Origin: Rhodosorus marinus CCMP1338
Lineage: Eukaryota; Plantae; Rhodophyta
DNA: 64,000 nt
Reading direction: 5' to 3'
NCBI GenBank assembly: GCA_029953675.1
Contig: JAMWBK010000010.1
Location: 806,001-870,000 of the forward strand
Part shown: positions 1 through 64,000 of the stretch, piece after piece
Numbering within the stretch: the stretch's first letter is position 1
How the letters are laid out: each line of letters starts with the position of its first letter
Program-made: the position numbers and the translations under genes
The notes under the pieces: model-generated
What the model was told of the DNA's origin: nothing
Database searches by the model: none
The model's input: only the letters and a program-made list of their open reading frames with translations

Positions 1-410
1 TCGTTTTAAGAGCCGAGAGGGTTTTCCATGGAGTAAATGCTGGTGTTTGGTTTTGTTATTTTGATACGGAATGGGTCTTCTGGGAACGGCGTTTCTGAAA
101 TTACCTTATGTTCTCGGGTTTGAGCTTTAAGGGGGGGCGGTGAGGGGTTTTGACTGTGTTGGAAGGTTTTGCTTGAGAAGAGTGTAACATCATGAAACTA
201 CAGGAGGCGGAAGGCAATAGATACCTTTTTGAATTACGAGTGTTATGGTTTGGGTGAGGATGATTTCTTTGAGAGTGTGGACAAAGAAGACGCGAGAGTT
301 TTTGGACAAGGATTTCGTCCGATTTTTTGATGGGGGTCTGGTTGCCGGAGAAGAAACCAGCGGTTTGGAGTTACTCAGAAGTTGGAGAGTAGCTGTAAAA
401 GTATAGAAAC

Positions 411-3400
411 ATGGGGGAAAATGAAGATCGATTCGACAAATTTGACGGGAAACCGACCTCTGATTTTAACGGATGGCTGCGGAGCCTGGAGATGCGTCTC
501 GAGCGGGAAGGCCTTTGGGACGTTGTCAGCGATTATTTCCAATCGGAAGGTGGAAACAAGAGGTCCTCTGGAAGCCATGCGGTGATGTCTGAAACTAGAA
601 TGGAGTCCTTTAAAGACCCCGCAGTTGTCATGAAGGAAGGAAAGGCTTCCGCGCTGATTATCGAGGCCCTAGAGGAAAGGCCCCTCGCAATCGTTAACGG
701 TTTTCTCCGAGATCCAGTCGAGATGCTTAACCGATTGAGGGAGCAGTACTCCATAGCAGATACGTTAGTTCAGTTGGCAGTTCAGGATGAATTGTTCGCT
801 CTGGAATATTGCGGCGGAGATATCCTCGAGTACATCGAAGAGTTCGATGGTTGCGTCAGCCGTTTGCTAATAGCGGAACCGGACTTTCCGCAGGAATTGA
901 TTCTCAAGCAATTTTTCGAATCGCTGCGGAGCTTGTACGACACTCCGAGGCTGCATTTGCTGCGACGACAACATCTGACTGATCTGCACTGGGATAAAGT
1001 GTCGAGAATTCTCGTCGCAGAGGCAAATATTATTGCGAATCGCAGGCGGAACCGGAAGTCAACTCGCAGTGTCGCAAAAACGGGACCTTCCATCTCTAAA
1101 GTGATCACCGGGCCAGATGCATCGGACGCGGTTGCTGTTGGGGTGCTCGCGAAGAAGAAAAGCCCTGATCCGTCTCATGAAACCTCGGAGAACAACGTAA
1201 ATGAACAAAACGTCCACGAGCGAGTTCCTGTCTCTGCAACTAACTTGCAACTTGTGGAAAAGTCGAAAATGGTCGCCGCAGATGCGGGTTTGTCACAGAA
1301 TGCACTCCCGGGGCGAGAGAACGTTTCCGTAGACGAACGGAAAAGCTTGGAAGTGCCTACTCCGAAGGCACCGATTGCCGCTGAGGAAAGAACTAGTGAT
1401 CAGCAGCCCTTACCAGCGATGCAAGTTGCAGAACGTACGATGACGGCGGCACAGTCATCCCATACCGAACAGGAGCCGATTGAGGCACTGGAGTCCAGCA
1501 AGCAGGGTACAGCGGGCGAACCTGTCGCAAGCCTGAGGCTGTCACCCAAACTACGTGCCTTGCAATCGAGCAAACCTCGCGAAACAGGAAAACCCGCTGG
1601 TGCGGAGCGTTCGAGCTCGAAGTCTGTCGGTGACCAAGCTGGTCACCGACAAGTGGCAAGGGACACGCAATCGACTGACAAGAACATGGAATCCGATACA
1701 GAAAACAAGAGTCGCGTGGATTCACGTGACGTCAAGAGAGAGAGGAACATTGTCGAGCGTGAAGTACAAAAGCAACCAGTTCAGAAACCGAAACTGCCGC
1801 AATCGACGACAGCGACATGTGGAGAGCAGCGAGTAGAACCGGAACAAGGAGCTGAGGCTGATTCCGATAGTACGGAGACGGACACTAGCACGGAGAGGAA
1901 CCTGGTAGCGGAAGTTGAGCGATTGAGCGGTGGTGACAACCAGCACTCGTCCCCCGCCAAGAGCCCTAGAGCTGGTGGCTCGACTTCACAGGGAGCTACA
2001 TCGGTTGGTGGCAATGTTGATGCCAGTACCAAACGGGTTTTGAGAAGCAGCATTAGGGCATCAGTAACTGCGCAGAGGAAGATGACGGCAAATGTCTCCA
2101 AACCAGGTTCGAGCGAGAAGCGTGAAGCTCCGGCGGTACAAAAGGGTGCCCAAGGGTACGCTCAGAGCGACATCGGTAGGACGCGAGTACAATCAGATCC
2201 GCTCCCTCACAATGAAATTCGAATGGCTCCGAAACTGCCCAAGAAAATGCCGATCGAGCCTCTGGTGCGAAGGAATAGGCAGTCGAATAGTTCTCGCAAC
2301 GACCCAGGTTCGGATGAACAATTTGCACGCGGTGCACGCGACGTGCGCAGACGAGGGGTCCGGAGCAATGGCGTGGAAGCTCCCGATAATTCTGTTGTCA
2401 AAGCTGACATTGTCAAGAGCCCTGATGGGCCGTCCGCTGCTGCTCTGCCAAGTTCACCTATTGACCAAGTGACTGCCAAACGCCGGGAACCCTTCCATGC
2501 CCCGGTGCATGGCGAAAGCTCTGCTGATGATAGAGAGTCGCTGGGCAAAGAAAAGGGAACAGGCCGTCAAGGCCCAGATCCTGCCGCGGGGAGACTCAAA
2601 ACCCCGGAAGAGCGGTTCTCTGTGCTTCCGAAGCTGATGAACCGTCAAACCCCAGATTCCGGGAGGTTGAGACTGATTACGGAAAGTCCACCGACTAGTA
2701 GGGTGCTCAGTCAGCCGGGAATGAACCCTAGAGCAGTGGGATCGAGCACGACGGGACATACGAGCGAACGCCGCATTGGGGATGCGACTGTGCTGAGAGC
2801 AAGTCAGGAAATGCAGAGAGGTAAGGACTGGTCAGGATCAGCGGCCGAGAAGACGAACAACTCAGTGGATAAACGCGGAGCAGGTGAGACACCTCTTCGT
2901 GTCTCTCCCGTATCGGATGAATATCAAATGGCAATAGAGAGACAACGGGCGGAACAAAAACGAAGAGACTCGCAAGCATCTGCGCACATTGAGAGGAAGA
3001 CAAGCGTGTCCGCCCAAAGAACACCAGAGATGCGTTCTTTGCGCGATCCTAGGACGGCAGGCACGCCGAATGTGACGTATCGTGGCGCAGATCCCAGGTT
3101 GCGGCGAAATTATAATGATGGGGAAGACGCTGTACAAGGGGTAGAGAGGACGACCCCATCTCAGGAATCTGCTTTGCCAAAAAATTCTGGTGCTGGCACG
3201 AGCGGGACCGAAGCTCTGCTTGTGCAGACTGAGGAGGAAGCTGGACGATCCGCAGATGGACTTCGCGACGGTTCCCGGGCTAATCTCGGCAAGGAGAACT
3301 CCGCAAGTACTAGCCTGCCACCGGGCACCGACTCCAACGTCCGGGTTCAAGAGGAAGCGAAGGCGAGCTTACCTTCAGAAGCTGCTCAACGATCGTTGAC

Positions 3401-4844
3401 AAAACCCAGCGACCGTGTTGCACCTGACGTAGAAAAAAGTGCTAAAACTTCCCCTGATCGGGACACGAATGAAGCGCAAGCCTTGGACCTCGCGCGTTCA
3501 AGTAAACAACTGGAACTCGGTACGGCTGATCCGCAAAGCCCACGTGGATCACGAATCAGGGATAACCAGGAGCTGGCTTCAGCTAAGCCCTCGGAGGAGT
3601 GTGTTGCAGGAGGTTCGAGGTCGAACCACGCACGAACTGCTTCCGCTCGTCGAGAAGCGAGTGGTGCGGTACATACGGACATGGGAATAAGTATTGTTGT
3701 TCGAGAGGCGGAAAGAAAGGTCAAGGATGAGCCAGGGCTGCACAGCGAGCAGCGGGCAGCACCTGAAGGGGAGCCTAGCCCCTCTTATGCAAATGCGCTA
3801 GATGCTCACTATACCGGACAGCAAGCGAACAAACCAACCGGTGTTGCGAGACCGAAGCTCACCATGGTCAAGGACGAACCCGTGCTACGAAGAGATCAAT
3901 ATCCTGACGCAGGAACGCAAGTCAGGACTGCTTCCGACAATGAGGAGCTGCTTCACGACTCTCAAAGCGTCGGGCCGACTGGTCGCCAGGGAAGCGCGTT
4001 TCCTAGGGCGTCGATTACCCCGTTCAGAATTAAGATAAGTGGAAAATTGGTGGGCGACAGCGACCCCTTTTCTAAATGGAGCGGAGCTGTGGACACAGCT
4101 AAAGAGGTACCGAAGGATACCACTCCTGATGTGGGCGTTGGTAGTAGTCCAATTGCTGAGGCCAAAATAGGTTTGACAGCAGAACCAGCAGCGTCTGGAG
4201 CAGAACCACAGTCGACGGTGAATGGAGCCGAAAGCCCAAAGGAAACGGTAGGCAGAAACCTTTTCGGAGTGGAGGCTGACAGCATGGCAATTGTAGGCGA
4301 AGCAGAAGAGGTGATCACGTCCGAGAAGAAAGCAGATCTTCTGAACGGGGATCAGGTGACATCCTCTGACGCGCCTGGGTCTGGCGGTGGAAAGAAAGTG
4401 GTCTGGGCGAAGGAGCTGACGAGAGAGTACGCACTGACTGAGGTCCTGCCATCTGCGGACATTGAAGCGAACGTCATGGATGACCAGCACAGTAAGGAGG
4501 TCGGGGCTGTGTCGATGCAGACGCCAGAGGACTGCAAAGCTCCACCTGAAGAATCGAACGAGGATTACGATTACGAAGACTACGAGTATCCTTTGGAGGA
4601 AACAAGAATGCGGAACAAGCACGCGAGAAAGAAGAAAAGGGACCTGGACAGACGAGACCAGGTTGATGTCGGGTTATGCCCAACTTGTAAACGATTTCAT
4701 CCGGGAACTTGCCGCTACAATCCATCGCTCAACTCCAAGAGACGGAAGAGGATGGAAAAGAAGTCCAAGTTCCTAGAGAAAATCAATCAGCGATTCCATG
4801 CTGAGGAAATCACCAAAGCTAACTCCGGTTCGTCCCAGCCTTGA
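411..4844 (+). CDS. Ty1/copia Gag-derived protein (capsid-like N-domain, long low-complexity region, C-terminal CCHC knuckle); no pol
   Basis: Intronless 1477-aa ORF. The N-terminal ~210 aa (FDGKPTSDFNGWLRSLEMRLEREGLWDVV...MLNRLREQY...LFALEYCGGDILEYIEEF...FFESLRSLYD) follow the copia Gag pattern (DUF4219/Retrotran_gag_2). CPTCKRFHPGTC lies at 4677-4712. No protease, integrase or RT motifs downstream. Confidence 0.75.
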   Translation: MGENEDRFDKFDGKPTSDFNGWLRSLEMRLEREGLWDVVSDYFQSEGGNKRSSGSHAVMSETRMESFKDPAVVMKEGKASALIIEALEERPLAIVNGFLRDPVEMLNRLREQYSIADTLVQLAVQDELFALEYCGGDILEYIEEFDGCVSRLLIAEPDFPQELILKQFFESLRSLYDTPRLHLLRRQHLTDLHWDKVSRILVAEANIIANRRRNRKSTRSVAKTGPSISKVITGPDASDAVAVGVLAKKKSPDPSHETSENNVNEQNVHERVPVSATNLQLVEKSKMVAADAGLSQNALPGRENVSVDERKSLEVPTPKAPIAAEERTSDQQPLPAMQVAERTMTAAQSSHTEQEPIEALESSKQGTAGEPVASLRLSPKLRALQSSKPRETGKPAGAERSSSKSVGDQAGHRQVARDTQSTDKNMESDTENKSRVDSRDVKRERNIVEREVQKQPVQKPKLPQSTTATCGEQRVEPEQGAEADSDSTETDTSTERNLVAEVERLSGGDNQHSSPAKSPRAGGSTSQGATSVGGNVDASTKRVLRSSIRASVTAQRKMTANVSKPGSSEKREAPAVQKGAQGYAQSDIGRTRVQSDPLPHNEIRMAPKLPKKMPIEPLVRRNRQSNSSRNDPGSDEQFARGARDVRRRGVRSNGVEAPDNSVVKADIVKSPDGPSAAALPSSPIDQVTAKRREPFHAPVHGESSADDRESLGKEKGTGRQGPDPAAGRLKTPEERFSVLPKLMNRQTPDSGRLRLITESPPTSRVLSQPGMNPRAVGSSTTGHTSERRIGDATVLRASQEMQRGKDWSGSAAEKTNNSVDKRGAGETPLRVSPVSDEYQMAIERQRAEQKRRDSQASAHIERKTSVSAQRTPEMRSLRDPRTAGTPNVTYRGADPRLRRNYNDGEDAVQGVERTTPSQESALPKNSGAGTSGTEALLVQTEEEAGRSADGLRDGSRANLGKENSASTSLPPGTDSNVRVQEEAKASLPSEAAQRSLTKPSDRVAPDVEKSAKTSPDRDTNEAQALDLARSSKQLELGTADPQSPRGSRIRDNQELASAKPSEECVAGGSRSNHARTASARREASGAVHTDMGISIVVREAERKVKDEPGLHSEQRAAPEGEPSPSYANALDAHYTGQQANKPTGVARPKLTMVKDEPVLRRDQYPDAGTQVRTASDNEELLHDSQSVGPTGRQGSAFPRASITPFRIKISGKLVGDSDPFSKWSGAVDTAKEVPKDTTPDVGVGSSPIAEAKIGLTAEPAASGAEPQSTVNGAESPKETVGRNLFGVEADSMAIVGEAEEVITSEKKADLLNGDQVTSSDAPGSGGGKKVVWAKELTREYALTEVLPSADIEANVMDDQHSKEVGAVSMQTPEDCKAPPEESNEDYDYEDYEYPLEETRMRNKHARKKKRDLDRRDQVDVGLCPTCKRFHPGTCRYNPSLNSKRRKRMEKKSKFLEKINQRFHAEEITKANSGSSQP

Positions 4845-5345
4845 CTGCGATCATTCCGCTGTCTTTTTACACGAACGGCTAGGGTTACTGGGGCGACATC
4901 CATTGTACTATAGTAACTAAAATTTTTGTTTATTATAATAACCGTTCTTGAGACTTCATAACTGGCCAGTGCTACCCCTTCACTGTACGATGAGTTCAAT
5001 GCACAGATGATTCCTTCCCAGGTGCAAAACCCAATAGCGCTAACCCCAGCGTCATCGCGTTTTCATCGGGAGGTGATCTTTGTAGTGTAAAACGCAAACC
5101 AGTACGATCTAATACACCAAGGAACACACCCAGTCGATACCATCTGTCCAAGTCAGTCCAAGTCAGAACCGGCTTTGATGGATCAAGCCCACAATCGGCA
5201 TCCAACGCGAAACGTCAAGCCAGGGTCTCAGCCAGGGTCTCAGTTGGTAAGGTGACTGAAGCGACTTCGTAGTCTTAGCACGATCTAAAAGATAGTTGAT
5301 GCCATCTACTGCTATTTTCAAGGTTGAAGCAACCTAGACGCAACT

Positions 5346-5605
5346 AATTAAACGCAGCTGATCCCATCTACTGCTACAGTTCTGGCAGAAGCAAGGCAGC
5401 AATCGACACCCATAACACTAGCAGTCTGGATCCCCATGGTCAGTGTCATCGCGCTCTATCAAATGAAAACGATGAAAACGGAAAGAGGATCCGGAAAGGA
5501 AGGTGACTTTGTAGTCTACACTACGACCTGGAACCATAAAATTAAACGCAACTGATCCCATCTAGTGCTATTGTCCTGGCGGAAGCAAGGCAGCAATCGA
5601 CACCC
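5346..5605. repeat. Imperfect 66-bp direct repeat (5346-5411, 5540-5605) plus a partial third copy near 5298-5330
   Basis: Manual alignment gives 60/66 identity between the two copies. Confidence 0.9.
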
Positions 5606-6053
5606 TCAGGTTAGCAAAGGCAACCTCGATCGTCCACGGTCGGTGACATCGATGAGCAAGTTGAAAAGATCTTGAACAGGAAATGAAGATGACGAGGGGG
5701 AGGTTGCCCATGACTGTGAAGCTTGGCCTTTGGTAGTCCAACGCCTTGGAGGGAGGGGGGGGAAGGGAATCCGTAGTAGAAGTGGATGGTATTGAGAAAG
5801 GGTGAAAACCATCTCTTCTTCCAAAGGAAAGAAAAGGCGTCGCTTGGGGGCTTTCTTTGTTGAGGTTGGGGTGGCGGGGTTGGGTTTGGGGGGTGAAACT
5901 TTTTTTTTTGAGGTTTTCGAATAAAACGAAGGGAATACAAGATGAATGCTTTAAGGTTAACGGTAAGTGCATTTGGTTCTGTTAGATTTTGGCTTCTTCT
6001 CGCTGTTTTTTTTTTTGTTTGGATGGTTGTTTAGAGGGCGCTCGTCGAGAAGC

Positions 6054-7620
6054 ATGGGTGGCTGGGTGTGGGCTTGAGGATCTGAATGCGCTTCTTTTCG
6101 GAGTTTTCTTTAGAGATGTCTTGGTGCGTTCGGGAGATCGAGGGTGATCTTCGCTCGCGGAATGGCAGATTTCGTTAGGAATAAACCTCACATTGCTATC
6201 GGGACAATTGGACACGTCGATCATGGTAAGACGACGCTCACGGCAGCAATTACAAAGGTCCTTGCCGAGGAAGGCAAGGCAAAGTTCAAAGGATACGAGG
6301 AGATCGACAAGGTGAGTCAAATTGATTGGCTTTTGCCGAGATTTATCCTCTGCGAAATGTGACTGAAGAAATGCGCTCTGTTCTTCTATTGATCTGAATA
6401 ATAAAAAGGCCCCAGAGGAGCGTAAAAGAGGTATTACGATCGCTACAGCGCACGTCGAGTACGAGACAGAGAAGCGCCACTACGCACACGTTGATTGTCC
6501 CGGACATGCAGATTACGTCAAGAACATGATTACTGGTGCTGCTACTATGGACGGTGCCATCCTAGTGGTGTCCGCTGCCGATGGACCTATGCCCCAGACT
6601 CGTGAACATATCCTCCTCGCTCGTCAGGTCGGTGTTCACAACATCGTGGTCTACCTGAACAAATGTGATATGGTTGACGATGAGGAGCTCATCGAACTTG
6701 TAGAACTGGAAGTTCGAGACCTTCTCACCTTCTACAAGTTCAATGGCGACGACATCCCCGTCATCCGAGGATCAGCTCTCGAAGCTCTCAACGGAGGCGA
6801 TGCAAAGCTGGGGAAAGAGTCAGTCTTATCACTGATGAAGGAGGTGGATGAATCTATTCCCGAGCCAGTTCGAGAGCTAGACAAACCTTTCCTCATGTCC
6901 ATTGAGGATACCTTCTCAATCCAGGGACGTGGAACAGTGGTTACCGGCAGAGTGGAAAGAGGAGTAGTGAAGACTGGGGAGGAAGCTGAAATCGTCGGGT
7001 TCAAGGAAAAGGCGGCAAAGACAACCGTTACTGGCATAGAGATGTTTAAGAAGAATCTTACTCAGGGCCAGGCTGGAGATACCCTCGGATGTCTGCTCCG
7101 GGGTGTTAAGAAGGAAGAAGTCTTCCGTGGTATGTCGCTCTCGAAGCCGGGTACTGTCAAAGCCCAGACGAGCTTCGAGGCCGAGCTTTATACCCTCACC
7201 AAGGAGGAAGGAGGAAGACACAAGCCGTTCTTTAAGAATTATAGGCCAGTGTTCTTCATCGGAACTGCAAACGTCACCGGCGGAATCAAGTTCAAGGATA
7301 AGCGAGAGATGGTACGTGTTCTTTCTTCCAATCCCTCATTCCAATACCGGAACAGAGCAAAGGCACCTCGTGGGAGCGCTCCTGCAAGATGACCATTAGA
7401 CAGTCATTTCCAGCGCATCTTTCCTTCATCACGAGACGCTGCTCAAACGAGGTTGTCATTTCTCTTTGTGGATTTCGATTAGGTAATGCCTGGAGACAGC
7501 TTGACCGTAGACGTGAAGCTCGAAGAGCCAGTACCTGCGTTCGAAGGTCGACGATTCGCTGTTCGTGAGGGAGGTAGGACCGTTTGCGCTGGCGTCGTCA
7601 GCAAGGTCCATGATAAGTAG
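6054..7620 (+). CDS. TUFM: Elongation factor Tu, mitochondrial (spliced)
   Basis: Motifs [38 protein letters not shown] and REGGRT. Introns at 6312-6408 and 7312-7482. A probable short first intron (6066-6113) gives an Arg-rich presequence [20 protein letters not shown]; the start is inferred. Confidence 0.95.
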
Positions 7621-8114
7621 GAGATTGCGAATCACAACAGGATCTGTACATGCTGAGGTTCGTAGCTTGTGGGAAGCCCGAGATCTTACGGATACACAGA
7701 ATACGCCGCTCACTTTCCCCACGGAGATCAAGGCCATAGATTGTCCACAGCTTCCGTTGTTCACCGTCTGTATTAGCCGTGACAGCAAAAAAAGTAAGTT
7801 GGGAGCGCTCAGAATCGGACGTGCCGTATAAGTGGCCACGATCGAGCTCGAGAGTCAAGTAGCACATGGCAGACATGGAATAAATGAACTTTTTTTTTCT
7901 ATGATTCTGCTAACTCACCACCTTATCGAAGGGGATCCTACTTGAAAACAAAAAACGAATGCGCCTCAGTTTCTTGCAGAACTCGCTGTTCTCTTCTTTC
8001 CCTCAGGAAAATGTCGGGTGGTTCCATTCCACTCAAAGGCGCTCCTCCAACCCAAAGAAGCACAAGAAGTTTCTATATGTACACGGTGCGGGTTCCCAAT
8101 CCGCACCAACAGGC

Positions 8115-9421
8115 TCACAGAAATCCAAACTCTTCCTCGTCCTCTGTGTTTCGCTCCTCTCTGCGCCGAAGCCAGTTCTGGACCTTACATTCCGCTATCT
8201 GCTCATCAAGCACCGCCGCATCGGTGTACCGCTCTTCTTTGATCGCCTTTGCGTGCTCAGCCTTAAGGTAGGCAAGGGGGTTCACCGATCGAAGCTCATG
8301 CATGAGCTTCTCCGCCTCCTGTTCGCGATTGAGTCTCAAAGCAAGATCCAGTTGGCTCTTCAGAATCGACGTTTCCTTGTCTTCCGGCAACCTCGCCTTC
8401 TCTGCGACTAAATCGAATAAATAAATCATACGGGTTAAACCTCGTTGTGAGATTGAAGAACAGACATGCAGGGCAGTTGCCATAGATGCAGGTTCTAACA
8501 ACTCACGTATCATAGCGCTGGTCTTCGCCTTCTCATTGTACTTTGCAATCGTTGATGTTCCGTTCTCTATTTCCTTAGCGATGGCCTTTATAGAAACACC
8601 CCATTTAGCCAAGAGCCGCTTGTTCAGGTACAAAGGAGCTTGGTTCTTCAGGGCGAGAACGATCGCATCTGACGGCCTTGCGTCCATTCCAACCTGGTGG
8701 TAGGAGATTTCTTCAGGGTTAGCAATCTGTTTTGGCTTCACACATGTAAGAAAATACTTACTGTTCTGTAGCCAGTTCGAATCCAAATTCTCGCAAAGTA
8801 TATCTCATTCTGAACGTGCGTGATAGCACATTTCGAAACAATCCCATTGTTGGCACGGATCACGTTGGTGAAAAGGTCCTGTGTGGAAGGTCTAGACGTC
8901 TTGTCTTTGGCACCCTGGAGAAGAAATCAATTTTTGAACACGACAAGAATAAGAACCTTTCGTTGTAAGGAAACATAATTCTCTTAAACGCAAAGGTCCA
9001 TGGTTCCTTCACAGCAGAGTTCTAACCGAAAGTGCATATTTGATGGAGTCCACTTGAGACCCAGAGAGGGTCATCTTTAGCGCCTTGCTGTGCAATTTGA
9101 TTGGTGCCAGAGAGATGAGGCACGTCGGGCAGACCTCTTCCTTGTAGCTGACCTTTCTGCTCATCGTCAACACCCGAACTTCAGTGTAGTCAGTGTCCTA
9201 ATCGGCAAAAAAACAGAATCCAACCGCGGTGTTCGTGCGTTCGTCAGCTATGATCCTGATCAAGAGCAAAAAAGTCCAGTTGATATTTTGCTCACCTCTT
9301 CAGGCATCCATCCGCCCTTAAAATTCGGCGCTACAGTCGGATCCTGGCAAACCACCACCCTACTTCGACGCCAGCCTACAGTAGGCGTAAGTCCGGGGAC
9401 AAACCCAGTGATGAAATCCAT
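8115..9421 (-). CDS. Bifunctional nuclease (DUF151/BFN) domain protein with C-terminal UVR motif, likely plastid-targeted
   Basis: RPSTQDLF and DARPSDAIVLAL are DUF151 motifs. KAIKEERYTDAAVL is a UvrB/C-type motif. The N-terminus MDFITGFVPGL... resembles a transit peptide. Multi-exon. Confidence 0.85.
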
Positions 9422-11381
9422 TCCAAAGGAACCCAGGAAAAAAAAATTACTCTTCAATGTAAACGATACGACAGGTCTAGAGTTTCCCATCCACCTCTTG
9501 CCCGCCTAAGACTCCCCTCCCTCTCCCACCTCACAAGCTACAAAAAAAAAAATGTCAACAGGAAACCAACACCAAAACACCATACCCAGCGTAGACTACT
9601 TAAGCCCCAGCAACACTTCTTCCACGACAACGAAAGGGCTGGTCTAAAATTCTTATCCACCTCTGCCAGCACAAACCAACTCCTTCCCCACCCCGACGAA
9701 AAAGAAAGCCTTTCTATATACTCCTCCTGCCCCCCAGATGAGATACTTAACACACAACAAAAGCGCTACTCATCGTCAACAATGTCATTTAAGGATATCC
9801 AAACCCAATACTCTATATCTAATAGTCATATCATATGTACGAGACTATTCAGATGAGGGGTATTATTCAGTTTGTAGAAAACATGTACATACCCTATTAT
9901 ATAACTTTAGAGACCTTTTCGCGAAACCACCAAGACTCATCTACAGGGTATTTTTTTGTGGAATGATGCATGCACCTGTTTGCTTGTAATTAGGACTATG
10001 ACACTTAAAGATATATTCATTCTAGTATCGTTTAAGCGTCATCTGCGATCTGAGAAAAATCAGGTTATTGTCTGGGGGGTATGAGCCGTGTTTCGCGGGT
10101 CCCATTTTCCTTTTTCGGACAAATATTTGGGTATATTTGTTGGGTTTCTTGAAGGGTTCGGAAGGGACGAAAACTGCTCCTTGTGGGTGTTTCTTGGAGT
10201 GACTCTTACAGCAAACAAGATCATTGGCAGGATCAAATTATTTTTTTGAATTTTTGAGAGGAGGGATTCAGTCAATTACGTAAAGCTAGTTAGCGCCTTT
10301 ACGTACTGCAATAAACTGTATTTTAATGTATATTTACTAGGAATTTGTACAAACTTATTTTTAATTGTCGAAATATTGATTTTTCATCCATAGGCTTTTC
10401 TCTCCTCTGTCGATAAAACTTTTACTAATGTGCTAGAAGCTGATGTACTAACACGTCGGAGGCTGACTCGAAAGACGTCTTTCGGGGAGCGTCGATGGAC
10501 TCAGTGACTGGTACGCGGGCGAGCGATTCGACCGGTAAAAATGCTTCCGCGTATCCTCTCTTTCATAAAAGCATGTGATTCCTCGCGGTTCACGTTCTCC
10601 GGTCGTTCCACTGCACAAACTTGCGCGACTAGCATACCCGCGCGGTTAGAGGGGGGGGGGTCGTGTGGCCATTCCGCTCCAAACGTTCAGCATGTTCCTG
10701 AGCTACCTGGCGTGTAAGGTACACCGCTAAATCTACGTGTGTCATGGTCGAGCCACGAGGAAACCGTAAAGGCAGGAAGGACGCGGTCACCGCGCGACAA
10801 GAGGTTCAATCTGATGCCATCATCAGCCAACCTGCCCGGAGTATGGTATCCTGAGCGGACTAGTCGTCGGCTCTCTAATGGATTCCTGCCGCACGAGTGT
10901 GCTGAGCATATGAATGTTTAATGGTCGGCGGGAATGCTCAGACTGATCTGCCCGCGTTCTGATGGACGAAGTCTCCACGATCCATATCGGGCGGCTTTTC
11001 CTTTGCAGCCAGCAACCGAGGATCATTTATGCTCGACATGAGCTGTGCGGGGTGAGACGTAGCTGCCTATGAGGTTTTAGGCTCCAGTTCGCACATTATT
11101 TCCAATTGTTTACCTTCCACAAACATAAAAACAGTTCTCTAAATTATTCTTAAGTCCGCCCTTTTCACAACCAACATATGAGCTTCCTCATCCATTCTCC
11201 CATTCCCTTCCTTGGAGTACCACTCACAATCCCGCCTCAGGACTCTCGACATTCGCTTACTCGTCGCGAGGCAAGTTTTCCTTTCTATGGCCCTGATTGC
11301 GGGGACTCAATGTGGCGAGCACCGACTACGCCTTCGTTCGCTTCGGTGAGGCACCACATCCTCATGTTTCAAACCTGGCAA

Positions 11382-11813
11382 TCAATTGCTTGAAGACTCC
11401 TTTGAAACGTCGCTTATCACACTCTTACTCACGTGAGGCTGGTTCTTCGCAATCGTCGGAGTTGGTGGATGCGCTTCGACAATCTTTTTCCTCCCACCGC
11501 TGTTCTCATGAGTTTTTTCGTGGCTCTTCAAGCTCGATCTCCATCGAAACGACTTCTTACAGTCTCCCCGAGAACACTTAAACGGTTCGTCACCAGTGTG
11601 CAATCGAACGTGCACCTTCAAGTTCCACTTTTTCGTGAACGTCTTCGAGCAGCTCTCCACTGGACATCGATAAACACTGTCCTTTACACTTCCTGCACCA
11701 CCAAACCCTCGGCCACTCGCCACGCTCTCAGGTGCCCTCTCCGCTAGCAAAGACGCATGAATCAATACATCCAGTGGCTGGTGCCCACCAGAATACTCCG
11801 TTTTGCCTGACAT
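11382..11813 (-). CDS. C2H2 zinc-finger protein (two fingers)
   Basis: CPVESCSKTFTKKWNLKVHVRLH-TGDEPF-CSRGDCKKSFRWRSSLKSHEKTH, with a canonical TGEKP-like linker. Confidence 0.9.
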   Translation of the reverse strand: MSGKTEYSGGHQPLDVLIHASLLAERAPESVASGRGFGGAGSVKDSVYRCPVESCSKTFTKKWNLKVHVRLHTGDEPFKCSRGDCKKSFRWRSSLKSHEKTHENSGGRKKIVEAHPPTPTIAKNQPHVSKSVISDVSKESSSN

Positions 11814-14800
11814 CGTTCTCAACTACTCTCCCATCACCATTCCACAAAAGCGAGCAAACTATTCAATTGCTTTCCGAACAAGCCTTCCCCAAGCTCCTCC
11901 CAGTCCTCCTCTATTAATATATAATATTCCTCAGCTTCTCAAACGCAAACCCACCACAGATCATCAATCCTCCCCGACATACCCTCGTCTACCGAAATCC
12001 CCTAAGCCTGTTCTCGCATTCCTTCCCCTCCTGTTAGCAGCTCCTAACACTCCGTTGGCATCGTCATTGAAAATCCATCCAAAACGCACAAAAATCCAAC
12101 ATCTAACTTGGAACCTCATTTTTCGTCCATTTTCGGGATATATATGCACCCCCTTTTTTTATGAAGAAAGCTTTTCGCGAAGCCGTTTTGGATTCTTGTT
12201 TTCCTCATTTATCCAGTACCACCTTCCCCCCCACTCTCCCCTTCCCCTTTTCACACCCGTTACCCCCCCTTCCTCCTGCTATTTCCGCAACCTCAGCAAA
12301 TGAGATGCTATAGGACAATGACGTAGATAATTGGTAATTATAGAATTTTCATGAGCGATATAGCCCTTTTCGACCGTCTTTCCTACTTCTCAAGGTGAAG
12401 TTGATTTCCAACCGTACTTAATTAAGCTCGATACGTCAAATAAATGCCAGGCTCGCTTCTATTTTTCTTACAGAATGGTCTTTTTCTCGATTTCAGGGGG
12501 TCCAAGAGTGAGGGGGGTCGAGTACGGCGGGTTGTGGTACGCACTGCTCACCCCCTGTAGGATAGTTTTTTGGAGTCTAAATATTGCTCAGTGGGGATTT
12601 GGGCCCCCCCCCTCACGGCACAAGATCTGCTTCTGGAGCTCTTAAATATAAATAATTAAGATATGTTGATGAATAGAGAAAAATAGGCATCCCCCCTCTC
12701 CCCCCTTACTACTGTTTGTGGAAACGTCGTCATCGTTGGAAGGGACTCCATCATGTTCGCAAATGGTATTTGCATAAATACGCGTTCAGACGCTGGGGCC
12801 TGCGGGGCCCGGCGAAAATGAGTTGCACGACGCGAAAGACAAAACTTTTAATAGTACTGTGGTCTGGGTCTGGGGTAGAAAAAATGCGTTTTGCCCAAGA
12901 TTTCGTTCTGCACGAAGAGGTCAAATTTTGTGTTCCCGTCTCTAAATAGAGCTTATTTCTATGTTTTCGAATATAGAAGTATTAATATGGGGGGTAGTAG
13001 TTCACGAACATGTGGGGTGAAGTTGTTTTGTTCCGCGCAACAGCTAGCTTACCATCACACCACCAACCAACCCCCCTTCACTCCAATTTTTCGCAAGCAT
13101 TTCTCGGCTGCTCACCGCTCGTCCACCCCTTGAGAACAAAGGTGATTGAACCATGAAAAAAGGCTGACAGGCTCAAAGCACTTCAAAACTACACCTTTGA
13201 CCCAGTTGGAAGCATCAAGAATAGAACAAAAAGTTTCTATTATTCATAAAACATCGAAATGCCTTCAAGGAAGTGTCAGGAAAGGAGACCTGACTCCAAG
13301 TCCTTCTTACATCGTCGAAAAACAAAAAAAAATCGTTACCACCTGATAGTTCATCACGGGGTATGTTTCTTTGTGAGGTGATCCACAAGCTACTTATTCC
13401 ATGTTCTCCAGGGGGTAAATACACAAGTCCTCTAGCATTGTATATATTGCTAGATATTACTTGATTCAACATATTTGTCTGTTGAGGCAAACCAAAGAGG
13501 GGACATAGGTTTGAGCAGGTGTAACCAACGCGCGAATATTCTAGCCTAGGGCCGCTTAGGTAAAATATTGCTTAGGTTTTCCTGGCTTCTTGTGCGTCCG
13601 TATCTCGAAATTTTTATGACAAACATAACTTTATGGTATTCAATTATGATAATTTTACAACCATCTCTGACACTTCCTAGGTGAACCAATCAGGAGGGAG
13701 AAGCAGATCAATCAATATTCTATGGCATTTTCGCTCTGAAAACGTTCTCATCGATGTTGTGAGAGCAGTGCGCACGTGACGTTCCGAGAGCACGTAGGAA
13801 CAACATTCTCTGCCACGCTTCGTATTGAAGAACCGGTATTGTTGCGGCGATGTTACCGTTTATGACATATCCTCCCCCCTGCCTCTGGACTCAAGTTCAA
13901 CTGTACTCGAACGTTTTCTGGCTCACGCGCCATAGGATACGGTTTTTGGATATTATGCGTCGGCATCTGGGGAAGTGTTGCGCGCGTTTCGCCCTCGCGC
14001 CATATCGATTTGGCGTGCTCGCATATTGTTCGCGTTGAAAATTTGTTCGCGAAGTCCCCTGCGTAGTGTTTCGTTGGGACGAACTCAGAACGTAGATGTA
14101 GCTAATGATCATGTTTTTTTTAAAGCATCCTTACAGTTTCCACCTCCCTTCAATGCCACGGTAGTGACGTTCTACGGACGTTGAGGCTTTGTCTGCTGGG
14201 AATGGTTGAGTGAAAAAGCGCTCCAACGAGGTCTAGTTAAGTGTATCCGAAGCTTGGATCTGACAACGAATAGGTAGACTTTCATGAAATTGGCGTGAAT
14301 GCAAGCTGGCTTCTTGATCGCCTTCCTTACCACCACCATGAACATTCACGACGCCGGGTTGGGTCTGGTCCGTCGGTGCTAGATTCAGCTTCACACAGGA
14401 TCCAGATTGATGCGAGAGCAAAGCAAGAAGGAAGCAAACCGAGGAACGTAGATGGATGGGCTACTGACTAGACCAGTATCTATTCGCTAGACAATTTCGC
14501 CTTACCCATTGTCAGCACCAGCTGGGTCCCTTCGACTTGAACTCTCTCTTACGAAGTATTTCGTTTTTTATGTAACCTAGCAAGGTGCAGCACCAAGCTT
14601 TTCCTCCCAACAGCGTTCCTAATGTAGAGGAAGTGAAGCTTGGCTTGTAGAAGAACTATATTCACAAACGGTGCTTGCAGAGCTAGTAGTAGTTCTCATC
14701 TCAAACAGATGACGCTGTACAGCGCTCACGTCGCGAAGTGACAAACGAGTTCAAAGGGACTCGCACCGGAAACTGAGAGGATCCAGCGTTCGAAGGATTC

Positions 14801-14944
14801 GATCGCCAGCAGCTGATCATCAACAAACGAGCGCCCCTTGGCACGGGTCGAGCGAGAGCGAACTCCACAATTCACCGCTAAGCTCTCTAGCACAACCGAG
14901 TTGAAAACTCGTTGATTGTACCAGGAGCAACAATAACTCCTTTC

Positions 14945-17201
14945 TTAGGAGTGGAATATGTACAAGGACGGGCCCGCCGCTACAGCGTAGACCTTTTCAG
15001 TCGGACTTGCATCGACGTGCATGATTCTCTTGACGGGTTCGACAAGTTCAGGCATGCCGGATTCCAAAATACCTGAACGGAATGGCCGAGGAAAGCGTTG
15101 TTAGGCAAAAGAAAACTACAAGTGGACACAGTTCATGTAAGCACATCATATGTCGTGAGGACTGAACGTACTAGCGTTGACTAGATCTGGAGCAGAAAGC
15201 AGATGCTTTCCATTCGCTCCAGAAACGAAGTCGACGCTTGCCTCGACAGCAAGATCATCCCCTCGCTCAAGCGAAAAGGAGCAGAAAAGTCCATTGTACG
15301 ATCCAGTGACCACCGATGATCCATCGTTGGAGAATGCACATTGAAAGCGGTCAAAAATGCATTCGTTTTCATACAACTCGACAAGCCTTGAACTAGACCG
15401 AAGAACAATACACACAAGCGTTCAGAAATTCGTGCGAGGGCTCAAGATGATGAGTACAATACAGGAAAAAAGCTGAACGCTTACTTGATTTGCTCAAACA
15501 CGGGAATTATCTTCAGGGGCTCCGTTTCCTTTCGCATATCCCAAATCCTGAGCGTCTACGAAGGTTAATCAAAAGGAACATTACCTCAGCATCGTGCGCT
15601 TCAGCTGAGAATGAGTTTGTTCCTGAAGCTGAGTACCTCGTAGTCTCTTGTGCAAAAGTACTTTCCGTCTTGAGAAAACTTGAGGTCGGCGATGGAAGCA
15701 ACAATTTCAGAGAAGAAAGATTGGTTTCTCGAAACGTCCTAAAGATAGTGCAAAACAAAAAAACAGGACATCATTAGCTATTTCAGAAAATGGTTTCCTC
15801 AAACTGGGGTCGGGGAGGAATTGCAAACTTACGTCCGGCACAGTAAACTCCTTCGCAGAGCCTTCACAGAGCGCAGAAGCTCTCAAATCGTTGAGCTTCA
15901 CAACAGCTCTGGACGTGCTGATAGCAAAAAGATTACAATGCTCCGGGTGGAACTGTGCGCATGTAATAACTTCGTTGAGGTCTTCCATATTCTCCGGCTT
16001 CAAATCAAGCACATTGAAGCCGCGTTCTCCTTTTTCTAGATGCCACAGGTTCACTCGAAGATCATCGGCACTCAAGAATGTTTCCTCATCAGAGCTCACA
16101 CTATCACCGGCAAAGTAACGTGCATTCGTCAAACCACGCAATCATGATGCCCTATCGGACTACTCAAAGGGTTGCCCTTGCTTTCAGGATACTCATAACA
16201 GTGATTATATCCACCTACCTGACTGAGTTGATGTGATACGTATGAGCGTTCGCAAAGCTGCGAGTGCAGCTGCTGCTGATTATAGCCTCTCGTCCTTGAA
16301 TCCTAGGAATGGTCAGTCTGAGAAGTTCAAACACATGCGTATTAGTTACTCAGTGTTTCATGCTCGAAAAACAAGCAGTCTATCTCAACAGCGGAACGGA
16401 CGTGCCCTGATCCAACCATCTCTACTGCGGACTCCCGACTGCAAAATTCATCGAGTCCACTTTTGCAAAGCGGTTTCTATGCGGGAAGGGGCTTACTTGC
16501 TCGGGGAGGAACGTACAGGTACTGCTGCGTTTGAGATACCGTTGCGTCCTTGAAAATGGTCCATTGTTTGTACCCGGGTCACATTCTAATCGTTCGAACA
16601 AACCAAATCAAGTAAGTAACTCGGATCACAGAACAGACCAGCTTCCGCACTCCTTGGAAGCTCAGTCTTACCCGTTCGTCCACCTTGAAAAGCTTGATGG
16701 TTTTGTCATTGGTTGTTAAAAGGCGGCAGGCTCCTCCCGTCTGGAAATCAGAACAAGAACAAAATCGTCATTAAAATCAGTGACACGGGCTGCCGGACGG
16801 AATGAAAGCATTTCCGGTCTGGCCAGGGTTGTTCAACAAGTTAAATTGGAAAGACGACACCACTAACAATTCTTCAATATGTCTACAGTAAAAATCTTTC
16901 TTACCTGATCAAGCCAACAAATCCTGTTGATTTTCTCCTCGATCTCCATGCTCTTCAAATAATCGAACTCTGGCTCATGTGACTGAAACTGAGTCCAAAA
17001 TCGGAACTCAACCTGTTTAGGATGAGCGTTGTCCTCCACCGCGCGAAGCAGAACAACTCGACCACCTTTATCACCGGTGGCCACCATATCTCCAGTATCA
17101 GAGAACTGCACAGCAGAAATCAAGTCGACATCCTGAATTCCTAATCCTCCATCCACTCCGCGCTCGCCGAACGCTTGAGCGAACTGTAACTTGGGACGCA
17201 T
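14945..17201 (-). CDS. PPP2R2/CDC55: Protein phosphatase 2A regulatory subunit B (B55/CDC55 family), multi-exon
   Basis: [57 protein letters not shown] and a C-terminal [11 protein letters not shown]. Confidence 0.95.
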
Positions 17202-17750
17202 CGGGCTGACAACAACAAAAAAAAGTGCCTGGGCAACTCTACGCGGCAAATTAACAAGTCAATTGTCGTCCCTCTCTGCCACCACTCCCTAAACCCTCCC
17301 TCCCCAAAAATCACGACCCGGGTCTCTTCTCCACAGCACTCTCCTCAAACTTTCTTACCCTTTGGGCCCTACTGTAACATTCGCCAAAACCAAAAACCCC
17401 AACTTTGGCCCGCACCCGTTTTCTCCGTGTAACATTCGCCAAGAGCAAAACACAGCGTTTGGCCCCTTCGCCAAATGTAACATCCGCCTAGAACAAAAAT
17501 TTTAAACAGCTTTTTGGCCCAGTTACTTTAACAGTTTCGCCATAAACAAAAAGCGCTTCGGCACCGGCCAAGCGTTTTCCCTTCTGACCTCCTACCACGA
17601 TCTACCACCACGTCCCCAACCCTGCCAGGCAACCCATTTTAAGCCGGAGAGAGAAGTTGAGAAAAAGCTGAATCCCATCTGTTGAGGAGGGTTTGGGGTT
17701 TTCCCTAATCAAGGATTTTGGGTCGGAGAACGCACGTCTTCTTTGAGCTC

Positions 17751-18070
17751 ATGAGCAAGTTTCAAAGTATCCATTCTGAGGTTGAATCGGACTTGGAAGT
17801 TTCCTCCATTTATGAACGGATGGAGCAATGATCACCAAAAACGAGTTTACGTTGTGGATAGCGTGTTGACGACAGGGCAGAGTCTTCACATGGACAAGCA
17901 GGTCACATGGTGCTAAGGAGACGGAGACGGTGGGCTGATGTTTGGACCACCGCAACTTGGTCGGTGGTGATGATAAGATCCATCTCAGCTGAGCGCTTGG
18001 AAACATGTGGCCGGTGGCACGCTGGACTAGGGCAGTTTGCGCACGCGCACCGGCTGACGCAGATTTAGAT
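17751..18070 (+). pseudogene. Degenerate phosphoribosyltransferase (UPRTase-like) fragment
   Basis: KRVYVVDSVLTTGQSL (17842-17886) resembles the PRPP-binding loop. The preceding SSIYERM is in another frame and resembles UPRT/UKL IYEKLP. Stops and frameshifts are present. Confidence 0.35.
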
Positions 18071-18837
18071 CTATGTATACCAGAATCTTGGCGCTCGACC
18101 AGATTACATTGAAACGCAGCTGTTGGAAGGGTCTAGCTAGAAGGTCTCCCAAACCTGATACATTTTTACCGTGATTTATGCCTTGGAAAGGAATCAAATC
18201 CGGTCAAGGGGTTACGTTTACACGTGAGTGAGTGCTGCGGAGAGTGCGTAGTTGTCACCTACTCTCTGGTTCTTGCCGACTGCATGAAATACTAGCTGCA
18301 CTGTAAATGGATAACTCCGAGCCAAGTGGAACTTGGGTGGGACCGAAGAGGCCCACCCCCACAGATTTGTGCATTCATCGAAACAGGTACGCCAAGATCC
18401 GCAGATTAGCAGGCGAACACTGGATGGAACCTTCTCCGCGCGACCGCGCTCTTGATGCTTCTGCTGTTTCTTCCCAGTTTGGAGGCCTAGTAGTCCAGTC
18501 CGGAGCCGCGAACCGTTCGGCTGAATGTGTGGATTAGACGTTTGCGGTATTTATTCAAAGTCAGTTCGGGTATCTGGCTGCTATCATGCCGGGTCGTACA
18601 GTTCACCCTTGCATGCAGTTCTGTACAGTAAACGGAGAGATTAAGCAGGTCTCGTAACCGGGAGACTCTGGAACTAGTCTCTGATCAACTGTCGATCTAC
18701 AGTCCGTGTTCGGGAAACCGGCTTCTTCCATTTGCATTCGATCGATCGATTGACCTTAGCTTTTCCTTTTGTCAGATCAGCTCCGTTCTGGAATCGGCCC
18801 TCCCCACTTCTAGGAAGAGGGGAAAGGACTTCATGGC

Positions 18838-20260
18838 TTATTCGGACAGCAGCGAGTCCGCTCCTGCATTCGCAGCAAGATCCTCCATGACGCCGACTGC
18901 ACGGTCCTTAGGAATAAGCCCTGGCGTGACTCGCGTTCCCGCTGTCTTCTTGAATGCAAAAAAGGCACAAGGTGTGTCAAACTAATTCAGCAGGGGACAG
19001 GCGTAAAACATTCGCCAATCCTGTCGCCAGGGAGATGAACAGCGAAGCTAAATGCTCTCACTTACAAGTGCGGTCCCTTGAATCACGCTTCATCGATGCC
19101 GAGTCATCCAAATCATCACCGTCGGCCATAACTCTCAGGGGACCAAAGCGCGATCTATGCGGCCGTACCGACTGTCGGAGCCATTCGCGAAACGAATCAT
19201 CGAACGTGGCGTTCAAAATCAGCATGATCAGCTCGAGCGTATGCATCAATGCATATGGCATCCACGTCGATATTCGCTCATGTGTCCCAAACGCCTTTTC
19301 AACCGTCATGATGTAACCACCTGCGACATCCCAAAATCTGTCAGCCTTCTACTGAATACGCAAGGAACGAAAAAGAGCTGGAGAGACGCCGAGAATCCCC
19401 ACCTAGAACATCAGGAAAGTACATCAGGTAGCTAATGGCCCCGCCTTCCTTTTGTGTCCAAGTCAAAAAAATCTGAGGCAGAAACTGTGCACACAAGAAG
19501 AATGCATTGAAGAAGCCAACAACATTGGCATAGGTCTGGAATGGACCGCACCGTCCCTCCTGAAGCATAAAAAAAAAAAATTGATGAGGCCCTCATGTTC
19601 AGATAAGCCCTACCGGGCACAAAAAAAATTTGGCAAAGGAATCCCATATTACTTGTATCACCATGACGAAAGGAGAGCCAACCAGGCCGATAATAAAAAA
19701 TTGACAGAATAGACCAATCCAAAGTCTTCTGTAACTTGAAGGACCAGGAGTACCAAGAGCACTCGTTCTTCGACTATTCATTACACTAACGACAACATAT
19801 AACGGAAACAGCGACAGGCAACCTGTCAAGCCGGAGTACAGCACGAGCAGTGAAGGCTGGCATTTTATCATCATTCCAGGTCCCGAGGAACACAACTGAA
19901 TCTGTGAGCGACAAGTTCCACAGCCAGGACGCACATCAGCGATCATTAAATTCTGAGCATTCAGGATAGGGGAAAAGCGAGCCCGATAAAGCCGGTTCTT
20001 CTCAGTATCCACCGCACCTGATCATAATGAAGAATCAACAAGTTGATGACATTCAAGGCGCGTCCGATGTTTCCAATAAGTAACATCATTGAGCTAAAGC
20101 CTGCTGCCGACCCCCTTTTGTACAACTTGTAATATTGCGGCACGGGCTGTAGCAGGCAAAGTGGAATTGCCAGCAGCCCCACATATAAAGCCACCGAACT
20201 GACATCCTCCAGTTCGCTGAGGCATTTTAACTCAAAGATCTGATTCAAATTCACAGCCAT
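18838..20260 (-). CDS. PQ-loop repeat membrane protein (cystinosin/PQLC family), multi-exon
   Basis: Two PQ motifs (LLQPVPQYYKLY; AQFLPQIFLTW) in hydrophobic helices. The last exon is inferred to end ...ADSLLSE*. Confidence 0.85.
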
Positions 20261-21553
20261 CCATTCAGTCCATCCCCGACAACCCTAAATACTCCATCCA
20301 AACGATCAAGAACAAATCCTCCACGAGCAAACCCCACCGCCTACCTCCCCCAGACCACCCCCAAACCCCACAATTCGGGAAGGAGAGAAATAAAACAAAA
20401 CCTCAATCTACTGTACAAATCATCAGCACCCTCTCCCACTCCAACAAACTTCAATGAGCACTTCTTCCTTTCATCGCCTTGAAATCAATTGCTTCAGAAA
20501 CAAGGGGTTCAAAGGTAAGCAATGTCCCTAATCGCCCAAGCCCTTCTATTCTCCCCAATCCAAAAACTTAAGAAATGCATCAACAACTTTCTCAACAAAC
20601 AACCGCTGACCCTCCCCTCCTCCACTCCACTCCCACTACCCCCTGGATCCCACCTTCCCCAAGCCCCTGTCAAGCTACGATATAGCAGCCAGAAATATTG
20701 CCCACCGCTCAGCGCATCCATTGAAACCATAAGACGTGTAACAATGGCCACATTGTTCCAATATTTCTTGCCCCGACACCATTAAACAGAAAAGGGAGTT
20801 TCTATTTTGAACCCTGTTCACCCCCAAAAAACATATTTGGCAAATAAAAAAAGGTGTATCGATTCTACTCAATACGAACTCCCCCCCCCTACTCACCTTT
20901 TACTTTGATGCAAGAAAATGTTTGATTGTCAAGGGGAGTCATCGAGGGGGAAACGTGTCACAGTTTCTGTATTTTTTATGGCAAATATGAGCATCCGGAT
21001 CAAGAGGGTAAAAGTCAGGTAGGGGTATAAACTTGATAAACGAAAGGCATCCAGTAAAATTAGCACGGGGGTTGGTGCTCCTAGTGTTGGATGTCTGTTT
21101 TATCAAATACTTTATTGCTTCGAACAAACTTAATTGATTGAATGTGTCCGTAATGATTGAAAGTCATTTTGGAGTTTATTGAACTAATAATATTCTGCTG
21201 CATGGATTTTCCACGTGGATTTCCAAATTAGAGTTGTAAGTTCCTAAACTATTGTAGGCGTTGGACTTGACATAAATGAACAGACTGAAATTATTGATTT
21301 TTTGGTTCGTAGTCTGTGCACGCAATGTCATAATTTGAGGCTTTCGCATCCTAGCCGGTTTTTTTGTTTTTGTTGTTGCCATTTTCTCCTCCTGTCAGGA
21401 GCGAATGAGCTCATTGGATGCGATACTTTGTAGGGAGGGTTGTGGATAAGTTCTCATCCATAGCAGCTGTGTGCGAGCGTGGAGGAGGAGAAGGGCCTTG
21501 CTTTGCAAATCTGGCTAGGGATAAGTGAATAGAGCCGGTATACGTAACCAGCC

Positions 21554-22961
21554 ATGTTTGGAGGGACATTGGTTCCAGGATTCAGTTTGAATATGGGCAT
21601 GCTATCGAAGGAGACGGTGGAAAACCGCAGGCTGTGCCTTCTGGTTAGACATGGACAAACGGACTGGAACTCTCAAGGTCGCGTACAGGGGCAGATAGAT
21701 GAGTCTAGACTGTTACGTGAGTATACTAGTCTCTGCACTGCCTGTTTTGTTCCTCGGCAATCTTACTCTCAGTGCCAACATGATTTTGTTTTATAGCGAA
21801 AGGGGAGGAGCAGGCCAGGATGGTTGGACGATATCTGAAAGGGGTCCAGTTCGATAGAGTGTACTCTTCCCCTCTAAACAGAGCGAAAAGGACTTCAGAA
21901 ATAGCTTTGAAAGAAATGAGCGGACGGCTCACCAAAGACGATATCATTTTCATGGACGAACTGAAGGAGATCAAATTGCCCTGGCAGGGGATGTTTAAGT
22001 CGGACATACTGGTATGCTTTGCTAGCAGATTTCTCTCTATTGTCCTGGACATTGTGAAAGTCGAATTAGTTCTCAAGGGCTCATATTTTTCCGAAAACGT
22101 AGAGCAAGTACCCAGAGTACGAAACATACCACAACAGCCCAGACGAATTGGAAGTAGACGGCTTCACACCAGTTCATGACCTTCACGACCAAACCGAAGC
22201 TGCATGGAGGGAGATATTAAGTTCAGAGTTCGACTGCTGTCTAGTCATCGCCCACAACCAGACAAATCGAGCTCTTCTCGGAAAGGCTATGGGCCTCCCG
22301 GTCTCCAGACACCATTCCTTCTCGCAGGTATACGGAGTCGAAAGAAATTCTGGTTCTTTCCCGTCAAAATTTGTGAGAGGCTGAAGAAAATTAAGTTCTG
22401 TGTGGCTTCGATATCAGAACAACTGTTGTTTTAATCTTATTGAATCCCGCAACGGGGACCTTCGACTCCTTTGGAGCAATGTCTCTCATGACGGTGTTTA
22501 TGTTCCAACAAAGGTATTCTGCACTCTTTTGTTGAACTGCGCTCACCTGAGGGTGAGATGTGCTGACACTGCTCCCACCCGTTGAACGCTTTGTAAATGA
22601 GCAGCAGCCTCCAAAAGATCACATTCGTCTGGAGATGCGAAGTATGGCCGGCTTAGAAACGATTATGAAAATAGATGGTGAAGAGTACAACTTTGAGGAT
22701 GGCAGTTGCTCCGAGCTACTGGATCGTGTACAGACTTCCAGCTCTGGGCATGTTGTTCTTATGGGGAATTCGCTTTCAGATTTCTGTGCCGAAGTGATGC
22801 AGATGCCGTCTCTTAAACTTGGTGATGGAGGAGTGGCTTCAATCTTGTTGAATAGGAATGACCCGTCAATCTGCCCACATCTTGAGGTATTTTGTGCTTC
22901 GAAGGACGCCATGAACCTAATTGAGCGACCTACCGGCATGCAATCACCGGCCTTCCTATAG
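21554..22961 (+). CDS. Histidine phosphatase / phosphoglycerate-mutase family, 2-carboxyarabinitol-1-phosphatase-like, multi-exon
   Basis: LVRHGQTDWNSQGRVQG, YSSPLNRAKRT, ELKEI and VIAHNQTNRALL; degenerate second half; short transit-like N-terminus. Confidence 0.8.
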
Positions 22962-23862
22962 GCGGCTTTCTCTGCCGTTATGGTGGAGCCTGTGTACAGC
23001 GCTTTGGATATGCGTGAAACTTAACTTTGCTAACCCACTAGGAAGCCCGAGGAAGCAGTTGTCTTAAAGAGTAAACTACGGCTCTCGGCACTGAAAAAAG
23101 CAAATCAGTCTGAGATAAAGGAAAGTATGAGGACGTCAACGCGTTTTTTAGCACATTTGAACCTATTCAGGAATAGCAACCTTAGCAGAATGTTCGCTCA
23201 CGTGATGGGCAGGGTTGACCCTTCGGCCACAGCGTTTAAACTCGGCGTTTTTAACTGCAGTAGCATTAGATTTTTGCAGTATAATCACTGCCTCTCGCGA
23301 CCTTGCTCGTCATCACAAGCGCTCTCCTCTTCTCTGTTTTTCTGATTACTGTTCGTCACCCACTGGGAACGAACCTGACAAGTATGCTAGTGCCACAAAA
23401 CTGCTAGACTCTACAGGTTTCCGTCTACGGGAATCCGAGGTCCTGGGGGTGCATTCGACATGGTTCGGCGAGATGCCAAAGTCAACTAGCGTTAACAATC
23501 AAAACGGATTCTTGGTTTACCTCAACACGAATGAAGCACTCCCGAAAATTCTTTCACTACACAGTACAAACCGCGATCATGGTAACTTCCTCATGTGTGC
23601 AGCAGAGGCTCGCATGAAGCGAGACCGGTGCTGATCAGCACACATAGTTCTTCAGCCTCGTTGTGCCTTTCCCCTCGAGCAAAGATCCTATGATATCAAA
23701 ATCGCCAGAGAGGGACTGTACAATCATGTACTAACCAATACGAACGGCAATAGGAAATATTGTTCGATTCGTGCCTTCGCGATAATGTTGGACGAGCTGC
23801 GGTCTCGGAGGAGAAAGTTCAGCTCTCAGACAGGACTTACAGGGTTGCCAAGTAGAGGAACC

Positions 23863-24414
23863 ATGGAGTCTCGCGATGAAGATCAAAAGAAGAGTCTACG
23901 CGATTTCATCCGAAGCTCTCGGGAGTATGTATCAGGTGGCTGGAATCGCGTGAAGAGTACTGTGGGGGCTCCGGTTGAACGGGCGGAGGAATTCTGGAAT
24001 ACTGGGTCCGCGCATTTGGATGGTAGGCACAACGAATACGCCGCGTTGAAACAGCAAAACGCGATGCTGACATCCATATTTTTTTCCTGCTTTTGTATTG
24101 TTTTGCAGCTGAAATTACGAGGCTAGTTAAACTGAGACATCAGTCAAACCCGCTTCTCTCCATGTCGATTGTTGCTTTGCTCGTCGGACTGCCTAGTATA
24201 AAGTGTAAGCAGGAATGTTGATCAGTCCCGCCGATCCTCCTCGTTCCTTGGTTAACTGAGACTGCGTGCTTTTTCCTGGGTTTCACCAGTGGCGGGACCT
24301 GGGCCGGCATCCAGATACGCGTTGATCACCTTTGCCGCGACGGGGCTCTTGTTCTATCCTGATTACGTCACTCAGCATGTTTTGGAGTATAGTTCCGAGA
24401 GCAAGAGGGAGTGA
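23863..24414 (+). CDS. Small 3-exon two-TM membrane protein, possibly MICOS MIC26/27 (ApoO)-like
   Basis: Three exons splice in frame through GT-AG introns into ~125 aa: helical N-terminus, TM SIVALLVGLP, TM ALITFAATGLLFYP. The family call is tentative. Confidence 0.5.
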
Positions 24415-26062
24415 ATTTTGTGCTTTGTGACGCGTGGCAAAGATATCAATGGTGCAGGAGGACAGAGGACTCAGGAAATCCCTACCACAATCTACTGCTC
24501 GGGTTCCCTATTTGAACGTTGACGGTGTGTTCAGATGTACTACGAGATCACTGTCTCCTTGCATCACGAATCTCTCTTGTAAAGAAGCAAAAAATCTGCG
24601 AAAACAGTTGTTTGATCTCTCACAGACTTGACGTGTTGTTTTCGGCTTCTAAGACCGAAATATTATCAGATGGCTACGAGGAGCCATGGACAGTTTCAAA
24701 CCGGAATCATCGGGAGGTGGAAGAATTCAAGAGCTTTCACGAAGATTCTCCAAAGCAGCAGCTGATCAAGCCACGGTGGTCCCAAACTAACAATTTCCCA
24801 AACTAGAAGTTAACTTTCACTGACGGATTTAAGGCCTACGGTTGAGCTGAGCGTCCAGATTCAAACCAGAATCGTTCCGGGGATACAGAGAAACAGAGAC
24901 CTTGGGGCCCAAGGTCATGTGAGTGGAGCGCAAACCATTGGATATTCCCGCCCCACGGCCTGAAGAAGAACAAGCAAGTCGGGTGAGGATCCTCGGAAGT
25001 CGAAGGGACAGCTGCGCTATCTTAACAGACTTCAGCGTACCGTTGCAGAGGACTCCAGGAGGCTCCTCACCAACGACAATGCTCATCCGAGCTCACCGTA
25101 TGTAATGTAATGAATACCACAATCGCACCGTGCGCGCACCCTAAGGTGCGAAGGGTTTGGTGTATTGAGCAATCAGACCTGTTGGATTCCTGCAATCAAG
25201 GCTCAGCATTCCAGAGGACGGTGGGAGAGCCTTGTGATCCTAGTAGGCTCCCTTGCTCCAAAGGTCTCATGCTGTGCGGACTGGCACTTTGCGCAGCAAG
25301 CCTTCCAGCCAGAATTGTCAACCTTGCGAAAGGGGTGGAAAAAGAAGCTTCCCGGCGGGCAGTGCAAAATATATTTCAATAACTTTCAACCTTTTTTTTT
25401 AATACGATTGACGATTCAACTCCACCTCGGGGGTAAAACAAGGAACCCTGTCAGCACACCCATTTTTGAAAGCTCATGCGCTGCCGAAATTAAATTCAAA
25501 AAACACAGTTTCACTTTGATTGTGGTTGCAATCACCGTTGACCGTGAAAAGTCGCATAAGCGTCTTCGAGATATCGCGGATACTCCAAAATTATACCCCA
25601 AAGTTAAAATCTAAGAAATTTAAATTGAATTTGTTTTGTTTTATTCCCATAAGTTCTAGACTTGGTATACCATTGTTCTTGTTTTGTGCTCATTTTCTTA
25701 TTTTTGTTTTTTTCGCCCGGTGGGGACCGCTGTTGGCTATTGACATTATTGCGGGCGGTGAATGTGACAGACCAGATGGTGCTAACACAAAATATCAGGA
25801 GCTGTGCTGTGCACAATCTTGGGCATGCTTTTCAAGAATTCTGGAAGGTTGAACAGTTCAGCTGGAAACGAATAGTTAAATGTGGGAACCTACAATTCTA
25901 CTCGCCGTGCGTGCTGGACGACGTAAGAGATGGAGGTGGAAATTGTTAAGCAGCAAGGGTATAAGAGGATCCAGAGTGTCGAGCGAGGGAGTCCGGGACT
26001 GAGCGAAGCGAGTGTATAGTGTTGAATCAGCCGACTTTGGTGTCTACGGGAATTCTTACAAG

Positions 26063-26599
26063 ATGGTTCATTTAGTTGTCGAGAGAGTCTTGGAGGTGAG
26101 CGTTGAGGATGCTTGGTCTCAGTTGGTGGATCTAGCAGGGGGACACCGCATCAGTTCCTCGCTGAGTGCCTCGACACAGCTGTCAGCAACGTCAGAGGAT
26201 ACTGGTTGTGAGCAGGAGTGCATCTTCCACTACGGGGCAAGGGCGACGAAGAGAATCAGCGAGTTCGATTCTGAGAAACGGGCAATGAAAGTCGAGCTTG
26301 TTCAGACGAGCTTGCCTGTGAAGAAAGCAGAGATCGAGTTCGCGGTAAAGAAAGTCGACGATGAACGATGCAAGGTTGTTGGAGACGCCAGCTATGTGTT
26401 GGATTACGGGCCTTTCGGCTCATTGCTTGGTTTGCTGGCAAAGCCAAAGGTGAATCGCACTCTGAACAACCTGTTCGATGGAGTGGAGTGTCGCGTAGAT
26501 ACTGGAAATGACGTTCCTCAAAATTGGAACGGAAGGCGAACATCTGTACTGGGCTCTCTTTCGCCAGAGTACATTCACAACGAAGCTTTTGACGTTTAG
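26063..26599 (+). CDS. SRPBCC / polyketide cyclase-like family protein, intronless
   Basis: VSVEDAWSQLVDL...YGPFGSLLGLL...LFDGVECRVDTG matches the bacterial SRPBCC pattern (W..L.D ... G.LG.LL ... L.GLK.HVETG). Confidence 0.75.
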   Translation: MVHLVVERVLEVSVEDAWSQLVDLAGGHRISSSLSASTQLSATSEDTGCEQECIFHYGARATKRISEFDSEKRAMKVELVQTSLPVKKAEIEFAVKKVDDERCKVVGDASYVLDYGPFGSLLGLLAKPKVNRTLNNLFDGVECRVDTGNDVPQNWNGRRTSVLGSLSPEYIHNEAFDV

Positions 26600-29105
26600 A
26601 GTATTCCACTTATCTGTTAAGATGTATATAGGTAGGGTAATTTAAATAGGTGAACACTTTTTCCTCAACAGTCGTTTTCGCTGGGTGACTACGTGACTAT
26701 ATCCAAACGCTAGCACAGATCTTCACACCGCTTAACGGCCTGGAGCCGCCAGCACGATATACGAATCGCCTGTCAGTACGTGACAGCGTGTTCTGAATGG
26801 TTCTCATCACTCGTCCTTCTGGTGGGTTTCGTTAATAAGCATGTTTTTTGTCTGAGCGGATACTTTTTGGCCGCACACATGTGAAATGTCTATTTTTCCC
26901 TGGACTTCTCAATCGCTGCCGTGATCTTGTCCATGGCAAGCATTGAGTCCGCCGCGGAAAGCTTGGAGCAGAGTGCACAATGAGCAAGCAACATCAGTAA
27001 ACAGGCAATCGCATGTCAAGAGCATGCGCAAATGGACTAAATCGTATACCTTAATGCGATTCCTCATGTCTTCCTCGCAGCCAGAGAGCGAGGCACTGTC
27101 AAGCGCTCCATATCTGCTTTGGAAGCAAGAAACGGATAAGCGATTTGCGGACATTTGCATATTCTAACCTGAAGCGAGTACAAATATTTGGCGGGCTTCT
27201 CTTACTTGCTCAAAGCAGTCTCAAGGTCTTGAAGAGCAAACTGTTGGTAGCGTAGTACGAGGTCGCTTCTATGAGCGCGTTCCGTGGGGTCCATTTCTAG
27301 ATATGCCTGTACCACGTTCAAATCAGTAGCCATGGTACTACTTCCGACGATTAGAGGGATCATAGACTTACCGTCGTTGCAGATTCTTCTATGCGACTCA
27401 CACCTTCTAAGGCATTCGTCTATGAAATAATAAGAAACGTTCGTTAAGCCAGCTGTGCGTTTCTAGAACCAGACGTGATCAGCTTTCTTCATACCAGTGC
27501 AGTCCAGACTCGGCTGACCTCATTGTCTTTCCGAACAGAAAAAGAGCGTCGACCGCTACTTAGTACATTAAAATGCCTCCAAGTCCACGACATCCGTTTC
27601 AAACCGCCGACCAGAATTCCAGCACCGAGCGAGGTCCTGTGCAATAGAAAATCCTGTGGTCGCCGTACTAAGTCTTCCATACGGGAACGGAACGGACAAA
27701 AATTTACCGCTGCTTGGCACAGGGAGGCTTGGGCAGCACTAATACAATGGCTTTGGGAATTCTAGGCAGACAAAAGCGCATCTTAAAGTTATGCTAAGCA
27801 AGAGTAGCTCTGTCAGCGCTTCTCAAACCTGAGGAACTCTGCACGAGCTCCGGCTGGTGGTCGGGAGTTTAAAACCATGTACCGCTCTTCGGTTTTCACG
27901 GGAAGATAGGCCCTTGCTCAGGTCCAAGAGTCGTGTGAACCAGAATGAAACCTAAACCGAACTATTTATTTCACTCTTGTGGACCACCACCAGACTCCGT
28001 CCATCTAGGTCCCACCTCCGGCTATCCGCGCGCTCGCGGAAGATTAGTACAGATCCTAATACAGAAGCGTTTACTACCAACGAATTTTAGGACATGTGTC
28101 TGTAATTGATTGGATTCCAAACTTCATCCTAAAGAAATTTAGGACAACTCCAAAAACTCAAAAAACGCAGTGTACAAAAACAATCTATTTTCAATCTTTC
28201 GTGCGCCAAGGTGTAAGTTGTTGGATTGGTTCGATATTTTTTTTTTTTGCTTCCCCCCTTACCCGATTCTATTTCAATTTTGTTATATTCAAAAAAAATA
28301 TAAAGGAGCATATTTAGATTAGTTCCTAACCCCTTCCAAAACTGACAATTTCGCCAGCCTTCCAGTTCAGTTTAACGGAAAAAAAATTCTCCGACCACGG
28401 CACCCCCTCTTCAACTTTCTGAAACATAGCTTGCAAAATAATTTTTTTAATTCATTGTTTGCAACGAATGTTGTATCGACTACCACCCCCCCCCCTCGTC
28501 TATAGTGATTTGAATCCAAAGCCAGTGAGGAGAAATCTTCTGTTATATTTTGCGCTGAGGGAGGCTGGTCGCGGGGAGAATAGGCTTATCGCTGCGATAG
28601 AGATGGTCGGTTAGTGCTCGGGCACCCGGGGCTGTTGAGTGGTGGGAGGATAGACGGAGGTATCATGAGCTTCTAATGAAGCTACTGTGAGCGAAGGAAG
28701 ATCCCGCTTTTCGTTTTGGTCGGGTTCTAACCTCTTTTGGCTTGTAGCCTATATCTGTGCGGATTGAGAGAGTGTATCAGCCGGCGAGTGAAGGGGGGCG
28801 GGGGTCGGGGGTTGGCCTATTGACTGAGGTGGAGTGTAGACTTGCTGTGGCGCCGAAAAGCGTTTTTTTTTCCTGCAGCAGTTTGCTGATGCGGGAGTTT
28901 TGCTTGGGTGTGAAGTTTGGTCCAATTCGTCGTGATGGTTGAAAGCGTGTGGTGGGGTTGGGATCTGCCCCACGAAATGGTTTCGGACAATGCAGATGAA
29001 CTGAGCATGGAATCCTCCTTGATCTAGAGTTCTTTTGCGTCGTATCCTTGTTTTTTTGTTTTTGTTTTAATTTTAGAAAGGAGCGGGAGAGCGTGGGGCT
29101 GAGTT

Positions 29106-30782
29106 ATGACGAGTCCGGGTGTGGATCTTGCACGTCGCCGATGGGCGGTATACGTACCGGCGACGTTGCTGATAATGCTACCTTCTGGAGTGCCCTTTTC
29201 ACTGGGAATACTGGCTAGCGGACTGTCCGATCACGATCCGTTAATGGTACCTGCATTTGTTTCCGGTCTGGGTGTCAGATCGTTTGTTTCCGCGGTATTC
29301 GTTCTCCTCGGGAGCCTTCTGCTCGATACTAGACCTGAATCAATCCAGGTGCTAGGAATCATCGGATTGGCCTTATGTGCACTACACGTAAGTCGAGGCT
29401 ACTGAACTCATGTCCGGTCAGAAACCCCTCACCGCCACCAAATCTTTGTACTTCCAGGTGCTCGTCGGATATGGTATACAGCATGGTGTCCCGTATATGA
29501 TCTACTTGGGCAACAGTTTGTTTGGAATCAGCAACGGCTTGTTCTATATCATCGGGTAAGAACTGAGCTCCGGTCACCCTCGCACAAGGGTTGGCTAGTT
29601 CTGATTCAGCGCTTTGTCAACTTTTAGAGTGATCCATGCCGCAGCGTGGATCCCGGAACTGCCCAGTCTTGCTATGGGTTTATGTTTCGGTGCTCTCGGT
29701 GCTGGTGCAATAGTTGGAGCAATCGTGCTTGACCTCCTTGTTCGGATGTGGGGCGTCGTGCAAGCAACATATGCAATATCTGTTACTCTTTTGATCCTTT
29801 TCGGGGTTGGAACAGTGGGCTTGAGAATGCCACCATTTAGCTGGGATCCGAGATCAGACTCGGAAGCCCTAGTGGAAAGAAACTTGGCCTACTCAGGAAC
29901 AAGGCTCGGAAACAGGATCTTCTTGCATCATCAAGTGTATCTAATGATGATTATTGTTGCCGGTAAGCTAGTGGGTAGCGACCCTGGAGGGACTGATACT
30001 GTACTTGTATACCAGAACCCCCAACACCGTCTGATCTGAATTGTTCTCATCCACGAATTAACAGCTGGAACTGGGCCTGCGTTTGGATTTTACACTGCCT
30101 TCTCGAACGTTGCGCGAGGTGTAATCGGTATGTCGGCAGAAACTGCGAACCTCTGGTTTGTAGCGATGAACTTTGTGGTCTTGATCGGACGGTTTGGAGG
30201 CGGGTACCTGGTGAACTTTTGTGGCTTTGGGAGAGGCTTTTTTTGGTCGGGTGCCAAGAACCTGACGATCCTCCTGATGGCAGCGCAGACCCTGGCATCA
30301 ATCTTGGTCGTCCGTGCTGAGGAGGAAGCCAGTGCTTCGTTGTTTCTGGTTGCAGTGGGCATTTACTTTCTAACTTTCGCGTCCGAGTCGACGCTTGCGG
30401 CAGTTCTTGCGAGACATGTGTTTTCCGCCGTAAACGGAGGGTGAGCAGATTAGCAATTTTTTGGGCTTTTCTGTATTGTTGCCTAACGTGCTCACCGTTG
30501 TTTTTTTCCCCGGTTTTTCCATGATGCAGGATTGTGTTTGGCTTTTCCATGGTGTCCTCGGGACTCGCAACGATGGCCTTCTCGTTGCTTATGGCTAGTG
30601 GTCTGCAGCAAGCTGCAACGAGCGGAAGCTTTGGGGTCGAAATGTTCAAATCGTACAACGATGCGTGCACTGTAGTATCGATCATTGGCTTAATTGCTTC
30701 CTTGCTTATCACGAGTTGCAAAGCCGCCACCGAAGACTTCAGGCTCCGGAAGGACCCCGACCAGCGATATGGTTCTGTATGA
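29106..30782 (+). CDS. Major facilitator superfamily transporter (OFA/monocarboxylate-like), multi-exon
   Basis: A series of hydrophobic helices across exons; IGRFGGGYLVNFCG is an MFS motif-A-like loop. Confidence 0.8.
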
Positions 30783-31758
30783 CGAATTCGAATGTGCGGG
30801 GATCGATGCGAGGACATTGGGTACAGCGAATTTTCTACTCCATAGCGAAGGCTAATAACTTCGCAGACAACACGCCGGTCAAAGTATACTAATAAGAGTA
30901 GGAACTGAGGTCCAACCCCAAGCCGACATACGTGCCGGAACGAAAGGGCCCTCAACTGAAACAAATAGAACGTGAACATGCTAAATTATATATTGTTAAT
31001 CAAAATCTTACATATTATGTAAAAGAACTACTCTACATCAGTCTATTTCGTCTCTATATTTTGATTCTTCATTCTTAATCTGAGTAGCAAGACGCAAGCT
31101 AGAGACCAGGGATTGCCAAATGGGAAAAATCTGGAGCTGTAAATTTTTTCATGAAGTTACAGAAAAAGCACATATCTACAGTTTTGTGATGAAAAATGTC
31201 CTTAATATGGATCCAAGCTGCTTAGATAAAAGAGAGAATACGCAAAGCTGATCCTGGACATCCTGGTTGTTTTGTTTATTTTATACCCCTGGAAAATTTC
31301 TCCAACCATGTCCGACAATAGGCTCCAAATATTATTTGAATATGTAATCGCCATATTTAACGTGCTCCCATGGGATGGGTGGATTTTGACTTTCATAAAC
31401 GAGAGGAAGTAGATGCTTTTTTTTTGTTTTTGTTTATATTTTTGACGTCGATGGGAAACGCGGTGAACCAAAAAAAATTGAGGGCGTTTCTGATGAGGAA
31501 GGTTGGAAGTTAGGAATCGACTTGGATTGTGGAGAGCTTGAGGCCTTTTGGGTGTTTGTGTGTTTGCTTGGTGAGATTTTGGGGATCTTGAGGTAGTTAA
31601 GGAGAAGTTCAGTTAAGGATAAGAGGTATTGGGTGAACTAGTTGTTGGCGTGAGAACTTATTCCGCTTCGGTTGTTGTCTTTAGGGTAGATCTGGTCTCG
31701 ATGTTGTGTTGACGCCGTTTGAAACAGTGACTCTTTTTTCCGGGGAGGAAGGAGAGGA

Positions 31759-31785
31759 GGGGGGTTTGGGTGGGTGGGTGGGGGG
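31759..31785 (+). promoter_or_regulatory. G-quadruplex-forming motif in the nucleoporin gene leader
   Basis: GGGGGG-TTT-GGG-T-GGG-T-GGG-T-GGGGGG, ~70 nt upstream of the ATG. Confidence 0.5.
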
Positions 31786-31852
31786 ATGAGGTTTGGATGA
31801 GCGGAAATTGATTTAACGTGGGGGACCTTTTGGGGTCTGGAGGAGGTGTCCA

Positions 31853-34800
31853 ATGAGCGCGGCGTCTGGGGAACCAGCAGCGGCGCCTCCTTCGAGTCCG
31901 TTGGCGAATGAAGAGCTTGAAGAGGAAGGGGTCAGAGCTGACAGCGAAGTTTTCGCTGATGAAAAAGTTGGCCAGATGGAGGATACCGCAGGCGAAAACG
32001 GTTCTATGCACAGAGAAGAAGACGATCTGGACGAAGACCCCTTCACTGATCCACCACACGGAATCTTCGCAAGAACGTTCAAGAAAATTATCACTGGCGT
32101 TCTGAGATCAGTTCCGTCAACTCCTGCGAAGGGAGGCGATGACAGCACTGAGGAAGCTGGAGAAACTCCAGAGGAAAGGGAGGAGCGTGATGATAATGCG
32201 GATGCTCCCCAGGAGGTTGCGGAGGTGAAGAGAACAAGCGGTCCTACCGAAGGTGAGATAAAACAGGGACGGTATTTGGTGAGTCTGAGAATTGACTGAA
32301 CCTCTTGTTGGATCTTTTTGTTTGAACTAGAACCTGTGAAAGTTGAGGAAAGGAAGAATCTGGACCTTCTTCCGATGGTTTTGAGAACTCGAAGCAGGGA
32401 TCGGGATCCGGTCAGCTCAAAGGAGTTGCGAAGTGTTAAAGAAACAACGCCAGCTGCTCATCAGAGGACTGGCATGAGCGTCACTCACTCACAGGACTCA
32501 AGACCGGGGTCAGGTGAGATTATCTCCTTCTAGCAGCTCCCAGCTTTCAATGGATATTTTTAGGGACTCACGTGTTGCCTATCACATTCGCTATCCGTAG
32601 TGAGAACCGAAAATATTAACCTGGAGGACCTTGACTCGATTGAGGTGCATAGACTAACCTATAAGCAACTGCAGCACGTCTGCAAGCATCACAAACTGCT
32701 TGCAAACGGAAAGAAGGTAGTTTTGCGACAACGTCTGAGAAATTATATTAACAAGCAGCGTAAGGTCGACCATATGTCGACGCGGAACACGGAACAGGAA
32801 ATGCGTGAAATTTATCCGAAAGTAGCAGTTGATCAGGCATTTGATGGGCGATATGAGGAAGATGGCATGAGTCGTGTTGACACTTCTGGCCCCGCAAAAA
32901 TGCCGCTGCCGATGACAACCAGGAAGCGGACGAGAGAGATTGGATCGATTGAACCAATAGTTACCGGAGAAAACTCGATCCAGAAAAGCCAAGGTACGGG
33001 ATGCACTTAGGGCAGAGCGGTTTTTTTCAGAGGGCTGAAACGCTGAAAAATCCGCCGCGGCGCCGCTCTTGTCGACTGTAGATGGAACAGTTAGAGAGGA
33101 TAACAAGGATCCTCAAGGAGACCTAATTGGCTCGGGTTTGAACTACGTGGTAGAAATCTCCAGCGCTGTCAAGCGGCAGCGAAAATCCATCACTGCCTCA
33201 GAGTTTGAGGTTTTTACACGAGTGCTACTGGATGGGGTTCAATCAGAAGATCGGGACCAAGCAGTGGACACACTGAACAAGCTTTACCAGAAAGCATCGC
33301 CAACACCTAGAAAGCAGAAAATGAGTGTGGACGACGTGCATTCTGTGACGAAAGAGCATGGTAGGGGAATTCGGTCTCTACCGAAAATCACGGATTCCAA
33401 CGAAAACCTGTATAACTTCAAAACTTAATGGGCCAACGTGATCGCTTTTGGAATACCCATCGTCCGCAGGAGAAGCGCCTCTGGAACATGCCACCCAAAT
33501 GGATACCCAGATGCTGGTTGGAGAAGGGCAGAGCTCCTTGCCCCCGTTGTCCGCAGAGAGATTGCAGGGACTCCCCAAAACCCGCCAACCTAGAAGCCGG
33601 CACCTAGGACAAACGGTCACACAACAACGGGCAGCACCGAAACAGAAGCCGGGGGTCGAGTCCCGAGAGGAGATCGATGCTGTGTCCCCCGTCGAATTTG
33701 AATTTCGGACACCAACCAATCAACGTCAGAATGTGCCCTCTTCAATAGTACCAATTGCCTCCGAAGCGAAAGGTTCTCCCGGCCCAAGCCCTAGGATTCG
33801 GAAGTCGTCTGAAATGGCTGAGCCAGAGGTTAAGGTTCGTGTCTAAAAGAAACGGGAATGACGTGTATTGTGCTAACAGCCTTACTTGCTTGCAGGCGAT
33901 ACCGGTGAAATCGACAGAGGATGGTTACCCTGAAGGTCACGCTGAGAAGACGCCTTTACCAAACCCGAGACGAACGCCTCGAAAAACTGCAGGGAACATC
34001 GTGGAAGAGTTCCTGCAAAGTTCGTCGACTTTCATTCCGAAGTCCGCTGATAGAGCTGGTGAGGTGGTGCACATAACAGGAAACAAAAACAAAGTTCAGC
34101 TTCTGATGGGAAACTTGCTGCTACTCTTCACAGGAGCTAATGGCTTCATGGACGGTGGTTTCACTTTTGAGAAGGGAACTTCTGCGAGCGCACCTAGGAG
34201 ATCACGAAGGAGACCACCATCCCGAGTCTCATTAGGACAGTGGCGTAGGAAGACCGAAATAAGAGAACCGGAGAACGTTCAATACAGTGACCTGCGCGGA
34301 TCCTATACGAGTCCTGCGTCAAAGGAAGGTAAACAATTTTAAACCTCACGTCCTGTGAGTCCTTTTTTTTGTTCTTATGGGAAATACGTCTTGCCGTTGT
34401 GGTGATGTCTCCAGTTGTTTTCAGCGCTTCGTCGAAGCGAATCATGGAAAGCTTGGAGAAGCTGTCAACCCCACAGGTTGGAAGCAAGCGCTCCAGAACT
34501 GCTAATTTTGGAGAGGGTTCAGGTCCGTATACTGAACCAAAGATGCAAACGAGGAGGGAGCTGAACAACAAACCCCTTCAACCCGGAGCTCTATTTATCA
34601 ACTCGCCCGTCGAGGAGGTAAGGAACTTATTCGCAGATGGGCCAATACACGAGGGCATGAAATTTAAAAGAAATCTATAATGGTCTTTCAGGATAAGAGA
34701 GAGCAAGTCGCGGAGGAGAGTACGGATGTACACGAAGCAGAGCCTGAGAGCCGGTTGCAGCGTATACGACGCCAGGCAAAGACGAGGATAGCTGAGAACA

Positions 34801-37800
34801 AGGCCACCGCAGTAAATGCGAAGCCAATATACGTACCGGAGCCGGACGAACAGGACGAAGCGCGGGACAAGTTGGCTGAGGCCCTGAAGCAGAAATCAGA
34901 GCAGCCCGCTGCAAATGTAGTAGGACATAGAAGCGCAGCAACAAATTGTTCAGTTATCCCACGCCAATGGAATCTGACTAGTGCGAACTTTACCAACTCC
35001 GAATAGGTCGGTTTGGAGCCTACGAAGAAGAGGCGGTTCGTGAGCAGCGCAGGGGATTCACCAAGTACATTCAAACCCCCAGTTGGTGTGGCGCCACCAG
35101 TGACGAGAGCTAAGGCAGCGTTGCTTGCCAAGGCGGGAACGACGGCACCAGACGCATCGATAGGCACCTCAGGGGCTCGTGCAAAAACTGTTGGGTTCGA
35201 TCCCGTCGTCGTATCAGCCAAGCCTGATTTCAAGTTCGCCGTTCCGTCCGAGCCAAAGAAGACGAATTTCGGAACCGGGTTCGGATTCTCCGCGGTAGAC
35301 GCAAAAAAAGCAGTTCCGGCCACGACGGAATCAGGCGAGAAGGACGAAGAGGTGGACATATTCAACCAACCGAAGAACGAAGAGGAGGAGAAGCAAACGG
35401 CGGAGGCGGATAAAACTGAGGGCGAACAGGACGAACAAAGCGAAAAGGTTTGCACACACCTTGAAAATCGTGTAGTCAGGAGTTCGAAGGATTCTTACTA
35501 ACCGGATATGATATTCCTACCCCAGTCGGACGAAGGTACACCTCCTCCGATAGTCCTTGGTGGAGTCGCGCCGCTACCGGAACCAAACTTCACCACCACT
35601 CCTCTTGCAACATTCAGCGGTTTTGAAACGAGCCAGCCTACTGGTGGATCTTCTGCTCTTCTGCCCACGGGCACTGAGTTTATCTTTGGAGGAGCCCAGG
35701 AATCTGCGAAAGAGGAAGCTGATCAGAAAAAAGAGGGACAGAATGGTGTTGAGGCTGACGAGGACCAAACCCAGAAAACCGCAGTTGCGAAGGACCTTGA
35801 AGATGTGAAGAAGGAAGCTCCTGTGCAGATCCCGTCCAGTGGCTTCGTATTTACACCCCCCAAAGCAGAGCCGGAGAAACCCTCGAAGCCACTTAGTACC
35901 GGAACCACCTGGAGCCAGCCTTCAACGTTTGCTCTCAGTTCTAGCTCGGGGGAAGCAAAGAGTTTCTCGTTCACCGCTGCTTCGTCTTCAGGCGATGCAA
36001 AGGATGCTTTGCTTCAAGGAACATTGAACTCTGGAACCATGAAGCCGTTGAGTGAAGCGGAGACGAAGACTTCTTCTGGGGCCATGCCACCAAGTTTTTC
36101 GATACCAGTTGCCAGTGCAGCCCCACCAGACGGTAAAGACAATGCTATTGGCGAACTACATCGAAAGACAGATGCGGCTGAAAAATCTTCGGGAAGTGAT
36201 GCGTTCGGAGCTTCTGGCACTGCGGGAAGTGCAGGTGTTGCTTTCGGGTTAGGAAAGGGGTTGAAGAGTCCTGAGTCTACCCTGACAACGGCTCCCTCGT
36301 TGATATCAAGCGCCTTTATGACGTCCGGAACTGACTCAGAAGCTGCTTCTACACCGAACGCTGGATTCTCTGCGTCATTGGGGCGTAGTGCTTTGGAGTC
36401 AGCGGCACCTTTGTTCTCAACAGCTACACAAGCGAGCGCACCAGTAACAACATTGCCGTCTAGTTCTGCGGCGAATGCGTCAGCTGCAGCTCTAGCTGCA
36501 TCGTCTGCATCGCAATCAACTGAGGCTGATGCCAAAGCTGCGTTTTCCACACCCGATTCGTTTCCGAAGCCTTCGTTTACCGCTAGTACCATGACGACGG
36601 CAGCGACGTCTGGGTTCGGAGTCGCGACAGGGTCATCTTTTCGGAGCCCATTCTCTTCTACTGCAGAAGTAGCGGGAGCGTCAACCGGGTTCACTTTTGG
36701 ATCGGTAGGTACGTTTGGGTCGAAGCCTGAAGCTGCGAAGGAGAACGAGACAGCTGATGCGGTCGGTGCAGGGGTTTCAGCTCCAGCCATTGGGTCAGGA
36801 GTCGCCTTTGGTGGCTTAGCAGCCGCCAGCGGGGCGTCAGCGGCTAGTGCCCTTGCATCGATTTCGACAGGGTCAACGAGCGCAACTCCGGCCTTCTCGT
36901 CAGTTCTTGGTAATGCACTAAGCAGTGGCACAGGCTCGATAGCAGCGGCGACATCTGAGAAACCTGCTTTTGGATCTGGAGTTGGCACTGCGTTCATGTC
37001 CTTCACCACTGCATCCACAACCGTGGACGGGGGCTCGAACAATTTGGGCATGGGCACACCGGCAGGAGGGAATCAATCGGCAGCAGCGAAAGACGCAACT
37101 CCGTCGATGGCATTCCCCGCGTTCGGAGCTGCATCTTCTGCGGCACCATCGTTTTCAACGAATTTTGGTTCTACCATTGGCTCGGCGCCTGCGTTTGGGA
37201 CGAGCAACTTCTCATTTCAGCCTGCGTCAGAATCCTTCGGCCAGGGTCAATCATCATCCGCTTTTCAGGCTCCGACGTTTGGTAGTGCGCCGTCGACAGC
37301 GGCCAGCAGCGCACCGGGAGGTTTTGGTAGCAGTAGCGTCTTCAATGCGAACATGCCTCCACCAACGAGTGTTTTTACAGCCAGCGCCTCGACAGGCATG
37401 TCCGGGTTTTCTAGTAGTAGTGGTGCTATGAGCGGAAATGCCTCAAGCACTGCCCCTGCGTTTGGTGCATCTACTGTTGCGTTTGGAGCGGGCGCTGGGA
37501 CTGCTCCTGCCTTCACGGCGAATGCACCTGCGGGCGGCTTCTCGTTTAGCGGATCAACCTCGAGCCAACCTGCTTTTTCCGGATTTGGTCAAGGACATCA
37601 AGCACCCCAGAGCGGTAGTGCTCCAATGGGATTCGAAAGTGGACAGAATAATTCGTTCTCATTTGGAGGGTCAAGCGGAGGAGGTATACCATGTTGCTCT
37701 TCTACAGAAACAAGATACTCTACTACCCTAGCGATGAGCTAACGGTTTTCTTCCTTGTGTGTTTTGCGTTTCTATTTTCATATCGAATTAGATGGATCAG

Positions 37801-37880
37801 GTGAAGGTGGTTTCTCAGTAGGAGCGAACGCGGCCAGAGGGAGGAAGATATTTAGAGCTAACAGAAGACGACGTGGATGA
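31853..37880 (+). CDS. Nup153/Nup1-like FG nucleoporin with N-terminal SAP domain, multi-exon
   Basis: SASSKRIMESLEKLSTP (~34424) matches the Nup153 STARRILQSLEKMSSP motif. FxF/FG repeats fill the large exon 35526-37684. The last exon ends in the basic tail RGRKIFRANRRRRG*. SAP-like LTYKQLQHVCKHHKLLANGKKVVLRQRL lies at ~32650-32740. Junctions checked through 34414 stay in frame. Confidence 0.85.
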
Positions 37881-38738
37881 AGGAACTGTGATGTGAAGGT
37901 GACGGCCCGCGTGGAAGACTTCGTGATGAATGGAGTTGGAACCTCATGACGCTGTTATGTGGATGGCAGGCTCCTGAATATCCTCATGGTGTTTTTTTTC
38001 GTTTCGTTTTGACGCTGTGACAGCGTTCGAGGATGTAAGAGTTTGACTTTTTGAGTTGTGGAAATATGTCTACGAAGACTTTCAGAGATGACATAATCGT
38101 GTAAAGATAAGCCGCCCCGAAAAATACTTGAGGACTCACTTGTGAGCAAGGGTTGGCGTACTTTCATCAAACGGATCCTAGAGTGTTGCTGATTGTCGAC
38201 AGACCCCCGACAGTTCAAAATCTGAGAGCATTATGGAAAGGTAGTTCTACCCACGAGGCTATTCCGAAAATTCCTCTTGCCATTTCTCAAGCCTATAGAC
38301 TCGCACTGTATTTAACGTAGAGAGTCCCACAACTTCGTGGTATATTTTATCAAACTACCTGATTTTGAATGAGGTCGGCACGAGGACTGCAAAAGTCCTC
38401 TCGCTGCTCCGGGTGTGTGCAAGTACTCAGGCAACCATACCTACCACGCATCCACTTAATCTGACAGTCTTCTAGCCCTTTCAGAGGTGCTTCGAGGACA
38501 GAGGACGGCAATGCATTGGAAAACAACTCAGTTGGTTCACTAGAGCAGTGTGATCTCTAGGCCCGAAGTTAGGATCACTTCCGCTAGTGTGACCCGCCGT
38601 CCGAGACTCTTGCCGTTTTCAAGTGCCAAGAGCAGTGGGGCTGGAGTGACTTTCCACAGATACATTCAGGGCACTGCCAAAACGTAAGGGTCTTGCTCAA
38701 ACAATGACTTGAATCTTTATTTACTGTATGTTACTGAG

Positions 38739-39626
38739 TTATACCATACCCATCGGCATCGGCCGCTGAACTTCCTCTTCCTTCGGCTCTAGAACAATAA
38801 CAGAGTCAGGAATGGCCTTGGACGGGCCAGATTTGCCCTCAGGGTCATACGGCAACATAATCTTAACCTGGAGTTACAATTGGTCGGTTTGCACTTTGTC
38901 AGGAAAGGTTCTCGTTCTCTATTGTGTTGTCATATTCGTTTATAAAGTGCCAAAAACATACCTTGATTCCAAGTACTCCTTGTCGAAGCATGACATGTCT
39001 AAACGCGTACTGAACGTAGTCCTTGCAGGGCTGTCCGGACGAGAGCAGATATCCGTCCATGAACTTCATTGTCTTAGCACGCTGTGCTCGCAGTTTTCCA
39101 CTGACGGCAACTTCACAACCCTGTCATTGTTATCACCAAGGACGATCAGATTCATTCAGATTCCGTGCTCTGCTTAACGAAAAAATGGGGAACTTGAAAG
39201 ATCTTGCGGTCGCTTTTATACCTTTGCACCTGCTTCCATCACGAAGCGGACAACACCGTAGCACGCACGACGAACGGCGAGGCCTCCGATAAGCTTGTAT
39301 TTGAGAGACTCGGCTTGGGCAATTGCGCAAAGTCCACGGTTGTTGATCTTGTCCACGTACAACACAATCGAATCATCGGTAAGGTTGAACCTCTTCTGGA
39401 CCAACGCGGTCAACTCGTGAATCCTCCTGGACCTCTCTCCGAGCACGTTCTGCGGGCGTGTCGCCAGAATCCTAACTTCCTTCCTTGTCGGAGTTTCAGG
39501 GGTCGCTCTCACATCGAACCCAGCGTACCCATCCTCAGGTAGCTCCCTCATAAAAAACTCATTCATCTCAGCGTAAAACACGCCGTCCATAATGAAACGG
39601 CGCTTCTTCGATACTTGGTTCATCAT
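38739..39626 (-). CDS. RPS3: 40S ribosomal protein S3 (uS3), multi-exon
   Basis: [36 protein letters not shown] and [14 protein letters not shown]; ends ...PMGMV*. Confidence 0.97.
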
Positions 39627-39862
39627 GTTGGCTTTTCTGTGCCTTTCCTTCTTCCAAATTCCTCGTCCTTTCTTAAATTAAACAAAAAAGACCGCACACC
39701 ACACCCCCACAAAAACCTCTCCAACTCACAAGACTTAACTCCACCCACCCCACCCCACTAACAGGAACAAATAATAAAAATTACCAACCAACTACAACAA
39801 CGCAAAGGTTCACTCCTCCTACCTAGTAAGAAAGAAATCAGCTCACAAAACCCATAGACAAG

Positions 39863-39884
39863 CCTCCTCCTCCTCCTCCTCCTC
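39863..39884. repeat. (CCT)n microsatellite upstream of RPS3
   Basis: About 7 tandem CCT units, read directly. Confidence 0.9.
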
Positions 39885-42073
39885 CAAGATCATCTACCAG
39901 AACACCAACGCCAACCTCCCCGCTCCTCATTCCTTCCTCCCCAACCAAACCATCACCAAATTCCCAAATCAACGCATTCCTTCCCCCTTCCCCCCACCCC
40001 ATCCTTTAGCATCTTTTACCCCCCCTAATTGATTTTTCCTCATCAACGTTCGTTCATTTACCTTCCAACCCCTGTCTTCTCCAACCAAAATTCCTCTTTT
40101 CTTCTTTCACAAAAAACATTTTTACCCCTTTATTAATCACTTTACTCTTTCTTCATTTCAAAAATTAAAAGTATGAAACGTGATAAATATCCATGTGTGG
40201 ACTTCTCGCTGCCGGGGGGTATGGCCGATTCGTTTCTGGTGGATATCCTATTTCGTTTTTCTAGGGGGTGAGTTGCAAACCTTTTTTTGGGTGGGCTGGG
40301 GGGTTTGAATAAAAAAGAGGGGTAGGGAGGTTTAGGGCGTTGATTTCCGCCCCCCGCGGCGTGGTAACGACGGTGAACGTGGATTTTTCACCGCCTTTGC
40401 GTTTTGTTTATTTTATTTTAAATTTTTGTGCTGTTCATGTGCGAAGAGTTTTTTGGGGAACAGCTATCCTTTTTTTAGTGAGCAAATTGCCCAGGCTTGG
40501 CAAATGTCATGTTTCCGTTGGATATATGGATTTGTTTTTAGTACAGTTAACGGGATAGTGAGTGATTTGTTCATCTAGGGCTTTTTGAGATACCTAAATA
40601 CGAGTGTCTGGATTCAATTAGGGAATATTGTATGTATTTTTAGTCTATCAATCTGTTGGCGACAACCGGCTCATCGTCTATTGATCGTTTTTTTTGTTGG
40701 CGGTGGCAAGTACTCCCATACTGTTGTGAGGATACCAGCCTGGTGGGGGCTGGTGGGGGAGGGTGGAGGATGCCGCCGGAACATAGGTTGCCTGCACTTT
40801 TGTCTGATAGATAAGGTAACAGGACTTCTGTTGGGAGGTAGAAGTTCCGGATACTCACATATTTGAACACACCTAGTAGTACAGGAACGTAGTCGATAGG
40901 GATGACCCATTGGACGTGGCGTTCAGGGAGGTCAACCTTGTCTGATCCGGTTACAGAGTTTCTCCAAGAAGTCCATGTGCTTTGACGTTTTTGTTCGTCA
41001 ATTTGAGAATCGTGATGATTATTTTTGGTTGCACCGAAGAGTTTTCTTGAAAGCAGAGGGTTTTTTACCAAGAGATTCGGACATCCACCGTAACTCCAGT
41101 TTACGGGCGTGGTCCGCTGGGTTGAAGATGGTTACGGGAAACAACTCAGCTCTGAAGCTCTACATTCAGAAGCTCCCATGCTTACTTATCCGCCAGTTGT
41201 TGAGGCAATGACGTCTTTCATCTAAGGATCTACGGTTCCATGAAGAAGGGCCTTTCAGCCCAGGAGCTAGACTTATCGTCGCAAACGCGTGAATTAGTGA
41301 CCACAACCCAAGATATAGCGGGAGCCCGCGACACCATCTACAGATCCAGTCAGATAACGAAAGAAGAAGCGCATAATTATTCATCAGGGGCGTTGGGCGG
41401 ACTTTCAGTGCCAACGAGCCAGTGCCCCTCGGATTGTGCCATCTACTCTATGCTCTTTTTCACCCTCAGAAGCTCATCTTTTGTTTCAGCAGTATCCTAA
41501 CACCTAAAGCATTCCTTGAGATAAGCAGAAATGCTTCGCAAGCGTACCCAAACCTTCCATTGTGAAACTTTCCACGGGCACGATCGCATTGACCTTCAAA
41601 GATTCCCACACATAGCTGACACAACCTTTGTTTACCAATTATATTATAGGACGTGTCCTTACAAAAAGGTCCCCTTATATGATTGGGTTTTTCTACTTAC
41701 TTCTACCCATTCCCCTCTGTAATTGGATAGTTAGATATTTTCAATCCGGAATTGATGAAGAATATCAAAAATCTCAATATTTCTTGTGTTTTCTTAAGTT
41801 TTGTGCGGCGGCACATTTGTCAATTCCGGCTTTTTGTGCTTAATTGAAGCCTTATGATGTGCTTACTGGGATCGAAAGTTCAAGGCGGCTGTGGCCAATG
41901 GACCTGCAGGCGAGGAGCCCGCAGGCGATTTAAACTACATTCCGTCGCAGGGCTTTGTTCTCTTCTGTAGATTTGTACTTGAACAGTTCCAAATGAGCTA
42001 GGTTGTGGAGAGTCCGCGGAAGATACTTACCATCCTGCTGTTGAGAGGACGAAGGTGTATGTGAAACCCCAAA

Positions 42074-42952
42074 ATGGCTGGGTTTTGGAAAGCAAGGATG
42101 CTGTGCGATCCATTTGGCAAAGATAAGGTAAAGAAAGAGTTCTATGGGTTGGTAGCTATTTCGTTGATCTTATCGATCTCTGCCCTGAGCTACATCGCCG
42201 GTTTGCTGGTGAGCATGGCAGGCAGTGAGCCCCTTTTTCTTAATCATACCACGGAAAAGTTTCAAGGTGATCTTCAGTCTCATCAACTCGATTTTCAGTA
42301 CGGAAAAGTTCACTATCTGTCACACAGAAGGAGTGACTCGAAGGTTCACCTTTTCGCCCTTCACGGACCAAATATGACGACCCAGAGTGCATCCCACTGG
42401 ATTCCCAACTGTGCTCTCTTTGACCGAATGGGAAACTTCCATATCCTGGATCTGCCGGGTTTTGGCGAGAGCCCGATCGACCGAGGACTACAGAGCGTTC
42501 CTTCAACAGTCTCTGCCCACGCGCTCCACAGGACGATGGAGGAAGAGGGAGTTTTATCGGATCCTAACATAAGGATTGTGTTTATGGCGCGAAGTTGGGG
42601 TGCGGAGGTAGTTATGATGCTGTTTCGGCGATACCCGGAGGTGCTTGACTTGAGAATTCAGCTGGTGCTCATATCACCTACACCGAACCTCAAACTGATA
42701 GCACCCTTCATAAAGGACAAAATACGCGCTATCAGCGGGCTTATAGTTTGGGGCGAGAGGGACAAAGTGATTCCGTCCAGTTTCTCAAGAGTACTAACAA
42801 GGTTCCTGCCCAAGTTCGACCTGTATATATTGAAGGGAGTAAGCTCACATCAACCTGAGACCGACTTTCCTGGTACGTTCGCCAGGATTGTCTCCGAATG
42901 GTGGGAGAAACAAGTGGAGAAAGGAATACCAACGCATTCGAGCAGTGCATGA
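42074..42952 (+). CDS. Membrane-anchored alpha/beta hydrolase (ABHD14-like), intronless
   Basis: N-terminal TM helix; LHG, DLPGFGES, nucleophile elbow ARSWG, WGERDKVIP, SHQPE. Confidence 0.85.
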   Translation: MAGFWKARMLCDPFGKDKVKKEFYGLVAISLILSISALSYIAGLLVSMAGSEPLFLNHTTEKFQGDLQSHQLDFQYGKVHYLSHRRSDSKVHLFALHGPNMTTQSASHWIPNCALFDRMGNFHILDLPGFGESPIDRGLQSVPSTVSAHALHRTMEEEGVLSDPNIRIVFMARSWGAEVVMMLFRRYPEVLDLRIQLVLISPTPNLKLIAPFIKDKIRAISGLIVWGERDKVIPSSFSRVLTRFLPKFDLYILKGVSSHQPETDFPGTFARIVSEWWEKQVEKGIPTHSSSA

Positions 42953-43193
42953 TGTCATATGTTCAAACTGTGTCAAAAACCTTTTCATTTTCGAAGTCCT
43001 GACCAAAAAAAAATTTAACACATACCTGAACGCCCATTTCGCTCGAGTTGCATGCGCACTTCTAGGCCGTATATATTCCAGTCGCCTGATAACTACTTGC
43101 GACGGACAGGCGTTCAATATTGCAGCACACTTTCCATCGCGTAATGATCAGCGCATATCGCTTCTCCCATCTTTTCTGGGAAATTGTCTTGTT

Positions 43194-45594
43194 TCAAGCG
43201 GAAACCAGAACTTTGCTTGTAAGGCTTTGAAGGTTCTTGTTCCGAACATGGTTAGACGCCTCCTCAAACTTGTTTTTCTCCGTCATCATCTGCACAAACT
43301 CATCGTAGTCAATAACTCCGTCGTTATTTAAGTCTGCTTCCCTCACAATTTCGGCAGCCGCTTCCTCCTGAACTCCAATATCCTTGAGCGCATCCAGAAC
43401 CTCATCAACCGTAATGCTTCCGTCGCCATCCTTATCGAACTTCTTGAACGCATAGCGGAAGTTGTCCGCCGTGTTCACCTTTTTCAGATCGGTAGTTGCA
43501 GTCAAAAATTCTTCATAGTCTATGGTTCCGTTTCCTGTTTGGCACATCGAACAACCATGGGGTCAAAAGCCGTGGACTTCGTTCGCGCTCGACCGTTAAT
43601 ATGCAGTCTACTGAGTAGCTCATTGGAGCTGTGCGGGAACGCTAGCATGCACTACCTACGTAATGTAGTGCATACGCCAAGGATAACTCAGGCCGAACAG
43701 GAAATCTTACCGTCCAGATCGAAAGTCTTCCACATATCCAAAAGCTCAGATTCGGCCACCTTGTTCCCTAGCTTTTCAAGAGCAGCTCTCATTTCCTCCA
43801 GGGTGATTGTTCCCGATCCATCCAAATCGACCTCGTCGAATGCCTGCACCGCCAAACATGTCGTGGAGAGGGAAAGGAAACGGGTCAGGATCGAACACTC
43901 GTGACTAGAGTCGTATCAGGATCCCTTTTCATTGTAGAATCTGACCTTCCGGACAGCCCGTAGGTCTCCCTCGTCCATGTTGCAAGCCATTAGCTGGAGC
44001 GCCTTCTTCTTGAACTTGTTCATTTCGTTGAACTGGTGGAGGTTATCTAGAACCGACGCCACCAACGGTTTGTCCGTAGCGGTACCATCCTCTCTCATCC
44101 AACGGTGTCCTACGAGCGGGAATCACGAGAAGGACATCTTTCAACTAAGCATCAACGGACGTAAAAGACCATCCGCAGCTTTAATCGCTCACCAAGCATT
44201 TCTTTGGCTTCTGGTCTTTGGGCCGGGTCCCAGGTCAACATAGTGCGCACACACTCCTTGGCGTCCTCCGATATGTGCGGCCAAGGCTCTTTTTCCAGGT
44301 TGTAGTGCCCACGCAGAGTCATACGCAGAATTTCTTCGTCGGTTCTGCCGTAGAAGGGAACTTTTCCCGATAGCAATATGTACAAAACGACTCCTGTGCG
44401 TGACACAGAGGGCTTTTTCAGAACCATTTCCCCCGGGTAGGAGGATCGTGATGGGCTTATACGTTGCATGCTCGTAACATCTCAGCAGCGTGCTCTTTAT
44501 GCCCGAATTAAATCAACCGAGTAAGTCCTCAGTTAATTTGGTTCTGCCGTTCGAACGGCAGAACCAAATTTCAAGTGGTGCCCATAGAAGTCATTACCTG
44601 CGGACCATATATCGGCCTTATGGGTGTATTTACCCTTAATAACCTCTGGCGCAATGTACATTGGAGTTCCGCAGGGGTCGGAGAGGAAGTCCGGTCCTTT
44701 GTAGAAGCAAGATAAACCAAAATCTGTAGCTTTCAAATTCGCGCTTTCCCGATTCGAGTCCAGCAGGAAGTTCTCAGGTTTCAAATCCCTGTGCACAACA
44801 CCCCGTGCATGACAGTGTTCGACCATCTCCAGCATCTGACGGCACAAGTTTGCGCAATCCTTCTCAGAATACTTTCCTGTGCGAGCTTGAAGTATGTTCA
44901 ACGCGTGAGCAAAGTCCCGGGTGAGCATCAAGTGGGAGTCGCTGACCTTGGGCAATAACACGCTCGAACAGATCCCCGCCTGTGCAGAGCTCCAGGACAA
45001 TATGAACATTATCTGCGTCCTCGTAGGCTCCAAAAATTTTGACAATATTGCTATGCCCAGAAACAGCCTCCATGATCAAGATCTCGTTCCGAATATCATC
45101 AATATCTGTCTTTGCCATGATCTTCCCTGTAGCCGAGTGATCCTGGCAAGTTCAGCATGTCTCCCATGCCTAGGTGAAGAACTGCTCTCGATCACAAACC
45201 TTTGCTTATTGTCTTGATTGCTACGTTCTGCTGTGTCCTCTTGTGCGTGCCTAGGTAACACGTACCGAAGGAGCCTTCCCCAAGCAGTTTTCCAAAGTCA
45301 TACACCTCATATATGGCTTCAGTATGTTTGTCCAATACCTTTAAGCGAGAGTTTCAAACAAAAGCCCAACTAGTTCAGTAAGATCCAGCGCTACAGGAGC
45401 CCATATTTCGGATATCAAAGTACCGTGACAGCATATTTCTTCGGCTTGGACTGAGTCTTAGGGATTATCCCAATGTTCATGAAATTCTTGGGCTCCCTCG
45501 TGCTAGTACTCTTCCCAGCGGCGCGTTTCCCAGCCTTCCCTTCTGCCTTACCTTTCCGTCCGCCATTGCGTCCTCTTGACTGCTCGTTACCCAT
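43194..45594 (-). CDS. CDPK/CPK: Calcium-dependent protein kinase (CDPK), N-myristoylated, multi-exon
   Basis: MGNEQS myristoylation motif; HRDLKPENFL, DFGLS, GTPMYIAPE; junction NKFKKKAL; EF-hand loops (DxDGSGTITLEE, DKDGDGSITVDE, DLNNDGVIDYDEF). Confidence 0.95.
44535..44570. repeat. Perfect 36-bp palindrome inside a CDPK intron
   Basis: AATTTGGTTCTGCCGTTC-GAACGGCAGAACCAAATT, with no spacer. Confidence 0.95.
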
Positions 45595-47188
45595 CCTGAA
45601 AACCCACCTATCAAGCTCGCCCAAATAAAAAAAGAGCAGTAAAGCCGTGTCTCGAGAACCCCTCAACGACCCCCCGGTCAATCTATTAAGAGAGATTCAA
45701 ATTCAAACCCGGGTCGTCATCATCACAAGCTTAACAAAAACATCCTCGTTAGCCCGACATACTCCTTCCTCGCTGTTCGAAAGGTAGACCAGACTTTCCA
45801 CACTCGCTCCCAAATCGAAAAAAAAATTGAAAAAAAGTGCTTGCCCTACACACCTCCCCTCCCAGCACAGCACCTAAGAAAAAAAAATACAAGGGTCTCA
45901 AAGCTACTTTGCTCAACTTTCCAGAATCTCAAGCCTTCACCTCCTCCACCACCTACCCCTTCACACACACACACATACACACACACAAACGCCTAGGTAG
46001 TCCCCGGTTATGCACACTTCACCCCCTCCTCAAACAATAAAAACTACTTTCCAACTCATCCCCATCTCCTGCCATCACACATCCTAAAAGAGTCCCACGT
46101 CAAACCAACCCCTCTCTCCCTCCCCCTCACCCTCCCCGCCCATTTATTTTAAAAAACAATTCCCATCCGTATCTACCATTCATTTTAAAAATATTTTTGG
46201 CAATATAGCCCTTTTTTCTTGCTATAAGTAAATATAAGTAAAACAGTACTTTTCATTTTTCCCATCAAAAACTTTTCTTTCAACTTTTAGAAGAAAATGC
46301 AGGTGCTGATTCTCGTGCAGTGAATTCTTTCCAACGGATCTGAATGAATTTCAGTTTATCCCTTTCAAAATTAGTTAAATTCCTTTATAGCACTTATTTG
46401 GTGTTTGCCTATTCCCCCCACCCCCCCCCCCACCCCTCGTCTTCTCTCGGTAAGGTAATTTCTTTTCGTTTATTGGTTGGTTAGAGGCGCTTATCGGGAT
46501 GATCAATCAGTCAAAAAGATGATAAATAGTTACGTATTTTCAAGATAGAGGGAGATCTTGACTGACTATCATCTTGATTGCTATGCGCTTTTGCAATGTG
46601 TAGTGGATGAATCTTGGAAGGGCGTGATGAAGGATCGCACAACCAACGAAGCAGGGTCACTTTGCGTCTGATCTTCTCCAAAGTCTACAATCTTGGGTTT
46701 TACTGTGAAACTAGCAACCCCGGATCGTGTACGCTCTTGGGTGCAATTATCTGACATGCTACCGCCCCTGTCTGTATGGTACTAGCCCGTGCCCTCCTTG
46801 CCATCACCCCACCTTCAGAACTCCCATGACCACAGCGGTGGAGTTTGTACATTCTGTACCGAGGATCCATTGAACGAAGCATTGAAGATATAGTTCTCGT
46901 TGTTTTTTTGCGCCCTGCAGTAAATGCTACTAGTCCTTCCCTTATCCTACATGAACTTTGCTATCGCTTCTCAACATAAGTCTTCTCAACATAAGTCTTC
47001 TCGTGGATCGATCGAATTCAGATCCGACGGTTTCATTTCAACAAAGTGCGGGCCTCTATCGCACACGACAGTGAGATCCGCTTCCTTTAATCAAACAGTT
47101 GATCGTTTATCGTTTATGTGATCATCTTTCTCAAATATTGTGTTATGAATAATTTTGATCAATAAAAATGTCATGGATCGTTTTTTTT

Positions 47189-47810
47189 GTGGGACACGAA
47201 AGATCCCCCTTTTTTATAGGGTTCGATTGTGCGTTCCCCTTTGTTTTTAGTTTTTGGGCGCATAAGCCTTGGGCTCTGCCGTTTGGAGATAGATGACGCG
47301 TGTTTTTTTTGGAATGCTCTGTTTTTAAAGGGTACATATTCTATTTGATGGAATACAGCTTTTTTGCCCCTTTTTAGAGGGCTCGATGGTGTGTTCTCGT
47401 TTTGTTTTAGTTTTTGGACGCATTCTTCACGCCCTCTCGGGCGTGTTGCCATTTGGAGGTAGATGACGTGATTTTTTTGGAATGAGCCGTCCGTCTTAGA
47501 AAAACTTTTTAGAAGGTACATATTTTATTTGATGGAATACAGCTTTTTTATGGGACATGAAAAAGGGCCCTTTTTGGAGGTTTTCGGGGTTCCCAATTCT
47601 GATTTTGTTTGTTTTTAAGTTTAGTTAAGCGTATTCTGTCACGAAGACGCGCGCGGTGAGTTTTCAGAATGTTGTGATTTGAATACTTTTTTAAGGGTAA
47701 AAATGAACTCTTGATGTCATGCGTGCATAGAATTGCGTGATGTTTCGTGGGACATGAAAAGCGCCTTTTTTGGACTGGTTCATGGAATTTGTTTGTTTGT
47801 AGTTTTTAGA
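47189..47810. repeat. Degenerate tandem repeat, ~160-200-bp unit, ~3.5 copies
   Basis: GGTACATATT(C/T)TATTTGATGGAATACAGCTTTTT at 47331 and 47515; TGGGACA(C/T)GAA heads at 47190, 47551 and 47748. Confidence 0.85.
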
Positions 47811-48149
47811 TGCTTTGTGATGCAAAGTGTTTGGCAAAAGCACATGAAAGGCGGTTTAGGGCCAGCTTGGCTTGGAGCCCAACGGCTCCAAGCAGGTGCC
47901 TAGTAGTGCTGAATAACGTTGGGCAAGGGATGCCCCCAGCGGAGATATGGAGAATGTTGGTGGCAACTACAGGGGTTCAAGGATTCCGATAGGAACGTGA
48001 TGTTGCTGACAGTCATTGCCCGGTGAAATCTACTAGGCGGTAATCAACTCTGTTTGTTGTTTTCTTCTGTTGGTTTTTGTTTATGCCCTCCTGACCTAGG
48101 TATCAATCGTCCAACCATAACACATGGAAGGAATCTTTATATCCAGGGC

Positions 48150-49100
48150 CTATGACAGCTTTTTGAGACTACACTGATCCACCCACACCTTTCGGTTCGA
48201 GTTCGTCTTAATGATAAATTCGTATTGTCCCTTCTCAAGAGTCCTGAACACATTTCCCTCCCACGTCCAGTTGCGGACGATCCCTGGCATTCCCTTGTTC
48301 CTCACAATCAGAGTATGGCCGCGAAAGACGAACATTTGCAATGGCCCCTCTCCCCTTGTGAAGCACGAAAACCGAAACGCCGTATTCCCTTCCAGGACAA
48401 CATTCTGAAGCATTCGTGCACTTTTTCCGTTGAGCTCGACAGCATAGGGAGGATTGTAAGTCGGACTGCTAACGTACTTTGCTCCATTGATGTTGAACCA
48501 AGCAGCTGACTTGTAGTCAAACTTGTTGTTCCTAAAGTACTCACCATTGCTTGGCTTCGACAGCACTAGATACTCTTTCAAAAAACAATCATCGACGAGT
48601 CCACTACCCGTCGATTGTACCTTAAACCTGTGCTTCGCCTTGAACTTTGTCTTAAACCTGATTTGCACTTTTTTGTATGAACCGCGTCCCGTGAATTGCC
48701 GTCTGGCAACTTCGCTCTTTCCTTTCTCTACCACAAGGTTCAGCTTTCCCGATCCCTTGTAGTAGCATCCGTACAACCAAATCCTGTAACGATCCAGTGC
48801 CTTCTTCTGCGTAACCACGTTGGGAAGTTTCAAGGCATATTTCCCGCTCCGAGCTTGACTCGAATCAAACTCACTCGTCGTCGTCATCGACCACTGCTGT
48901 GTTCTTTTCTCAAATCCACCGTTGGATAAATAATTCCCGCTTGAGTCCGGAAGATCCAGAGGCAGGTCGTTCACTGGGTCAATAAACCTCCTAGAGACCT
49001 CGTTTCGTTGCATATCGTCACTAGCCAGGACGAGATATCCTCCCGCTAAGAACACGATGCTGACAAAGCGGATAAAGTATATTTCCGAAGACCTCACCAT
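48150..49100 (-). CDS. Secreted basic protein with two tandem CBM4/9-like (galactose-binding-like) modules, intronless
   Basis: Signal peptide MVRSSEIYFIRFVSIVFLAGGYLVLA. Each module starts N-G/N-x-F (NGGFE, NNKFD) and ends VDxC-x-LK. Confidence 0.75.
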   Translation of the reverse strand: MVRSSEIYFIRFVSIVFLAGGYLVLASDDMQRNEVSRRFIDPVNDLPLDLPDSSGNYLSNGGFEKRTQQWSMTTTSEFDSSQARSGKYALKLPNVVTQKKALDRYRIWLYGCYYKGSGKLNLVVEKGKSEVARRQFTGRGSYKKVQIRFKTKFKAKHRFKVQSTGSGLVDDCFLKEYLVLSKPSNGEYFRNNKFDYKSAAWFNINGAKYVSSPTYNPPYAVELNGKSARMLQNVVLEGNTAFRFSCFTRGEGPLQMFVFRGHTLIVRNKGMPGIVRNWTWEGNVFRTLEKGQYEFIIKTNSNRKVWVDQCSLKKLS

Positions 49101-49726
49101 GGTGCTTGGATACAGCTTCAACTCTAGAAACCACCACGAGCAATACCCATGCAGCCTCAATCGGCACCCCCTGCCTCCCACTGGTGCGAGCGCCGCATTC
49201 CTTTAATACCTTTTCGGAAACATACCTACTGTTACAACTCAGCTGTGAGACGAACCTATCTAAAAAAAACTGCCTTCAGCGCCCACTACGTAATACAAGG
49301 AGTACACAACAGCCAAGGAGTCGACAGTGAAACATCCTCTAATACTCCGAACTCGTCGATTCCTAATCCTGGCTGTCATCTAGAACAAATCTGCACTTCT
49401 TCCAGATTTTGTCAGTTTTGAGGTGAAAACTGGAGAACCAGCATAAAAGCCAAACAACTCTCTGCATGAAATAGATCCGGTTAGCTCCATTTTGACGAGA
49501 CAACTCCTATCCAAAGCAAGCACGCCGACTCCCAGTCAGCAAACTGGTCTGCTTAACGCGCAACCCCTCCAGCAGCTTTTCCCAAATATTTATTTACTCA
49601 ATACAACCTCCGCCCGCGTAGCAAACAACTCGAAAGGGGGGGAAGGGGTACAAACAAAATTGTCCCTAACATACACGGAAGGGGTTCTCAGCTTTTACGA
49701 ACGGGGAATTGTTAAGCAATCCGAGG

Positions 49727-49794
49727 TTTTAAGGGGTCTGACTGAATTCATTCGAAAATTTTTTTTAAGGGGTCTGACTGAATTCATTCGAAAA
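49727..49794. repeat. Tandem duplication of a 32-bp unit (36-bp period)
   Basis: TTTTAAGGGGTCTGACTGAATTCATTCGAAAA occurs twice. Confidence 0.9.
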
Positions 49795-51870
49795 AAATTT
49801 ATTTAGGCAATTCGATACACGAGTGAGAACGTTGAATATTTAAAATACAAAAATTAGTAGCAACTATTCCCCTCCTCAGAAAAGCTCCATATTTTACTAA
49901 AATTCCCAACGAGCACTGGAAACGGAAAAAATAGACAGGAAATTTCGTCGTGTCGATTGATGTTATAAAACAATAATATTTCGAGCAGTGCTTCAAAATA
50001 TTACATAATTGCATTCATGCGGAGGATGTCAGTCCAATCAACATCAATGCCTGGTACGCGTTGATATTGAAATAAAATTGTTTTAGACAGAGCTTGTCTT
50101 TTCTGAGGTTTAATAAGTAAATTGTAGGAAAAAGCGACGTTCTAGAAATTTGTCTCATTCTAAATTTTATCCAGAACAAAGAAAATAAGTAGAAAAGGGA
50201 CTCCGCGTTGTTTGCTCTTGAAATATTTGAGTAAAAAAGGAGAAATACGTATTCTCCCTTTTTATATTAAAACTAGGATTGTATAAACGTATGGAAGTTG
50301 ATTGGCCGAAAATGGAAGTGTATTGAAACACAGCGAAATTCAATGGCTTCGCCCTCCGCAGTGGATTCAACCAATACCCTACACTCGTTCAGGTTTTTTG
50401 GTTATATTTAAGTGGATATGGACTGGCAAAAAAAATTGACCTTCTCGGTGATAAGCCTTCGTTGGAGACTGTTTATTCGCTACACCGACGGTGAGAAGTT
50501 AGTTCTGTGGGCATAATCCGAAGCATGTGGTGAAAGCTCTTGGCTGTCTGTTAAGATCACACTAAAGGGGACTGACCTCCTTTGCACTGGCGGTCGAGTG
50601 CTAGAGAAAAATTTGGCTGATAATCAGAGCAATGTGCGAACCCCAGGCCCAAATAATCCATTGCCACGGATTTGTACATAGAACCCCGGGGCGTGGATGC
50701 TGTGTGTAGGCCAAACCCCATATAGCCATCAAGAGTCAAGTGATCGTCGTCACCTTCGTTTAGTATCAGTGGAGACTGGTGTAGATTTTTTTTTTGCGCC
50801 CAGGGTGCTCAAGTCGCTTTTGGTATGCCTTACCGTATCTGAGGGCCAACTTTCGACAGAATAAAGAGAAAGGGAGGGTCCCCACGACCTAAAGCTGCAC
50901 ATTTCAAACCTCCACAATAGACACGTAAGAACCGTGCCGGGGAGAAAAGAGACTGAGCACATTCCGTCTGCACAACTGTTGTTATGTATGTCAAGAATAT
51001 GATAATGAGGCAACGTCCTCCGTTCACTTCGGAAGCACTTGGGGATCATTTGCTCATACAACGGGAGTGATGAGCCATCAAAGGCGTACCTCAGGACGTT
51101 GAAATGCTCGAAACGCCGTTGTATTCTTGGGCAGCGCATGCTCCCAGCAGAAGAGAGTCATCATCCATTCCAAGGATCTGCGTTGGTGAAAAAATATCCC
51201 TAAATGGATTCTGAAGAGTAGAAGCATGGGCCTCGTTCTGTCCCTTGGCTACCGCCGTGCGAACCATAAAATGGACGTCATGTTCTATGGATCCTTTGGA
51301 AGAGATGATTAGATGGAGAATGAGATCTTGCTTTCTGCGCGGCCGTTCAGCTGGTGCTTTGAAATTATGGTCAGGACCTTCATGTAACGCATCCGCAAAA
51401 CGACAGGCTTGAAGGTTAGTCGGAGTCTTTCAACTTACGCTGTGACTTGGGCTTCGTGGTCCCAGCTTCTACACGACGAAAGAACATTACCACCTGCCAG
51501 TCTCAGAAGGAGGCTGCAACATGCATTCGGTAGGGGTTAACTTGTGGTAAACAGGGCGGGGTGGAACTTGGTGAGAGGATCACGGTCGTGGACGTTCAAA
51601 ACAAAATGACCCACAAAGTCATGGCGTTCGCAAGGGGAATGACACAAATCATTATTCATCAAGAGACGTAGGGATGGGCGCCGCTCAGCAGCCGTAGACT
51701 TTTGAATTCAGCGTCTTCATGGGAACTCGTGAGCACGGAAGCCCATCTGATCAGCAATGAGAACTCTCTGGAAAATTCTTCATTGACTTTTTAGTTGGGC
51801 GGTAAAGACCTCCCGCCGTGTATGTCCTTTCATTATTAACGCATCAGAGATGTACAAATCTATCTACAGG

Positions 51871-54411
51871 TTAAACTTTCTTTAGAGAGCACTGGTCGAC
51901 GATTATTTTGTCGTCCTTCTTGGCTTTGACGTACATTCTGTAGAAGCCAAACCTTGGGACCGTGAACCTAACCGTAGTCCTGGTCCATTCTAGTACAGGA
52001 CAACTTTCACCCTTCCCTTCGGCCACATTCTTCCCACCGACCCTGGAAACGATGAGCATCAAAGGACCACTTCCTTTGGAGTAGCACCCAAAGACGTACC
52101 GATCTCCTTGCTCAAGTAGCAACAGCTGATACGCCCGCGCGCCTCCCCTCGGGAGCACCATACTGTACCTGCCATTCAACGGTTCTGCTTCCGAAGCAAA
52201 TGACCCCTTGTCTCTAACCCATTCATGGTTCTGCCGCTCAAAGTCCCTGTTCAGTAGGAACTCTCCACCAATCCTCTTCGGCCTTGCGGGCTCCTCAGTC
52301 TTCTTAACACTGCAAAAGTCCACAAAACCTATACTGTCCGACATGACTGTAACTGTGAACTTGTACTTGCCCAGCACTCCGAGTTCCCCGACTGTTGAGT
52401 ACGGTTCGAACTTATCAGTTACTTCCAGGTACTGTTTTCGCATCAACACCTCTGACCCACGAGTAGCTTTGAGTGACACTGGCCCATTGCCCTTGTAGCG
52501 ACATTCGAAGACGTACCATCCACTTTCGAGAACAACGTATTGAGCTACTGAGGAGTTTCCATTCGGCAGTTTTACCGAGCGCTCTCCGGAATACTTCTCA
52601 TCCTCCGAATACTCGCCTTCGCCTTGCAAAATCCAACTCAGTGAAGACGGTTCGAAATCTGGAGAGCTGAGGTAGTTCCCATAGTTGTTTGGCGATGATA
52701 AGGTCAGGTCGGGGGCTTCTGTAGGCGTCGGAGGGTTCGAGGGCGACGGTTCTAAGGAAACAGTGGGAGTCGCTGAAGCACTGGGCTCCTCGGACACAGA
52801 GGGTTCGGGTGACTCCGTTGCCTCAAGTGCCTCCTTGGCCGCTGTAGTGCCCATAGATATGAAATGTGCACTAAAGTCCTTTCGGTACTCGTCATCTGCA
52901 CTCACGAAAGCAATGATCTTGATCTCGTCTCCTTCCTGGAACTCGTCAGGCATGGGCAATTCTCCGGCAACAGTAACAAAGTCATCAGGGCCAAGTTGAG
53001 ACTCTTCGACAAAAGAGTCGATGAAGTCCAGATCTTTCCTGAAATCAGGAAGTAACTCAAGCCGAACTCTCGCGGGTACGTAGTAGAAGCTGACCACGAA
53101 CCTATCCGCTGCTTTTTGCCCTCTGTTTACCACAGATAGCTTGAACATCAGACTACCGCCACTGTGGAAAGTGGGACTCACGGAAGCCGCTTCTGATTTG
53201 GAAACGTCCTTAGGGTCAAAGTACCAAATGACATACGGGCGCAAGCTTTCCCTGGTCTCCGTCTCGATAATCTTCTCGATAGCACTTCTTCGGCTTTTCG
53301 TCACCGCCACAATGCCGCTTAAGGGGAAGCAGCAAGGGAAAACAAAAGGGCAGATGTTGTAAGAAATCACACCCCAAGTCTTGTACGTGCAGTCATCGTC
53401 GCAATTGGTCTTGAAAACGTTGGCCCCGCTATAGCCTTGGCAGTTGATAGAATCTGCCTCCCTAATAAGCTTGGAATCGTCAAAAATAACATTCCCCGTT
53501 GACTTGACCAGAGTACGGGAATCAAAATCTACTGCTGGATATCCCGAGAATGTAACCTCTTCCCCCAGCGAGGGAATAGACGTTGTGTCTCCCATAGCGC
53601 CAGCAAACGTCATCGGACGATCCAACTGGATCAAGCCAAAGTCGTACTGCAGGTCACCAAACGTTTGCACATATCCAAAGGTAAACATGTTCACTGAATG
53701 AGCAACACCGTATGGCTTCTCGCTCATCAGCACACCATCTGGATCTATGAAATCGTTCATTCCCGGAATGATAACATAACTCTTGAAGAACTTTTCCGTG
53801 TTGACGTCGTATACGCAATGAGCAGCTGTGAGTACGAAGTAGGGGTCAATCAGAGCGCCCGAGCACTCAAATTCCGTTTCTTCCAATTGCTGGGCGCCTT
53901 TGGATGCGCTGAAGTACACCTTCACAACGGATGAATCCGGAAAAGCTGGTACGCCAGGCGCTATTTCATTAAGTTCATATCTTTCGCTTGAATACAGGAA
54001 AGGGTGAGAAACTCTACTGCTCTGATTCAGCATCCTTCTTTGGCCACGAGTAGCACTATTGCGCTCAACGGTGGAGAAAGCCTTTCTAGATCCAGTTTCG
54101 GCAATATCAGGATTCTTGTCAGGTCCCTTCATACCGGGTTTGGGGTCTTCAAGTACGTCAGGCAGCCACCCAGCTTGGATTTTACTTCTGACCGCAGCAA
54201 TCGCATCCTCGGAAGGGCCCAGCGGTGACGCCTCTAGCGCTCGTTTCTGAAGCGATTTCGTTCCAATCTGCGACATCACGTGCCGGAACAGTGGATCCCT
54301 CCGCTGCCATTCGAATAGTTTTCTTCCTGTGCTCTTAGCACTTACAGTCACTGCCTGCACAGCATACAACGTCGCTAGCAGCAACACTAAGATGTACCAC
54401 ATTCGCATCAT
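51871..54411 (-). CDS. Secreted trypsin-like (S1, V8/glutamyl-endopeptidase-like) serine protease with CARDB-like domain, PST linker and two CBM-like modules, intronless
   Basis: Signal peptide; CSGALI..FVLTAAHCVYD (His), DFGLIQL (Asp), CQGYSGA (Ser); LSVVNRGQKAADRFVVSFY is CARDB-like; Pro/Ser/Thr linker; the C-terminal modules are homologous to 48150-49100. Confidence 0.85.
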   Translation of the reverse strand: MMRMWYILVLLLATLYAVQAVTVSAKSTGRKLFEWQRRDPLFRHVMSQIGTKSLQKRALEASPLGPSEDAIAAVRSKIQAGWLPDVLEDPKPGMKGPDKNPDIAETGSRKAFSTVERNSATRGQRRMLNQSSRVSHPFLYSSERYELNEIAPGVPAFPDSSVVKVYFSASKGAQQLEETEFECSGALIDPYFVLTAAHCVYDVNTEKFFKSYVIIPGMNDFIDPDGVLMSEKPYGVAHSVNMFTFGYVQTFGDLQYDFGLIQLDRPMTFAGAMGDTTSIPSLGEEVTFSGYPAVDFDSRTLVKSTGNVIFDDSKLIREADSINCQGYSGANVFKTNCDDDCTYKTWGVISYNICPFVFPCCFPLSGIVAVTKSRRSAIEKIIETETRESLRPYVIWYFDPKDVSKSEAASVSPTFHSGGSLMFKLSVVNRGQKAADRFVVSFYYVPARVRLELLPDFRKDLDFIDSFVEESQLGPDDFVTVAGELPMPDEFQEGDEIKIIAFVSADDEYRKDFSAHFISMGTTAAKEALEATESPEPSVSEEPSASATPTVSLEPSPSNPPTPTEAPDLTLSSPNNYGNYLSSPDFEPSSLSWILQGEGEYSEDEKYSGERSVKLPNGNSSVAQYVVLESGWYVFECRYKGNGPVSLKATRGSEVLMRKQYLEVTDKFEPYSTVGELGVLGKYKFTVTVMSDSIGFVDFCSVKKTEEPARPKRIGGEFLLNRDFERQNHEWVRDKGSFASEAEPLNGRYSMVLPRGGARAYQLLLLEQGDRYVFGCYSKGSGPLMLIVSRVGGKNVAEGKGESCPVLEWTRTTVRFTVPRFGFYRMYVKAKKDDKIIVDQCSLKKV

Positions 54412-57400
54412 CTTGTGATCTCAAACCACCTGAAGTTTACGAATCTACTCCCGCGTTCCTTCCAGATGCCCAGCCCCAACCGCTCAGCTTACATTCGCGT
54501 TTGTCTCACCACTACGAACTAACGTCAAACCCAACAACAGAGCCCACGAACTTCTTAACCCCTTCAAAGGTAGCACTGGTTGGTAGTTAGACCTGAACCA
54601 TTCTGAATACTAGTCCGAACGATCCCACGCGCACAAACCGAGATGTCTGATACGCATCAGGATCCCCCCAGCGAAACGGAGGATAGCGTTCAAACGCTGT
54701 ACACGGGCCCCAGGGCAATCCGAGCCTACTAATACCGAACTCCTTCCGAGTCAGAGTCTATACTGCTCCCTTCTTCACACAGCTACCGTCAGAATAAAAA
54801 CAGAACCCGCGAGGCTTCACAGAGGGCCCCAGCAGATACGCCGAAAGCGGAAAAACACTCTGCAGATTCTACCTATATCTCGTAATATCCAGCCCCTGAT
54901 TTCCCTAACCTCCTCACAACCAAACTTCACCTTGCACTATGAGTAGCCAGGAGGAACGCCCAACGTCCCGGCCAAGGGTCCTTATACGCGACCAACCAGT
55001 AAACCTTCCCGATCACAACCTACCCACACTCATCTATCCCCCCACCCCCCCCCACAGATATATACTGACCCAGCCAAAAAAAAACGCTCACACCCCCCGT
55101 TCGTCAATGCTTCCAACAAGAGAGAAAAAAAAAAATTCTGTTTACATTCTCTATTCCCACCTGTTCTGCAACCTGAAAGCTCATAACAACGATTCCGTTT
55201 ATGGGAAGGAACTTTCCTCTTCCCAACAGAAATCAACAACTATTTTGATAACCAACCCCCTTCCCTCCCCCCCCCCTTTCCCCTTCACATCCATGTTGCG
55301 CTCGAAATACCAAGGCGGTTAATACCCTGAGGTCGATTGGGAATGGGTATTTTTGGAAACGTAGTTATAAGAAGAAAGAAAAAGGAAATTCATGACTTGC
55401 GCATTTGGAAGCGGGGGGGGAGTTAGGAAAATTGTTTTTAATATCCGGGAAGACAAGTAAATATTTAGAGAAGAACATCGTGCAACAAGCAAGATGAGAA
55501 AAAAATAAAACAAAATTAATAGCCAATCTAGAAAACGTGGATTATTAATAGGTTTTGGTAGAGGACGAGACGGGTTGGATGGGCGCGCGAGACTGGAAGT
55601 ATTCTTTTCACAGAGTGGAGGTGATATTAAGGAGAAGAGGGCGGCAGGGCTAGAGGAGGGAAGGATTAGTGCGGAATATGGAATCAGAAGTGTTACAAAT
55701 ATATGCAACAAAAATATATTTGCAGTTGAAACTGGGATCTTCACCCGTCCGGATGACATTTCCCAAACCCCCCCCCCCCTAACACCCTTTCTATTATTTT
55801 TTTATAGTACGAGAACTATTCTCTGAGCAGTTAAATATATATAAAATACAAGGGTGTATCATTCCCCCCTGTTTGCTGTTTGCTGGACAAGGGGTTGTAG
55901 GGCTTACAAGAAAGAAATTTTTTTCAACCCCTGTGGGTTTTTGGATCGACTTTCTTGCTCAGTGAAATGATTATTCTGTAGCGGCTCTCGATTCGCTATA
56001 CATTTATTCATAATTTAATAAGTGTTTTACGCCATCGTTTGCCTGTATATTTGGCTGAGATGGTAAGGGGGGGGGGTAGAAGCGAAGTTGCAAGTCACTT
56101 TTTTTCCTTTTTTTTTCTCTCTCAATATCTAGTGCCAGGGGCACGAGCTTCTGAGGAGTCAAACATCCTTCTTTAGACAACTAAGACTTCATAATCATAT
56201 TTAGAAATATTTTACCAGAGTTAAGTATCATGATATAGAAAATTAGGATCAATTAATGCAGGATTCAGCTTTTGATTTACGTTCGGAGCGAGCGCTGGAC
56301 ATCTGGAATAGTATAAAAGTTTACTCCTTTTTTGGAGGGTTCTGTACTGAGCCTCAAAGTCTGCTGTCACAGCCGATTCCCAGCGGGGAGAAAAAAAAAA
56401 ATCATAAGGACCTGAAATCATCAGTTTCCTCACCAACACAAAATTTCAATAGAAATCAAAAAACATCGCGTTCCCCTCCCCAAACGTGCGGGCACTTACT
56501 CAAGGTTTACTTACAAAGAGTGCGTTTCCCAGCCTAAACGTGGTTTTGTTTCTGTTGGGAAGGGGGTAGGGAACCTACGTCATATCTCCGTAGTCAGTTA
56601 GCAATTTATTTGCGGAATATCCAATTGTGGGCGCCTGTACGAACGAACCACCCCTCCCCCACAACCGCACAACGCCACAAAAATACAACATGAGGATGAA
56701 GTTAGCCCAATCGCTGATGAGGAAACATCGAAACATGACCCAGTCCAAAGTCGTCGCGGCTATTTTAAGATATAATCTGAGTTGACCAATTAAGTGTGTG
56801 GAAAGGCTTTTTGAAGACGCGTGGAAGTACTTCATTTCAGAATCGGAGAGGCGCTCGATAATATGCACCATCAGAGAACGGACACGTGTTACAAGGAGGA
56901 GCTTTTTTTAAGTTGGTGATATCCTTGGACAATGTTGAGTTATGAGGAGAGCCGAGCCCGAAAGATGGCCAAGGGGAACCTAAGAGAGTTCATCTCTCGC
57001 ATTTAGAGCTGATCTGGGGATTAGAACTTTTCTCGCTGTTCGGTACTGCCTTCCCGTTGACTTCCTTGATGGTCCAAAGTATTCATGGTGCACTCCAGTA
57101 GGCCCCGCACGGAGTGGGTTGGGCCAACCTTCTTTGGATACACCTCATTCCGTAGTATTGTAAGTGGACCGACCACGTCAGCAGAGGTAGAGATGTTCTC
57201 ATCTCTTGAAGAAAGACACGGCATGTCTCCTGGAGTCATCTCCTTCCATAAGTAACCTCTAATGGCGCAACGGCGAGATGAAGATGGCGGATATCCCCAA
57301 CAAACAACCAAAGTACAGCACAAGAAGAGAGAGGTGCTGTTTCGAAAAGAAAAAAAATAGATTTGTCTTGGGTACCCCACCCGCCTGAGGTCTTTTTTGC

Positions 57401-57849
57401 ACCACTAACCAAGTCGTCAATTTGTTTCCTCTCAAAACCGTTTGTTGAATTTGGCCGTGCTTCAGCACTGCAATTTGAGTTTGTAAATTTGAAATCATGT
57501 ATTTAGAAAGTAATCCGTAGAATTTTTCACCAAAGAGGGTGAATGGGGGCAATGTACGTGGCTCGTCGTTCTTCCATTCTTATTGTTTCCCTACTAAGCT
57601 CACGGACGGAATCGGTCTCAGCGCCTCCCGCTCCGGCTGATACTGATGACTCGATTCGAATCTTCCTTTGACGGGTTTCGAAGTTTAATCTATTGTAAAT
57701 TGCCTCTGCTCAATTCTTTTTTCTGTTTTCATATCAAGTTCTTGAGATGAGAAAACTACGAAGAACAAATCGTTTCCTCGCTTCAACACGTTACCCGCCT
57801 CTTTTGTAGCGCTGTTGTCCCGTGGTTGTCGGGAACATTTCTGTCAACC

Positions 57850-59400
57850 ACAGACTGCGCTGCTAAACAAAGCTGAGGGAAAGGTAAGGATCCCGCTCAA
57901 CATCCTATAGTCCCTAAGGGGAGCATTCTCCGTGTAGAGGAATCTGGTGCATCGCCTTGACCACCGTGTGGACGTGGCATACCATAGCTTCCGATTGATT
58001 CCGAAAGGCTCACCTTTGCGCTCAAGATGTTGCGGAACTCTTGCTGGAAAATCTGTGGCTTCCTTTCCAGGCCTTCCAAATGCACTCCCAACAAAGTGGG
58101 CAAAAGATGAAATCATAGAGTGCTCGCCCAGAGCATCTCGATATTGGGCCCTCTTCGTTTCAGTTTGTAAACTCGCGAAAGCCGAAGATCTGGCCGCGGA
58201 TGCAGTTAATTTCGGCCCAATGGAGACGGGACACCCTACGCCAATGACATAATGTTTGACGGTGCGACAATGTTGCATCAGGATGGTGGCTTCCGTTAAA
58301 AAACTGGTCAGGTTCCACCTGAACATTACATAGATGCAAACTTGCGGAGGCAAGCTGCTAGCTCGTCATTGTGGCGAATTGTCCAGTTGCCTCAAAAGAA
58401 GGTGTAACCCCAGACAATCGAAAAGTTGTTGATGAGCTTTCTGAGTGTGTGCGGAATGGCACACGGTGCAGTCAGGAGGTAGGAGTCATTATCAATTCCT
58501 GTAGAGGGAATCCTAAGAGTAAACGAAGCCTGCACCGAAAGTTCTGGAGTTCTGAGAGCATCACGGCGCTCAATAGGTAAATCTCGTATCCAAGAGCCCA
58601 CACCCAATCCTTTAGATGCGTATGCGCCCTAAACTCGTCCTGCACATCAGAATTGTGCTCAGGTGCTTCAAAAGTCCGCGGGTGAAGGCTGGTTATCCTG
58701 ACGGGCGGCCTCCTTAAATTTGATTTGATTTCGCAGGGTGTTGAGACATCATTGAAGTGGATAACGACGTAGGGGAACCAGGCTCTGGGCACACTGTGGG
58801 CCATTCACCTTGCTCAATGTCATCCCGGAAGAGGTTTCTACATGCATGATTTCCTCCCAGCGGCCTCAAACCGGTTTTTCGTTGAAATCGTCAAAGCGGG
58901 TGACCACGCGGAAAACTCCAGCTACGATTACAAAGAAGTGGGGAGGGAAAAGCAGAATGGTTTGTTTCCATGCGTTCAGATCACGTCGAAGGCCAACGTG
59001 TTAAATTGGATCCTTGGTCCACTCCTTTCTTCACACCGCGTCATCCCATGTGGTGAAGCATTCGAAAGAGGGCAACGAGCGCTTCGTGAAAACCTATTGA
59101 TTTTGGTCAGAAGAAAGGCAGAGACCGATTTTATTTCTCTTCAATACCAGTGTTCCGTCAAGGCCTTTTCAGTTCGACTGGTTGGTGGTCAACCGGCTTT
59201 GATCCAGCACAAAAAAAACATTTCATCAATATGCCGGGCCGGTTGGAAGTTGAAAATACAGAAAAAACTTCAGCCTGTAGAGATCATTAGACCATGCGAT
59301 AGATTGTTCTTCAATCCGGCTAGCGAAACTCTCAAATCGCATCACGTCCTCATCATCCTCAGCACAACAACTCCCAAAACCACTTCCATCCAATCGTTCC
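57850..59400 (-). mobile_element. Decayed, 5'-truncated non-LTR retrotransposon with restriction-like endonuclease (CRE/R2-type)
   Basis: Across frameshifts, in the expected order: GVGSWIRDLP, FRCRLRLLLGFP, CTVC...DCLGLHLL, IRHND (58365-58379), VEP...HPD (58277-58285), YVIGV, FGRPGKEA. No RT core is visible. Confidence 0.75.
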
Positions 59401-59800
59401 TGAAGAATCAATGCAAAAGTTCTTAAAATACCTGATTACAAACGTTTGGAACAAAACTCGACGCCAAAAAACGGTGAAGCTAAGGTTTTCGAAAAGCAAG
59501 ATAAATGTACCAAAATCAGGCTAATACAGGATTTTTGTTTTTAGAAGAATATAAACCATTTTCATTTTTGACCCTTCGATTTTTTGTGCTCTTCAGGACA
59601 CCGTTCGTGAGCAGCTTCTGGCTTGTAGAGCCTGCTTTGCTCATGGCTATGGAGTGTTAATAAGGCCGTATCATATACATACCGATCTTTCCTTTGCTTA
59701 ACACCGTCCACCGCTTCTGTTTGAACCTGTTTCTGTGAATGTTGGATGGACACTAAAATCCCCTTTTTTGATGTAATTTGTGATGTCAGTTTCCGGCTAG

Positions 59801-62800
59801 ATGAGCAACGAAAGCGACGGCAAGGGGGCGCTTCACTTGGCTTTGTCTTCGGTATGCACGATCGTGCAAAGCAAGGATAGATTTGTATTAGGTCAACAAG
59901 TACTTCAGTGTCTGAAGAACACAGATCCGCAGGTGGGGGATTTACTGTCGAGGAAATCGCTCGGCGTTGTTATCATTTTGTACGGGAAGAGGTATGTACT
60001 TGAGGCTCTGTCTTCGGGAGGACGGCTATACATTCGCCACGGTGGTTCCGCTTCAATTGACGAGATTCTGTGGAAGCTCGCGGAAGTTGGTGCTTGAACA
60101 GGACAAATCCCATGCTATCGACTGAAGGACTTGTGCCGGTCCATTTCCGGGGAAAACCGTATACCAAACCCAGTCTATGTTATTGAATTCTATGGGAAAA
60201 GCTATGGACTAGGACTGTCGAGAAGCGCAAAGACAATCGTGGTTTCCAGGAGTTCCAAGGCCGGAAAAGCTGAGCAATATTTGAAAGCCAAGTGTGCCAG
60301 GAAGCTTGCCAAGTTCATCGCGAACAAGGGTGGCGTCATCGCCGGATCGACTATGGGCGAGTTCGACGCAGAATCACGCAGTTCGCAGCCTATCATCCGT
60401 GGGCTTGCGAAATTCGTGGATGACTTTGGACCTCGGGTTGGGCTCACGTATAGGAGGGACGAGTGCAGTTTCCATGTTCTTGTGGAGGATCACAAGTTCA
60501 ATTCAGATGCTTTCGTAGACAGGCTCCAGAAGAAGGAGTTAGGGGACACGGAGCTCACCTTCTATAGAAAAGTCCAAGAACGGACTCCGGGTGTCCAAGT
60601 TGCCAGCCGATGACAAATGGCACGGAATGTCCGGAGTCCTGCAAATGCCGATCACCACTAGCAATCACAATGAAACAACGATTTTCTTTTTGGAATCTGC
60701 TGAGATCTATGGCATCGATAAGGAATGTTTCAGCCTCAATGGACTGCGGACCCCAACGGAGATCTTATCAGGAAAAGGCAGGACCGCATCCATTGTGTGC
60801 TCGAATGCGCTGAAAAGGTATAGTGTTCTGCAAGCTGTGCTGGTCCTGCGTTTTCGAGGAGACGACGATGGGGAGCGGTTTGTTATCGGTCGCTTACTCC
60901 GGACTCGCTGCTCTCAAAACCCAGAGCTGGCCTTGCAGTACGCTCCTGTAGCACCAGCTCAACACAAGCCCAGGATGCCAAGAATCGGTCGCCACCCTGT
61001 AGTCCTGGTCAACGAAAAGTTACCCCACAGTGGAGGGATGCGCAAGTTTCCAATACCCCTAGCTGCACACAACTTGCCGAAAGAGTGGAAGAAGATGCTG
61101 ATAGAGAACCGAAAGGAGACCTGCAGACTTTTGGAAGGAACGCATAAGAATGGAGACTATACTCTTCATATGACGCGACTGCTTTTCACTGAAGAACACG
61201 CAATGCATGAGGACATGAAGCGTTATGACATGTTCAACGTTGTGCTGAAGAAGAACAGTCTGGAAGTCCCAGGTCTTGCTGAGAAGAGGCCTTCGGTGCT
61301 TAGAGGAGACATTGTACTGATATCTACAAACGAGAGGACTTTTGAAGGTTTGGTTACTCAAGTTCAATTGACGACCATATCCTTGCGATTTCCTCGATCC
61401 TTCAACTACGTCCCCGGAACGCCAGTTCATGTTCGTTTCAAATTGCGGCGAACGAGAATCAGGCAGATGCACCAGGGAATCCATCTGCTTAGCCGGGAGC
61501 ACGTGACGGGGCTGGTGCAATCGATTTTTCCTAGCGAAATAGGACCACCCAATGGTTCTAAGAAGCAAGCGAATGCCGTGGTGACGTGTCGTCACCTCAA
61601 CCAAGAGCAGAGGGCTTGCGTGGAGAACATAGTGTACCCGGAAGTGACGGGGTTCCCGTACGTGATATTTGGTCCACCTGGAACGGGGAAGACTGCTACT
61701 TTGACTTCAGCAGTTAAGGAGCTGTTGACTGTGTTCCCACAGAAGAAGGTGCTCCTGTGTACTCCGACGAATGAAACAGCGGATTTAATGGTTGAACGAC
61801 TTGCAGAAATCATGCCGGAGCTCTCGATACGGGAGATGTACAGACTGATGGCGTTCTCGAGGTCGGACGCTTCTACCTCGGACGCGGCGATGGATTTCAC
61901 GATGTACGATGACGCCAGCCGTTCGTTCCCGACTCCGGAGGTCGATTTTCTGCGCTCGAAAAGACTAGTCGTGTCCACGCTTTGCACGAGCGCCAAGCTC
62001 TTCAACATGGGAATGCGGCGCGGTCACTTCTCGTTGATTGCGGTTGACGAGGTCGGTCAAGCGATGGAACCTGAAGTGCTCAGCGTTTTGGGCGGACTGA
62101 TGGCTCCCAGCACGCAGCTAGTACTTGCCGGGGATCCGAAGCAACTGGGACCGGTTGTACATTCTGACCTTGCGGTGAGGTACGGCCTGGGAGTTTCCTA
62201 TCTAGACCGGATTGGGCTTGCGAAGGCGTACGCCAGGGACACGGCCAAGCACCCAAGTACTTGCGGATTTGACCCCAGGGTTATCACCGAGCTGGTACGA
62301 ACTTATCGACTGCCCGAGAAACTGCTTGAAGTTCCGAATACGTTGTTCTACGAAGGAGAGATGATAGCCTGCTCAAGGGTTAGACCCTTGCCATGGTCCT
62401 CACTTCCTCGACAGGACATCCCTTTGATGTTCACCAATGTTGCTGGGGAGGAGATGCGAGAAGGCAGCTCTCCCTCCTGGTTCAACGTTGAGGAATTGAT
62501 CCAAGTCTTGGTGTACGTCAAGGATCTTGTTCAACATCATGGGGTTCTGGAACAGGACATTGTGGTGGTTACCCCCTATGCCAAACAGAGCCAGAAGATT
62601 CGGACTGCACTAAAAAAAGAGGGGCTGGTCCCGCGTGAAGGTGGGCTCAACCGAACAATTCCAGGGGCAAGAACGTCGCGTCATCTTGATTTCGACTGTG
62701 CGCAGTTCACAAACGTTTCTGAACTTTGACAAACAACACCATATTGGTTTTCTGGGCAACGCGAGAAGGTTCTACGTTGCAATAACGAGGCCGAAAGAGC

Positions 62801-62925
62801 TCCTGGTCGTGATAGGTAATGCACAAGTCTTATCTTCAGATAAGCACTGGAAGCATTTGATAGACTTTTGCATAGCTCAAGGTGCTTTCAGAGGACAGCT
62901 TCCAGTTCCCAACCAAACTGAATAG
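59801..62925 (+). CDS. SDE3/MOV10: MOV10/SDE3-like SF1 RNA helicase, with two apparent +1 frameshifts (pseudogene or assembly error)
   Basis: LLFTEE..DMKRYDM, EVPGLAEKRPSVLRGD, FGPPGTGKT, VDEVGQA, LAGDPKQLGP, VGSTEQFQGQE and NARRFYVAITRPK. Probable intron at 60086-60127. Frame changes near 60567 and 62612. Confidence 0.85.
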
Positions 62926-63849
62926 GTGGTCTCTTTAACCTAGACCTCCTATTCAGAATATTGCTCCAACTTGAGTTTTTTTTGCTCGTGAGCACATGGG
63001 GTAACAAGTCTCTTGAGATATGACTACAGGGTTTTGAAGCTGCGTGGGGAAGCATGTCCAACACGTTGTATCTGCGTCCAAGTCACGAAAAACATGTTCC
63101 ATTGGATGATACCGTGTTGAGGTGCTTTTTCCATAATGCTTACTTCTCATCATGCCTCGACGAGCTAAAACTTTCATTCATGCTCGTAATCGATCGCTTG
63201 GTTTTTTAAAGCAGAAAGCAGCCTTGCCAGCATAACAGCTGCGAATCAGCGAAGCTGTTGCTGACGGGCGGACGAAATCTGCCCATAGGCGCTGTTGAGC
63301 CCTTTTTGTTTACCCTCTTGAGATTGCTTTGAGGACCAAGAAATCAAAGACGAACGATCTGAGCACATCAACCTAGGAAAGGAAGCGCTTTCACAGTCCT
63401 TAACTAGAAGGGAAGAATTTGTTTCCATGATATGAGCCCTTCCCGAAGTTGCTTTGCGACAAGGCGTCCATGAGCAATGGCTTGCGACTGTTGGGGTGAC
63501 CCGCTTGGTCAAGTTCCACGCAAGACGACTGGTTTGCTCAGCTCGGGAAAGGGTAGTGGTCTTGTTTTCAGAAGCCTATCAGCTTTCGCGTATATTCCAT
63601 CGTGAGCATTTGCAGCTACCCCGCCCCCAAGTGCAAAGAACTCGGGGCAAGAGTGCCATATACTAGGGCTCTTGAAGCATTAAAAATGTTCGAGACAAGG
63701 AGCTTGCGGCAGACGATTAGAAGCACACAGCTATCATGGACTTATTCGTGCGCGAGAATCGGGGCACTCTCCTTATAATTTGGAATCCTTATCTGGTTTA
63801 ATTACTGTACTTTTTCATTATTGACATTAGTAGCATTGTTAAAAAATAT

Positions 63850-64000
63850 TTAGAACAAGTTAGCCTCAATCCCCTTCTCCAAATACACAAAGTCCTCAAA
63901 GTGCTCGGCAGTGATCTTTAGCTCTTCCGTCAGCTGTGCAGTAGATGGCGAGGGAAGCAGCATCAACGTCTTCACAACGGCCTTAGGCAAATTCAGTTGA
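63850..64000 (-). CDS. 3' end of an unidentified gene running off the window
   Basis: An open frame of 49 codons to TAA (QLNLPKAVVKTLMLL...EKGIEANLF*) followed by AT-rich 3' sequence. It is missing from the ORF track because it has no start codon. Confidence 0.6.
   Translation of the reverse strand, partial: QLNLPKAVVKTLMLLPSPSTAQLTEELKITAEHFEDFVYLEKGIEANLF

Follow-up and report, generated by a model that had tools for sequence, protein, structure and literature searches.

The gene described here lies near the start of a 64-kb window (the whole stretch of DNA analysed, 64,000 nucleotides of contig JAMWBK010000010.1, assembly GCA_029953675.1) from the red alga Rhodosorus marinus CCMP1338. An ATG-to-TGA open reading frame (ORF) on its forward strand encodes a product of 1477 amino acids (Table 1). 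The five alternative frames across the same interval contain 26-93 stops each and are open for at most 262 codons, indicating that the ORF did not arise by chance; the single intact 4.4-kb ORF of the initial annotation is thus borne out. In the CCMP1338 annotation it adjoins ordinary host genes, encoding a Sec7 GEF and EF-Tu, and its whole 4.9-kb transcription unit is free of introns, in a genome that averages about three per gene. Codon usage (GC3 0.52, RSCU correlation 0.66) falls inside the host range by both measures. The 300 nt upstream of the ATG have a G+T content of 0.63 and a C content of 0.11, in keeping with the earlier remark that the leader resembles those of host genes: G+T is 0.61-0.74 in the leaders of four of the five annotated neighbours, at a background of 0.50 ± 0.06. 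The window also contains a gene for a MOV10-like helicase; helicases of this class have been linked to retroelement control, but the observation is one of co-location only.

Expression is documented by MMETSP0011, the transcriptome of a second R. marinus strain, which contains a full-length, intronless transcript (L001) of 4784 nt with 69-72% amino-acid identity, collinear with the CCMP1338 locus from UTR to UTR. Its nucleotides 8-318 align with window positions 92-402 at 75.6% identity, and its 3' end (4642-4784) with 4864-4965 at 73.8%. There is one transcript or gene per strain; the second-strain counterpart is known from the transcript alone, and both strains belong to one morphospecies.

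Table 1. Features of the gene (nt, positions in the window; aa, residues of the product)
Feature	Position (nt)	Strand	Basis
5' UTR/leader, G/T-rich and C-poor, without LTR, PBS or R repeat	92..410	+	transcript alignment, composition
ORF including stop codon, intact and intronless, 1477 aa	411..4844	+	annotated gene, Rhodosorus marinus CCMP1338
Predicted Ty1/copia Gag CA domain, aa 1-225, including N-terminal FDGKP..DF..W motif and basic linker (aa 206-225)	411..1085	+	PF14223, AF2, Foldseek
Low-complexity, predicted disordered region, ~1,100 residues, aa 226-1321	1086..4373	+	composition, AF2
Conserved island PKKMPIEPLVRRNRQSNSSRNDPGSDEQFA, aa 610-639, within the disordered region	2238..2327	+	at least 87% identity to counterpart over 30-aa window
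Predicted isolated charged helix, aa 836-866	2916..3008	+	AF2, model residues 559-589
Conserved island GSGGGKKVVWAKELTREYALTE..., aa 1322-1355, start of better-conserved C-terminal module	4374..4475	+	two-strain comparison
Acidic Tyr-rich patch SNEDYDYEDYEYPLEE (aa 1382-1397), then NLS-like basic cluster 1 RMRNKHARKKKRD (aa 1399-1411)	4554..4643	+	translation
Non-canonical CCHC knuckle CPTCKRFHPGTC, CX2CX3HX3C, aa 1423-1434	4677..4712	+	translation
Knuckle tail RYNPSLN, NLS-like basic cluster 2 SKRRKRMEKKSK (aa 1442-1453), C-terminal helix aa 1440-1472	4713..4826	+	translation, AF2
3' UTR	4845..4965	+	transcript 3' end alignment

Architecture of the predicted protein

The initial annotation had placed a copia Gag at the N-terminus, and both sequence and model agree with it. 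The Pfam family PF14223 (Retrotran_gag_2) matches aa 27-205 (nt 489-1025) with 34.7 bits (E 1.5e-8; curated gathering cut-off 27 bits), covering profile positions 2-164 of 172, and the family-invariant residues P102, M105, L109 and Y113 are present. The AF2 model of the domain (pLDDT 84.3) comprises ten helices; Foldseek ranks the Drosophila Copia capsid 8vvw_A first among its matches (E 1.4e-4, probability 1.00), with PNMA2, Arc, dArc1 and HIV CA below it. By sequence and predicted fold, aa 1-225 thus form a copia capsid (CA) domain complete with both lobes, and the start of the ORF coincides exactly with the Gag N-terminus. The 60 non-orthologous relatives that we collected are copia Gags, the long ones carrying PR, IN and RVT_2. 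Identity to the nearest transposon Gags does not exceed 33%; the ten closest stem from metagenome or sequencing-run assemblies, none from GCA_029953675.1. Phylogenetically, the two Rhodosorus sequences group among tail-bearing lineages and outside a compact clade without tail, on a stem so long (about 3 substitutions per site) that the attachment point is unreliable.

A large disordered domain had also been proposed, which composition and model support. The middle region is rich in S, A, R, E, G and P and poor in aromatic residues (F 0.6%, W 0.3%, Y 0.7%), and AF2, from an input alignment of two sequences only, gave it a pLDDT of about 30, with values below 50 in 1112 of 1200 residues. The helix at aa 836-866 is its sole element with a pLDDT above 70. 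Neither internal repeats nor a Pfam domain were found in this region.

At the C-terminus, the acidic patch and the first basic cluster, which reads RNKHARKKKRD at aa 1401-1411, are nearly invariant across both strains, with a helix predicted at aa 1396-1418; the stretch from the knuckle tail to the terminal helix (pLDDT 55-78) is almost invariant as well. The knuckle reported initially is present, with basic clusters on both sides. Its spacing, however, is CX2CX3HX3C (C-PT-C-KRF-H-PGT-C) rather than CX2CX2HX3C, and the Pfam search of the protein returned no match to zf-CCHC (PF00098). Its C, C, H and C residues are all kept in the second strain (CATCKRAHPGTC), and the shortened CX2CX3H spacing recurs in one near cluster of relatives, P0005. 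In copia Gag relatives, the knuckle directly follows CA. The near relatives that include it all continue with C-x-x-N-P..N.[KR], for which the ORF has C-RY-NP-SLNSKR; this CxxNP tail is common to the ORF and its nearest relatives, as is the preceding basic run. Against a profile of the relatives' nucleocapsid (NC) region, the ORF knuckle, with -2.1 bits, did not outscore shuffles; nor was BLASTP significant. Homology to the copia nucleocapsid is thus without statistical support; judged by its motifs, the knuckle most likely descends from that of the element.

An open frame kept by selection at a locus without pol or LTRs

The two strains' sequences have diverged to a dS of 0.20-0.25, with UTRs differing by about 25%. 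Their 678 nucleotide differences would be expected to create about 21 stops under neutrality, of which none is observed, and none of 2000 neutral simulations left the whole frame open. Restricted to the middle region, the expectation is about 17 stops, and here too the frame survived in 0 of 2000 simulations. The 15 internal length differences all preserve the reading frame. Together, these observations indicate that the 1477-codon frame is kept open by selection. The initial annotation had reached the same view by another route, contrasting the ORF with a stop-riddled transposable element at 57850-59400. That contrast was not confirmed: 17 ORF pieces from the interval gave only a sub-threshold hint of rve_3 (E 0.15), and tblastn with copia polyproteins found no match there.

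Constraint on the amino acids is less pronounced. Overall omega (dN/dS) is 0.62 by NG86 (95% CI 0.53-0.74), 0.85 by YN00 and 0.77 by maximum likelihood (ML). It is lower in the CA domain (81% identity; 0.45-0.80 depending on method, 0.45 by NG86) and at aa 1301-1477 (0.40-0.61 across methods, 0.40 by NG86 for the C-terminus), and significantly below 1 in both modules. The middle region ranges from 0.70 to 0.98 (YN00 0.98, ML 0.88), yet it holds no stop and every indel is in frame. Purifying selection on the amino acids thus appears weak and method-dependent overall, and is stronger in the CA domain and the C-terminal 150 residues. No window has an omega clearly above 1 in this comparison of two sequences. 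Conservation is concentrated in islands at aa 6-41, 80-119, 152-224, 610-639, 1322-1355, 1382-1411 and 1425-1459.

As originally stated, neither pol domains nor an LTR pair accompany the ORF. A Pfam search found no pol domain in the protein at E<=10, and tblastn of the 64-kb window with copia polyproteins of five to six domains matched only at nt ~411-1082. No direct repeat connects the 2 kb upstream with the 1.5 kb downstream, while the same tool and settings recovered a ~900-bp LTR pair, 97-100% identical, flanking a genuine copia relative. Neither an R repeat at the transcript ends nor a tRNA-iMet primer-binding site (PBS) was found. The pol gene, LTRs and priming signals of the element are thus gone from the locus. 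No second copy occurs in the window or among 5.8 billion protein clusters that include this assembly's annotation, a genome-wide count that covers annotated proteins only and may leave out masked transposon copies. Among 1.84 billion representatives, in which other Stylonematophyceae proteomes are hardly sampled, there is no ortholog outside the two R. marinus strains.

Origin, function and known counterparts

Considering these results, the gene is probably a host gene that R. marinus derived by co-option from a Ty1/copia LTR retrotransposon gag, with a product acting as a modular scaffold. Expressed, intronless and single-copy, it makes a credible addition to the transposon capsid genes that hosts have kept. 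The initial observation is thus confirmed and its interpretation upheld in part: a copia CA, the loss of pol and LTRs and the open frame speak for it, whereas amino-acid constraint, NC homology of the knuckle and the contrast to a decayed element do not. Host-gene status in particular is favoured by the annotation, the intronless structure, the host neighbours and the second-strain transcript, and tempered by the weak constraint and by the two strains' being one morphospecies. The protein would be a self-associating, nucleic-acid-binding scaffold, in which the CA domain could provide dimer or oligomer contacts, possibly capsid-like shells. The C-terminal module, with its acidic Tyr patch, two NLS-like basic clusters, shortened CCHC knuckle and terminal helix, may serve nuclear import and RNA or DNA binding. 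The ~1,100-residue middle would be a flexible spacer, for which continuity and bulk composition count and the exact residues do not. The knuckle, most likely from the element's NC, would once have followed CA directly and been shifted by ~1,200 residues through expansion of the linker.

The same origin could also have yielded a restriction factor, whose CA co-assembles with or caps active copia capsids and so poisons assembly in the manner of yeast Ty1 p22 or mouse Fv1, while the basic knuckle competes for element RNA. An intact CA with a predicted Copia-like fold would suit this role, and a relatively high CA omega (0.45-0.80) and a very long stem branch are expected for genetic conflict; the MOV10-like helicase in the window adds a co-location only. 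We nevertheless consider this function unlikely: this genome yielded no related copia element that is active (nearest transposon Gags at most 33% identical), omega clearly exceeds 1 in no window of the two-sequence comparison, and the known restriction Gags are short proteins that function without a 1,100-residue disordered region. A different origin is conceivable for the C-terminal part, namely that a host gene for a disordered, basic, knuckle-bearing (nuclear) protein gained its 5' copia CA from an inserted gag fragment, the knuckle then not deriving from the nucleocapsid. Such fusions of co-opted gag and host genes are on record (Crtg10-KELP and Crtg14-PEX14; PMC8321522), and the non-canonical spacing, the missing zf-CCHC match and the non-significant profile and pairwise tests fit them. 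However, an intronless 4.9-kb unit in this genome fits a retro-derived unit, the ORF begins exactly at the Gag N-terminus, the CxxNP tail and basic run are shared with the nearest copia NCs, and a weak search found no Gag-less protein with the middle or C-terminal part, so that a chimera seems improbable to us.

The remaining readings deny the locus the status of a host gene. It might be a gag-only retroelement, either a relic or a non-autonomous one (a TR-GAG or a recently immobilised copy), in which selection for propagation kept the frame open and the two sequences are family members rather than orthologs. Orthology does rest on a transcript, conservation is confined to two strains, omega is high, and annotation-based copy counts can miss masked copies. 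Against this stand the missing LTRs, PBS and R repeat in a search whose positive control worked, the lack of a second copy in the window and protein collections, the one transcript or gene per strain, a UTR divergence (~25%) that agrees with dS as orthologs predict, and a host-like leader and codon usage; TR-GAGs are moreover shorter than 4 kb and have LTRs (PMC4350172). We therefore rate this reading as very unlikely. That the ORF is functionless, a chance frame or young pseudogene so far spared by stops, is strongly disfavoured and hardly plausible: the middle region is almost neutral at the amino-acid level (omega 0.70-0.98), but the missing stops (~21 expected, ~17 in the middle; 0 of 2000 simulations open for either), 15 of 15 indels in frame, the full-length second-strain transcript and the omega significantly below 1 in the CA and C-terminal modules all contradict it.

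Among known systems, the structures closest to aa 1-230 are the Drosophila Copia capsid (8vvw, 8s41) and Ty1 Gag, with an all-helical, two-lobed CA of the same Pfam family. Identity is only 19-20% and the TM-score 0.39-0.46, indicating that the lobes superpose while their mutual orientation differs; both proteins come from active elements with pol and LTRs, in which a canonical knuckle adjoins CA. Like Arc/dArc1, PNMA2 and PEG10/RTL, the Rhodosorus gene is a host gene that keeps a retroelement CA fold; those are, however, Ty3/gypsy-derived animal genes, and for several Arc/PNMA2/PEG10-type proteins capsid assembly and RNA transfer have been demonstrated, while the Rhodosorus protein is known from sequence and predicted fold. 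Some of these animal proteins, RTL1 and members of the PNMA group, also have long low-complexity extensions. As a CA-derived protein that could hinder capsid assembly or uncoating, the product resembles Ty1 p22/p18 and mouse Fv1; p22 is made by the element itself and Fv1 comes from an ERV-L gag, and both are short and without a long disordered region. Gag-only coding capacity is shared with the TR-GAG non-autonomous LTR retrotransposons of plants, which have LTRs, PBS and PPT, measure less than 4 kb and are repeated in the genome (PMC4350172), none of which applies here.

The closest parallels are four host-co-opted Ty1/Copia gag genes, Crtg9 and Crtg10 of angiosperms and Crtg12 and Crtg13 of fungi (Wang & Han 2021, PMC8321522), which render dated the earlier background statement that domesticated capsids are mostly Ty3/gypsy-derived and from animals. 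Like the Rhodosorus gene, they are copia-gag-derived, without LTRs or pol, expressed, and present in one or few copies; overall dN/dS among them, 0.12 to ~1.0, brackets the 0.62-0.85 of the Rhodosorus gene, and some Crtg genes are fused to other coding sequence (PMC8321522). They are conserved above the family level with synteny, while the known Rhodosorus sequences represent two strains of a single red-algal morphospecies. For each Crtg gene ~217-293 codons were analysed (PMC8321522), as opposed to 1477 residues with a ~1,100-residue disordered region and a distal knuckle in Rhodosorus. That survey reports no red-algal or other algal case (PMC8321522). Co-opted gag genes are already known as a kind, and the present one is apparently without precedent among red algae and is unusual in its architecture.

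Capsid domain, locus and ortholog-like second-strain transcript

The N-terminal part of the gag-derived protein belongs to the copia Gag family. Residues 27-205 match PF14223 Retrotran_gag_2 ("gag-polypeptide of LTR copia-type") with 34.7 bits (E 1.5e-8), above the curated gathering cut-off of 27 bits and over 163 of the 172 profile positions, so that the copia Gag N-terminus read by eye in the initial annotation is borne out by the profile HMM. Relatives score 43-89 bits, which marks the protein as a divergent member of the family, and the N-terminal FDGKP..DF..W motif common to copia Gags gives a faint DUF4219 signal. An AF2 model of aa 1-230, based on an alignment of 29 sequences, reaches a pLDDT of 84.3, and its ten helices adopt the two-lobed, all-helical fold of retroviral-type capsid (CA) proteins. 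Among solved structures, the model is best matched by the Drosophila Copia capsid (8vvw_A, E 1.4e-4, probability 1.00), followed by 8s41 and, at lower ranks, by PNMA2, Arc, dArc1, HIV-1 CA and the PEG10 CA-CTD. The TM-scores of these matches are low (0.39-0.46) and the rmsd large, as expected for two lobes that differ in their mutual orientation; the BFVD viral fold library yielded weak matches only, headed by a retroviral Gag (E 0.1). Since comparing the Gag-domain sequence with PDB chains returned nothing below E 0.16, the link to solved capsids is drawn from the fold search alone. Four residues that never vary in the family alignment, P102, M105, L109 and Y113, are kept in the Rhodosorus domain.

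Translation of the window gives one open frame for the whole 1477-residue protein, while the remaining five frames of this segment carry 26-93 stops and a longest open run of 262 codons; the ORF is therefore not a product of chance, and its initial description as single and intact holds. The gene is annotated on JAMWBK010000010.1 (1.69 Mb; GCA_029953675.1), currently as an uncharacterised protein with no domains recorded, in the nuclear genome of R. marinus CCMP1338, which measures 31 Mb, consists of repeats to 15% and has 24,821 introns in 8,392 genes (PMC10250338). On one side it is flanked by the gene for a Sec7-domain GEF and on the other by that for a mitochondrial-type EF-Tu, both of them intron-bearing. 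The 300 nt 5' of its ATG are C-poor (0.11) with a G+T fraction of 0.63 (background 0.50 +/- 0.06); four of five annotated neighbours have similar leaders, confirming the G/T-rich, host-like leader noted earlier. Its GC3 and codon preferences fall inside the range of the host ORFs of the window.

The closest and only near relative is P0002/P0003, a protein of 1437-1440 aa found in the transcriptome (MMETSP0011) of a second R. marinus strain (CCMP769), which matches over the full length with an identity of 69% (BLASTP) or 72% (aligned codons). Its 4,784-nt transcript, L001, includes both UTRs and is collinear with the window without intron-sized gaps, indicating that the gene is intronless, compared with a genome average of about three introns per gene. 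The presence of L001 in the MMETSP0011 assemblies demonstrates expression in the second strain. UTR identity to the window is 75.6% (5') and 73.8% (3'), a divergence close to the dS of 0.20-0.25, as orthologs would look; support for orthology is at strain level, from one full-length ortholog-like transcript. No ortholog outside Rhodosorus was found among 1.84 billion representatives, all of which were scored with the Gag domain, giving 61 proteins at E<=1e-3. Ortholog aside, the five nearest are at most 33% identical; the ten nearest all stem from metagenome or sequencing-run assemblies, the closest transposon Gags from SRR25018260, SRR23287144 and ERZ25073868, and the long relatives are complete copia polyproteins. 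Maximum-likelihood analysis places the Rhodosorus pair among tail-bearing lineages, away from a compact, tail-less clade, a placement that is fragile because its stem measures about 3 substitutions per site. A metagenome scan with an alignment of the non-Gag part (A2) gave no match and was uninformative, as the known L001 was also missed (the collection does not hold the MMETSP assembly).

Positions of features in the window, the gag-derived protein and two further sequences
Feature	Sequence	Position (strand)
gag-derived ORF	window	411-4844 (+)
Collinear with transcript L001	window	92-4965
tblastn match of copia polyproteins	window	411-1082
Conserved islands	protein	aa 6-41, 80-119, 152-224, 610-639, 1322-1355, 1382-1411, 1425-1459
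Disordered middle	protein	aa 226-~1320
Isolated charged helix	protein	aa 836-866
C-terminal module	protein	aa ~1322-1477
Knuckle (CPTCKRFHPGTC)	protein	aa 1423-1434
Micro-tandem repeats	window	5146-5166; 5218-5243
Direct repeats D4/D5	window	5294-5605
744-aa ORF	window	35508-37742 (+)
Long ORF antisense to it	window	36014-37057
343-aa paralog	window	48150-49181 (-)
846-aa paralog	window	51871-54411 (-)
Supposed transposon	window	57850-59400
rve_3 hint	window	57897-58103 (-)
MOV10-like helicase	window	60591-62729 (+)
Tandem units D1-D3	L002, reaching upstream of the window	8786-9247
LTRs, copia control	L003	2110-3017; 8400-9310

Repeats occur in both adjoining spacers. In the one that separates the Sec7 gene from the gag-derived gene, some 0.75-1.2 kb before the window begins, a tandem unit of ~115-137 bp (families D1-D3) is present three to four times, with no similarity to anything 3' of the ORF. 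In the spacer 5' of EF-Tu, a direct repeat of 39-80 nt (…GATCCCATCTACTGCTA…GGCAGAAGCAAGGCAGCAATCGACACCC; D4/D5) occurs two to three times at spacings of 62 and 194 nt; two micro-tandem repeats are listed in the table.

Further genes of the window include a MOV10/SDE3-like UPF1-family RNA helicase (annotated with 694 aa, AAA_11/AAA_12-type Pfam domains), whose top non-self relatives are 37% identical and named 'helicase MOV-10', and for which neither the protein collection (CCMP769) nor the metagenome collection returned an ortholog. In animals as well as plants, helicases of the MOV10/SDE3 class are linked with RNA silencing and the control of retroelements. Two apparently secreted proteins are paralogous: the larger carries a trypsin domain (PF00089, E 8.5e-8) and shares, over its C-terminal ~280 aa, 29% identity (E 4e-31) with the smaller, which gives a weak CBM_4_9 carbohydrate-binding signal, and both end in ...VDQCSLKK. 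By eye, the product of a 744-aa ORF without Pfam match resembles an FG-nucleoporin, being rich in S, A, G, T and F and having FG/GFG motifs scattered along it; the long ORF antisense to it is probably a composition artefact.

Mobile element, pseudogene or gene

Apart from PF14223 and the faint DUF4219 signal, no Pfam family matches the gag-derived protein even at E<=10, protease, integrase, RVT_2 and RNase H included, and when full copia polyproteins (Gag-PR-IN-RT) were run against the 64-kb window by tblastn, the Gag domain was the only place that they matched. No direct repeat joins the upstream 2 kb to the downstream 1.5 kb as an LTR pair would, whereas the same search on a copia control locus, L003, recovered an LTR pair of ~900 bp, 6.29 kb apart and 97-100% identical. 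This locus (ENA metagenome contig ERZ25073868 ctg64855, eukaryotic) is a complete, apparently young copia element, whose LTRs enclose Gag-PR-IN and RVT_2 ORFs. The gag-derived gene has no tRNA-iMet primer-binding site, and the two ends of L001 share no R repeat. Neither pol nor the LTRs, primer-binding site and R repeat of an autonomous Ty1/copia element are thus present, in agreement, for pol and the LTRs, with the initial annotation. A mobile element carrying gag alone would be matched by TR-GAG, a non-autonomous class defined by a gag-only ORF within LTRs, of less than 4 kb and repeated; in contrast, the unit here is ~4.9 kb long and neither LTRs nor repeats were found, placing it outside that class. 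Nor did a second copy appear within the window. Queried with the whole protein, a set of 5.8 billion protein clusters searched by word index returned the protein itself and one relative only, and the Gag domain alone gave no match; this set covers the annotation of GCA_029953675.1, so that the copy count refers to annotated or predicted proteins, and at the DNA level to the window. Lacking LTR pair, primer-binding site, R repeat and second copy within this scope, the gene is hard to reconcile with a gag-only mobile element, which we disfavour.

A decaying pseudogene would be expected to gain stops in its frame. Of the 4,287 nucleotides aligned between the window and L001 ORFs, 678 are different. 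When 678 random substitutions were placed on the ORF at the observed transition/transversion ratio in 2,000 trials, neutrality predicted ~21 in-frame stops, and the frame stayed open in none of the trials; for the middle alone, ~17 stops were expected and again no trial (0/2,000) left it open. The actual ORF has no stop, and all 15 internal length differences between the two ORFs are multiples of three. It is therefore well supported that selection keeps the whole frame translatable, and the pseudogene reading is disfavoured. As judged from this sequence pair, with UTR divergence as the neutral yardstick in place of a host-gene dN/dS baseline for the two strains, selection at the amino-acid level is much weaker and its estimate depends on the method. 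The values lie inside the omega range of accepted co-opted gag genes, 0.04-1.0 (PMC8321522). Along the protein, most of the conservation falls into the few islands listed in the table of positions. The inference of selection in the initial annotation accordingly stands for the open frame (0/2,000), with weak amino-acid constraint (omega 0.62-0.85 for the whole ORF), while the stop-riddled region with which it was contrasted is only a putative transposon: two Pfam passes over that region assigned no family, its 17 ORF pieces gave only a sub-threshold rve_3 integrase-core hint (E 0.15, 12.3 bits), and copia polyproteins had no tblastn match there.

Omega between the window ORF and the L001 ORF, by three methods
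Region	NG86 (95% CI)	YN00	ML
Whole ORF	0.62 (0.53-0.74)	0.85	0.77
CA domain, aa 1-225	0.45 (0.28-0.75)	0.80	0.62
Middle, aa 226-1300	0.70 (0.58-0.86)	0.98	0.88
C-terminus, aa 1301-1477	0.40 (0.22-0.74)	0.47	0.61

Disordered middle and C-terminal module

The middle of the protein has a high content of S, A, R, E, G and P, aromatics being almost absent. Its pLDDT is about 30, with one charged helix as the exception; as the AF2 alignment for this part comprised two sequences only, the low values agree with disorder but fall short of proof. Two origins of the middle were rejected: a degenerate pol, as neither Pfam nor tblastn gave a signal and the knuckle lies 3' instead of 5' of it, the wrong order, and repeat expansion, as tandem DNA repeats and internal protein repeats are both absent.

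The C-terminal module opens with a conserved island, followed by an acidic, Tyr-rich patch (EDYDYEDYEYPLEE) and a first basic cluster; the knuckle separates these from a second basic cluster, after which a helix is predicted. The two lysine/arginine clusters agree with the basic flanks described initially, whereas the spacing had to be corrected from CX2CX2HX3C to CX2CX3HX3C, which has an extra central residue and is two residues short of the canonical CX2CX4HX4C. This is the sole knuckle of the protein; none directly follows CA, where relatives that are long enough have a canonical one (aa ~205-298). One near cluster of relatives (P0005) has a shortened knuckle too, CX2CX3HX4C, and the post-knuckle tail of near relatives, C-x-x-N-P-[DE]-N-P-x-N-[KR], can be set beside the Rhodosorus C-RY-NP-SLNSKR. 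The knuckle does not match zf-CCHC (PF00098), a profile HMM of the knuckle regions of 35 relatives gave the C-terminus of the protein -2.1 bits, a score not above that of shuffled controls, and BLASTP against a relative with a shortened knuckle was non-significant. Given these results, homology to nucleocapsid (NC) is argued from motif and context only, and derivation of the knuckle from the nucleocapsid of the element is likely, though short of proof. Alternatively, a host protein may have gained its CA domain by capture, in which case the knuckle would not be element-derived; the null profile and BLASTP comparisons would fit this as well, while the motif and its context favour the nucleocapsid.

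Proposed co-option and known gag-derived systems

A co-opted Ty1/copia gag gene is the best-supported reading of a locus with established Gag identity, a host-like setting and modular conservation, from which each tested element feature has been lost, and which is expressed in a second strain under selection for its open frame. In such a gene, the CA domain would mediate self-association and the C-terminal module nuclear import and nucleic-acid binding, while the disordered middle could act as a spacer in which continuity and composition, but nothing else, are constrained. A role as a restriction factor would be a reasonable, though conjectural, functional alternative. More speculative, and in our estimate improbable, is an Arc/PNMA-like system independently evolved from Ty1/copia, in which CA would form shells, the distal knuckle would package RNA, and the 1,100-residue chain would occupy the surface or the interior of the particle, where it may serve, for example, as a condensation driver or surface brush. 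If true, the alga would have a host nucleocapsid that assembles itself, of which none is known in this lineage or superfamily; readings that involve assembly build on the predicted monomer fold.

The initial interpretation is supported in part, its observation being confirmed after correction of the knuckle spacing and of the comparator, a putative transposon. We regard the gene, from the sequence comparisons made, as a solid and checkable candidate, limited by shallow phylogenetic depth and weak amino-acid constraint, and the result is useful for its annotation. Its layout is unusual: a complete CA domain and a conserved basic knuckle stand ~1,200 residues apart, with a fast-evolving, predicted disordered chain between them, which offers a natural way to test if host proteins of capsid origin must have CA adjacent to NC.

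Documented gag co-options are mostly from animals and derived from Ty3/gypsy elements. As a premise of the initial annotation this was nevertheless dated, since four Ty1/copia cases have been described, Crtg9 and Crtg10 in angiosperms and Crtg12 and Crtg13 in fungi (PMC8321522). Two members of the surveyed co-opted set are fused to host genes, and the same 2021 survey calls protists and algae under-sampled and does not mention red algae (PMC8321522). Viewed by the standards for co-opted gags of Wang & Han 2021, the Rhodosorus gene shows selection and expression, with orthology at strain level only. It is apparently the first candidate gag co-option in Rhodophyta, and a copia-derived gag kept by selection in a unicellular red alga with a small genome would extend the known range of gag co-option to this group.
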